Part shown: positions 1 through 64,000 of the stretch, piece after piece
Layout of the letters: each line of letters starts with the position of its first letter
How positions within the stretch are numbered: position 1 is the stretch's first letter
Source: Lama guanicoe
Lineage: Eukaryota
Reading direction: 5' to 3'
DNA: 64,000 nucleotides
Assembly: GCA_013239625.1 (NCBI GenBank)
Contig: MU053873.1
Coordinates: 12,524 to 76,523, forward strand
The notes under the pieces: generated by a model
Told to the model about the DNA's origin: nothing
The model's database searches: none
Seen by the model: the letters and a program-made list of their open reading frames with translations, nothing else
Translations under genes and position numbers: made by a program

Positions 1-1303
1 CCTCCTCCTCCTCCTCCTCCTCCTCCTCCTCCTCCTCCTCCACCTCCTCCTCCTCCTCCACCTCCTCTTCCTCCTCCTCCTCCTCAACCTACTCCTCCAA
101 ATCCTCCTCCTCCTCCACATCCTCCTCCTCATCCTCCATATGCTCCTCATCTTCCACATCGTAATCCTCCACCTCCTCCACTTCCTCCTCCTCCTCCTCC
201 ACCTCCTCCACCTCTTCCTCCTCATCCTCCTCCTCCTCGGCCTCCTCCTCTTCCTCCTCCTCCTCCTCGGCCTCCTCCTCTTCCTCCTCCTCCTCCTCGG
301 CCTCCTCCTCTTCCTCCTCCTCCTCCTCGGCCTCCTCCTCTTCCTCCTCCTCCTCCTCGGCCTCCTCCTCTTCCTCCTCCTCCTCCTCGGCCTCCTCCTC
401 TTCCTCCTCCTCCTCCTCGGCCTCCTCCTCTTCCTCCTCCTCCTCCTCGGCCTCCTCCTCTTCCTCCTCCTCCTCCTCGGCCTCCTCCTCTTCCTCCTCC
501 TCCTCCTCGGCCTCCTCCTCTTCCTCCTCCTCCTCCTCGGCCTCCTCCTCTTCCTCCTCCTCCTCCTCGGCCTCCTCCTCTTCCTCCTCCACTTGCTCCT
601 CCTCCTACTCATCCTCCACATCCTCCTCCTCCACGGCCTCCTCCTCTTCCTCCACCTGCTCCACCTCCTCCTCCTCATCCTCCTCCTCCTCATCCTCCAT
701 ATGCTCCTCCTCATCCTCCACATCCTCTTCCTCCACCTCCTCCACCTCCTCCTCCTCCACCTCCTCCTCCTCCTCCTCCTCCTCCTCCTCCCCCTCCCCC
801 TCCTCCACCTNNNNNNNNNNNNNNNNNNNNNNNNNNNNNNNNNNNNNNNNNNNNNNNNNNNNNNNNNNNNNNNNNNNNNNNNNNNNNNNNNNCCTCCTCC
901 TCCACCTCCACCTCCTCCTCCTCCACCTCCACCTCCTCCTCCTCCTACACCTCCACCTCCTCCTCCACCTCGTCCTCCTCCGCATCCTCCTCCTCCTATT
1001 CCTCCTCCTCCTCCTCCTCCACCTCGTCCTCCATGTCCTCCCCCTCCTCTTCCTCCTGCACCTCCTCCTCTTCCACCTCCTCTTCCACATCCTCCTCCTC
1101 CTCCTCCACATCCTCCTCCTCCTCCTCATCCTCCTCCTCCTCCACATCCTCCTCCTCCTCCTCATCCTCCTCCTCCTCCACATCCTCCTCCTCCTCCTCA
1201 TCCTCCTCCTCCTCCACATCCTCCTCCTCCTCCTCATCCTCCTCCTCCTCCACATCCTCCTCCTCCTCCACCTCCTCCTCCTCCACATCCTTCTCCTCCT
1301 CCA
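1..1303. repeat. (TCC)n-type polypyrimidine array with higher-order units, interrupted by an N-gap
   Basis: CCT triplets with CCA/CAT/CTT variants; perfect 30-bp unit x11 at 241-570; 36-bp unit x~4 at ~1090-1260. Confidence 0.97.
811..892. other. Assembly gap (82 N)
   Basis: Run of N. Confidence 1.
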
Positions 1304-3516
1304 TGCTGTGGAACTCTGGCGAAGCCGTGACTGTCCCACAGTGGTGTCCCCTCTAGTGTGCGCTCTCGGAAGATGAGTTGGAGTGGGGTGGAGATTCGCA
1401 CCTAACCCTGTGTCACAGCCATATTTGTGTAAATTCTCTTTGATCAGAGCGTCAGGAAACCCATGTGCAAGGGACAGAGGGATCTCTGCTACCTACAAGG
1501 AAATGTGAGGCAGTCCTGATGGTGGGAAGTTAGCTCTGGCTGGTTAGAAAGGCGAGGGTCACGGTTCAAGTCCATGAACCCCTTGTTTTTAGGTGTGGGG
1601 TGTGCAGGTGGAAGTAACGCATTGTGAGCCCCTTTCATGACAAAAGTCAGGCCCAGCGAAACAGTCTGGCATAGGGTCCTCCCAGCCCCAGTCAGCCATG
1701 CCCTCCGTAGCCTGCCACGGGCATTGGGAAGATGACCCTGAGAATCCAGGGGGTCGGGGGCTCCAATAGCCTTGTATCCGGGAGGCTGCACCAGAGAGGC
1801 TGGCTGCACAGTGCAACCTGGCTTGTGGGAGATCCTGTCACATCTGGGATGCAGGAGCAACCCTTGGACACAGGGATGTCCTGTGATTTTTGCGTGACGG
1901 CCCTGGCCATCTCCTTGGTCTTGTCACAGCAGTTTTTTTGTGCCCAACTATTCAAACACTCTGTTGGACCAGGATTGCCTCATGGCACTGGCTTTTGGCA
2001 ATGTCTCATTTAGTTTGCTTTTTGTAGCAGCAGGGCCCCTGCGTGGACTCTGGGCTGCACCATAAATGATGCAGCTGCCACGGATGGAGTGCTGGGGCCC
2101 CAGGACCTCACCTGGCTCACCTGAAGACCCCACCTTCCCAAGCCTCATCAGGTTTTCCCCTTAATAGGAAATCAAGAAACTTCCTATTAGGTGGAGAAAA
2201 TGAAAGCACAGAATTTGAGAGTGGGAAAGGGGCCAGAGCTGGGCTTCTTGCTGGCAAAGCACCCGGACAGTGGTGTTGGTGGAGGCTTCCAGTCCATGGG
2301 AAGGGCCTGGGTGACCCGGATGCTAATGTTGTGCAACAAGGACCCCTTTCACAGGGAGGTCCCTTTCACAGCAAGACAAACCCTAAGGAGAGCAGGCGCA
2401 AGGATCCAGAGCTGAGGGCCAAGCCACCCAGGGGGCAAAGCAGCACAGCCTGGGCTCCCAGCCCTGTCGATGGCTTCACTGCCACCTGGAGTCAACTGCA
2501 GAGTCACAGCCAGGTTGATGGCCTCGGTTCAGTCCTCAGGCATGGGCTGCCCTGCTGGGTGCAGTCCGTCCAGCAGCTCTGACAGTGGTGCTAACTGTGG
2601 GCTGTGGGCACCAGGAGAGCCAGGCTTTGAGAAGTGGAAGCCTTCACCGGCCAGCTGCTGAGTTGCATTTGGGGTGGGGGAGGCAGGGGGTTGGCAGCCA
2701 ACCTCCAGCTGTCCCCTTAGTGAGACACAAAGATGGAGGAAGAGCGTGATGCTTCTCCAAGAAGCAAGTCAGAGTCTAGGGTGAATGCCTGGGGATGGCA
2801 GCTCCACTCTGCACCCTCAGCACAGTCCTTCCACCTCCCTGCAGCTCTGCTTCGGTCCTGGCCCCTACTCAGAGCCGGAAGGAATCCAAGTGAAATGTTG
2901 GCTGGATCACAGCAGGTGGGGAGGGAGTGGGGGACACTGGGAAGGCTGAGCGTGGCTCTTCCTCCTGATGGCCGTCCCTGCCGGGTCTTGCTCTCCATTT
3001 CTGATTTTCCCTCCAAAGGAAGAACAACCCTGGAGGGTTGATCAGAACCTAGACCCTCAGCCCCATCTCCATCCCTCCACCCAGTGGCTTCCAGCTGGCC
3101 CTGCACATCCCTGCTCTTCAGGCCTGAGGCTGTGCTCCCTGCAGGACCTGGGGCTCATGCATACACCCCCAAACTGGGATGCCAGGTGTGGGTGAGTCCT
3201 GGAATGGGTGGACCTTGTCAGACAGGACGCAAGGGTGGCCTCTGCAGGAGGGCTCCTTCCTCAGTGGACACTGGTTCATCCTCATTCTCTTCGAACAAGG
3301 GATGAGATGCCTGTCTGAATCCTCATGGTGGCCTATGTACTGGGGTCCCCTTCCTGCTTGGCCACAAATCCAGGTGAGCCCACAAGGAGATGAGATGGTG
3401 ATGCGAGGTGGGTAGCTCTCTGAGGTCACCGCTAGCACCATCCTGCCTTGGAGGGCAGGGGATGGGGCAGGGGAGCTACGGGGCTGAAGAGCACAGGCAC
3501 AAGGCGGCCAGGGTCC

Positions 3517-3656
3517 TCACTGTAGTGGGGACCGTCTCTTTGCCTCGAGACCCTGAATCTTCTCCTCGGAGGCCTTGTCAGGAAGCAGCACCTCCACAGT
3601 GTAGCTGACCTTCTTGGCGTGCATCAGGCTGTAGGTGTTGTCAAAGCGCAGGACGT
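3517..3656 (-). CDS. SEC14L4: SEC14L4 last coding exon ([10 protein letters not shown]...RRSPLQ*)
   Basis: 140 nt to TGA at 3517-3519. Confidence 0.95.
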
Positions 3657-6600
3657 CTGTAAGGACAGAGAAGTAAGTGGGCCCTGCACATCCGCACACC
3701 CAGCGCCCTTGGGAATGGGGTGCCCAGAACTGCGGGTGAGGCTGGAGAGTCAGCGCTGCCCAGCCCCCTGCCCACGGCTCACGACTGTCTCCTTGGATGA
3801 TGCTTGTGCTAAACAAAGGAATAATAACCACCAACATGCATCAGCTGCTTCTATGGGCACTTGCATCAGCACCCACAGCTCCCTGAATCCTCAAAGCGGC
3901 TGCCTGGGAGGTATTCTCATCCCCATTTTATGGATGAGGAAACAGGCCTAGAGAGGTTGAAATGATCTGACAGCGAAAGGGAGGAGAGGGGCTGGGATGC
4001 TCTGGCCCAGAGGGGAGCCCTGCTTTCCCCAGAGGAGAGGGCTGAGCTCCAACAGCCACCTTCTCATCATGCCTTTTGTACATGTCCTTCCACACCAAGG
4101 TCCAGCATGAACTCTGGGACATGACAAGTCATCCAGGTTTCTCTGTCTCCACCCTTCTAATTCTCCCTTTTCCACGAGGTGAACTAGGTGTGTGTGCACT
4201 ACACCATTAGCCAGACTCAGTCTCCTTCCCCAGAGTAAATCAACCTTGGGTTCCCTTCTCCTCGCTGGATCTGGCCTGGGATGGAGGACAAACACCTGGA
4301 AGAGTCAACTCTTCAGGTTTCCCGGAGTGGGGCAGTCCACACACGTGGGCAGGCTGGGACCCCTGATGCTACGCCCATGGCTGTTTTCCAGCTGTCTCTT
4401 AGCCTGTTAAGTTGGGTGCAAGGGCCTCCCAGGAGCTGAGCCCACAGGTGCAGGCTGTGAACCCTGCTCTCCACAATGAGGCTCTGTCCTTGTCCCGACA
4501 CCTGGGGGCCACTCATCAGAACCAACACCCAAAGCCAACGCCCCTGGGATCTAGGGTCTTGCAGAGACCCCTACACCCTCCCTGAGAGCTGGAAATAGGG
4601 GCAAACAGAGAGGCCAGACTGATAAGAGACAGCCAATCATTTCTCCGTCATGAGGAGGAAAACAACTCCAGTGAACGCTATAGCTCTTACAGACGCCGGC
4701 CTGGAGGCAGGTGAGGCTCCCGTCCTCAGGCACCTGCTGGGCGTTGTAGCGCTGGCTGGGCAGCACCTCCGTCATCTCCCCTGCCCGCTGCCGCGCCCCC
4801 ATCTTGGTCTTCAGGAAAATCCCGAAGCCGATGTCCGCCCCATCTGATGCAAACTGCCACCTGCAGGGGACAGGGTCCCACTGACGACCACCTGCCTGGG
4901 CTCCGGACCCCTCCCAACTGTGCCCAGCTGTGGAGTGGCCGCCGTCCCTACCGGAGCACACAGCCCGGGAACAGGATCTCGTTCTCCACCTGCAGCGAGG
5001 AGCCGCGGCCCACGGTCACTGTGTGCTCGTACTGCAGCCTCAGCTGGTTGTGCCGGTAGTAGCTCCTGGGCACCTCGCCCCCGTAGTTGATCTGCGGGCG
5101 AGGCTGTGTGAGCGGGCACCAGACTACGGCCATCTCCCCTCTCTCCCCATCCTCTGGGCAGCCGCACCTTGGTCAGGCACTTGGGGTTGCCATCTGGGTC
5201 AGTCATGGTCCCCCCAAACTCCACGGGCAGCTGGTCAGGGCTGATAAACTTAGGTAGTTCTTGCTTCCAGTCACCTGTGGGGGCAAAAGTGGGCTCCACA
5301 GAGGGGTGGGGAGGCGCGATGGAGGTCAGTGAGGCCAGGCTCAGGGAGGGGATCTGATGTGTCCTTGGCTTGCTCCTCTGGGCACCCACTCCTGAGAACA
5401 CCCAGGAGATTTATGTGGCCACCCAGGTGGTGCTCTAGGGCCTGAAGCCTCAAATGAGTGTGCAAAGGCCAAGAGGGGTCAGGCCAAGGTCAGTGTCTGG
5501 GTAAAGAGGATGAGCCAGGGAGAAATGGGGCCTTTAGCACTGACCTCTGCTTCCAGGCAGATTCAGAGACGGGCACATCCTGGAGGACAAGCACTCACCT
5601 CCTAGAATCACTATCTTCCTTCGAGTGTCCTCACTCATGAACGACTTGACCAAGTTGAAGGCCACAGGGAACAACTTGGGGGCTGAAACACATGAAACTC
5701 CCTTGAGAAGGTGGACCAGAGGGGACTTGGACATACAGGGTCACAGCCAAGGGCATGGGGTGGACAGAGGTTGGACAGACCTAGATTCTGCCATTTCCTA
5801 CTGTGAGACCTTCAGCTAGTCCCTCACCCTCTCTCAGTCTTAGGGCTCTTAACTATAAAATGGAGGTTAAATTAAACACTCTCAATAAATGGTTGCCTTC
5901 CTGTCCCGTTGTAAGGCATCAGCAATGTTGATTCCCCAATGGTACCTCCTTTCCACGCTCAAGGTTTGCCCATGTTGCCTTGGTATCCTCTTGGGTGCAA
6001 GTAGGTGGAGCATCTGTGTCCCACCTGAATCACTCAAGCTTCCTGGTTGCTTTCTGTGGGCCAGGCTCTTGCTACATTTTCCCCACAGACTGTCTCATAT
6101 ACCCTCACAGCTATCTTATAGGGAACCTGCCACTGCATCCCCATTTTACAGAATAGGAAAACTGAGTCTCAGTGAGGTTCAATGGATTTGCTCAGTGGAC
6201 TTGATTAGAAGTCAGATCATCTGACCTCAGAGCACATGCAGTGACCCCCCTCACTATACAGCGGTCGCAGGGACCGTTCCTGCTCCAAGTATGGCCCATG
6301 GACTATCTGCTACCAGTCCACACCCAGATAGGTAAAGAAAATAACACTAAACATTTAGAAACACGATGTATTTGACACTGCTGCAACGTATCAGAGCATG
6401 GTTTTGTATATTCCAGAAGTATCAGTCTGTGAGGGACTGAACTAAACAAACAAACAAAAACCTATTCTTCACAAAGGATGGTTTGAGAATACCCAATTTT
6501 GGTGGCTTACCCACTGGCTCCCTCCCCCGATTCCTTACCCTTCCCTTCCCAGACGGTCATCCCCATCGTGGGCTCACCTCGAACAACAATTAAATTCTTC

Positions 6601-9600
6601 ATCGTCTCAGGATAATTTGCTTCCAGCATGGCAAAAAACTGTGAGGTCAAGACAAGTCTGGTCAAGGCCATCTTCCAACACCCCGACCCCTGGATTTCTG
6701 TGGCCTCTGATGCCGCTGAGACAAGAGTCCCCCACCCCCCACCATCCCGTCCCATCTTCCCCACGAGCATGTGCTTCATCCTCAGTGATGTTCTTGCTCC
6801 TCCTTCTCCTAGGAAGGTGGACCCCAGGCGAGCTTCACTGGCTGCTCTGGGGGGCCCCTAGGAGGTGACCCGTCCTCCATGGACCAAAAGCTAGTATGGT
6901 CAGCGGCTCCCTATCGACCTCGAGCCAGCTGCCTACCTTACCTGCTGGTAGACCTCCACAGCTGGCTTCCACAGGTGTTTCAGGCTCAGCCCCTCCAAAT
7001 CAAACACCATCAGCACCATCTCAATCTTCCTGCCCAGCTGCACAGGACAGAGCAGGTATATGGGTCAGACAGGAGATCCTGGCCAGAGAGATGCAGGCAT
7101 CCCTCCCTCCTACCTTCCTGCCACCTCCACCCCCAGCTGCGCTTTCCAAACTGACAGCCCATCTGAGGGGGTGCCACACATAAGCCCTGGCACGGTGGCC
7201 CTTATCACGCTGTTTGCTCAGTACTGTTGCCTGGAATCAGTTCACTGTGGAATTAAAGACATCATTTGTAGTTCGTTGGGCATCTTTATGTACAATAGTT
7301 TACTGTGTCAGCCAGTGTTGCAGTCCCACGGCTGTGTCCAAGCCAGAGCTGTGCCGCGGGCAGGCTGTGTGGCCTCGGGTGGGTTTTTAACCCCTCTGAG
7401 CCTTACTTTCTTCCTCTGTAAAATAGGGGCTAATTCCAGGCAATGATAGAATTGCTGTGAGGATTCAATGAGCCCAGTGTCTGGTACATGGCCAGTGCCT
7501 AGTAAATCTTAGCAGATATTATTATCAGTGTCGTCATCACCATAACTATCGGCTCTAACTGGGAACATCTATAAAGTAGAAGGCACTGTTTTGACCCTAT
7601 GAAGTCAGCCCTCTTGCTTGACAGACAAACACGTATTCAAACCAGGCACTCAATAAAGTGCTACGTAACTCTCTCACGCCTGCCACAAATCTCTGTGGAG
7701 GGCCTGTTTTGAGTCCAGCTCTGGGCCAGACACTGGGGACGCAGGCCCTGTGGATTCAGCTGTTAGCCAGACTCTCCCACAGTGACACCTTAGGCTCCTT
7801 TAGACACTAAGAGTCACAAAACCAACCAGGCCACACTTGGCATTAGAGTCAGTCTGAAGGGTACAGGCCCAGAGACACAGAGACAGGGGCTGGGAGATCT
7901 GCAAAGGTGGGTGTGGTCCTTCTTGGCTTAGAAGCCCCTGGCCCCACAGGGCTCAAATTATTTTTTGTAGCTAAGCCATAGTGGCTCCTAAGGACCCACA
8001 AGGGATGAGCCCATTTTTAAGGGTCACTGCTCTCAGGGATGCCCAAAGCAGTGGCTCCCCCATCAGGTGTTTATACTTCTGCAATTTACAATCAAGGGAC
8101 ATCTTTTCCACAAGCAGATCTGACCATCCACTGTTCCCAGGGATCCATTCACCACACCCAAGTCAGCATCTCACCAGGGTCAGAGGGGAAAGGGCTTTGG
8201 CATCCCTTGGCGCACGCCAGCAGGGAGTGTCATGAATGTGTCAGACGCTCATGGATGGGTGACTGCAGGAGAAGCCACATCCCACCAGAGCCCGGAGTGC
8301 TGAAGGCTGGGGAGAAGTGGGGGTGGGTGCCTCCCTCCCTGGTCATGACCCTTTAGAGAGACTGGGTTACCATGCATCCCCTGCCCTGTACCTTCTGACT
8401 CTGCAGGTCACACTGCTGCAAAAGCATCTCGCACACCCTGATGCGCTTCCGGATCAGCTCCTGCTTGGTGGCTGAAAGGAGGAGGCCCTTGGGGTCGAGG
8501 GTCCCGATGATGTCAAACCACACGGGGCAGCCTTCGTAGTCATAGCCACACAGGCCACCGGAGTCATACAGCTGGATCACCTGGACACGGGGGCAGGTCC
8601 TGGCTCAAAGCAGCCCACCAGGCCATGTCCCTGCTCCATCAGGTGGCTGGACATGGTGGGTGAGTTGGGGGGCTCCAGTGGCCTGGGGGACGCTGCATGG
8701 GGCTCACCTCCGAGGGCTGCCACGAGAGGATGTTGTCCAGGTCCTGCTGCTTGCGAAACTCCATGTGCTGCAGAGACATGGCAGGACCTGAGGACTGCCT
8801 GCCCCAAAGGCCCTGTGGGCACCTGGGGACCATAGGCCAGGCCCCTCTGCCCACCGCCACCAAGATCCTGCCAGAGCATCCCCAGGTTCCACCGACACAG
8901 AACAGGGGATGCGGACACCAGGGGCAGGACTGTGGGAGACCCGGGACTGCCACAGAAAGAGATCCAAGGAGAAAGGAAGAAGAAACACGAAAACAGGTCA
9001 GCGCAAGAGTGTCCAGCCTTTGTCGCTAATCCCTGGGGGCACACGTGTGGGAGGCAGGATACTGGTGAGCGCAGGGCCTCACCTTCCGGACCATGTCCTC
9101 TGATTTCTGTAGGTCAAAGTTCCGAGCTGCAAGAAGAAGCCAAGGTAAAAGGAGGCTTGAGGCAGGATTCAGGATGTGCCATTCTCATGAGGAAGTTGGG
9201 TGGGGGCAGACTCTTCCTCACACCCTAAGAATACATCAAAAGTCTGGTAATTTTTCTTAAAAAGCAAGGATCTTTAATCCTCTAGAAGATTTTGAAAAGC
9301 TCTTGCTTTCAGTTTCTGGGACTTTGAAAATTGTTCGATGAAGAGGCTGATCTAGCCTGTAATATTTAAGACCTCCTCCCCGCCACCCAGGGAGCAGAGA
9401 TGCCCGTGGTGTTAGGAGGGTGAAGAGCATGGGCTTTGGAGTCAGATGGAATTGGACTTGGACTTGAGCTCTAGTTTTGCCCTTTTATTTGCTGTGCAAC
9501 CTTGAGCAAGTCACTTACCTTCTCTGAGCCTTAGTTTATCTTTCAGATGGGAATAATATTTTTTAAGAGTTATTCAAAAGATGATGTGAGATAAAGTATA

Positions 9601-12600
9601 TAAATTGTTTGGCACATTACCTGGTTCACAGTAAGTTCTCAAGAAACAACAGCCATTGTGATGATTTATTTTGAAGAAATAAATACACTTTAGTTGAAAA
9701 CGTGATACTCTATTTTAGAAATGCCATCACCATTATTCCCTGAGATCACTGGTTCGCTGAGGAATTCAGCCAGTGATGGGCCTTTGATAATATCCAGGGT
9801 TAGAGACTTTCAGATGGAAGGGGCCTGAGATTTTTGTCCAGCTTTCCTCTGCCCCGATCATAAACCACCTCCAGAAAAAAAACCCACCCAGATCACCAGC
9901 TCTGTCTTGATTATCTCCTGTGACAAGGGTACTTTGGTAGGCAGCTTATTCCATTCCTCAGCAGCTTTGACTAAGCAGAAATCTGCGCCACAGTGATTCC
10001 AGCTGCATTGTCAGAGGTCAAACAAATATATGTAACCACTTGTCAACATGGCCACTCTGCAAATATTTAGAGACAAGCCATCACCTGCCCAGTCTTTTCT
10101 CTGGGGTATATATTTACTAAAACCATCTTCTGTATGACTGCTGTCCAATAGACATTTCTGTGTCGATGGAAATGTCCTATATCTGAGTTGCTCAAGTGCA
10201 CATAACTGTTGGGCTTTTGAGACAGGGCTAGGGTGACTGAGGACCTGAAGCTTTAAATTAATTTAATTCTAACTTTAATAGTTACATTTGGCTAGTGGCT
10301 AATGCAGTTCTAAATACTTCAGAGATGTTAAGATTTTTTGCGGTACAGATCTTGTCTGTTTTAACTTAATTACTGGACACTTTATGGGTTTTGTTACTAT
10401 TTTGAGTGGCATTTGATTTTTCATTATATTTTATAGTTGGATACAGTTGCATGGAGAAATGCTATTAATTTTTTAATTAATGCCAATATTGATGAATTTT
10501 TTCTTTAGTTCTAGAGTTTTTCTATTTCTAATTTTTCTGCGAATATGTTAACTCTTCCCTCTGGTCTTTTACCACTGATTACTTTTTTCTTCCCTTATAA
10601 CATTGGCGAAGGTCTCCAGGTCTATGCTGAAACAATAACGTTGATTGATGTCATCCTTTCCTTGACCTAGATCTTTAAAACATGCATCTACAATTTCTCC
10701 TTAACATAACATTTATTGTAAGATTTTTGCTACGTGACCCCAACCGCGCCAAGGACATTCTCTTCTATTCCGAGTTTGGTAAGACTTTTATCTTGTTTTG
10801 TCCTATAAATAAAATTTGAACCTTTTCAAATGCTCCTTCTGCATTGAGATGGTCACATAATTTCTCATTTTAGACTCTACTAATGTGTTTGATAACACTG
10901 GTAGGTTTCCTGATGCTGAACTTTTCTTTCATACCTAAGATTAAATTCTCCTTGATACTACTGTACAATTTTAATACCCTCTTGGATTCTGTTATGCAAT
11001 ATTTTATTTGGAGCTATTTGCACCTATATTAATAAGCGAAACTAAGCTAGAATTTTCTTTTCTTGTATTGTCCTGGTCTAGCTTTGGAATCAAACGTACC
11101 CAGGCCTCATAAGGTAAATTTCATGCTCTCATCTATCTTAAAATAACTTGCTTTGTTTTGTTTTGTTTTGTTTTGTTTGTTTAAGAGGTCTGTTAGACCT
11201 CCTAGTGGAGGTGCTGAATAGGCAGTAGTGGGACATCGAGAGCCGTGAGCACATGGCACAGGGGGAGCCCGGACATAGAATACAAAGCTTGGAATATGGG
11301 AAAATAACTCAATTTGGATAAGTCGGAATTAGCTGGTTTTAAAACTCTGGAGGAATTCATCTGCAAAGCCATTGGAGTTGGGGTAGAGGTGAGCAGATGT
11401 TTTCATTATCATTTAAATGTCTTTAACATTTATTGATCTATTGAGGCTTGCTTTTTCTTCTTGCTGGAATGTATCCATTTTACTTAGATTTTTCAGATTT
11501 GTTAGTGCATAGTTGTACCTGATATTCTTTTATTGGCTTTTGAAAAATCTCTATGGTGTCTCTAGGAGATTTTCCTACTGAGAACTGGGATGTGATTTCT
11601 TGTCCTATAGACAGTGGGTTGGACACTGCTGATGGGTCCTCGAAGCTTTTTCAGTAGCCCCTACTATGTGGCAGGCTGGGAACCTGGGCAGGCTCAGTCC
11701 CTGCCCTCGTGAAGCTGGCATCCAAGCAGGAGAGATGGACACAGACGTGGGGTGGAGATAAAGGAAAACAAAGGAAATCGACTTCAGAGGGAAGGTCAGG
11801 AAAGGCCCCTCTGCATCTGGCCTGAGTGTGGAGCCTTCCCTTTACCTGTGTCTTGCATTTGTGTGGCAGGGATTGGCTGCAGGGCTGAAGTTGAAGTGGA
11901 CTGGACCCTGTCAGCAGATCCGTGACAGCGTGAAGTGGGAGGCACCATGATACCTGGCACCTTCTCCCAGTCTTGGGTCCCTTCCCTTTCCCGTGACCCA
12001 GCAGCCTACAGTGTCTGTGATTTCACTCCTTTCTCAAAGACCCACCAGGCACCTGAAAAGCTGGTTTTTAAACCCAGAAAGACTCCAGAGGAGGAGAGAG
12101 GTCTGATGCCATATCAAGGGGCTTTAAGAAATTTGCTCTCCCAACTCCTTCTGTAGCCCAGGTTGGGGAAAATGACCTGAAAATGACTTCTTAAAAATGG
12201 ATTAGAAACTGCCACAGCCAAGAGAGCCTAAAGAGCCATGACAACTAAATGGAAACGTGGTCTCTACATGGAAAAACTAAGGAAATCTAAATAAAACATG
12301 GATTTCAGTTACTAATCACAGAACAATAATGGTTCATTAATTGTAAAAAAAGTACCATAAGAAAGCAAAATATTAATGTGCAGTGTTTATGAGAAATCTC
12401 TGTACTACCTATCTTCACAATAATTTCCTATAAATCTTTTCAGAACGGTTCTAAAAAATAATGTTTGTAAAAAACAATAATTAAAAAAAACCCCAACTAA
12501 ACAGAACAGAACAGAAGAGAGGGCTTCCTCCATGCAGGCGCTGTGCACACCCATGACCTCATCTCTGACAGCATCTTTAAGGTAGGGAGCAGCATTACAC

Positions 12601-14900
12601 CCATTATACGAAAGAGGAAAGTGAGGCTGAGAGACAATGAACAACTTGCATGGCTCCCTCCTAGCAATCACTGTTTCGTCTGCTTCCCAGGCCGGCATTA
12701 TCACCACACCATGTGTGCACTTTCCAGCCTGGCTTCCGACTTCTTTCCCGGCTCGAGTTCAAAATACATTCCATGGGGTGTGCTGAGTTGAAATGAGTTT
12801 TTCCCTAAGCCCTGGGGTACTTTCTGTTATTCTACATTGCTGCGGCGATTCCTAGAAGAAATTCTTTCTCTGCTTTTAATTACATTCACTTAGTGAAGCA
12901 TTTGCTGGGCACCTGCTTGGTGCCAGGTTCCCTAAGGGGATGACACAGCCCTGTCTTCAAGGAACTGGAAACAGACCCAAAGGCAAATCCTGAAGACCAT
13001 GTTCAAGGATACCTACTCAAGCCTGACCAGGCCTGTCAGCCTGAGAACTTCCCGGTGTTAACTCTAACCCCACTTGACCCTGGGCCCACGGTCTCATTTA
13101 ACTCACAACCACCCTTGGGGAGGAGGCCTCATGTCCACTTTATGGATGAAGAAACTGAGGCCCATGGTTTTCTTGTGCCATGCTGATTTGGAGGGAAGCT
13201 CAGATTCCAGCCCAAAGAGGGCTGATTCCAGAGCCTGTGTTCTTAACCACTCTGCAGCACTGTCCCCCAAAGTCTCCCATCCCCTTTCCTGAAACCCTCC
13301 CTCCCTCCCTCCCACCCACCGTCTCTGCCTCCACCAATCCCAGCTGGCCTCACCTCGGAGCCAGCGCAGGAGGAAGTAGTCATCAGCTTTGGGCAGGGTG
13401 GGCAGCAGGTCCTGAAGGTTGTCCCGGAACTGAGGGGGGAATATAACAGTCAGAGGGGCTCCCATGACCCCTAGATTCCCAGCCTTGTCCCAGACCCTTT
13501 CCACCCTCAGTCTACCAGTCAGTCCTGCCCACATACCCTGCAGGATAGGGGCTGCAGACTTAGCAGCAAATGCCTGGACCATTTTGCCAACTGGAAATGG
13601 GGCCGCCCTCAGCCCCTACCATAGCAGGAAGAGTTCGGTCCTTCTCAAACTCAGGGGGTTCTCTGCCCCCGAAGACCCTCATTCCATAGGTCTGAGGTAG
13701 GACCGTGCCATTCTGATTTTTACAAAGATCCCTGGTGAATCTGATGCAGGCCAACAAGCCATATGGAGAAAGCAGCAGCTGGAATGTGGCCACAGGTGGT
13801 GACAATCAGGCTTAGGACAGGGCTAGAAGGAAATGCTCTTAGGCATGGTTTCTAGACTGCCAGGATCACGGGTAATTGCTCCCCATTTCTTCCAACTTTT
13901 CTCTTTTTCCTTAATTTTTGAAATAACAAGCATTCATTTCTTCTAAAGAATGGAAAGAATGAGAATAAACTCTTTTACATTGTTGAAAGCTCTTTGGTCC
14001 ATGAGCATCTCCACCATAATTCATCCCAAAGGCCAGGTGTCCAGTTCCCCCACGAGCCTAGTGTCTGGGGCCATTTCCAGTGGAGAGGGTTCACCAGGGG
14101 ACAACCCCTGCTCTTCCACCTGAGGACCTCTCCTTCATCTGAGGATGCTCTGTTTCTGGAACCGTCTCCTTTACCTTGGGATTCACCCAGGGACCTTATC
14201 GTTCACCTGGGGTCCCTACACCTTCACCTGGGGTCCCTACTCCTCCCAAAGTAGGAGCCTCAAAAGAAGTCATTCTCCATGAGTCTGAAACTGCCTTTTT
14301 GCTCATGGTGCCTGCCAGGGCTGTGACACTTCTCCCACCCTCGCTTCACACCAACCCTGAAGCCAGTTTCCAGTCCCTGGCCACCTGAAAACCGAATTAA
14401 TGCTGGGTCATCTAAGACCTTCCCCATGGTCATGACACTTTCAGGTGAGGCAGGGCTGTCTTGAAATCAATAACCCTACCTCTGTTTTCCTTTAATGAAA
14501 ACATTAACCACAGGGAGAAGGCTGGGCCCCTGGTGAGTCAGAAAGCCGCAAGGAGAAACCAAACAAACAAATGTTGCAATCTGGGCAGGAGACCTGGGAA
14601 TCCGCTCAGGGCTGCCCCAAAGCCGATGACAGTACCACCCTCCCCATAACCAGTGATCATAGGCCCAGGCTGGCTGGCCAGGAGCCGACAGAGGTGGAAA
14701 GCTGGACTTGGCCCCAGAGTCGCCGAGTATTGGGTACATGTCTGCCTCAGCACGTGCCGGTGGGAGCCGGCGGGCTGGACAGAAGCGCTCTCCAGGGCCC
14801 CCCCTCCCCCATCTATCCCAAGCCTCCCGGCCTCCAAGCTCCTCACCGTGGCCAGCGCCTCCTGCTGCTGGGGGCTCAGGTCCCCAACTCGGCCGCTCAT
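3517..14900 (-). CDS. SEC14L4: SEC14-like lipid-binding protein 4 (CRAL-TRIO + GOLD domains), 12 coding exons, 406 aa
   Basis: complement(join(3517..3656,4691..4860,4952..5091,5168..5274,5599..5682,6578..6638,6942..7037,8392..8580,8708..8767,9083..9126,13354..13429,14847..14900)) = 1221 nt, all introns GT-AG, no internal stop. Peptides [34 protein letters not shown] and LLPDKASEE match SEC14L4 rather than L2/L3. Confidence 0.95.
4691..4860 (-). CDS. SEC14L4: SEC14L4 coding exon 11 ([13 protein letters not shown]...LQAGV)
   Basis: 170 nt, AG/GT bounded. Confidence 0.95.
4952..5091 (-). CDS. SEC14L4: SEC14L4 coding exon 10 ([12 protein letters not shown]...FPGCVLR)
   Basis: 140 nt, AG/GT bounded. 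Confidence 0.95.
5168..5274 (-). CDS. SEC14L4: SEC14L4 coding exon 9 ([35 protein letters not shown])
   Basis: 107 nt, AG/GT bounded. Confidence 0.95.
5599..5682 (-). CDS. SEC14L4: SEC14L4 coding exon 8 ([28 protein letters not shown])
   Basis: 84 nt, AG/GT bounded. Confidence 0.95.
6578..6638 (-). CDS. SEC14L4: SEC14L4 coding exon 7 ([20 protein letters not shown])
   Basis: 61 nt, AG/GT bounded. Confidence 0.95.
6942..7037 (-). CDS. SEC14L4: SEC14L4 coding exon 6 ([32 protein letters not shown])
   Basis: 96 nt, AG/GT bounded. Confidence 0.95.
8392..8580 (-). CDS. SEC14L4: SEC14L4 coding exon 5 (VIQLYDSGG...DLQSQK)
   Basis: 189 nt, AG/GT bounded. Confidence 0.95.
8708..8767 (-). CDS. SEC14L4: SEC14L4 coding exon 4 ([20 protein letters not shown])
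   Basis: 60 nt, AG/GT bounded. Confidence 0.95.
9083..9126 (-). CDS. SEC14L4: SEC14L4 coding exon 3 ([15 protein letters not shown])
   Basis: 44 nt, AG/GT bounded. Confidence 0.93.
10320..11560 (-). mobile_element. Ancient degenerate L1 fragment in SEC14L4 intron 2
   Basis: T-rich L1 ORF2-like antisense sequence. Confidence 0.6.
13354..13429 (-). CDS. SEC14L4: SEC14L4 coding exon 2 ([25 protein letters not shown])
   Basis: 76 nt, CAG acceptor and GTGAGG donor. Confidence 0.95.
14847..14900 (-). CDS. SEC14L4: SEC14L4 coding exon 1 ([18 protein letters not shown])
   Basis: GCACCATG start context, 54 nt, GTGAGG donor. Confidence 0.93.
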
Positions 14901-15110
14901 GGTGCCCGAGAGCGCTCAGGAGCCACAGGACGCGAGTGTCCAGAACGAGTCAGTCCTCCCGCCGCCTGGCCTCGCCGCCCGCCGCCGCTGCCTGGTTTTG
15001 CCCAGCGGGTCGGAGGTTTGTCCCGCCCCCACGACTGGAGAGCGCCAGTCCCGCCCCGCCCCGCCCCGTCCCGCCCGCTTCTCGCTTTCTCTCGGGGGCT
15101 TTTCCCACAG
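14900..15110 (-). promoter_or_regulatory. CpG-rich SEC14L4 promoter/5'UTR with tandem GC boxes
   Basis: High CpG density around exon 1; CCGCCC repeats at ~15020-15077 (Sp/KLF-type sites). Confidence 0.7.
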
Positions 15111-15944
15111 TCTTCAAGACTCACCCTGCCCGGGGCAGGGAGGTGACCTGCCCCAAGAGGGATCCCAGAGCACAGATTCCAGTCGAGGGCAGCAGGTACT
15201 CCCTCCTCCCCGCCCCTCCCACCTCTGGCCTCATCCCAGGGGCTCGTACAGGTTCCGCCAGGCAGGCAAGGGGGGTGGGGGCATAAAGGACACGTGGGCA
15301 AGATTCAGGGAACACACCCGAGATCCCTTCCGAGCAAACTTTTAATAAACCTGGCTCAACCCTCTAGGTGGTCTCCAAGCCTTTCTGCCCAAGGGGCCCC
15401 CAACCTCCCTCCTTTGACCTTGAACGCAGACTGGATCCTGTGAGTGCTCAGTAACCAACAGGAGAGCCCTTATGTGCAAAATGGTTCCAGCCTCCTAGAT
15501 GGTCCGGTGGATTAGATACAAAGAGGTGCCATGAGTTCACCTGGAACCGCACACCTGGCACCGCACACCTGGCAAGTTTCATAATTACTACTATTGAGGC
15601 TGTCACCAGAGCTGCAAGCTGCAGGGGCAGAAATGCAAGGATGGCCCCAGTGGTGAGCTCCTGGGCAGGACCCGCAGCCCAAAGGCTGGGAGTAGAAGGT
15701 GGCGTGGACAGATGGAATCCCTGGCCGGGTGCTGGAGGGGTTGGGAGGCCAAAGGTGATGGGTGGCTGACACAGGTGTCCAGGATGGCATCCCAGAGCCA
15801 GGCAGAGGTCCCTGGGGAAGGTGAGAAAACCCAAGCTGGCTGGCCAGGAATTTTCGAGAAAGAGGAGCAGGTGGGAGGTGAAGGTGAAGAGGGCAGAACT
15901 TTACCTTCTACTCTCCCTTGGGATCAAACCAAATTCTACACCTC

Positions 15945-16600
15945 TGCTGACCACTCTGGTGGCCATGAGCCACCTATGGCTGAGCACTGGGAACATGTCA
16001 CTAGTGTGAATGGAGAGGAAATATAAGCGTACAATACACAGCAAATTTTGAAGACAGTACCAAAAAAAGTTTCATTAATTTTTTATATTGATTACTTGTT
16101 GAAAGAATATTTTTGGATATATTGGGTTAACAAGATATGTTGTTAAAATTAACTTCACCAGTTTGTTTTACTTTTTGATAATTTTTTAAATTAATAAATT
16201 TTATTTTTAGGGTAGATTTAGATTCACAGCAAAACTGAGCAGAAGTTATAGAGAGCTCTCATATTATCTCCTGTCCCCATAGACGCAGCCTACAGACATC
16301 CCCCACCAAAGTGGTACATTTGTTACAATCAGTAAACCCACATTAACATGTTGTTATCACCCAAAGTGCGTAGTTTACATTAGGTTTACTCTTGGTGTTG
16401 TACAGGCTATGAGTCTGAACAAATATATAATGACATAAATTCACCACTAAATATTTTCACTATCCTAAAGATCTTCTGTGCTCCACCTATTTTTTTGTTC
16501 ACTTTAAAAAAAATATGGCTACCAGGAAATTTAAAATTACATGTGTGTCTCACATTTGTGGCTTGCATTGTGTTTCATTTGAATGGTACTGTCCTAGAAG
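15945..16600. mobile_element. MER33-like MITE with an inserted L1 3' fragment (~16180-16495, - strand)
   Basis: MITE halves flank a T-rich L1M 3'UTR-type sequence. Confidence 0.55.
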
Positions 16601-17769
16601 GATTTTAAATCTTAAGGGGAAAGAAAGAAAGAAATTACAAAAGGCTAAAAGAAAGTAAAAGTGATGCTACCACATCGCTGGGAGGGCATGGTCTGCACTT
16701 AAAAGCAGTGACAGAAATCATGAAGGGCGATCAGTTGATTTGATTATACATAAATACAAAAATCTGTTAAACAAGAAACAGAATTAAGCAGTTAGTCAGT
16801 ATTGGCTGATGTGAATTTGGGGAAAAAGACAATGTACAAAAATTGATATCCTTCAAGAAGGCATGCAAACTGATAAGAAAAATAGTAAGACACAAAGAAA
16901 TGGGCAAAGGAGTCAAAGCACCAATTATCAGAAGAGAAAACGCACAGGGACAGTACCAGGTGGATAAATGCTCAACCTCAGGGTTATCAAAGGAATATGT
17001 GTACAAGCAACAAGACACTTTTTCAACAAAACAAAACACACACACACACAGACACAAAACCTTTTTTTAAAAAATGAGAATAAAGTTAGTTATAAGTCGG
17101 AGAAATGGAGACATTCATACATTGTTGGCAGGACTGCAAACTGATTCAGCTTTTTTGGAAAACTACTTGGCACTACACGTTAGGATTCTTCGATAGCTTA
17201 CCACTTTGCCCAATAACAGTTCTAACAAACAGAAGATATTTTCAGCTTAAAGTTGTTTGTGGTTAATAAGAAAACAAAATAATTTTTCAGGAAACCACGG
17301 TGCTTAATGTGGTAGATGAGGAGCTTACGATGACATGGGGAAAAAAATATCATGAAACGAGTTAGAGGAGACAGGACTGTATTACATATGCCAAGTGCTT
17401 CCAGAATGTAAACCCAAATCCACTCAATAAAAGAAAGGCCAGACAGCAATAGAAATTTGTCCCCAACTTTTCTCAGTCCTCGAGGAATGGAAAAACTTAT
17501 ATTTTTTAAATGCCACAAGTAAGAATTCATATTTCAAGAAAAGTCTTTATTTAACCAGCACTTACCAGTGTTTTCTACGGGCCAGGCCCTGCTCTAAGGG
17601 CTTCATAAATATTAGCTCAGCACTGTCAGTGGGTAGGTAATGGGAGCCACATGGGTAACTTTAACTTCTCTGGCAGCCACATGAAATTTTTTAATTTTAA
17701 TAATATATTTTATTTAACATAATAGACCCAAAATATCATTTCAACATACGATCAATATGATTATATTAG

Positions 17770-19000
17770 TGGCTAGAGAGACCCCCCCAAACTGAAAAGC
17801 CCACCAAAATTTGTGGGCAAGCCCTGCTTTAAACGTATAGGTCCTTGCCTGTCAACTGAGACAGAATTCTCAATAATGGGAAAGGGGCAAAGTGATAAAA
17901 AAAAAAAAAAAGAAAGCTGCTTTATTGCTCAGAGAGAGAAAAAAGAAAACACTCTCGTGGGGAGCCATTAGCCAGGTAGCCGGTTAGACAGCTCCAGCCC
18001 CTGATCCATCCTCAGGGTCTTCCACTGGAAGGCTCTACCATCGTGATCTTCACTCGGGTGGTGCCAAGCATCTTCTACACCTGTTTCTTTCCTATCGCGG
18101 AGCTCAGCCTTTAAACAAAAACTTCACCAGGAAAGAGAATAAAGCAAGAGATATTGGGGTACATCCTCGGAATTAATGCAGCAGTTCTGGAACTTAAATC
18201 ATCCTGCTGTATGACTATGTCCTTGGAATTAAGGGGTCAGCTACCGAGCTGCAGAACAAAATATGTTACAGCTCAGTTGTGACAGCAACCTGGATCCAGG
18301 CAAGAGACCAAACAGCACTAGGAGAATTGGAGAACTCAGGTTTATTAGGCCAACAGGCCCAAAACAGTAACACTCTAAGCTTTGGACCCTGTCTGTGGGT
18401 TTACGCCGGGTTTTACAGGCTGCCAGTTTACACTTTGCAACATCATATGCAAATGATGTATAACGAAAGTTGACTAATTAGGAACAAGTTTTGTAGAAAT
18501 GGACCAATCGGGGGAAGAGAAATAACCAATCAGGAGTGAGGGAAATAACCAACCAGGAGTGAGCTCCATGCAAATGAAGTACTACAAATGGACCAATCAG
18601 AAGTTAGGGAAATGAACCAATCAGGAGTGAAGGAGGTAATCAATCAGGAGTGAAGGAAATAATCAATCAGGAGTGAGCTCAGGGAACCAATAGAATTTTA
18701 GGGGTAAGTAAGCTGTTTCAGAGGCAAAAAGTGAGATAGAGCCTCTGGGCCAGGGAACCAGATGGTGCTGGCAGGAGAGTAGTGGCCCTGCCTGGGGGTC
18801 CTGCAGGTCTTTTTATGGGGCTTCCCGCCTCAGCGGGATAAGAGAAACAGCCTGGTCATTTTACTTTGTTCTGTTTTGTGCTTTTTTTTTTTTTTAAACA
18901 GCCTGGCACTTTCTTTCCCTTGTTAATCAGCCAGGGTCAGTAAGCCTGTCTAATTACCTCTCTTAATTACTAATCGAGATAAATTAATGATCTCATCTGT
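17770..19000 (-). mobile_element. Older ERV LTR split by the 18278-18832 LTR
   Basis: LTR-like composition with a - strand AATAAA at ~17921; itself interrupts a MER33-like element. Confidence 0.55.
18278..18832 (-). mobile_element. ERV solo LTR with tandem CCAAT repeats
   Basis: TG...CA ends, AATAAA on the - strand at 18342-18347, repeated CCAATCAGGAGTGA units. Confidence 0.75.
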
Positions 19001-19122
19001 AAGTAATAGTGAGCTATCTTGCATTTTTTTGGTACCAAGTTTTTGAAATCCAGTGTGCACTTAAGTATAGCACATTTCAACTCCAACCAGCCACATTTCA
19101 GGTGCTTGATCAGCCACATATG

Positions 19123-19580
19123 CTGTTATGGGTTGAACTGTGTCCTCCCAAAATTCATATGTTGATGTCTTAATCCCCTATGAATGTGGTCTTACGTGGA
19201 AACTGGGTCATTGCAGATGTAATTAGTTAAGATGAGATTGGTATGGAGTAGGGTGCGCCCCTATTCCAATATGACCAGTGTCCTTAATAAAAGGGGAAAT
19301 TTGGATCCAGACCGGCACAGGGGAGAACGCATGTGAAGATGAAGGCAGAGATCAGGGTGATGCTTCTATAAGACACAGAACGCCAAACATGGCCAGTCAA
19401 CCGTCAGAAGCTAGGGGAGAAGCATGGACCAGATTCTTCCTTACGGTCCTCGGAAGGAACCAACCCAGCCGACACCTTCATCTTGGACTTCTAGCCTCCA
19501 GCTATGTGAGAGAATACATCTTGCTGTTTAAGCCACTCAGTGTGGGAGCTTTGTTAAAGCCACCCTAGCAAATTAATACA
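19123..19580 (+). mobile_element. MaLR LTR (MLT1-type)
   Basis: TGTTATGGGTTGAACTGTGTCCTCCCAAAATTCATATGTTGA...TAATACA characteristic ends. Confidence 0.85.
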
Positions 19581-20974
19581 AGTGATCAGCGGTTGCCATT
19601 TTGGACAGTCCAGTGTTAGCTCATTTAATCCTCTGGACACGTTCTGAGGTCAGGTCTATTGTTATCCTCACTTATGGACAAAATCTAAAGCCAAGGAGGC
19701 TCTCAAGGTCTCACAGCCAGTGAGCAGCAAAGCCAGGATTGGAACCCAGGCAGCTGGTGCTGGGCTGGTTGCTAACCCTTCTGCCTGCCGAGCTCCACGG
19801 TTCCAGGTCACTCTTTAAGTCCCTGTCTTTCCCGCACAGGGAAGATGTCCTCCGCTGACCCTGTACCACACCACCACCTCCTCAAACTTCAGCTGATGCT
19901 GGGCATGGAGGACTTTTGCTCTACCCATCTGGGCACCAGACAGATGACTCCCTCTTCCGTGATGGGCCCAACTCCTCCCACTTTACAAAACATGACTCAT
20001 TCCCTAGGTCCCTCCGACCTGTGGGCTGAGAATGATGGTGCTGTCATGGTATGTAACCCTAATCCCACACCTCCCCGCCCACTCACAGCAGTGCCTCTCC
20101 CTCTCACCTTCCGGGTGCTCCTCAAACTCCTGGCATCTCTCAGTGGCTGCAGGTGCCCTGCTTGTAGTCTGAATTCACACTTGTAACCTGTCAACTGAAG
20201 GAAACCCCATAATCTGAACAGCACCTCCGTTGTTGGGGTGGGATCAGGCTTTGCAGGAGCCCCTGCCCACTCTGCCCTCACATCTTGGCTCAGTCAGCCC
20301 CATCCTACAGATGGCCGAGCAGATGCCAATGGATGTCTCTCCAAAAGCATAGGACTTGCCTTGGGTTGCCCTAGGTGCAGGGGTTGGGAGAGAGAATCTG
20401 CCGGACACGCATGCCCACGGCAGGGTGGCTACATGCTTGGGCCTGCCTGGGAAATGGAGATTAGGTTCTAGGGCAGCCAGGGGAGGGCTTCCTTAGCTCC
20501 CCTACCATCTCAGGGCGACTGCAGGGAAAGGCAGGGCCTTGTGTGACCACATCACCCCATCCTCTGCTCCCCAGGAAAGGAGATGGCCACAAGGGCCTGT
20601 GCGAGAGAGCGGTGAGCAAGGGGAGCCTGACCACCTACCCAAAGATCTGGGACCAGGGAAGGAGGTGGGTTAGGGGTCTGGGGTCATGTTTGGACTCCTA
20701 TCTTTCTTCCTCTACAAAAGCCAGGAGGTTCTTGGCCTTCCCAGACCACAGATGACCAAGAGGGGAGTGTATAGAGCTATCTCTCTCCCCTTGCTGCTCT
20801 CTCCTACCACAGGGCCTTTGCACATGCCACCCCCCAACTTGAACACTCTTCTCTTCCTTCCTCTTCCTGTACTGCCTTGTTAGTGCCTTCTCACCTCCTC
20901 TGATCCCCCAGTTAAATGCTCAAACAGACCCCTACTCCTCTTTGGCAGAGTATTGTTCTCATTAGACATGGCTT

Positions 20975-21118
20975 TTTTATTTTAATCCTTTTTAAAAATT
21001 TCTTTGGGGAGGGTAGGTAATTAAGTTTATTTATTTATTTTCAGTGGAGGTACTGGGGATTGAACCCAGGACCTCATGCATACTAAGTACACACTCTACC
21101 ACTGAGCTATCCCCTCCC
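20975..21118 (-). mobile_element. tRNA-derived SINE (camelid Vic-1 type)
   Basis: A box TAGCTCAGTGG, B box GGTTCAATCC, A-rich tail; 13-bp TSD TTAGACATGGCTT at 20962-20974 and 21119-21131. Confidence 0.9.
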
Positions 21119-22899
21119 TTAGACATGGCTTGGTTTGACTGCCTTAACTGCCAGCCCCAGGAAGTCATGGGCCATATTTGCTGCTCACCGTTGTACCCAT
21201 GTGCCCATTTCACATGTGCCAGACTGAGCTTCAGAGGCTGGTGAGAGCCAGAGCCAGAATTTGAACTCTTATTTGTCTGCACTCAATACCTGTATCCTTA
21301 ACCACCACCTGTCCCAGAAGATGTTCTGGGTGAGGTGATGGCCCAAAGAAGCTCACAGAGGTGAGAGGGAAGAGAGCTGTTTCAAGACTAGGTCAGGTCA
21401 TGAAGAAACTTCAGACCTTTCTGGGGGCTTGGAGCTATGCCCTATCAGAGTGGGGAGCCTTTGAAGCTTTTAGAGGAAGAGACCAATGTGATTACCTCTG
21501 CCAGGAAGATAATCTTGGCCAGGTGTGGAGAGTGACCTGGAGACAGCAGATATTCAGAGCTGGGAAACCGGTCAGGATGCTGTTGCATAAATTCATGATG
21601 GAGGTGGGAGGGCAGCATGGAGGAGCAAAGTGAGCAGGGGCAGGTCAGAGCCTCACCTCCATCCCAACCAGAGCTGTGTCGCAGACTTGCTTGGAGATTA
21701 CTGAGGATCTGGATGTTGCTCGGTGCCTGGCCCGTGGGAGTCATGTTCTACTTGTAAATTACACATTCATTACACCTGATGGTTTTGAGCACTTCAAATC
21801 CCATGACTAGAAAATGCAGAAATCCAGGGAATCCAAAAACTTACTACAATTTTACTTAAGCTTGTTCCTAAACATCCCATCTGAAATTAATTTGTTTATT
21901 GATCATTTTGATACTTGTTTTCATACCTTCCTATGATGTAGCCACAGGGTTACAGTCGTATACTTTGACATCCTTGAATTTCAGTATCAGTTTTTTACTA
22001 TTTTGTTGGAATTTTAATCTGAATAGACCGAAATGAAAAAGGTAACTTTTTATTAGGTATTTTTTGGTGTTACAGCTCTGAGTTATTGACCAGTTAACTC
22101 TGGATTGGGCCACATGGATGTGGGAAGGAGGGGCTTCTCAGGTGATTAAAGCCTGAGCTGACGGTTCTCAGGCTGAATTTACTGTTTATATTTAAACATC
22201 CTTTGTTACCTCGATCAGACATCGGAAGTTCATGCCTTTTATGCAGGACTTGTTTGTTTACAACTTAAAATGAACTTTCCTTCTTCTTAAATTTCTTTTT
22301 GTGCTTTCCTGTTTTTAGGAATCCTTGGTCTGATTTGTTTCTTTAATATCCTGCCTCCTTGGTGGGGCTTTTTGTCCAGATCCTGTTGCTTCCAGAACTT
22401 CACAGGCTGCAGAGATACAGGAGGAGCTGGAGACCCCTCCGGCCCAAGCCTCTGCAGGGACCCAGGACACCAGGCCAGGCCTCTCTGCCTGCAACCACTG
22501 GGGGCCTCCCAGAGTATCCCTGGGCTCCACCAGAGCTAGGGATGGGGACAGGAGAGAGATGGAAGGAAATGTGGGTCCAACATGGATGAGGCAGGAGAGA
22601 CTCAGAGAGGAAAGGTTAAGGCCCGCACTCTGCAGCCGCCTCTCCCTGAATCCTTCCACCTGCTCCCTATGCTCCATTCCCCACAAGCCTCCCTCAAAGC
22701 TCTGCAAAGCGGGAGTCAGATTTCACTCCCCAACTTCCAGTCCCGCTTACTCAAAAAGCCAGATTCTCCAGGTGGCCTGCAGGGCCTGGGGGTGGGCCCA
22801 CGACTCATTCAGCCTCATCTCTCCATACTCACAATGGCCTCTAGTGACCCTCATCCCACGGTATTTGCACCCTCATTTAGTCCCCCTCCCACGCTGAGC

Positions 22900-23310
22900 A
22901 GAGCTGACCTGTGTGACTAGGTGACGGGAACCTGACGTACAAGGCTTGGTCATAAAGACGTTACCACCTCCTCCTTGCTCTCTGGGATCACTTGCTCTGA
23001 GGAAGCCAGCTGCCATGTTGGAAGGACACTCAAACTGTCCTCTGGGGTGGCCGCTGTGAGGAGGAACTGAGGCCTCCTGCCAACAGCCAGCACTGACTTG
23101 CCAGATACATGAGACGTCTCGGGAGCAGATCCTCCAGCCCCAGTCAAGCATCAGATGACTGCCGCTGTGGCTGATGTCTTGTCTGGAACCTAATGAGAGA
23201 CAATGGGCCAGAACCAGCCCACTAAGCCCCTCCATAATTCCTGACCACAGAAACTGGGAGATAGTGTTTGTGGTTGTTTAATTTGTGACACAAGAGATAC
23301 CTAATACACT
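22900..23310 (+). mobile_element. MaLR LTR (MLT1E/F-like)
   Basis: GAAGCCAGCTGCCATGT, GGAACTGAGGCCTCCTGCCAACAGCCAGC motifs. Confidence 0.7.
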
Positions 23311-24679
23311 CCTCTTTTGTGTCCTTGACCTTCATCCCACTCTACTGTTTATCCTTCCCTCGGGGCGGAGTAGGAGAAAGGAATCATCAGCACTGGGCTG
23401 GATGGAAGGGACATCCTGGATGTTCTCCCAGGACCGAGGGCCAAGCAGGGAGAGATCTGGGCAGAGGGTTTCCACAGTGCCCCATGCCATCAGGGGACTG
23501 GCTGGACTCCTTCAGGCCTATGGATCTCGCTTGCCCTTAGGAAAGGGGACATCTGAGAAGGGGGAGCCCACCAGTGCTGGGGGAGCACAGGCCTGGGTCA
23601 AGTCATGCCAGCTCCCTTTTCCCTCTGGGAAATGGGATAGTTGTGAGCCCCCCACACAAAGCTTCAGAGAGGATGAAATGTGGCTTAAATGAGATCTGTG
23701 ACCTGATTCTTCCCTCACATGTGTAGGGGCAGGGAGGGCCTCTCTTCAGGGCCCTGATTTCCATCCTCAGGGAGCCTCCAGACCAGTTCAGCTGGGAGGG
23801 TAAGCAACATGGAGTGGAGGCTCAGAGAGGTTGAGCAATTTGCCCAGCGTCACACAGTCAGCAAGTGGCAGAGTTGGGAGGCAAATCATGTATCTGGTCC
23901 AGGGCCCATCATCCAGGCCTGAGTGACAGCTAGCCTGACCCCAGCCTGGAAGAGGATGCTCAACCAGACAATCCTTAGGAGTGTAGCAGGTGCCCAGCCC
24001 ATCCTGAAGTGTCTGAGGGCTGAGGGCACTCCTGTGTAAATATCACTGACCGTGGGCGACAGCCAGCCTTCAGTACTGATGAATCTGGACAAGGAGTCAG
24101 CAGTCCCGGCGTGGCCTTGCCTGAGTCACTTCCCCTCTCTCTGGGTCTCGGTCTCCCCAGCCTCCAAATGGGGGCTCAGAGGACTAGCTCTGGGCCCCTC
24201 ACCCTAAGTGAGCTGAGAACCTTTGTCCTCAGGAACACGAGGGAGTGTTTCGCCCTGGGCTAAGCATTGAATTAATCCTGACATGATACTCCTGGCATCC
24301 TCATTCCCCAGATGAGAGAACTGAGGATAGAACTGGTGATGGGATTTGCTCATCCAAGATCTGAACCCAGTTCTTGACCCTAGTTTTCTTACAAGAGGAC
24401 TCATTCCTGGCACGTGGGGGAATATGCCCTCTTCCAGATGCAGGACCCTTGGAGAGCAGGAACAGAGGCCTCCGTGGCCCAGTCACGCCCTCCCTGCTGT
24501 AGAAGTGTGTGACTCTCCCTGGAGCCCACGCCTGCAGTGTTCAACCATGAGGGAAAGGCCCTATGGACCTCATGAAGAGCTCACAGGCTTGAAAGGAAAA
24601 CATGGCTGCTCCTGCCTCCCCCGGGTCACAGCTAAGGTCGTGACCTGACTTCGCTCTCTGGGCCAGCCACCCTCACCTG

Positions 24680-24965
24680 CACTGCCTGGTATGGTAGCCA
24701 TGTGACCAGTCTGACTTGAGATCCGCTGTGAGTATGAGATACATACCGGCAGGATTCCAAAGACTTAGTACAAAGAAACCTCAGTGATAATTTTAATATT
24801 GATTATATCTGAAATGATAATTTCGCTCTATTGGTTTAAAGAAAATATTAAAATTAACTTCACTTATTTCTTTTCACTTTTTTCAGTGGGGCTACTGGAA
24901 ATTTTTAAATGACACACATGGCTCGCATTTGTGGTTCGTGTTATGTCTCTGTCCAATAGCGCTGG
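24680..24965. mobile_element. MER33-like hAT MITE
   Basis: Similar to the element at 15945-16600. Confidence 0.6.
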
Positions 24966-26436
24966 TGTAGACGCTGGCCACTATGACCCTGAGAGCTGGG
25001 AAGAGACCCAGAGGTTCAGAGCTCAGAGGGACCTCAGGGGACTTGGGGGCTTCATCTCCTGGGGCAGAAGGTGAAATTGGCTAGTATAAGGCTCTCTCCC
25101 CCCACTCACCGGGGCCAGCGTCCTCTCCTGCGATGGGCTCAGGCCACTCAGTTCTGTCTACTCACACTGCCCATGGTGACAGAGATGGGGTCCAGCTCTC
25201 TGGTCCTGGGTACAGGGCCCACTTTGGCTCCCTCCACGTCGCCTGTCTTTAGCCCAGCTGGCAGGGCTTCTAGTCCCTACTTTCGGGCAACTGGCAGAGG
25301 GGAGGGAGGTCTATTCCTTTCTGGGTGTCTAAGGCACTGGCCCCTGGTCTGGCTGCTCTGGATTCAAATCCTCATCTGTAAAATGAGGGCAATGATGCTT
25401 GCCCCACTGCATACTGAAAGTGACACCGCCTACTGTCACATACAGAGGCCGCTCTCCACCCTGCCCCTCAGTCCCCCACTGTCTGCACCTGTGGTGCCAT
25501 CAGATGCCTCACTGAGTCAAGAAGGCCAAACTCACCCCTAGCAGAGGCTGCATGCACAGGACCTGCATACAATAGGTACTTGTCTGAGACTGCCGTGCAA
25601 AGAGTTTGTCCCGGAGGTGATCCCAGGGAACAAAAGTAGGGGAGTAAGGAAGTGAGACAGAGGGGAGGAGGCAGCTGTACAGGAAGGTAATCAAGGAAGG
25701 AAGAGCCTGATCCCAATGTGCATAATGGGAGACAGTGTGAAACACGAGCCTCAGAGTCCCACCCGAGGCCAGAGGGTCTTTAGACACCAGCTCCACACAG
25801 TCTTTGCTTGAGGGCTGCTCCAGGGGCTGTCAGTTCTGCTGGTCTTGTGGCCTGCTGGGCATCTGGCTCTGGAGGCTGGAGGAAGGGTTGACGGATACAG
25901 GAAGGGGACATGGGCAGGGGACCCAGGCAGGGCATCAGCAGCCTCGACTAATCTAGGATCATGGGTTGGGCTTCATGCCCGATTCTCAGCCAAAGGCTTC
26001 CCTGCTCTGCGAGCCCTTGACTGTTCCTCCCTGGAGCTTGGAAAAGAGAAGCAGAGAAAACCCAGGCCCCGCCCTGGAGGAGCCTCACAGAACAGCAGAT
26101 CTCCAGTTCTGGCCCTGGATGAGGAGAGCTGAGATGGGGAGCCCGGAGGTCCTATGGTAGCCTGGGGACTGGGCTGTCAGGGAAGGATGCCTGAAGCAGG
26201 CGGCAGAGCTTGCTTTGAAAACACTTAGCAGTGTTAGTTACAGTAGAGGGAACAGCAGATGCGAAGCCCCAGAGGGGTGCAGCTCCATGGCTTCTCCCCA
26301 AGGGCAACGGGGGCCATGGAGGGCCAGAGCAGAGGAAGACCTCTGGCTGCAGGTGGAGGGTGAGTCCTATGGGCAAACCCAGGAGAGGGAGTTGAGAAGG
26401 GGTCCAGGTTGAAGGCAGAGGCCTGACCCAGGAGAG

Positions 26437-26891
26437 TGTGTTAGTGTCCTGGGGCTGCTGTAAGGAAGTACCACGAACTAGGTGGCTTAAAACAACAGAA
26501 GTTTATTCTCTCACAGTTCTGTAAGCCAGAAGTCTGAGGTCAAGGTGTCAGCAGTGCCACGTTCCCTCTGAAGCTCTGGGTAGAATCCTTCATTGCCTCT
26601 TAGCTTCTGGAGGTGGCTATCTCCCTGGGCATTCCTTGGCTAGCAACTGCATCACGCCAGCCTCTGCCTGTCTTCACGTGGCATTGTCCCTGCGTGTCGT
26701 CTGCGACTTCACGTGCCATTTCCACGTCTTATCAGGGCACCAGCCATATTGGATTAGGGCCCATCCCAATGACCTCATCTTCACTTGATTATATGTACAA
26801 AGACCCTATATCCAAATAATATCAGTCATAGGGAATTGGGGGTTAGGACATCAACATTATCTTTTTAGGGAATACAATTTCACCCATAACA
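26437..26891 (-). mobile_element. MaLR LTR (MLT1-type)
   Basis: GGCTTAAAACAACAGAAGTTTATTCTCTCACAGTTCT...CCCATAACA. Confidence 0.85.
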
Positions 26892-27844
26892 GAGAACACA
26901 TGGTTTCACTGAATTTCTCCCAGGGGGCAGCCTTGATCCCTGCCCTGGCTTTCAGGAGTCAGGCCTACAGATGCCTGGTCACAGTGGGTGCCCCTAGCCC
27001 CCTCTGGCCCGGAATGTCAGAACTGGGCAAGACTAAACTTGGTACCATGGCGCCCTCTGTTGTCCAGGTGTAGAAAGAGCAGTCTGGTTCCTGAAAGCTA
27101 CACCTGCAGGGCCCCTTGGAGACCTCACACTTTTTCAGCCATGGAAGAGCCCTCAGTCCTGAAGATCTAGAGGCCGAGGGCACCAGCCTTGGCATCTGAC
27201 TGACCTAGGTTTGCATCCTGCTTCTATGGTCACCTGGCTGGGTGACCCTGGACTGGTTGCTCTGCCTCTCTGTGCCTCCTGGGGAAAGCAGAGGGAATTG
27301 TGCAAGCCCCCACATGGCACAGGACTGGGCACAGAGTGGTTGCTCAATACCTGGCAATGACTCATTATCAAAATATTAATTACATTAATAAATAAGTTAA
27401 TAACTATAACGCTTTTAAAACAAACCAGGCAGATAGTAAATGCTAATGAAGTAATTTATATTCTTGGCATCTACTAACTGCCAGAGTTGTTCCTGGATTC
27501 CTAAGGGCCTAGGAGTGCCAATATTAATAATAATAAATAATGTAATATGTATAATATATTAATGGCATTTCTAGACCCTTCAGGGTCTAAAGAAATAGAA
27601 TTAGGGGGTTCCACAAACCCAGGATGATATCATATTGCACTAATTCATGTCTCTCTTTGATTAATAAAAGGGAGGAGAATTATGTAATAAATGCGAGTCA
27701 CATCTTTTCCTGAAAATAGTCTTAGCTATTGTCAATTTTATTTATTTATTTTTGCTTATTTCTCTCCAAGGGTGTGCTTATTTCTTGCCACAAAGAATAT
27801 TATGAGGGTGCAGGCAGTGGTCCTGGGGGTTGGTGGGGTCAAAT

Positions 27845-27963
27845 CTGTCCCAGACTGACCAACCATCCTGGTTGCACAGGACTGGGGAATTTCTTGGGAT
27901 GTGGGAACTTTCAGTGCTAAAACCAGGACTGTCCCAGGAAACTGGCACAGTTGGTCACCCTAA
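27845..27963. mobile_element. MER81-like hAT MITE
   Basis: TGACCAAC...GTTGGTCACCCTA inverted termini. Confidence 0.6.
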
Positions 27964-28815
27964 CTCCTTCCCACCCTGCTTGGACCAGAAGCACACTCCC
28001 AGAAGGAAGACTGACTCAAGCCCAGGGAGGGCTTAAGAGCTAACTGATCTGGCTTTGAATTCTGACTCTGGCACTAATTAGCTGTGTGACGTTGAGTAGG
28101 TCACTTAATCTCTCTGAGCTTTGGTCTGTAAAGCTGGGATGTTGGAGCCTGGCACAAATAGGTCTTCCATAAAGAACCTCCCAGCTGTGGTTTCTGTCTT
28201 TCCCATCTGGCTGCTGACCCGAGAGTCCTGTGCCCTAGGAAAGGCCTCTATCCCCCTGAGAAAGCTGAGGGCGGCAGGTGGTTAGAGCTGACGTATCCCC
28301 ACTCTGGTTGATCATACCTGACATGCCTTGGTTGCTCTCTGGACATGAGCTCCAGGAGGGCCTGGACCAACTTGCTGACTGCCGTATGCTCAAGGCTGAG
28401 GGGCACAACAGACATCTAGTGAATACCAAATATTTTTTGGGTTAATTAAACTGGACCCCAGGGTAGAAGGGGAAACCCAGGACCTAGGTAGGGCTAGAGA
28501 GCAAGCAGGTGGTGAGGCAGCCTGGAGTGGTCAGTAGGAGAGAGGGGGCAGCCAGGGATGGGGTGAACAAGCACTGGAGATGGAAGGGCTGTGGAGTTCT
28601 GAGGAGATGGCTTAGTACTGGGTCTGACACATCCTGCAGTGTGACCACAACAATCCCTTTCTGCTCTCAGAATATCCCTTCCCACATGTGTAATGTGGGA
28701 TGGTACTTGTGCCTACCTCAGAGGGTTATTGTGATGATTAAGAGATTGCACAAGGAACCCTCAGCCTGGGCCCAGGGCCTGCTGCTCAGTGCTCCTCCAA
28801 CTGCTCCCCACCTCC

Positions 28816-28841
28816 GTGTGTGTGTGTGTGTGTCTCTCTTT

Positions 28842-28873
<32 letters not shown>

Positions 28874-28878
28874 CACAC
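28816..28878. repeat. Compound (TG)n/(CA)n microsatellite
   Basis: Direct reading. Confidence 0.9.
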
Positions 28879-29090
28879 CATCTTTCAGGTCTTGGGAGCT
28901 CATGGGAGCCCTTCAACTACACGGGCTTCAGCAGGTGACAGATGCCAGTCCACTGGGCTTCGTCTCACAGACACACTCACAGAGGTACCGCCATGCTCCC
29001 TGGGGGGGGTCCCCCAATCCCCAGCAGTCACCCCCAGAGCCCCGCCAGTCAGCACCACTGAGGCTGATTAACAAAAACACATTAAATTCT

Positions 29091-29096
29091 TTTACT
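29091..29096 (-). terminator. Candidate GAL3ST1 polyadenylation signal (variant AGTAAA)
   Basis: AGTAAA ~230 nt after the stop, followed by a GT/T-rich tract; no AATAAA nearer. Confidence 0.45.
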
Positions 29097-29325
29097 TTTG
29101 AAGTCTCCCCTTTAAGGGGAGACAGGAAATAGAACATTCTTTTTCAGAGGGAAAGGAATGTAATTTAAAAAAAAACTATAACTAGTCAAATACTGATCTC
29201 AGGCCCTGTGCGGTGGGCCCAGACCTGGCAGCAGCCCCATCTCACCCCAGGGGCTGGGGTGGCACCAGGAGGGCCGCGGCGGAGGCCAGAGGAACCCTGC
29301 CTGGCCCTCCTCAGCGGGCGGGACG

Positions 29326-30466
29326 TCACCACTGCAGAAAGTCCCGGATGACCTTCCAGAGCTTGGTGACCCACAGGTTGACGCCCAGGTCCGTCAGGTA
29401 CTGGATCTCGGGCGTGAGCATGCGCCGACAGAGCTGCGCGTGCCGCCGCCCGATGCTCTTCTTGAGGTTGTAGCCCAGGATGGACTTGGCGCCCAGCGGC
29501 TGCCAGGGCTGCATGGCCGCGTCCTGGATGGCGGTGGCGTCCACCGCGTCGCCGCCGTCGATGCAGATGCGACGCATGCGCTCATTGGCGCGCCGCAGGG
29601 CGGCTACCTCGCGGGCCATGCGCTCCCGCCCGAACGCCTCCACCTTGCGCCAGAAGCTGGCGTTGAAGTGGCGGTAGAGGCGGGCGTCCAGCTCGTTCCA
29701 GGCCGTGGCGCGGCGGTACAGCTCGCCCGAGAGGCGCGGCACGGCCGAGGCGCGGCGGGCGTTGAGCTTGAAGTAGAGCACGTCCTCCAGCTCCCAGCAC
29801 AGCAAGTCCTTGAGCAGCACCAGCGACTCGTCGAAATACTCCTGCAGGAGCACCAGGTGGAAGCGGCGCTCCACCTCCAGGATGTGCTCCTGCACCTGCG
29901 GGCTGCTGGGGTCCAGGTCGCTGTCGTAGCCCAGGTCGAAGAAGAGCAGGTTGCGGAGGTAGTGAGCGTTGTAGCCGTGGGGGTCGTAGTAGCGGTCGGG
30001 GTCCTGCAGGAACTCGGCCAGCTTGTCTTGGCCCGAGAGCTTCCACGTGAAGGGCACCACGGAGCCGAAGTAGTGGAAGGAGGACTCGAAGAGGCGGGCG
30101 GGGTCGCGGAGCACCGTGATGAAGGTGGCGTTGGGCGGCACCAGGCCCCGAACCTCGTCGTAGTGGAAGCGCATGTGGTTGCAGATGATGTTGAAGCAGG
30201 CTCCGGGCCGGTAGTCCTGCACCAGGCTGCGCGCGAAGAAGGCCGGGTAGTCGAAGTCGTTGCGGCCGTTGGGGAAGGCGAACTTGAGCCCGTGCTTCTG
30301 GCCGAAGCGGAAGAGGATGTTGAGCAGCGTGCTGCTGGCCGTCTTGTGCGTCTTCATGAACACGATGTCCCGCCGCGGCTGGCAGCCCCGAGCCGAGCCA
30401 TTGGCCGAGGTCACAGGCTCGGGCTCACTTGGAGCGGGGGAACAGGGTGCTGCGCCCTCGGAGGTC
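29326..30466 (-). CDS. GAL3ST1: GAL3ST1 large catalytic exon (CpG-rich)
   Basis: Open frame to TGA at 29326-29328; contains sulfotransferase motifs; CAG acceptor at 30467-30469. Confidence 0.96.
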
Positions 30467-31339
30467 CTGCTGGGAATAGAGTGGTGGTAGAGCCTCAGGA
30501 CTCCGCCCCCTGGGCCCTGGGGTCTAGAGAGCAGGGCTGCAGGGGATGGTGGTGGGGATCAGACTGGCCAGGGTTCAGGTTGCAAGACATAGGCAGGCAG
30601 TTTGGCCTCTCTGGCCTCACTTTCCTCATCTGTGAAATGGGGATAATAGCAGGCCCTATATGTGGTGTTGCTGAGAGAACAATAACAGGTCTCATTCACG
30701 GCCACAATGATACACATTTATCATTAAGTAGCATTAGATGGGACCACATGAAACTCTGCAGGCCAAAAATGGTCCATTATTAGCAATTTCTTCTAGTTCA
30801 ACTTAATACCTCCAACTAAGGGCCCAGGCTGTGCCAGGCCTGAGCTGAGCAGCCCTGTGGGGAGGTGGGGTGGCCTCATGGTTAGAAGCCAGGCTTGGAG
30901 GCAGACAGACCCCAGTTTGAATCCAGGCCTTGTGCCAGCTCAGTGCTCTTGGACAAGTCACCTCCACCTCCCGGCCCCACTGGAGCCTCAGAGGATGACT
31001 CTGAGCCCTGTGTACAGATAGTGTTGATTCTCATGCTTGATGATAGGTCCTCAGGTGAGGACACTGAGGCCGGGCATTTCACGGTGAGTTCTGCCCTGGC
31101 ACAGCCTCATGTAGGGCACAGCTGGGGGCTGCCCAGGAGGTGATCATCGGGGTGGGAGTCACCCTTCCCCCACCCTTCCCCCACCCCCCGACACCCAGCA
31201 GGGCCACTCACGTGGAGGCCAGGCCGGTGTGCAGCGGGGGCACGGCGTAGGAGTACAGCAGCAGCAGGAAGCTGGTGAAGAGTGCTCCCAGCACCAGCCC
31301 CTTGGCCATCGACTCCCAGCGCTTCTTCTGCAGCAGCAT
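29326..31339 (-). CDS. GAL3ST1: Galactose-3-O-sulfotransferase 1 (cerebroside sulfotransferase), 2 coding exons, 422 aa
   Basis: complement(join(29326..30466,31212..31339)) = 1269 nt. N-terminal type II TM (MLLQKKRWESMAKGLVLGALFTSFLLLLYSY), 5'-PSB motif KTHKTASST, 3'-PB motif RDPARLFESSF, C-terminus ...IRDFLQW. Confidence 0.96.
31212..31339 (-). CDS. GAL3ST1: GAL3ST1 first coding exon (TM anchor)
   Basis: ATG at 31337-31339, 9 nt of 5'UTR behind a TAG acceptor at 31349-31351; GTGAGT donor. Confidence 0.93.
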
Positions 31340-32029
31340 CTCAGACACCTACGGGGGAAACACAGCATCAGGAAGCCGGCCCCAGGGAGCCCCCACCGCC
31401 ATCCTAGGCCTGGCTGGGTTGAGAGGCAGCCTTCCACACTGGGAACCTGCCTTTGCCTGCAGGGTCCAGACAGAGACAGAGAGATAAACGCACAAAGAGA
31501 CGCTGGGTTGCCGATGGACATGGTGGCCAAGGCCAACGCAGAGAGAGGTTAGGGGGTGCGGCAGGGAGAAGGTTCTGCTGCCTGGCTCAGGTTTTTGGTT
31601 TGGTTTGGTTTGGTTTTTTGCTGCCTGGTTCGGTTTTCATTGTGAAGCTGACAGGTGTTCCTTAGTTAATTTTTTATAGCTTTTGGGGCTTCATACCAAA
31701 ATCATCTAAATAGGCAAAGAAGACCCTTTCCCAGGGCTCTGTCCCTCCAGGCCTGAAGCCAGGATTGTCTACAGGGAGGGGCCTGGGCCCTGAATACCTC
31801 ACCTTTCAGAAGGCCCAGCCAGCCCACCTGTCCCCTTCGCCACCCTTCCCAGCTGCCCAGTGTGGGGGTCGAGGCTCCTCATCTCTTTTCACTGGCCCCA
31901 GTGCCCATGGGGGCTGTAGGGGAGCCAGATGGAGAAACTGAGGCTCAGAGTGAGGAAGGAGGGGGCTCAGATCACACAGCAGTCAGGTCTCCGCCCACAC
32001 ACCCACTTGTTCTCCAGTTGCCGGTAGGC

Positions 32030-32180
32030 TGGGTTAACTAGGAAAATCTGAATTTCATATAAACAACAAATAAAAATCTTTTTAGTACAAGTGCTTCCCA
32101 AATATCATATGGGATATACTTACATTAAAAATTATTCAATGTCAATCTGAAAATCAAGTTTAACTGGCTATCCTGCTTTG
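32030..32180. mobile_element. Degenerate MER53-like MITE
   Basis: AT-rich palindrome similar to the two copies above. Confidence 0.55.
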
Positions 32181-33034
32181 TTGTTTGTTTTTAGTTTTCG
32201 GGGTAGGTTTTGGGTCCATCCTGTCAGCAGGGGACTGAGGCATGAGCTATAATGGGGCCAGTTCAGGCTGAGCGACGGGGTCCAGGAGAGAGCTGGGGCC
32301 CGGGGGCCTTGTCCCCTTAGCTGCCAGGCCACAGCGAAAACTTTCCACTCCTGTTCTGGCATATGTTGCACTGGGCCCTGGGCCTCTGAGGCCATGAGAG
32401 GTCATGTCTGCTGCCCCGTGATCACACGCATGGCATGTTGCCACTGTCCCTGCAGCCAGGGGCCAGCCAGCCAGCCTGGAGGAGGACCCCAAGTACTTCC
32501 CCCTGGAAAAGTGACTGGAAGCACCCACAAACCTTTCCCAGAGAAAGGGCACTCCGGGCCTCCTTGACCAGTCCCTGAGACCTCCGCTTACCATCTAGAA
32601 TTTCTCCTCACAGGAAAAGATGTGAAGAAGCAATCTGCAGAGGAAGAAACTATACGAGAGGGAATTTTGGCTTCCCTGGTGACGATGACGTATCTCTGCT
32701 CGCTCCTAAGTGGCCAAGGTGGACAGGGTCGGGGTGGACGAGAGTGTTTCCACAAGGCAATCCTATCCAAGGAGGAAGGTACAAGGTCTCCCAATTCCAA
32801 CTATTCCACAGAAATACTTGGGCATAGTCACCCATGCTTTCGTGTTCATGGCAGCTTGATCAGAAATAGAAAAAAAGAAACAGTCCCCCCCCAAAAAACA
32901 ACCAACCTGAGCATCCATCCGCTGGGGACAGTCATACAAAGCAAGGCCCATCCTCAGATGGAGCCATCTGTACCCAATGGAAACAAACAAGGTGGACCTG
33001 AGTGGACTGGCTCAAAAACACACTATGCTCTATT

Positions 33035-33171
33035 TTTTTTAAATGTTTAATTTTTAAGAGGGAAGTAATTAGGTTTTTAATTTATTTTTATTTTAATAGA
33101 GGTACTGGGGATTGAACTCAGTACCTCGTGTATACTAAGCATGCACTCTACCGCTGAGCTATACCCTCCCC
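33035..33171 (-). mobile_element. tRNA-derived SINE (Vic-1 type)
   Basis: Same head and tail; degenerate TSD CACTATGCTCTATT / CACCATGCTGTATT. Confidence 0.88.
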
Positions 33172-33969
33172 GCACCATGCTGTATTGTGAAAAAAGAAAG
33201 TTCCGGACACGGTGCCCCTAAATCCATATATGCAATAAGTAAATATGCATAGGCCCACAAAGAAACAACTGGAGGGACGTGTTCTGAGTTTTAACAGTGA
33301 GGAAGGAGTACACAAGGGAATATTTTTCTACATTATGCATTTCTGTAAGGGTTGCATTTTTTTTTAAGGAGCCTGTATTTTTAATCAGGAAAAGGCAATA
33401 AAATGCATTTAATATATTTAAGTAATAGATCATAAAGCTTGTGAGGTGGGGAAAGTCAGCTAGTGACGGTCTGATCACGGAGAGGGCCCAGGAGAGGGAG
33501 GTGCCGGCCTGGAAGCCCCGGGCCTGTGTTTCAGTCACAGGAACCCCTTGGAGCCTCAGTTTCTCATCTATAAAATGAGACAGCTGGTAGCCCTCTCCAC
33601 TGGCTCTTCTCAAGATGGGGCAGGCAAAGTGACTAGCACATAGTTTTTGCTCAAACTGTGGGGACCTGCTGCGGGTTCCTGTCTTTGTCGCCCTCAGAGT
33701 GGGCCCCCTTGAACAGAGTATGTCCACCTCCACCCCCACCACTACCACCAAGCACAAACCTGCCCCTGCCTCCAGTGCCCCCATCAGCCTCCTGTTCCCC
33801 AGGGTCCTATCTAAAGCAGGGCAGAGCCTTGGGCTAGGCCAGAGCCTCAGACTTGGGCCCAAACCCTGAGTGGGGCCCTGGGCCTCAGTTTCTCTGATTT
33901 TAAAGTGGGGAAGGATTGAGATTCCTGCCCTCTGAAGATCCCCAGGGCCCACCCCACCCCAAGAGCCCC

Positions 33970-34135
33970 ACTCACCAGGGCACTTTCCGGAACTATGGGA
34001 GGCTGCTGGCAAAGGCTCTGGGTGGAGGTCGGGCAGCAGGGGGCAGACCAGCCTCCTAGAACCACCAATCAGGCTCTGCCTGGCCCCGCCCAGCATACCC
34101 CCCCACCCCTAACCCCACCCCCGGGCCGCCAATCA
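33970..34135 (-). promoter_or_regulatory. Candidate GAL3ST1 promoter and non-coding first exon
   Basis: Two CCAAT boxes (34065-34069, 34129-34133), GC box at 34084-34091, then a GTGAGT donor at 33970-33975; the first coding exon begins with an acceptor, so an upstream UTR exon is required. Confidence 0.55.
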
Positions 34136-34188
34136 CTGCTTCATTCATTTGTTCATTCCCTTACACTGGCTTCCTCAAACCCAGCCAA

Positions 34189-34283
34189 GGGGGAGGGCAT
34201 AGCTCAGAGGCAGAGTATGTCTTACCACACATGAGGCCCTGGGTTCAATCCCCAGTACCTCCCCATCCCACTCCCCTCCAAAA
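34189..34283 (+). mobile_element. tRNA-derived SINE (Vic-1 type, short)
   Basis: A/B boxes; TSD AAACCCAGCCA at 34177-34187 and 34284-34294. Confidence 0.85.
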
Positions 34284-35398
34284 AAACCCAGCCAGGCCCT
34301 GCCAGGTGCCAGACCCCGGGCCATCCCACCCTCTGGTTTCACTTTTGAGCCCCTGCTACAAGCCAGGTCCTGGGATGGGGGTGTCTCCAGAGCATCCTAT
34401 TGACCCCACTCAGCTATCCTGGGAGGCGGACCCCACTGTCACCCTCATTTTGCAGATGGAGAAACTGAGGCTCTGGGAAATGACGTGATTTGTCCAGGGT
34501 CGCAAGGCAGGGGGCAGGGCTGGGATTTGAGCCCAGGACTGTCGGCCTCCAATGTGCAGGCTCCCACTTGTCCACGGCAGCCTCTGCCTGGTGTGTCCCA
34601 GGCCCAGCCCAAGCCCATTGGGAAGGAGGGTGTGTGCAGCTGGACAGTCCATCACAGAAGGCTGAGGTTTGCCAGCAGGTGACGGCCCCAGGACTAAGGC
34701 CATGGGGTACTGAGGACAATCTCAGCCAAGCCTGAGAATCCTCCAGTCTGGAAGACGGCGCAGCAGGGAGGCTGAGGCTCAGAGAGGGCAGAACCACCAT
34801 CAAGGTCACAAAGCACAGCAGTAGCAAAGATAGGATTAGAACCTGAGTCTCCTTCCTCTGCCTATGGTGATGACAGTCCCAGGCACTCGGGGCAGACGGT
34901 CCCGCTCCCTAGCCCACTCCATTTACTTCTGTCCTCTGAGTGCCCCCAGACACGTCACCCTCCATCTGTGCTGACAGCTGGCTCCAGGCCAGGCCCAGCA
35001 ACGCTCCTGTTTGGCTGGACCAGCAGCCTCCAAGGAATGAAGGAGAAACAGGACTCACCCCCCACCGCGTGCACACAGGGAAACTGAGCACAGGACAGTG
35101 ACCCTTCTGGGCTACAGCATCACCACCAGGCAGGCCTGATTCCCGGGTGTCCTGCTCCCCCAGGGACCCAGCAGAGGAAGACACACTCACCTTGGGCCGT
35201 GGCTGGCTGCCCCTTCCCTCTCCCTGCCTGAGCCACGTCTGACTCCCAAGGCTGCCTCTGTGGTCACTGGGAAACAGGAACGCTCCAATGACACCCAGCA
35301 GTGTGCTGGCCAGCTCCCTCATGCTCCAGTGGGTGTGAATATTCATGAGTTCCCTCCCCTGGGATAGCAGGTGGCATGTGCCTGTACCCTGCAGGTGC

Positions 35399-35540
35399 NN
35401 NNNNNNNNNNNNNNNNNNNNNNNNNNNNNNNNNNNNNNNNNNNNNNNNNNNNNNNNNNNNNNNNNNNNNNNNNNNNNNNNNNNNNNNNNNNNNNNNNNNN
35501 NNNNNNNNNNNNNNNNNNNNNNNNNNNNNNNNNNNNNNNN
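35399..35540. other. Assembly gap (142 N)
   Basis: Run of N. Confidence 1.
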
Positions 35541-36840
35541 GGAGCAGGAGGAGGAGGAGGAGGTGGAGGAGGAGGAGGATGTGGAGGAGGAGGATGTGGA
35601 GGTGGAGGAGGATGCGGAGGAAAATATGGAGGAGGAGGAGGTGGAGGAAGAGGTGGTGGAGGAGAAGGAGGATGTCGAGGAGGAGGAGGATGAGGAGGAG
35701 GATGAGGAGGAGGATGTGGAGGAGGAGGATGTGGAGGTGGAGGAGGATGTGTAGGAAAATGTGGTGGAGGAGCAGGAGGAGGTGGAGGAGGAGGTGATGG
35801 AGGAGAAGGAGGATGTCGAGGAGGAGGAGGATGAGGAGGAGGATGTGGAGGAGGAGGATGAGGATGTGGAGGAGGATGAGGATGATGTGGAGGATGAGGA
35901 GGATGTGGAGGAGGAGGTGGAGGAGGAGGATGTGGATTAGGATGTGAAGGAGGAGGATGTGGAGGAGGATGTGGAGGTGGAGGAGGATGAGGATGATGTG
36001 GAGGAGGAGGAGGTGGAGGAGGAGGAGGATGTGGAGGAGGAGGATGTGGAGGAGCATGTGGAGGTGGAGGAGGATGAGGATGATGTAGAGGAGGAGGAGG
36101 TGGTGGAGCAGGAGGAGGAGGTGGAGGAGGAGGAGGTGGTGGAGGAGGAGGAGGAGGTGGAGGAGGAGGAGGATGAGGAGGAGGAATTGGAGGAGGAGGA
36201 GGATGAGGAGGAGAAGGAGGAGAATGGGGAGGATGAGGAGGAGGAGGTGGATTAGGATGTGGAGGAGGAGGAGTAGGAAGAGGTGGAGGAGGAGGAGGAA
36301 TAGGAGGTGGAGGAGGAGGAGGAGGAGGTGGAGGAGGAGGAGGGGGAGGAGGAGGAGGAGGAGGGGGAGGTGGAGGTGGAGGAGGATGAGGAGGAGAATG
36401 TGGGGGAGGAGGAGGAGGTGGTGGAGGAGGAGGGGATGGAGGAGAAGGAGGATGTCGAGGAGGAGGAGGATGTGGAGGAGGATGTGGAGGGGGAGGAGGA
36501 GGAGGAGGAGGAGGTGGTGGAGGAGGAGGTGATGGAGGAGAAGGAGGATGTCGAGGAGGAGGAGGATGTGGAGGAGGATGTCGAGGTGGAGGAGGATGAG
36601 GAGGATGTGGAGGAGGAGGGGGAGGTGGAGGAGGAGGTGGAGAAGGAGGAGGAGGAGGATGAGGTTGAGGAGGAGGATGTGGAGTAGGAGGAGGAGGTGG
36701 AGGAGGAGGATGTGGAGGAGGAGGATGTGGAGGAGGAGGAGGTGGAGGAGGAGGAGGAAGAGGAGGAGGAGAAAGAGGAGGTGGAGGAGGAGGATGTGGA
36801 GGAGGAAGAGGAGGTGGAGGAGGAGGATGTGGAGGAGGAG
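35541..36840. repeat. (GGA)n-type polypurine array
   Basis: GAG triplets with GTG/GAT variants; reverse complement in character to 1-1303. Confidence 0.97.
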
Positions 36841-37624
36841 CAGACAGGAATTATAGCCCCATTTTATAGGCCAAGAAACCAAGGCTCAGCAATGGGGAGA
36901 TTCTTGGCCAAAGGCTCCGTGCCCAATGGCAGAGGTGGAGCCAGAACCCAGTTTAGCTCCTGGTAGTGCACCTGCCCTGCCTCTGGGGGTTGGGGAGGGT
37001 AAAGGTGGGCAGGTGAGCCCCAGCCAAGGAGGGCCAGCCTGGGGCAGGGGGCACACAGTGAGATGGAGCTAGGAGCTGGGTTCTTGGGGTAGGGGGTGGG
37101 TTGGGGGGCCCAGAGTCTGAAGAAAGCTGCCATACTAGCCCTGGACTGCCCACCACTGGACTCTTTTTGATGAGAAAGGATAAATTTCAAATTTGTGCCT
37201 TTTGGTGGGATGTGAGCCCCACTCCGGACTAATTGTGTGCAGGGCCTGAGCTGAAGCATCATCCCCAGTTCTCAGGTGAGGAGAGTGAGGCTCGGGGCAG
37301 GAGGTGACTTGTCACACCACATAAAGAGGAGGGGGTCCATCTCTGCAGTCAGCCCATGAGTTTGATGAATTTCTCAGTAGGAGACCAGAGAGGAGGCCAC
37401 AGCCACAGGCCTGGGCTGCAGGGCACTCAGGGGACTGTCGTCACCTTGCCTTCAGCCATCGGAGGGCTGCGTTGGGCCAGCAGCACCTCTGTCCCCAAGG
37501 GAGCAGAAACAGGGCCCCCAACATTCTGCTTTTGAAGGGCAGCCTTGCATGCAGGTTGAGTCCCAACAGGCCAAGCTCACCAGGGCCAGGCCGTTTGGGG
37601 TGTCCAGAGTGGCAGAAAGAAAAG

Positions 37625-38935
37625 AGACTGAACATCACTAATCATTAGGGAAATACATATCAAAAACGCAGTGAGACACCACCTCACACCCTGGAGGATG
37701 GCTACTATCAAACAACAGAAAATTTAAGTGTTGGTGAGGATGTGAATAAAGGGGAACCCTTGTGCATTGTTACTGGGAATCTAAGATGGTTGCAGCCATT
37801 GTGCAAAACAGGATGACCGTTCCTCAAAGAATTAAACAGAATTACCAAATGATCCAGAAATTCTACTTCTGGGTATATACCCAAAAGAACCGAAAACAGG
37901 AACTCGAACAGGTATCTGTACACTAATGTTCGTAACAGCTTTATTCGTAATAGCCAAAAGGTGGAAACAACCCAAGTATCCATTAACAAATGAATGGATA
38001 AACAAAATGTGGTCTATTCATACAATGGAATATTATTTAGCCTTAAAAAGGAAGGAAATTCTGACATGTGCTGCAACTTGAATGAACATTGATGACAGTA
38101 AACTAAGCAAAATAAGCCAGAAACAAAAAGATGAATGTATGATTCTCCTTACAAAAAGTACCCAGAGTAGTCAGATTCCCAGGGACAGAAAGGGGAATGG
38201 TGGTTGCCCATGTTACCCTTTCAGGTTGGGCCCCCACAGTGCCGCTGAAGCCAACAGAACGAGACTGAGTTCAGTTTAGAAGCAAAGAAAAGCTTTATAC
38301 TCTGATCAAAGGATGGAGAGGTGGGAGCTCCAGCCCTAGAGTCCTCCGAGGCTGACTCGGGGCTGCTTTATAGGGATCAGTGTCAGCCGGGAGGGGGCCG
38401 GCTCGTTCTTGCCGGTCTGCGCAGGCGTGTGGCTCACACCGCAACCTAGCGCTGTGTTCTGCGCAGCCTCCCTGCTCACCTCCTGCTGCCGCCATCTTGA
38501 ATCGAGCATTGTGCGCAGCTGCACACGGCCCGCCGAGCTGAGGTGTCCCTGCAGCCACTTTGCACCAGGAACTCTGGTCTGAGTGCAGGACTTCTGCACA
38601 CGGCTCTCTGTGAGCTAGTGAAACAAGACTAAGCACAAAGGAAAACAAACAAATAAGGTTAGACTTTATTGCCCAGATTCCGTTTTTATTTCCTGGAAGT
38701 TCTTAATTGGCTTTGCCAGGGACACCGGGGACTGAGGGGTAGGGAGAGGGGAAAATGGGGAAGTTTAATGTTTAATGAGGACAGAGGCTTAGCTGGGAAA
38801 TGAAAAAAAAAAAGTCCTGGAGTTGGATGGTGGTGCTGGTTGCACAACAATGTGAATGTACTTAGTGCCACTGAACTGTACTCTTAAAAATAGTTGAAAT
38901 GGCAAAGTTTATGTTAGGCACATTTTACCACACAC
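37625..38935 (+). mobile_element. Old L1M-type 3' fragment interrupted by a solo LTR
   Basis: L1 ORF2-end/3'UTR motifs at 37625-38210 resuming at ~38725. Confidence 0.8.
38211..38724 (-). mobile_element. ERV solo LTR
   Basis: TG...CA ends; on the - strand TATAAA, polyA-like hexamer and ...GGTAACA U5 end; splits an L1. Confidence 0.7.
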
Positions 38936-39356
38936 ACGCAAAAAGTGAAACGAACAAACAAGGATCAGAGACCTAAATATAGGAGCTAAAACTCTCATAA
39001 AAAACTCTCATAAAACTCTCAGAAAAACACATGGAGGTGTATCTACACGACCTTGGATTTGGCAGTGTTTTCTTAGATATGACACTAAAAGCATAAGCAA
39101 GAAGAGAAAAAGTACAGAAGTCAGACTTCATTAAAATGAGGAACCTCTGTGCATCAAAGGACACTAAAAAGAGTGAAAAAACCCTCAGAACCGAAGGAAA
39201 TATTTTCAAATTATAAAAAGGAAAAAATTTTTTCAAATTATGTATCTGATAAAAGGTGAAAATCCAGAATATGTAAAGAATTCTTACAAGTTAACAATAA
39301 GAAGACCACCCAACTTAAAATTAGGCAAAGACATTTTAAAAATTTGAATACATTTC

Positions 39357-39485
39357 CCTTTGTTATTGTTGTTTTTGGGGGGCATGATTAGGTTTATTTA
39401 TTTAGTGGAGGTACTGGAGCATGAGAATCCAGGACCTTGTGCATGCCAGGCATGCACTCTACCACTGAGCTACACCCTCTCCCCC
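39357..39485 (-). mobile_element. tRNA-derived SINE (Vic-1 type) inserted in an old L1
   Basis: GGGGAGAGGGTGTAGCTCAGTGGTAGAG head on the - strand. Confidence 0.8.
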
Positions 39486-40240
39486 AAATAGACATTTCTC
39501 CACAGAAGATACACAAATGGCCAAAAAGCACATGAAGAAATGCTCAAGGTCTTTAGCCATTAGAGAAATGCAATTCAAAATCACAGTGAAACACTGCTGA
39601 AACCCATTAGAATGGCTATGATAGCAAAATAAGAAAACAGACAAGGAACCCTCGGACATCGGTAGGGGGAATGTAAAATAATGCAGCCACTTTGGAAAAC
39701 GGTGGCAGTTTCTCAAAAGGTTGAACATGGACTTACTATATGAATCAGCACTTCTACTCCGAGAGGTACACCCAAGAGAAGTGAAAACGTGTTTTCGCAG
39801 AAACTTCTACAAAAAATGTTCATAGCAGCATTATTCATAAAAGCCAAAAGTGGAAATAACACAAATGTCCATCAACTGATGAATATATACATAAAATGTG
39901 GTATATTTATACAAAGGAATATTTTTCAGCCATAAGAAGGAATGAGGTACTGATACATGCTGCAACATGGATGAACTTTGTATATATTATGCTAATTTAA
40001 AGAAGCCAGTCACAAAAGGTCACATACTGTATGAGTCGTTTTATATGAAATATTCAGAATAGGGAAATCTGCAGGAATAGAAAGATTAGGAGTTGCCAGA
40101 GGCTGGAGCAGGGATGCAGGAAATGGGGAATGACCTCTAATGGGTACAGGGTATTTTGTGCAGAGTGAAAATGTTCTGCAAACAGATAGCAGTGATGGTT
40201 GCACAGTCTTGTGAATATACTTTAAAAAAAATCACTGAAC

Positions 40241-41550
40241 TAGACAGCAGCATGTAAAACAATGAAGCTAGAACACTCCCTTACACCATGTACAAAAATC
40301 AACTCAAAATGGATCAAAGACTTAAACATAAGGCAAGATACAATAAACCTCCTAGAGGAAAACATAGGGAAAACATTATCTGACATACATTTCAAAAATT
40401 TTCTCCTAGAAGAAATAAAAGCAAGAATAAACAAATGGGACCTAATGAAACTTACAAGCTTCTGCACAGCAAAGGAAACCAGAAGTAAAACAAGAAGACA
40501 ACCTACGGAATGGGAGAAAATTTTTGCAAATGAAACCAACAAAGGCTTGATCTCCAGAATATATAAGCAGCTCATATGACTCAATAAGAAAAAAATAAAC
40601 AACCCAATCCAAAAATGGGCAGAAGACCTAAACAAGCAATTCTCCAAGGAAGACATACAAATGATCAAAAGGCACATGAAAAAATGTTCAATATCACTAA
40701 TTATCAGAGAAATGCAAATCAAAACTACAATGAGGTATCACCTCACACCAGTCAGAATGGCCGTCATTCAAAAATCCACAAATGACAAATGCTGGAGAGG
40801 CTGTGGAGAAAGGGGAACCCTCCTACACTGCTTGTGGGAATGCAGTTTGGTGCAGCCACTGTGGAAAACAGTGTGGAGATTCCTCAAAAGACTAGGAAGA
40901 GACTTACCATATGACCCAGGAATCCCACTCCTGGGCTTGTATCCAGAAGGAAATCTACTTCAGGATGACACCTGCACCCCAATGTTCATAGCAGCACTAT
41001 TTACAATAGCCAAAACATGGAAACAGCCTAAATGTCCATCAACAGGTGACTGGATAAAGAAGAGGTGGTATATTTATACAATGGAATACTACTCAGCCAT
41101 AAAAACCGACAACATAATGCCATTTGCAGCAACATGGATGCTCCTAGAGAATGTCATTCTAAGTGAAGTAAGCCAGAAAGAGAAAGAAAAATACCATATG
41201 AGATCGCTCATATGTGGAATCTAAAAAACAAAAACAAACAAACAAACAAAAACAAAGCATAAATACAGGACAGAAATAGACTCATGGACAGAGAATACAG
41301 ACTTGTGGTTACCAGGGGGGTAGAGGGTGGGAAGGGATAGACTGGGATTTCAAAATTGTAGAATAGATAAACAAGATTACACTGTATAGCACAGGGAAAT
41401 ATACACAAAATGTTATGATAAATCACAGAGAAAAAAATGTGACAATGAGTGTGTATATGTCCATGAATGACTGAAAAATTGTGCTGAACACTGGAATTTG
41501 ACACAACATTGTAAAATGATTATAAATCAATAAAAAATGTTAAAAAAAAA
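40241..41550 (+). mobile_element. 5'-truncated, relatively young LINE-1 (ORF2 C-terminus + 3'UTR + polyA)
   Basis: ORFs 40262-40579 and 40661-41224 translate to the L1 ORF2p C-terminus ([29 protein letters not shown]); AATAAA and A tail; flanked by A-rich CACTGAA direct repeats. Confidence 0.95.
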
Positions 41551-44500
41551 CCCCACTGAATTGTACACTTTAAAAATGGTGAACTTAAGATGTGTGAATT
41601 GTATCACACTTTAAGAAAAAATTTTAATAAAAAAGAGATGACCATTAAAAAATGAATAAATAAATAAGTAAATAAGCCTAATTATCTCCAAAAAATTTAA
41701 AAAAAAAAAGAGAGATGAAACTGCCCAAGGGTAGAAGGGGAAAAGCAGACTGTCCCAGAGTGGTGCCCAGAGCTCCACTGGGTCTCTAGTGAGGCACCCC
41801 AACCCCATTCCCCTTTCTTCTGCCCTTTATAGGCCCTCCCACCTCACCTCCCTGTGGTCTGAATCCCACCCCTGTTTGTTTCTTGCCCACAGTGCTTGCC
41901 CCACGGTGAGGCTCCTGTACCCCCTGGTCTCCCTCCATACTCACCCAGCTGGTTCTGGTAGAACAGCATTTCACATTTCTTAGTAACCAATCCCCTGTGG
42001 GACAAGGAGTTCCAGGGTGTGGAGTGGGTGGCCCTGTCTGTACCCTGCAGTTGTTAGTTGGTTGTTGCCACGGTCCCCTGAGAGCTTGGCAAACAAGGAC
42101 TTGGAGAAGACATGTACTGTGGGTGGTTCTCCTTTGCAGAAGCTTTTGTTTTGAAGGAAGGAGATTAAATTCTACTGGCCTCAAGACACCCTGCAGCCCA
42201 AGGTGGGTGGATGCATGCCTCCTAACACACGATGATGATTTAGACCTTTTATCGAGCACTTACTGTGTTCCAGGCACAATGTTAAGCCCTCTGGGGGAAG
42301 GCAGAGCTGGGCTGTGGTTCTGGTACAGGTTCCAGAACCAGACAGGCTTGGGTTCAAATCCTAACTTCCCATTTCCTGGCTGTGTGACTTCAGAAAAGTT
42401 TCATAATCTCTCTGACCTTTCATATCTTTGACTGTAAAATGGGGATATCCCTATCTGTTTCCAAACGGTTTGACAATGATGTAACGTTCTCAGCACAGAG
42501 GAAATGCTCCAAAAAAATAGGAGACTATGAGTTCCGTGCAGGCGGGGACCCAATTTACTGTAGTATCCTCAGCTCTGCCTTCCGTGTGGTTTCCATTTTC
42601 TCACCTCCACACCTTGGCCCACGCCATCACCTCCACTTGGGATGCCCTTTCCTCTACTCCCATCTCCGCTAATTGACATCCTCCCTTTCTTCAAGTTCTG
42701 CTCGGTGCCACCTGTATCCCATTTGGGGTGACTTCTGTGCCTGGGTCCTCTCCCTGATTAGGGAGCTGAGACGGTGGGATGGCCTCTAGCGTGACAGCAA
42801 AGTGGTTAATTGCACGGGCTTAGCTCTGGATGAATTACTTAATTTCTCTGTACCTCAGTTTGCTTGTCTGTTGAGTGGTCTTAACAATGGTACCTACCCC
42901 CAGGGGGCTCCGAGGTTTAAATCAGGTGATGCACTTAGTGTGGGGCCTGACATGTAATAAGCCTTTGATAAACGCAGTAGATCTATGCTAATATGATAGC
43001 CACAAGCATGGGGAAATTTAAAGTAAAATTAATCAATATTTAATTTAATTAAAACGTGGGTTCCTCATTCTCACTAACCACATTTCACATGTGACAGCTG
43101 GCTTCCAGTGATGTCCAGTAGGACACAGCCCAGGTACAGAACAGTTCCATCATCGCAGAAAGTTCCAGTGGACGGCGCCATAGACGATGATGATGTGTGC
43201 GCACAGTAGGTACTCTGTGTCTATTTGTGGTCTGGCTCAGGAAAAACACATAGGGGTGTCTCTGAAGGCTGACAGCTCCTGGAAGGACCCCCAACTCCTC
43301 CTCATGGCCCTCCCTGCCCAGCCTCTGATGTCCCCAGTGGTAACTGGGGCACCTCACATTAGAGGGATTAGGGCAAGAGAAAGGAGACTGGTGAGAAACG
43401 GGCAGGATTAGGGGCTAATGAGAGGGCGGTGGAGGAACCCAATTTCCGCATGCTGCCCGCCTGGCGGGAGGTGGGTGTGGGTAGCAACGGGGGCTTTGCA
43501 GAAAGAGGCCGGAATGTGAAGTGGGGCGGGACAAGGGTATGGAGAGTTACCTAACTGCGCCTGAGGGCACTCAGCGGCTCCCCAGATGGCGGGAGAGAGC
43601 CAAAGACGGCCCCTCTTCTCCTTCTGGGCCCAGCTCTGTTGGGGGCCCAGAGCAAGGAGTTGTCAGCCTAAATGTCCCAAGATAGCCCAGGGGTGGGGAC
43701 CCAGGATGTCCTGGGGGTAGGGGGCCTGAAAGAGTCCTGGAAGGAGAGGCGTGGATTATCTCAGCTGTTGGGACCGAGGGTAAACCAGGGTTAAGTTTTA
43801 GGCCCTGTGGACCCTCTCCAGGCCTGGAAGATGCAGCCACATGGCCATGCTAGAGTCTCAAGCAGATGTGCCCCTGGTTTCTTTATAGGTTATTGACAGT
43901 CACTGACAATGTAGCCTCTGCTCCCTTGGAGCTTCTGACAGCTGGAGAATAATCCCTTAGACATGCACGACCCGTGACAGTCTATGTGTCTCACTAGATC
44001 TTCCTTCCAACCATGTGAGGTGGACAGGGCAAGCATTAATAGCCCTATTCTATAAAAGACACAAGTGACACTCCAAGATGTCACCTTAAAGGGGAGTGAG
44101 GAGCAGGGATGGGGGAACCTCAGGTACCACGACAGAAATCAAAGGATGGGAGAAATTTCTTGGCTTCCCTTATCACCTCACATACAAGGGAAATGCCCTT
44201 CACTGATCAGGTGTTTAAAATCCCAAGAAGCACCCTCACTGCCCCAAGGACATCAGCATGCTCCACCTGCCCCTTAGGGCCCAGGGTCCCCCGAGTCCTC
44301 AGGATCTGAGCAATGAGAAGAGATGGCAGCAGGGTCAGGGGTCGGTGCTCAGCCCTTCTCTGTATTGAAGCTGCAGGGCCATCACCAAAGGATAGAATTT
44401 GAAAGACAGAAAAATAGTTGTCAGCTCTGTGGACAAACAAACCTTCAGTAAGAACACCTTTTTGAGTTCCTTTTTTCTGCTCCAGCCTGTCTCCTCTTCA

Positions 44501-45067
44501 ATATGGACACTTGTTGCAAAAAGAAATGAGCTTCCCACCCTGAAAAAGTGAATAAACTGTTTACTAGACTGACCAAGTCCCTGACTTTTAACTATCAGAG
44601 CTGGGTAAGGATGATCTTTGCAGAACCTTAGATGTGGCGGTCTCTTCACTAGTGAGATGGGGAGACTGAGGGTCAGAGAGAAGGGGTGCCTGCAGAGAGC
44701 AGTCCTCACTCCCCCTGAAACTACCCCCTTCCCTGGAGGCCTGAGAGCACTGAGCAGGGTTCTACAAGCACCCAGCCTGGGCTCCCATCCACGAGAGGCC
44801 AGCCTTACTCCCTCAGCCTCCTCCACCTGGCAGGGGACCTCTGGCACGCCCTCCTGTGCCCGCCTGCCACCTAGAACAGTCCCAGAGCCAAGCACGGGAC
44901 CTCACTTAATCCCAGTTATGTAATGTGCAATCCAACAGTTGGCCAAGGAGGAGGAGCCTAGAGCCACACCCAGGAGTAGGGGCAAAAGGCCCCGCTCGGT
45001 CAGGGCCACAGACAAGGCTTAGCTTCTGCCTGCAGTGGATCCCACTCCTCGAGCCTCACCCAGCACC

Positions 45068-45121
45068 ATGAGCGGCCGAGTCGGAGACCTGAGCCTCAAG
45101 CAGGCAGAGACCCTGGCCACG
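45068..45121 (+). CDS. SEC14L3: SEC14L3 coding exon 1 ([18 protein letters not shown])
   Basis: GCACCATG, 54 nt, GTAAGA donor. Confidence 0.93.
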
Positions 45122-48100
45122 GTAAGAGCCGGAGGAAAGGGCTGAGGGCCAGGGCCGGGGTCGGGGTGGAGGGGTGGTGGTGGCTGGAACCCTGCTCCAG
45201 TCTGTTGGCTCAACACGTCCATGACATTGTCTCTCTGCTGTCACCTCACCCAGGGTCAGGTCGCATGGTGCCTGGTGGCGTCAGCCCCGTCCAGGGCAGG
45301 GGTTGAGGGAACAGCACCGCTTCCAGGCTGTAGAGTGGTGCCAGATCAAGCCCGACATCTCATCCAGGAGCCAGACCCAGAGAGTTTTATCTGACATGCC
45401 CCGTCCCCACCTTCCCTCAGGGGGAAGCCTGAGATGCGGATGGTCTGCCCTCTGACTGTCCCCCTTCACTCCCTAGGACCCTGAAAGATGGCCTGTCTGT
45501 AAGAGCTGAGAGACGGGGCGGGGTGTGTTGTCATCCTCACGGTCAACAGGGCAGAGAACGCATAATCACTAACCACGTTTCTGTGAAAAATGAGATAGAA
45601 AAAAGACAGAAGCCTCGGTGGGCTAACACATGGAAAGAACTAAGAATACATCCATACTCTGGTCCACCCCACCCCCAATTTATCCTTTCTTCCATCCATC
45701 CTCCCTCCCCTACCCACCCATCTATCTAGCCCTCCTTTGGCCATTTATCCACCAGTCTCCCTTTTCTTCTACTAACTTCAACCACCTCTCCTTTTGTCCA
45801 TCCACCACTCATTGGTTTCTCCTTTGTTTTGCATGCATCCATCCTTTCTTCTTTCTCTTCACTACCCATGCATCTGCCCACCCGTCCTTCCATCACTGTG
45901 GGCCAGACTGCACTGGAAGAGAAGAAGGGAAGATGAAAACAATCACCGAGTCTGGAGCCAAGGCTCAGCATGAAAACCTCTTCAACCGACATCTCTCTTC
46001 CCAGTTCCGAGAAAATGTCCAGGACGTGTTGCCCTCCCTCCCCAACCCGGATGACTATTTCCTTCTGCGCTGGCTCCGAGGTGAGGGCAGAGATGGGGGA
46101 AGTCAGGGAGAAGGGGCAGTGAGAGGGGCCTGGTCCCAACCAACTGTTCCATGAGGACCCGTGGTTCTCAGGAGCCGACCACACCGTCTTCATTCACATG
46201 TTCAGGTCCAGGAGAGGGGAGGGGGCAGGAAGGAGAGCCCCATGCCCTCCATAGCTCCCCACTACCCAAGACCAGGACAAGATGACTGCAAGGCAGCCTC
46301 TTTCCCACCCCATGCCTTCCTTCCATCTTCCCACAGCTCGGAATTTCGACCTGCAGAAATCAGAGGCCATGCTCCGCAAGGTGAGTCCCATCCCCCTTGG
46401 AAATTTGGTGAGGGACTTTGTTGGGGGGTGGCCCATGCCTTGAGCCTCCTCAGAAGTGATGGGTGCCATCTGGGGTCTTACCACTCATTTCCCTTTCAGT
46501 ACATGGAGTTCCGGAAGACCATGGACATTGACCACATCCTTGATTGGCAGCCCCCCGAGGTGAGCCAACACCACCACCATGCACACCCCCCTGAAGTTTT
46601 ACAGACATACCACCGAAGCAGCTTCTGGACCACTGGGAGCCATGAGTGAAGGCCAGCAAGACTGAGAGGCCTGTGGAACCCCCAACCCCCACAGGCCTGC
46701 AGGCACCTCTCCGGCGATAATTAAGACTATTTCCTGGGGGCTTATGAGGTCCAGGCCTGAGTTAAGACTTTACCTGCATGAGCTTATTTAATCCTCACAA
46801 CCCCATGAAGCAGGTACCATTGCCCCCATTGTACACATGAGGACACTGAGGCCCAGCAGGGGTTAAGCAGCCTCCCTGAAGTCCCGCAGCCTCCCCAGAG
46901 TCCCACAGCCCCGAGGTGGAGCTAGGATTTGAGCTCAAGCCTGTCTGTCTTCACACCCAGGCTCTTCACCACCACAGCTAGATCATGGCAGTGAGCCGTC
47001 ATCCTAGGGCCTTGCTCAAAGCATTGTATCTAGGTGGGGAAGAAACTTAGCCCACCAAGGAGCTGGGGAAAACAGTCCCACCACTGGTGTCTCAGTAAAG
47101 CAACAGTCCTAGTTTCATTTGTGGAGCACAAGCTCTGGGCCAGGCACAGTGCTTTCCAGTGTGATTCTGGGGACTTCCCTCAACAGAGGAGGTGGAATGG
47201 GGCTCAGAGAGGTGGCATCACTTGCTCAAGGATGCACAGCAGGGAAGCAGTAGCGTCTGTTTTTGAACCAGGTCTGCTGACCTTCAGAATCTATGTTTTT
47301 CGTCACTAAGCCTAACTCCTCTCTATGGAAAGGGACATGGGAGGCACTGGGGCAGAACTAAGGAGCCCAGAGGCCTCAAGCAGCCCTGGCTGAGGCCTGG
47401 CTTTGCCATGTGCCTGCTGTGAGCAAGGTCCCCCACTGCAAGCCCCTGAGTTTCCTCACTTGGACGGCAGTGCCACCCTCCAGGGGAGGGGCAGTGCTAG
47501 TATCATGGTGCATGTAGGCTTGGGCTACCTGCCTGGGAGTTTCGGAGGTGCATAATGCCAAGTGTTGTGTGTCCTTCCATGCCCAGGTGGTCCAGAAGTA
47601 CATGCCTGGGGGCCTGTGTGGCTATGACCGTGACGGCTGCCCCGTGTGGTATGACATCATCGGGCCACTTGACCCCAAGGGCCTGCTGTTCTCAGCCACC
47701 AAGCAGGATCTGCTCAAGACCAAGATGCGAGACTGTGAGCGCATCCTGCACGAATGTGACCTGCAGACACAGCGGGTGAGTCTGCCAGGGGACACGGTCC
47801 CAGGGACACACCTGTGCTCTCTGGTGTCACGGTCACGAGGCTCTGGGGTCAAACACCAGCTCTGCTGCTTCCCAGCTGTGCCACCTTGGGAAGTCACCTC
47901 ACTTCTCTGAGCCTGTTTCCTCACCTACAAAGCAGGGACAGTAATAAATAATGGTTGCAAACATTAAGCAAGATAATACAAATATACGGCCAGCATACAG
48001 GGCCGAATGCATATTTCTCAGCAATGCTAGACACTGTTCTTCCCTCCGAGTCTTGGCCTCTGCTGTTCCTTCTGTCTAGATAACCTGGACCCCTGCACAC

Positions 48101-51100
48101 ACCTACCTCCCCCACCTCCCTTGGCTCTCTCCTATCTATCTCTCAGGTTTCAAACTGTCACCTTCTCTGAGGCCCCTGTCTGGGTTGAGATGTGTTTCCA
48201 CAGCTCCTGTGCTGGCCCATCAGAGCACTCACCTCGGGACCGCGGTGACCTGGTTACTTATCAGTCTCCCCAACCAGACTGTAAACTCCTGAAAGACAAG
48301 AGCCGTGCATGATTGAGCCTTATATGTTATACTTTCAGTGTCTGGTTCAAAATAGATGCTTAATCATATCATTTGGACAAATGGATGGATGCATGAATTG
48401 GAGTATGAATTTGAAAATGGATGGTGAATTGATGAATGGATGAGTCAATTAACAGATGGATGGACAGATGGACAGATGGCTGGGTGGATAATGAATAGGT
48501 AATGGATGGTGGGCGGATGGTGGGTGGATGGTGGATGGATGGTGAGTGGATGGTGGGTGGATGGCTGGTAAATGCATTCCCTGTTTTGTCCACTCATTCC
48601 TGAGGACAGAGTAAGAGGCTGGGAGAAGCCCTGAGGGGTCACGTGCTGTGGTCATGACCTCCCAAGTTCTGAGCCTGCACCCTGATCTTTGCTCTCATCC
48701 TTGCAGCTGGGGAGGAAGATTGAGACCATAGTGATGATATTTGACTGTGAAGGCCTGGGACTGAAGCACTTCTGGAAACCCTTGGTGGAAGTGTACCAGG
48801 AGGTGAGGAGAAGGCCCCTGGGCGCCCTGCTTGCTTTAACGACCAGTTTGGTCTGGTGTCACCTTGCTGTTCACTCAGAGCCAGGATTTGGTAAAATGTG
48901 GTGGTCTCCCTGGGCCCCATCACTGGAACTCAGGACCCAGAGATATGTTTCTTGGAAGAGGCCTCAGGGGCAACACTGTACTAAGACCCCAGGGGCCAGC
49001 TTCTGACAAAGCCTCCCCAGCCCTGTCATCCCTAGCTCTGTGACTCCGGCAAGTCACTTTATCCCTCCATGCTTTGTCGTCCTCACCCACAAAATGGGGC
49101 TACTGACAGTCTGAGTTTCAAAAGGATGTAGGGATACTTAAGTGAGTTGATATGTAAAGTGTATACACAGTGCTTGGCAAATTGTGAACGTTTAATAAAC
49201 AGTGGTCATTACTATTACTGTACTCCCATTGCTGTACTATTTACTCTAAAAATGATTATGATGATGTAATTATTATTCGGGTGTGGTTGCAATAGTCCGT
49301 GGTGGGCTGTGGGAACATAGGGGCCAGTGGAGGTGATGGAAGAAAGGGAAACCTTTCACAGCCCTCTGGATGGGGGTAGCAGAAGAAGGGGTGTGGGCTC
49401 TGATGGGGTCTTCCTTGATTCCACAGTTCTTTGGCCTCCTTGAAGAGAATTATCCAGAGACCCTGAAGACCATGCTAATTGTGAAAGGTGTGTGGCAAAT
49501 GACTTCACTCCCCTGTGCCTTTGTTTCCTCATCTATACCCTGGGAGCAGTAATAGTGCCTTCTTCCCTGAGTAGCAGTGAAGCAGGTTGGTTACTTGGCT
49601 GCATGCACATCACTCAGAGTGCCTGGAACAGAGTAAGTGGTCCATAAATTGTAACTTCCATGGTTGGTTTTACTGCAAGAAGAGTTAGCTTCAACCCCAG
49701 CTCTTCCAGGAATCCCTCCTCACTTCTCCCACTGTGTTGATTTCTCCCTCCCTAAACTGCCTCTGGCACTGGCAGCTGGTTCAGCCCAGTCTGACCTTTC
49801 CTATCTACTGCCTTCTGGGGCCTCCAGTTGTCTTGTGTGTGTGTTCATCCTGATTTCCTTGGGTTGCCTGCTCCTTGAAGACAAGACCTCTGTTTCTCCA
49901 CTTCTGTTGTATCCCTCACAGGCCTGGGACCAGGTGGAAACTCAATAGGCTTTTGGGTGGCTGTTCTTTGCATGGGTGGGTGGATGGAAAGGTGGCTGTA
50001 TGTTAGATGATTGGTTGACTGGTTGATTTATTGCTTACTTGGTTGCCTAGTTGACTGGCCAGTTGGCTGGCTGGCTAGATGACTGACTGGTGGTTCGTTG
50101 GATGGTTGTTAACTTGGTAGACTGATTGAGTAACTAGTTAGCATTTTGGTTGGCTATGAGGGTGAGTGGGCAGTTGGCAGACTGGTTAGTTGGTTGGCTG
50201 GTTTGTTGTTTGGTTGGATCTTGGATGGTTGACTACTGGTTGTTTGAATGGTTGGCTGGTTGGTTATTTGAATGGTTGACTAGTTGGAAAAGGCAGTTGT
50301 TTGGGTAGTTAGGTGGTTGTTCAATTGGCTGATTGGTTTGATGATTGGCAGACATGTTGATTGGTTCTTTGACTATTCGGTAGGTTGACTGATTGGTTGG
50401 TAGGCTGATTGATGGCTGGTTAGAAGGTGAATTGATTAGCTATTTGTTGGTTGGTTTGTTAGCTGTTTGATATATTGGTTGATTGGATGGTTGGTTAGTT
50501 GGCTGCTTGTTGTTTTGACTGACCAGTTGGTTGGATGATTTGTCAGGTGCAGGGCATTGGAACTTGCCAAAGTAATTCATGATTCCTCCATATTGTTGAC
50601 TATGACTGTTATGGTGAAAGTGGCCCAATGGAATTATTTTTACCATTATACTTGCTTATATCTCTCCAGCCACCAAACTGTTCCCTGTGGGATACAACCT
50701 CATGAAGCCCTTCCTGAGTGAGGACACTCGCAGGAAAATTGTAGTGTTGGGAAGTAAGTAGTTTCAGCTCCATTCTCTGAGTTCTGTGCATGAACTTTGG
50801 AGTAAGTTTGGTCCATCACACCAGCCAGAGGTACAGGCATCACCTAGAGTCAGAGGCGCCTCATTCTCAAAGATGAAGGGTGTCTTACTCTATAGAGTCT
50901 ATTCAGTTACCTCCTCCTTACTCCCTGCCATACCTCTTCAGTGACTAAGGCCTCCATGTCTTCTTCCTAGTTTCAGTTTGGTTTCTAGTCAACCCCTGGG
51001 CTATGGGCCTCAGTTTCCTTTTAATACTCATCACTTCAGTGCTTCTAAAGGCAATTTGGGCTGAGGAGGACAAGGAAGAAGAGCAGGAAGAGATGTGATT

Positions 51101-54100
51101 CAGAGGAGGAAGACTCAATAAGAAGGGACTGGATAAATAAACACAATGCATCCACTTGGTGGATTATTGGGCAGCCATGAAAAATGATTTGATGTCGTAG
51201 GAAATGCCATTGAGTTAAAAGGAGATTATAAAGTGGTGTGGATAGTATGATCTTATTTTTGTAAAAACAAAAATGTATTTCTAGAAGGAAATAGAACAAA
51301 ATGCTGGTTTGTGGATAGCAAGAAATCAGGTGGCTTTTTATTTTTTATATTTCTGTACTTTTAAAATTTTTTAAATTACATATACTACTTTTATAAGTAG
51401 GTAAAATTATTTACTTTAATGACAGGGAAAGAGAAAGAAAAAGAGAGGAGAAATAGTTCTTAAAATCAAACAGTGACCTGATAATTTGGAGGATAATTTC
51501 TCACTAGCAGAATGGTCAAATCATCAAATCAGGTGGTCTAAGGACCTGGGGGGATGGGTATAAATCTTACAAATCCTTGTTTTCTCTCCCTTCCTGATAC
51601 CTGAGTCTCTGTCTCTGCCCAGTTCCACTGGGGTAGGGAACCAGGTGGATCACAAAATAGCCCCCAAATCCTGGAGCAGTGTGGGTAACTGCCATATTCC
51701 AGATTCAAGTCCAAGGTTCTGCCCCACTTGGTGGTGCACAGGGCTCTGTGCACGTGGCCCTGGTGTGCCAAGCATTGTGGTCTTTCCTCTCATCCCACTG
51801 GTATCAAGGAATCTCCCAAGACCACAGGCGGGGATAGCCCAGGTTGGTTATGCGGCTGGGGTCATGGGACAGCGGGGACCCAGAACACTTAGAGCTTTGC
51901 ATAGAGCATGAAGAACAATAATGGGTATTATGGCTGAGGAGATTAAGAAGCAAAAGGAGGAAGGTCTTTTCAAAGGTACAGGGCCATCCGTCTTCCACCC
52001 AGAGGTCTGACTTGGGTATGCCACTGGCACCTTGTATGGCCCCCAACAAGTCCTTGACCTCATTGGGCTTTTTATATTTCCATATAGTAAAGACCTCATT
52101 GGGCTTTAAAGTCTCCTTGAGACAGTTAAATAACTCTTATCTTGACTTCTCATGACTGGAAGACCCTCAAAAATGTGCAAAGCCATTAGCTAGGGGAAAA
52201 CATGTTTTTATATCAACATGATGCTGGAAGATACTTTCTGTAGCCAGAGGCCTGGGTAGCTAAGGAATTGGCCCTGGCAGCCTAGCTCCCTTAGGGCTTC
52301 TCCCCAGGCTCAGGTCCTCCTGGTAGGAGTGCATCCCCTCCATGCTCAATAATCACCCTTCAACTCCTCTGCCCACAGGCAACTGGAAGGAAAGTTTGCT
52401 AAAACTCATCAGTCCTGAGGAACTGCCTGCTTATTTTGGGGGGACCCTGACCGATCCAGATGGGAACCCCAAATGTTTAACTAAGGTATGAAGAGCCCCA
52501 GGACAGGGGAGGGAAGAGGAGTATAGCTGGGTTCTTTCTCACCTACTCATTCATTCCACAAATGTCTATGGAGAGACTCCTGTGGGCCAGGTATTGAATA
52601 AGTGCCAGTCCTGCCTTAACAGAGCAAGAAATGAGGACATTTTGATCCAGAGGGATGAGCTGGAAGGAGAATTTCAAGAAGAGGCCCAGACCCAGGTTGG
52701 AGGGTCAGAGGAGGCTTCCCCTGGGAGTGGGGAAGGACAGGATAAGCAGGTACTGCAGGATGTGGTTAAAGCATCTCAGGCAGGAGAAACAGCATGAAAG
52801 AGCATGAACAAGAGGGGAGAAAGCCCATTCTGTTCCTTGTCCACAGATCAACTATGGTGGGGAGATCCCCAAGGCTATGTACGTGCGGGACCAGGTGAAG
52901 ACTCAGTACGAGCACTCGGTGCAGATCAGCCGAGGCTCCTCGCACCAGGTGGAGTACGAGATCCTGTTCCCAGGCTGTATCCTCAGGTAAGGGACAGGCT
53001 ACTGACCCACCCCTGGCTGGGCCCTAGCCCCTCGGGGACCCGTCAGACTGAGCAGCAACTTGTCTCTGTCCCTCCCCCAACACAGGTGGCAGTTCTCATC
53101 TGATGGTGCAGACATTGGCTTTGGTGTTTTCCTGAAGACCAAGATGGGGGAGCGGCAGCGGGCTGGGGAGATGACAGAGGTGCTACCCAGCCAGCGCTAT
53201 AATGCCCACATGGTACCCGAGGACGGGAGCCTCACCTGCCCAGAAGCTGGTGTCTGTAAGTCTGCCCTGGCTGGGTCCCAGCTCTGGAAGGTTGGAGCTA
53301 TCTGTCCCATGGCTTAGAGGAAGAAACAGAGGGGTAGTGACATTGAGCTTAGGTCAGTGCCATTCATCTATACTGTCACTCATTTGGTCCACACTCAAGA
53401 GCACGTATGATGTGCCAAGAACCAGAGACAAATGGGCCCTGAAGGGACTGACAGTACTCGGGCCACAGGACCCAGGCAAGGGACAATAGGGCAGGTGCAA
53501 CTTTCCCCAGGAGGAAACTGGGGGCTCTGAGAGGTAAATCAGAATCCAGAGTCACACAGTTGAGTGTGGTGCCAGGGTCCCATGTCCGCCTTGTAGTTAC
53601 ATAACTCTGGGCAAAAGTCTTACCAGCCGGGACCCTTGGTTTGCTCCCCTGTGAAGCAGAGGTTACAACCTCTGTCTCTCAGGGTGCTTGTGAGGGGGCA
53701 GAAGGCATGTGCAGGCCTCACCCAGTACCCTACTTCACCTAAGGGGTCTGGGAGGCCTCTGATGTTCCCAGCTGCTGTCCTTGCACACCCATTATGTGAG
53801 TTCCCAGGTGTGGAGACAATAGGATGCAGTAGCCATTGTTCTCAGTGAAGTTGATGCAACTAAAGCCAGGCTGGGCACGTGCCAGGAGGAGGTCTGCGTC
53901 TGTTTACAGGCCCTGCTCAGGCGTGGCAGTTCCCAGGGGGAAAGGAACAGGAGTAGAGGAATTGGGCCCAGCCTGGCAAACACGGAAGTGGGACTACAGC
54001 CTGTCCTCCCCCACGGCTGGGGCAGGGTGCAGGGAGTGTGAAGCCAGACGCATACCCATCTGTCCATCTGTCCCCTCAGATGTCCTGCGCTTCGACAACA

Positions 54101-54201
54101 CCTATAGCTTTGTCCACGCCAAGAAGGTCAGCTTCACGGTGGAGGTGCTGCTCCCGGATAAGGGCATGCAGAAATACGACGAGGAGCTCACCGCTGTCTA
54201 G
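45068..54201 (+). CDS. SEC14L3: SEC14-like lipid-binding protein 3 (CRAL-TRIO + GOLD), 12 coding exons, 400 aa
   Basis: join(45068..45121,46005..46080,46337..46380,46500..46559,47587..47775,48707..48802,49427..49487,50670..50753,52379..52485,52847..52986,53086..53255,54080..54201) = 1203 nt, GT-AG introns, same exon sizes as SEC14L4. Peptides [33 protein letters not shown] and GMQKYD are SEC14L3-type. Confidence 0.95.
46005..46080 (+). CDS. SEC14L3: SEC14L3 coding exon 2
   Basis: [25 protein letters not shown], 76 nt. Confidence 0.95.
46337..46380 (+). CDS. SEC14L3: SEC14L3 coding exon 3
   Basis: [15 protein letters not shown], 44 nt. Confidence 0.95.
46500..46559 (+). CDS. SEC14L3: SEC14L3 coding exon 4
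   Basis: [20 protein letters not shown], 60 nt. Confidence 0.95.
47587..47775 (+). CDS. SEC14L3: SEC14L3 coding exon 5
   Basis: VVQKYMPGG...DLQTQR, 189 nt. Confidence 0.95.
48375..48575. repeat. Degenerate (GGAT)n repeat
   Basis: Direct reading. Confidence 0.85.
48707..48802 (+). CDS. SEC14L3: SEC14L3 coding exon 6
   Basis: [32 protein letters not shown], 96 nt. Confidence 0.95.
49427..49487 (+). CDS. SEC14L3: SEC14L3 coding exon 7
   Basis: [20 protein letters not shown], 61 nt, GTGTGT donor. Confidence 0.92.
49950..50540. repeat. Degenerate (GGTT/GGCT/GATT)n tetranucleotide repeat in SEC14L3 intron 7
   Basis: Direct reading. Confidence 0.85.
50670..50753 (+). CDS. SEC14L3: SEC14L3 coding exon 8
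   Basis: [28 protein letters not shown], 84 nt. Confidence 0.95.
52379..52485 (+). CDS. SEC14L3: SEC14L3 coding exon 9
   Basis: [35 protein letters not shown], 107 nt. Confidence 0.95.
52847..52986 (+). CDS. SEC14L3: SEC14L3 coding exon 10
   Basis: [17 protein letters not shown]...FPGCILR, 140 nt. Confidence 0.95.
53086..53255 (+). CDS. SEC14L3: SEC14L3 coding exon 11
   Basis: [13 protein letters not shown]...CPEAGV, 170 nt. Confidence 0.95.
54080..54201 (+). CDS. SEC14L3: SEC14L3 last coding exon
   Basis: [19 protein letters not shown]...DEELTAV*, TAG at 54199-54201. Confidence 0.95.
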
Positions 54202-54893
54202 GCAGCCCCTCACTCACCAGAGACCCCTGACCCTCTGCTTTCTGTTGATATATCTCACTCTCCCCCCCAGAAATTACTTGTCAGTCCTCTTGACTCTGTT
54301 ACATTACTGAGTAGAGAAAGGGCTACCTTGGGGAAAATTCATAGGCAATGGTCAGATCAGGAAAGGTATGAGAGGCATAGCCCTGGAGGATGCCGAGGCT
54401 GCAGAAAAGGAGGAAGCCAGGGTAAAAGCAAGAGGTGGGTGTCCTTAAAACCCAAGAAATGGGAAAATGAATTTCCTAGCCTTTGTCCTTGCTTCTTCTA
54501 AGGCATTTGTGTGTGGTTGAATTTCTTCTGATTTATCAGCAAATTGGGTTGGAGGTGTGTCTAAATTCTTTTTACTTCTACTCCTGGTATAGTAGATACT
54601 CAGTGTATACTTGTGGAGCTGAATGGAGGTATGGAGCAGGTGATTCATGGGTGTGCATGAGAAGTCTACCAGGGCAGGTTTCAGCACCTCGGACAGGGAC
54701 AGGGCTGTGATGGAGTGGGACTCTCCTGGAGACCCAGGTGATCTAGCCCCCAGATTTCTGGCAGTGGCTGCCCTCCTGGGTAGGTAGGAGATGCTTACAG
54801 AAGGCTTCGTCTGACTTGGGGCACACAGCTTCCCCAACACATCACTCCCACCCTCGCTGCCTTCCCTTGGAATTAACAACTGTGTTTTAAGCA

Positions 54894-54899
54894 ATTAAA
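54894..54899 (+). terminator. Candidate SEC14L3 polyadenylation signal (ATTAAA)
   Basis: First canonical-type hexamer noticed after the stop (~690 nt downstream). Confidence 0.45.
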
Positions 54900-57016
54900 A
54901 GCACTTTCCTAGAAGCAAAGGAAGTCATGTCTGGCTTGAGCTGCTGCCTGGTAATAATGAAAACAAACAACACAGCTGTCATTCAGTTAGTTCTATGTAC
55001 CATACAGAGTGCCAAACGCTTTATAAGTTTAGCTCACTCACGCCTGCCCTGAGGCTACATAGCATGGCCACTTATGCATAAGGAAACTAAGGCTCAGAGA
55101 GGTGAAGTCACTCACCCAACATCACACAGCTCTTAAGTGGCAAACTCACTCCCACTCCGTATCCCTAGTTGGTGGGAAGCAGGCCTCCAGCTCCTGATCT
55201 CTAGGGCTCCAGTCTCATCCAGGGGTCAGAGGCTTCCCTCTAGCTCTGAGTGTCCAGGGTGTGGCATGGGGAGGGAAAGAAACCCCACTTTGTAGCCTTG
55301 GCCAACGGGTCCCCCATTCCACAGTGGTCAGCAGGCAGTATAGGGGCAGGAAGACCAAGGCCAGCAGGCTCCCCACTGTGTGTGAAGGGAAGTTGTGTCC
55401 CAGCTCCCACGGCCCAGAAATGTGAGGGAGGAGACAGGGAAAGAAAGGCCTCAGCTGTCCTTGGGAGGCAAAGATGGTAACTGCAGGCTGCTTCCCTTAA
55501 GAGAGAGGGATTGAATTTGGCAGCTGAGGCTGAAAGTCTGAGCCACTTACCCAGGGCAACCTGTGGGCAGAGAATGAGCCAAGTCCCTGCTGTGCTAAGT
55601 GGGCGCCAGATGCCCCCCGCCACCTTCCCCAGGAACCCAGTGCTACAGCAGCCTCTCCAGAAAATCCACCTTCACATCACACACTTAAGGTCAGGTTTGT
55701 CCCCAGGCACATGGTACCAACACATACAAGTGCCAGAGCGAGTTGAGGCAAGACCAGAGCTCTAGGGAAATAGAAGGCATTATTGCATATATATAAAAGG
55801 TGATTTAGTTGTTTTCTGAAGGGGCCCCTGTCTCCCTGCTTTCCTCGGTGGTGGACTGGGACACGCTATCTGTCTCCTCCTCAGAAGATAGTCTCTCCAT
55901 TGCCCCGACTACCAGCTGCCTCTCTTCAGTGTCTGGCCTGGCCAGGACCCGCCCTCAGTGTGTTCCCTAGCCAGCCTAGAGGGCAGCTCAGTGGGAAGGT
56001 CTTGAACACATTCCTCAGGGTCAGCAGAATCAGGACCAGCAGCAGAGTGATGCAGCCGACGGCCAGAACCACTGCCAGCCAGTCCTTCAGCGTCTTACAG
56101 GAGGCTGGGAAGGACTGGGCCAGAGCACCTCAGGACTGCCCAGAGGTGTGGGGCGGGCCATGCAGGGCACTTAGAACTGCCCCTGAGCCTTCAATGACTC
56201 ATCAAAAGCCAGAAGCCTGCAGGGAAGCTGGGGACAGGCCAGGCCAGAGGGGATGGGCCCGAGAATGAGTGTCCATGAACCTGGATGGTAGTGGGGGGAC
56301 CAGTCCTCTTAGGGTCTCGGCTGCCTCCCAGCCCTGTACCTACCTTTGAACCACGACATCGGTGGCTTCTTGACCTTCAGAGGCCCTGCAACCACAATAT
56401 AGATATTCCCTTCTCCTTGGAATTCTGTGGTGGGGGGGCCCATATCTTTGTCCCCCTGCCTCTAGCCACTGGTGGAGGCTCAGAGCTGGTTTACTCCTGA
56501 GTAGGTGTGTGTTCACCTGCTAAATGGGGGCTGGGGGCAGTGAGATGTCACCTATCGGGGTTTACATGAAAATAACTGAAGAACACAAACACCCATTCAC
56601 ACAGTACTTGTTTGTTTCTAATACCTCCCTCCATTCTGCGGATTATTAAACCGTCATAAATGTGGAAGAGGACTCTCACCAACAGAGCATTCTGGGGAGT
56701 ATTACAAAAACTGGACCATTATATTAATGTACGGATGTAACAAAGTTGCCCCAGTCTTCCATCATCCAGAGGGACAGAGGTCACAGTGCCCTGGTTCCTC
56801 CATCTGTAATCACATCTATCAAAACCTCTCTGCAGTGAGTGGGCCTTCCCAGCCTGCTGTGCGATCCTTGGGCCAGACTCCATCCCAGACTTGCTGCTGC
56901 ACATGGAAGTGTGAGACCCCGAGTGTCGCCTCACGCTGGTCAGAGCTCAGCCAGATCCAAGGCTGTGGGTTTCACATCCCAGCTCTGGATCCCTTCCTGC
57001 TGCCACTCTCAGGGGT

Positions 57017-57180
57017 GAGGGTTGCCAAATAAAATACAGGACACTCGATTAATTCTCTAAAACTTTAGTATAAATGTATCTCTTGTGATATTTGGGACAT
57101 GGTTATACTAAAAAATTCCCTGTTCCTCTGACATTCAAGTTTAACTCCTGTATTTTTATTTGCTAAATCTGGCAAACCTA
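57017..57180. mobile_element. MER53-like palindromic hAT MITE
   Basis: Termini AGGGTTGCCA...TGGCAAACCTA, internal palindrome, degenerate 8-bp TSD TCAGGGGT/TCAGAGGA. Confidence 0.8.
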
Positions 57181-60100
57181 TCAGAGGATCCAGCACCCCT
57201 TTCCTGGACTGACCTCCCAGCTCTGCCCAAAATAGCCCTGAGAGGGGAATCAGTAACTGAAGGAGAATCCCCAGGCTTCCAGCTGGGCCTGGGGCACGGC
57301 CCTCACCTCATCCTCTTCCATGTCATTGTTGAGCATGAAGGCCTCCATGCTGAACTGCAATGTCTCATTATTCTGCCAGGACCAAGGGCTGGACCTGGGG
57401 CCTATTGAGAGGCGCCCGGGGGACAGACAAGAGGCCTGAGGGACCATCACCTCAGAGACTGGTTGAAACAAGTTTCCTGAGAAGCCACAGGAAGACTCAC
57501 ACTGCGGGAACTTCTTTCTCCTTAAAGCCACGTTAAAGAATGTTTACTCCATTACTAGGGCCTGGGGACAGATGTGTTTAGCCTGAGCAAAGGGCAGAAG
57601 TTACAAAGTCAAGCACGAGTGACAAGACTCTCAGGCCCGTATAGCCACTCAGTCTGCATCCTGACTGGGAAGGACAGCACCTCTTTGCCGAGCTACTTAC
57701 AGCCCAGTTGGGCAGGGTCAGACCTTGGCAAGTTTAGACCAAGCACCAAAAAACAGTGGTTACCATGACCAAGTGCAAAAGACAGACCTCTACACATGAT
57801 TACACCAGTGGCCCAGCTAAGCAAGACCCCAGGATAGAGATAAGCTCTCTGTCCCCCTCTGTCTACTTTCCCACCCCTTGCAGCCCCATAGACGCCTGGT
57901 TGAAGACGAGGGTGTATATCCTCTGGGAGCAGTTGAGGTACTGGCTCTGGGAGCCCACACACTTGTCCACATAGAGTTTCATGGCCCAGTTTAACACCGG
58001 CTGGATGTGGGCTCTAGGGTCAGCCATGAGCCTTCCACACAGGGAGGTGGCGAGGCACCCGAGGGAAGTGAGGGAAGAGAGTTACTCCTGGTACGTAGTC
58101 CTGGCTACCACCTAACAAGCATCTAGTGCATGCCTGGGAGATCACAGCCATTATTCTACTCTTTCCTGAGTGGTCCTAGAAGTGTTATGCCCATTTTACA
58201 GATGGGGTGATGGAGGCTCAGAGAGGTCCTTGAACTTCAGTTCTCTTACCTGGCCTCATCTACCAAATGGGTGCACACCTGTCCCACCAGGGGTGGAAGA
58301 CTGAGGCCAGGAACAGGATGGTGTACATGGCCCACATTCTGACCTCCCTGGGAAGTCCTCAGGGGTTCACTCTCCATCCCCTCCATACACACCAGGCCAA
58401 GACTCACCAGGCGGTATCGGGAGGGTCACCTGCAGGGGCTGTGTGTTGAGGGCTGAGGAGTCCTTGGAGGGGGTGTTGGGCAGGGTCCACGATGGGCTAG
58501 CTGCAGGAGAGCTGTTTGCCTGCCCCCCGAGGAGCAGCCTGGGCTGGGGGGCTGCCAAGGGAGAGGCACTACAGGTCAAGGGGGTCTGGTGGGTCTCCAC
58601 AGTCAGACTGGAGGGCAAGGCCTGGGCAAGTTCCTCTAGAGGTGGGTAATGGGAGTGGGAGGACTGGATAAGCTGCTCAGATAAGCCTGACCAGCTCTCA
58701 GCATCCTCCCAGCTGCCACTGGGGGCTATTCCACATATCCCATGTGGACCACACAACTGCCCCTATTTTACAGATGTGGAAACTGAGGTTGGGAAGTCCT
58801 GCTACCCTCTGCCTAAGGTTACATGCAGCTATTAGCTGCAGAACTTAGATTCAAACTCCCAAGCAAGGGCTCTTCCAGAAATATTTAAAGATTGGAGTTG
58901 TTAGATGGCAAGATTCAGACGATACCAAATGGTATTAAAATAAAAGCTAAGTTTACCTTTACCCTAGCCCTACAAGTAACTGTGTGTCAGTGTGAGCAGC
59001 TGGCCTGTGTGTAGGCAGACTCATCCCTGCATGGTCTCCAGCTGATTCTTTTTACTGTTTGGGCTCCTGACCACCTTGCCATGCTGCCTCTAAGAGGGAT
59101 TATCTTGAACCAGAGGGTCTAGGGCAGACCAAATACCCAAAAGAAGCTGGAGGGTTTTTTAAAAAGAAGAATTTAAGGCAGTTGTTTAGTGTTTGCTGAG
59201 CATCTACGTACAGCATGCCAGGCTCTGCCTTAGAGGCCAAGTGTGCAGGATGGGAGTGAACCCCTACCCTTGAGTTTGGCCTGGCCAGGGAGTGCAAACC
59301 TTAAAAAGCAGGACTGCCCTGGACTCAGGAGGTTCCTGCTCAGCCTGGGACAAGGCTGAAAGGATCCCCAGGTGCAGGGTGAAGGTCAGGGAGGCAGAGG
59401 AGGAGGTGACCCAGGGCCCTGGTGTCCTAGGCTCTCGGTGGGGTAGGCAGGAAGGGACCCCACGGGGCTTTGGGAGGTGGGGCTGAGTGTTGGAGGACAC
59501 CCGACAGAGTGACTCACTGGCCATCAGAAAGGAAGTCCCCTCCTCCCAGTATCCCTAGGATGCTGATTCCAGCTCCTGTGGTGGCCCAGGCCAGGTGTGC
59601 TGGGATGAATTATCTGGAGGGGGCTCACCAGATGCACTGCTAGCAGGAGGAGGCTCAGCTCAGGGGTGGGGAGGACAAGAGAAAGGCCCCACCACCATCA
59701 CCCCCACTCCCAAGGGAGACCCATTGCCCGGCCCTTACCAAGAAGCAAGATCAGAGCAACAACCTGCAGAAGCCCCCTGGGGGCAGCCATAATGAGAAGA
59801 AACATTGTCCACCCCTCACAAGCCTCCTTAAATTGGCCCAGAGGAGGCTGAGGAAGGAATGAGCCTCACCTGGAGCCCACAGGTGAGCCTACGGCACGGC
59901 TGAGCTGGGCCAGGCCAAGCATTTCCATGTTCCCCTACCTCTGCCCCTCCACCTGCCTGCAGTGCCTTCTGATTTTAGAAAAGGCTCTGAAGCCCTCCTC
60001 ACTCACACGGGATCTAATAAGGATAGTAAGAGAGCTGACTTAACTTTCTCATCTGTAGGATGATAATGGCGGCACCTATTACAGAAGGTATTATGAAGGT

Positions 60101-61577
60101 TCCATAGCAGTGCTTAGTGTAGGGCCTGGCGCATAGAACATCCATGTGGGTGTCATTTGATGACTCTTGTCCAAGGGGAAGGAGAAATATGAAGATGATT
60201 CTGTCTGGGAGAAGCTGGGGAGGATTCAAGGAACAGGTACCACTAAAGATGGACCTTGAAGGCAGAGAACAGAGGGAAGTGGGAGTGGGGAGGGCGTTCC
60301 TGGCAGCTGGCATGGCCTGAGCAAAGGCACAGAGGCTGGATGTGCTGGGAGAGGGGTCAGGGTGGCATGGGTGTGTCACAGTGAGGGATGAGACTGCGAA
60401 GACCTGGACTCTCTGAGTGCCAGGCTGAGGTGTTAGGACTGGACCCTGAGAGCTGTCAGGAGTCATGGAAGGTATCAGAACAGAGGAGGGACTCGGGGAG
60501 AGTCAGCCACCAGCAGGATCAGATCAGAAGAATGTTCCTTTATGCACTGGGCCTTTAAAGAGTGCCCAAGGTTTTAGTTTGTAAAAATAAAACCATATGA
60601 TCACTCTCAGAGGCACATCTTTGGATCACCATCCTATTATTGTCTCTGAATAAATTCTTAGGATTGGGATCCCTGAACCATGTAATTAGCCTATTTTCTC
60701 TCTAGGTTAGTCATCTAATGGCACAATTACCATTTATTTGCCCTTGAAATGGATGTCTCTTGCTACAATCATAATAGTGATTAAATAACTCTGTGAACCC
60801 AATGCTGGCTGACCTCTTTGCAAACCATTTCTTCTGTAATCCTTGCAGCAGCTTCAGAGGGTTATTACGGAGAACTGTACAATGTAGAAACCACGGCTCG
60901 GAGAGGTTAGATAACTTGCCCAAGGTCACCCAGCACGTGAGTCAGCTCTGACTCTGCAGAGAGCCACTGGCTGGGAGGCAGTACTGGGCTGGGAGGGACG
61001 GGGGGAGGAGGGGGATTGGGATGACTCCCACTTCACAAAACAGGGACCCAACCACATGTGGTTGTAAAGAGTAAATGAGCCACATTCCAGGAAGTGCTTA
61101 GCAGAGGACCTGGCGAACTAGGAGCCGTTCAATCACCCTGGAGGCTTTTGAATCAGCCAAGGTGGGTGCATAGGGAGGTGCTGCCTCCTTGTGGTGAGCC
61201 TGAGCATTGCTTGAAGCCGGGGACCCAACTCCCAGCATGCCCCAGGACAAAGGCCACCAGGTCTGGGGGTGGGAAAAGACATCTCTCCACCCGCCCCCAC
61301 CCCACCCCTGACTACCACCCAATCCCAGCAGGGATCTGCCTCATCCTCTCAGGCCCCAGGAAAGCAATTTCCTATTACACCCAGCATCTGCCACCTTCAG
61401 TCTGATTGACCTCTGCATCTGTTTCCCTGACCATCAAATGGGATGTTAGCCCAGTTGCTAAGAACTGTCCCCTGTCCCCTGCCCAGGAAAGATGCAGGCT
61501 GAAGAGAGTGCTTCCTGCCTCTACAGGGCTAGGATGTTTGGGGGAGGCATTCCAGCTCCATGGATGGCCCCCCAGAG

Positions 61578-61770
61578 TAGAGTTGCAGATAAAACACAGG
61601 ATGCCCAGTTAAATTTGAATTTCAGATAAACAATGAATTTTTCAGTGTACATATGCTCCATGTAATATTAGGGACATGGTTATACTAAAGTATTATTTGT
61701 TGTTTAAATCAAACCAAAAAAAAAATCTAATTGTGCATCCTATTACTTCATTTGGTATGTCCAACCCTAG
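61578..61770. mobile_element. MER53-like palindromic hAT MITE
   Basis: CAGGATGCCCAGTTAAATTTGAATTTCAGATAAACAA...CAACCCTA. Confidence 0.8.
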
Positions 61771-64000
61771 CTCGGAGGGTCCAGTATAGAAGCTGGACTG
61801 GGCTGCCTGGGAGGGGCAACTACCCAATCTCTGCTAGGGGCTTTGGCCTCTCACTTCTGGTCTCACCAGCTGGTGCGGGGACTGTCTGTCATTACTCCTA
61901 CTTTACCGAGAGGCCATTGAAACTCCCGCTGGCTCAAAGCCACACAGCTGATGTGCGCAGGAAGCTGGGAGAGAGTTGGGGCTGCTGCCTCCAGGAGTGT
62001 CCCAGGCCCTGGCCATAGGGGCTCACAGAGGGCGAGGCCAAGGTCTCTACAGGCCATTAGCACAGCCTCCTCTGGGCAGGAGGCTCCCAAGCCGGCCCTA
62101 GGGGGTCAGAGGCTACCTTGAGGGGGTGAACTAAGGGAGGAGTGGATTGTAGTCAGAGCGGGGTGAGTCGGCCTGCAGGAGGGGCTGAGGGAGGCTAGAA
62201 GGGAGTGTCCCAGTTGGAAGGAGCAGTACATGCGAAAGCCCAGTCAAGAGAAACACGGGATTCAAGGAACAAAAGACAGGATAGCTGGAATGAAGATTTG
62301 GGGGAGCGGTGTGGGGGACCATCCAGGTCACGCAGGGCTCTGAGAGCCACCGCAGGGAGTCTGGAGTCTGTTCTGAGCATTTTAAGAAGGGTTTGGCCAG
62401 ATAGAGCAGCTTGGAGCGGGGCAAGCTGGAGGCTGCCGCCCTCATCCAGACCTGGAGGGGACAGATAGGAGATGTGGAGGCAGACAGAGGACTGGGAAGA
62501 GAAGCTTTAGGAGCAAGGGGGAGCAGCCAGGGAAGAGAGGGGCCTGAGCCCAAGCACCTGGCACTGGGGTAGCAGCCAGAGGTGGGAGGAAACCTGTCAT
62601 CACTGTCAGCGAGCTGGGGAGGCTGCCTGGTATAGGAGGCAGAGGCTGGTCAGGGCCCGGAGAGGCAGGGACAGGGATGGGTCTGGGTGACAGCTGCCAG
62701 GGACACCCTGGGACCTCCTACCTGCCAGGGCTCTTTGATGGGGTGGCTGGAGGGCTGGACAAGTTAACCTCACAACAGTCACACATACAGCTCAGGAGGC
62801 ATCGTCCAGAAGTTCCCACCTAGCGGGAGGTCGAGGATGGAGCAGAGAAGGTTCTGCTTAAGTCAGTCCACCCGAGACCAGGGTGGGGGCAGGAGACCAT
62901 GGGCCAGCCTGCATTTAATAATTTAAAAACATGGAGGCTGTAAAAGGTCAGTAACTGGCCCATGATGTCACAGCCAACAATCTGGGATTCGAACCTGGGT
63001 CTGCGTCAGAGTCAAAAGTCTCTATTCCCAACATACCTCATGCTACCCACTCCAGGAACTACTGCAGGAGGGTTGAGATCTTTGGCAAGTTAATCTGAAC
63101 CACAGGCAATTAAGCAAGGTCATGTACATCAGATGCAGGCTATAGGGTGGGGTGTGAGTACACCTTCACTGAACGTGCATCACCTGTTTCTGTCCCCATG
63201 GAAGGAACAGGCCTTCTTGGCAGCATCAGATAGGACCTTTGGGTCCCAGACCAGCAGCTGGCAGTGGACATAAACCTATGGTGACAGAGATGCAGGCCGA
63301 GGGATCTTTGGAAGGTGAGGAGTGAGGGGACCCAGACCCTGAGGGCACCTGCTTCCACTCACAGGAGTTAAGGCTGAAGTCCTCGGAGATCTCTCGGGAC
63401 AGGAAGCCTAGACACTCCAGCTCCGCTGCGCCCCTCAGAATCTCCCAGGCACCCCAAACTCCTGGCAGGCAGCCTGTCCCTACGGGTCTCACCAGTGGGG
63501 TGGAGCTACAAGCTTTGAGTGGTGCAAGGAAAACCACATAGCGAGGCGTGACAGGGACCAAGGAGGGAGTGCAGGTGCCAAGATGCAGGTGGTGGACATC
63601 AGGCTGGGATTCCTGCGTCACTGCCAGGAGGACATCTGTCTGATTACATTCCTGCAGGAGGCTGTCCTCTGGCAGTCTGACCCAGGCTGGCACGGCCAGA
63701 GAATGACCTCAGTGAGGACATGGCCAGCAGAGCCTGTCCAGAAACATCCTCCTGACCTGACCCCCGCCTTCAACCACTGCATCTCCAGGATGGAGCAGGG
63801 AAGGGGTATGTGTAGTGGGGGGAGCCTCTCTCCCCAAAGCCAGGCTGTCACAGACCTCATCCCCACCAGCCTGGCCTGAGGATGTCTATAAGCACCTTGT
63901 GTGAGCACCTACCATGTGCCAGACATCTGCAAACTTGCCCCCTCGTAATTCTTTACAAGGCAGGGCCACCAGTGGGACAGTCAAGGCTAGAGGGGGCCCA

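Follow-up and report, generated by a model that had tools for sequence, protein, structure and literature searches.

We analysed a window of 64,000 nucleotides from the guanaco (Lama guanicoe, contig MU053873.1), and all positions given here refer to this whole stretch. GAL3ST1 lies on the − strand and exons of a SEC14-like gene on the + strand. Six exon-like pieces on the − strand (63275-63184, 62819-62722, 58100-57896, 57435-57307, 56424-56344 and 56104-55926) match ZP3-type ZP-C type I membrane proteins; their similarity to predicted opossum, tenrec and sloth proteins is significant exon by exon, with matching splice phases. The locus appears to be placed downstream of MTFP1 on MTFP1's strand, past the 3' end of the SEC14-like gene on the opposite strand. 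A first-pass annotation had named this neighbour SEC14L3; a SEC14-like gene is there, with Pfam showing CRAL_TRIO exons only, and the name SEC14L3 is not established. Along the − strand the exons follow the order 4-5-(SP)-2-3-6-7, against an expected 2-3-4-5-6-7, with exons 4-5 sitting 5.5 kb upstream of the remaining ones. The features are listed below, the exons being divided into an 'A' and a 'B' group.

29329-30558, − strand: GAL3ST1
47518-47907 and 50618-50758, + strand: CRAL_TRIO exons (Pfam)
63364-63405, − strand: possible 'A' exon 3 remnant, FLSREISEDFSLNS, then GTGAGT; end of the first block of the first-pass annotation
63184-63275, − strand: exon 4 type ('A' copy), encoding VYVHCQLLVWDPKVLSDAAKKACSFHGDRNR with two of the conserved cysteines of ZP-C, between an AG acceptor and a GT donor; phase 0 to 2
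62722-62819, − strand: exon 5 type ('A' copy), RWELLDDAS, then TGA; CMCDCCEV in another frame; TCPALQPPHQ back in the first frame
59739-59805, − strand: candidate signal-peptide exon, ATG, MFLLIMAAPRGLLQVVALILLL, then G/GTAAGG, phase 1
57896-58100, − strand: exon 2 type ('B' copy), ZP-C start, ...CVEGSWLTLE, frameshift, then AHIQPVLNWAMKLYVDKCVGSQSQYLNCSQRIYTLVFNQ; the following intron begins GC, not GT
57307-57435, − strand: exon 3 type ('B' copy), an open segment encoding ASCLSPGRLSIGPRSSPWSWQNNETLQFSMEAFMLNNDMEEDE between an AG acceptor and a GTGAGG donor; phase 0 to 0
57058-57146, no strand assigned: interspersed palindromic (MITE-like) repeat between exons 3B and 6B
56344-56424, − strand: exon 6 type ('B' copy), EFQGEGNIYIVVAGPLKVKKPPMSWFK, the hydrophobic strand before the membrane anchor; an open segment of 81 nt, phase 1 to 1
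55926-56104, − strand: exon 7 type ('B' copy), ASCKTLKDW, TM helix LAVVLAVGCITLLLVLILLTL, short tail to TGA; phase-1 acceptor
55805-55954, − strand: conserved cytoplasmic tail, acidic and rich in serine, ...MERLSSEEETDSVSQSTTEES..., no longer in the frame of the TM exon

We consider that the − strand between ~55.8 and 63.4 kb probably holds the non-functional remains of one or two ZP3-derived genes. Such genes would have encoded a signal peptide, a single ZP-C without ZP-N, a hydrophobic strand, a TM helix and an acidic tail. At present the locus would yield no protein and would behave as neutral DNA.

Similarity to ZP-C proteins

The ORF 57253-57543, which holds exon 3B, matched an ab initio model from Camelus ferus (P0002, E 4.2e-9), and this model matched a sloth 'ZP3-like' protein (P0004, E 1.3e-10) for which PF00100 was precomputed. 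An exhaustive search with the ORF 57866-58081 returned 8 proteins at E<=1e-3, including tenrec XP_045145470.1 (E 1.5e-10) and opossum XP_056676806.1 (E 5e-4). The named relatives, opossum LOC103100361, tenrec LOC123521618 and the sloth "ZP3-like" protein, are all automatic predictions; their Pfam ZP-C (PF00100) scores are 39.1 bits for tenrec, 28.2 for sloth and 26.9 for opossum, with a cut-off of 24.6 bits. The opossum relative aligned with chicken ZP3 (3NK3, E 3e-10, residues 37-178) at the VDxC, GCL, Y-I-x-C, K-x-C and CxCC positions, and the nearest Atlas cluster (score 0.96; 295 aa, 107 chordate members) is 93% PF00100. When both strands of 20 kb (54-74 kb) were searched with these proteins by tblastn, all hits at E<0.01 fell within the listed exons and on the − strand; the best of the remaining hits had an E of 0.096. 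In a search of the whole genome (2.05 Gb), this locus alone was significant for the proteins of opossum and sloth.

The ZP-C profile gave 0 direct hits in the window pieces (ORFs, 12 read-through translations and exon 4A alone), which are short and broken, and none of the 30 places listed in a genome-wide PF00100 scan was at this locus. Because the pieces have no direct Pfam match, their assignment to ZP-C is drawn from similarity to proteins that pass the cut-off. Among the cysteine motifs, VDKC (2B), SCL (3B), VYVHC and KKAC (4A) are present and CMCDCC (5A) is off-frame, all of them scattered over out-of-order pieces. No ZP-N was found at the locus or in the relatives, for which Pfam gives ZP-C only, and no match to earlier parts was detected in 54-74 kb; likewise, no basic cleavage site of the form R-x-K/R-R was read ahead of the GPLKV/GPLVV hydrophobic strand in the window or in the relatives' sequences. 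The product of a whole gene would be a membrane-tethered ZP-C module resembling TGFBR3L in form, and would presumably be unable to self-polymerise because it would lack both ZP-N and a furin site.

Exon groups and lesions

Ahead of the 'B' group, the candidate signal exon was read from the sequence; its phase is compatible with the exon 2B acceptor at 58100, and its similarity to the opossum N-terminus was not significant (z 0.8). Exon 2B matched tenrec and opossum with tblastn (E 7e-15 and 4.5e-9), and it is the sole genomic place of the opossum protein (P0012) at E<=1 (E 1.2e-4). Three comparators (P0007, P0012 and P0008) agree on a frame change at ~58007-58012, the length of 205 nt is incompatible with phase 1 to 0, and GC replaces GT at the donor. 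Exon 3B gave z 20.4 with tenrec and 10.9 with opossum (100 shuffles; tblastn E 4e-7 and 0.001, respectively), and exon 6B gave E 5.5e-6 with tenrec (18/32 identical) and 5.7e-4 with opossum. Exon 7B was the fourth block of the first-pass annotation, and as a TM exon it proved real: it is open and 59% identical to tenrec (tblastn E 1.8e-6; z 14.7 over 60 shuffles, tail included). Splicing 6B to 7B yields SWFK/ASCKTLKDW, which reproduces tenrec SWFRASCRTLKELL with the junction in frame. The acidic tail aligns with tenrec SSGEENEASPSTVEES and with P0003, and both alignments require a frame change at ~55946-55952. Exons 2B, 3B and 7B have a GC3 of 0.76-0.79 vs 0.58 +/- 0.08 over 93 ORFs, with the top excess in 2B, a measure of low specificity given that the 95th percentile of the periodicity excess is 0.42 window-wide.

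In the 'A' group, exon 4A is identical to the sloth protein at 27/31 positions (87%, tblastn E 4.6e-16) and is the best place of that protein genome-wide (E 4.6e-11, next best 0.64). By a rough estimate this identity is above the expectation of neutral decay since the two lineages split, a hint that constraint lasted long or still continues. Exon 5A aligned with opossum residues 159-190 in a frameshift-aware comparison (score 52; shuffles 24.7 +/- 4.6; z 5.9), and tenrec SSLCDCCDFGCPPP aligns with its SCMCDCCEVN. Since CMCDCCEV is off-frame and TCPALQPPHQ is in the first frame, the exon has two internal frame changes in addition to the TGA. About 90 nt upstream of exon 4A lies the candidate exon 3A, which shares 6/13 residues with sloth FLPRKVPERLELS (z 0.7 to 1.6, not significant).

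The assembly is a draft of 55,231 contigs, so that single-base frame changes such as these could be assembly errors. Searches with the opossum and sloth proteins found no second intact copy in this genome, where exon peptides match only themselves and a copy in a gap would be possible. Whole-looking predicted relatives exist in the opossum, a marsupial, and in the tenrec, an afrotherian. The earlier proposal of a spliced, not processed, type I membrane gene that decayed in place between the SEC14-like gene and MTFP1 is right in outline.

One gene or two

If the remains are those of ZP3-derived genes, two old tandem paralogs are somewhat favoured. The 'A' paralog would be of the sloth type, its recognisable remainder being exons (3)-4-5 only, and the 'B' paralog of the opossum/tenrec type, in which exons 2, 3, 6 and 7 can still be made out and exons 4 and 5 have eroded next to an inserted repeat. 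A rather unlikely alternative is a single ancestral ZP-C gene in which a lineage rearrangement moved exons 4-5 ~5.5 kb upstream of the signal exon (or the SP-2-3 part downstream), killing the gene. The two exon groups are exactly complementary, with 4-5 upstream and 2, 3, 6 and 7 downstream, and their splice phases would chain from 3B (ending in 0) through 4A (0 to 2), 5A (2 to 1) and 6B (1 to 1) to 7B. No exon 2-type or 6/7-type match was detected near 'A', including at 64-74 kb, beyond the end of the window; traces of 4B and 5B were not significant (z at most 1.7 vs shuffles), and the 'A' and 'B' regions share no DNA similarity. The camel model P0002 joins its pieces in the same order, which is therefore not the fault of this assembly alone.

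The pattern of identities, however, is better suited to paralogs. Exon 4A is far closer to sloth (27/31) than to tenrec (5/26) or opossum (11/31, E 0.004), while exon 3B is identical to tenrec at 18/38 positions over the full alignment and to sloth at merely 7/18; in its core motif, counted from the printed alignments, 13/21 positions match tenrec and 10/21 opossum. Moreover, the 880 bp between 3B and 6B leave room for two eroded exons, and this gap contains a weak collinear trace, HFHVQQQVWDGVWPKDRT, with 8/18 identities to sloth YVHCQLLVWDPKVPPDAT.

Other readings and known ZP proteins

It is improbable that the locus is a working gene, either for a membrane protein that is short or alternatively spliced (from the signal exon, 3B, 6B and 7B) or for a truncated secreted ZP-C piece (4A-5A). 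The signal exon, 3B, 6B, 7B and 4A have open ORFs and canonical splice sites, the 6B-7B junction is in frame, exon 4A is strongly conserved with sloth, and an ab initio predictor made a 189-aa Camelus ferus model from some of the pieces. Given the open frames and good splice sites of the candidate signal exon, 3B, 6B and 7B, a transcript of some kind or a short product is possible. On the other hand, 3B ends in phase 0 and 6B begins in phase 1, so that a transcript leaving out the missing exons would lose the frame. Exon 2B carries a frameshift and a GC donor, the cysteines that stabilise ZP-C are off-frame or sit in exons whose order prevents joining, and the conserved tail is off-frame.

The first-pass annotation had read the locus as a fossil multi-Ig receptor (V-set plus C2/I-set, of the HEPACAM, CEACAM or VSIG10L kind), to which we give very little credence. 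Phase-1 boundaries and a type I layout are true of some pieces, and the ZP3 structure literature assigns both ZP-N and ZP-C an immunoglobulin-like fold. Nevertheless, every significant relative is a ZP-C protein, and instead of several Ig domains the relatives hold one ZP-C module (PF00100 above the cut-off; 3NK3 E 3e-10). On the Ig HMM scores by which that annotation had proposed to judge it, this receptor is refuted: Ig-family Pfam models gave 0/69 hits on − strand ORFs and 0/78 on + strand ORFs at E<=10, that is 0/147. Twelve read-through translations also gave 0 Ig-family hits, in a test that is insensitive, as a control MTFP1 exon piece was missed too.

All of the peptides quoted for this receptor were found on the − strand in their given places, and the supposed Ig hallmark motifs do not share a reading frame. 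For the proposed V-set block, VRLPEDSLLQECNQTDVLLAV and EDFSLNS do share one 160-aa ORF (63229-63708) ending at GTGAGT, with RDRL and GDS in another frame, but the ORF scored no better than shuffled controls (z -0.1 to 1.2, 100 shuffles each) and is not supported as an exon. The second block, 58635-58408, is open with LTC and QPLQVTL, AG/GTGAGT flanks and phase 1-1; it is not supported as an exon, being absent from every relative, with flanks that are equally conserved. Its sole match was an ORF called on a contig of another species; this ORF continues collinearly into the 'introns' on either side, where the similarity is just as high, and shifts frame within the block. No annotated protein matched. 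Neither this block nor the 160-aa ORF contains D-x-G-x-Y-x-C. In the third block, WQQEG, WLSSDQR and HSGSHTS are present but occupy three different frames within ~100 nt, and no exon is supported (z -0.5 to 1.7). This block encloses the 57058-57146 repeat, which is 72% identical to 61607-61695 in both orientations; a genome-wide search with the latter copy listed 951 first-look candidates, and the 40 that were scored gave at least 56 matches. The strongest true exons (4A, 5A, 2B, 3B and 6B) had gone unquoted, yet they lie inside the range of that annotation. Motif-spotting of Ig hallmarks in raw sequence thus gave the wrong family, yet found a true fossil gene.

Chance ORFs in GC-rich intergenic DNA are hardly tenable as a full account: 147 ORFs of >=40 aa occur in 8.5 kb and blocks 1, 2 and 3 act like chance ORFs, but six same-strand, collinear, phase-consistent pieces match one family with E down to 7e-15 and 4.6e-16, and the family proteins find this locus alone genome-wide at significant E, which refutes this reading.

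Returning to the ZP3-derived remains, the opossum relative has the same ZP-C cysteine positions (VDxC, GCL, Y-I/V-x-C, K-x-C and CxCC) as the ZP3/ZPC egg coat proteins (chicken 3NK3/3NK4; medaka/human-type 8BQU), and here too the ZP-C precedes a hydrophobic strand and a membrane anchor at the C-terminus. They differ in that no ZP-N and no furin-type site was read in the opossum and tenrec relatives, and in that the guanaco locus is broken. TGFBR3L, an inhibin co-receptor, is a ZP-C-only type I membrane protein of similar size (~290-300 aa) and layout (signal peptide, one ZP-C and TM). Its cluster ranked third in the Atlas, with a feature score of 0.94 to the opossum relative, a likeness by features and not by sequence alignment, whereas the best sequence match of the opossum relative among solved structures is ZP3.

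The gain and loss of genes in connection with fertilisation has a textbook example in the ZP egg-coat genes, and an unlisted ZP3-derived locus therefore adds a data point to that history. We tentatively propose that the therian ancestor may have carried an unnamed, membrane-anchored ZP3-derived ZP-C gene without ZP-N, perhaps as a tandem pair, between MTFP1 and the SEC14-like cluster. It would be a second ZP-C-only type beside TGFBR3L, in a cluster of ~100 chordate proteins, whole in opossum and tenrec, lost early or independently in many placentals and left as a readable wreck in this camel-like genome. If the opossum and tenrec relatives are real and expressed, they would form a small unnamed branch of the ZP family, and the protein might be a membrane receptor, cap or regulator of ZP filaments. 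Gene loss is well documented in the mammalian ZP family: reported cases include ZPAX, ZP1, ZP4 and ZP3-1a/1b, and ZP3.2 pseudogenes are reported from panda, cat and opossum (Feng et al. 2018, PMC6262864; Moros-Nicolas et al. 2021, PMC8005149). The guanaco locus is likewise probably what is left of a ZP3-clade gene in a placental mammal, marked by stop codons and frame changes, and may be among the relics reported; full ZP modules are the subject of these papers, whereas its whole-looking relatives have ZP-C only.

Finally, the Camelus ferus hypothetical protein CB1_000760009 (P0002) is made of the same DNA pieces (the end of the block-1 ORF, exon 4A, 3B and 7B). It is an ab initio chimera in which exon 4 precedes exon 3 and exons 2, 5 and 6 are skipped, and is no evidence of a working gene; its Pfam ZP-C score of 15.5 bits is under the 24.6-bit cut-off. 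In annotation terms, pieces of a pseudogene have here been joined into a chimeric 'hypothetical protein' of the camel.

Family identity and exon map of the relic

We traced the family of the locus, which spans about 55.8-63.4 kb of the minus strand, from its open reading frames. The ORF at 57253-57543 matched one annotated protein, the 189-aa ab initio Camelus ferus model CB1_000760009 (P0002; E 4.2e-9), which joins the end of the 160-aa ORF of the V-set-like block (~63363-63735), a short exon at ~63.28 kb, an exon at 57.3-57.4 kb and a transmembrane (TM) exon. Its identity with the window is about 90%, which marks the window as that of a near relation of this camel. With P0002 as the query we reached the sloth protein P0004, named 'zona pellucida sperm-binding protein 3-like' by NCBI (E 1.3e-10). 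An exhaustive phmmer search with ORF 57866-58081 against 1.84 billion representatives returned eight proteins at E<=1e-3. Two of these carry names and are predicted at full length: LOC123521618 of tenrec (XP_045145470.1; 273 aa) and LOC103100361 of opossum (XP_056676806.1; 302 aa, with an older model of 362 aa). The other six, none of them named, are the 3,402-aa P0010 and five ORFs on short contigs. The tenrec, opossum and sloth relatives are automatic predictions, and all three passed the cut-off of the Pfam ZP-C profile (PF00100). The opossum protein matched the chicken ZP3 structure 3NK3 (E 3e-10), its cysteines falling in register with the ZP3-type pattern, and in the Atlas it lay nearest to a 107-member chordate cluster, 295 aa and ZP-C-only; the TGFBR3L cluster was also near.

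The exon map was based on tblastn searches of both strands across 54-74 kb, on splice landmarks and on alignments that allow frameshifts, with shuffled queries as controls.

Exon map of the relic, 5' to 3' (A, sloth type; B, opossum/tenrec type; z, alignment score against shuffled controls)
63275-63184, minus strand: exon 4A, 27/31 identical to sloth
62819-62722, minus strand: exon 5A, z 5.9
59805-59739, minus strand: candidate signal exon, as we infer it, z 0.8
58100-57896, minus strand: exon 2B, tenrec E 7e-15
57435-57307, minus strand: exon 3B, z 20.4 and 10.9
56424-56344, minus strand: exon 6B, E 5.5e-6
56104-55926, minus strand: exon 7B, the TM exon of the first-pass annotation, E 1.8e-6

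Every tblastn match at E<0.01 fell inside the mapped exons (next best, E 0.096), and a whole-genome search with the opossum and sloth proteins found this locus as the sole significant place; the exon peptides had no paralog elsewhere in the draft assembly (2.05 Gb in 55,231 contigs). Third-position GC excess, a measure that is not very specific, was highest in exons 2B, 3B and 7B among 93 local ORFs.

The intact gene is predicted to encode a signal peptide and a single ZP-C of the ZP3 type, followed by a hydrophobic strand, a TM helix and an acidic tail, and the predicted products of the intact relatives lack a ZP-N and, on reading, a furin-type site. Given the biology of ZP proteins, we would expect it to act as a ZP-C module tethered to the membrane and not as a subunit of filaments.

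Lesions and the number of ancestral genes

Judged from its sequence, the locus is broken; its single-base frame changes could be errors of the draft assembly. Exon 2B requires a frame change at ~58007-58012 to track tenrec, opossum and a further comparator, its length of 205 nt is incompatible with its phases, and the intron that follows it starts with GC (donor at 57895). A version with two frame changes in this exon was cut to one, with the opossum protein tracking the frame from the acceptor at 58100. Exon 5A runs into a TGA, and its CMCDCC motif is in a different frame, between two frame changes. Exon 7B meets an early stop, while the acidic tail conserved in tenrec goes on in a different frame (55954-55805) after a change at ~55950. 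Exons 4 and 5 are absent between 3B and 6B, their place in the relatives, and skipping them leaves the frame broken, as the phase-0 end of 3B does not match the phase-1 start of 6B. The locus most likely has no function in this genome.

The surviving pieces differ in their affinities. In the exon-4 piece, identity is 87% with sloth, 35% with opossum and 19% with tenrec; the exon-3 piece resembles sloth less than it does tenrec and opossum. This pattern fits two old tandem paralogs, one of sloth type (A) and one of opossum/tenrec type (B), from which different exons would have been lost, and we regard this history as moderately probable. A single gene with exons displaced by rearrangement would account for the exactly complementary sets of surviving exons, for splice phases that chain and for our finding no other A exon; given the identities of exons 3 and 4, we consider it unlikely. 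Compared as DNA, the A and B regions showed no significant similarity.

Decay may extend beyond this genome. In P0006 and P0011, ORFs on contigs of two other species, another residue takes the place of the cysteine in the exon-2 VDxC motif, with GDEW and VDKY instead of VDKC. This raises the possibility that the gene is decaying independently in several lineages. That mammals have lost ZP-family genes is well documented. Pseudogenes of ZP3.2 are reported from panda, cat and opossum, and horse has similar segments (Feng et al., 2018, PMC6262864); further losses are reviewed by Moros-Nicolas et al. (2021, PMC8005149). Literature searches, judged by titles and the opening lines of abstracts, turned up no statement tying a ZP gene to MTFP1 or SEC14L3, and the papers listed for ZP3.2, ZP3-1a and ZP3-1b gave no text that names neighbour genes; Feng et al. 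(2018, PMC6262864) give neighbour names only in a figure.

The immunoglobulin reading

The first-pass annotation had interpreted four minus-strand blocks as exons of a decayed immunoglobulin (Ig) receptor. All the peptides quoted for it were found on the minus strand. We scanned all 147 stop-to-stop ORFs of at least 40 aa in 55500-64000 against Pfam (E<=10), and none matched an Ig family (0/69 on the minus strand and 0/78 on the plus strand, used as control), so that the very profile search put forward for the receptor spoke against it. Read-through translations, with X for stops, gave no Ig match either; these scans carry little weight because they also missed a known 44-residue piece of an MTFP1 exon. 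The C2/I-set hallmarks attributed to the block at ~56850-57240 are spread over three different frames.

The block that had been called a TM exon proved to be a true exon, namely 7B, which matches tenrec. A possible DUF5527 match to it (Pfam E 0.32) was rejected, the true member in this genome being on another contig. In the V-set-like block (~63363-63735), the 160-aa ORF resembled the relatives no more than shuffled controls did (z -0.1 to 1.2). A remnant of exon 3 may survive in its last 14 residues, where the similarity is weak (z 0.7-1.6), and exons 4A and 5A lie immediately downstream. A hand alignment that paired this ORF with the first half of ZP-C was dropped, as it scored no higher than shuffles. 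The block at 58635-58408 is, as had been described, open with phase 1-1, but it is missing from every relative. Its sole match is an ORF on the contig of another species, collinear through both flanks with equal similarity and carrying a frame shift inside the block, and we read the block as a chance ORF within intron 1. An in-frame model from the signal exon through 58635-58408 to the TM exon was dropped because that segment occurs in no relative and is no better conserved than its flanks. The block at ~56850-57240 did not reach significance as an exon (z at most 1.7) and includes an interspersed palindromic repeat.

This MITE-like repeat occurs at 61590-61790 and at 57058-57146, the latter between exons 3B and 6B. 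Genome-wide, 951 first-look candidates were obtained, 40 of which were scored and gave 56 matches; many places match it on both strands.

Genomic neighbourhood

The window covers contig positions 12524-76523, and profile searches placed the following neighbours.

Genes and exons around the relic
5597-5710, minus strand: further CRAL_TRIO exon, E 9.5e-8
29329-30558, minus strand: presumably GAL3ST1, Pfam PF06990, E 1.9e-173
47518-47907 and 50618-50758, plus strand: CRAL_TRIO exons, Pfam
contig 79384-79599, just past the window, minus strand: MTFP1, MTP18 domain, profile match
contig 92919-93011, beyond the window, minus strand: further CRAL_TRIO exon, profile match

The plus-strand CRAL_TRIO exons at 47-51 kb belong to a SEC14-like gene, for which the paralog name SEC14L3 is unproven, and its 3' end is directed at the ZP-C relic. 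The MTFP1 stop codon lies at window-equivalent 65826-65828. Since the two genes are on the plus and the minus strand, respectively, the relic lies between convergent 3' ends, and the interval proposed by the first-pass annotation is borne out by the CRAL_TRIO and MTP18 positions. The additional CRAL_TRIO exons place SEC14-like genes on both sides of GAL3ST1 and MTFP1. Gene order and orientation appear different from those at the human locus.

The ORF at 29329-30558 encodes 410 aa of a complete-looking galactose-3-O-sulfotransferase and lies ~17 kb from the SEC14-like gene, on the opposite strand. It is overlapped by a 528-aa plus-strand ORF (29197-30780); since this ORF has no Pfam match, it probably arises as an artefact on the antisense strand of the GC-rich exon. 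Runs of N occupy 811-892 and 35399-35540. Positions 1-2000 showed a GC skew of -0.57 and an AT skew of -0.42, and positions 36000-38000 a GC skew of +0.52 and an AT skew of +0.28, values that suggest long simple or strand-biased repeats.
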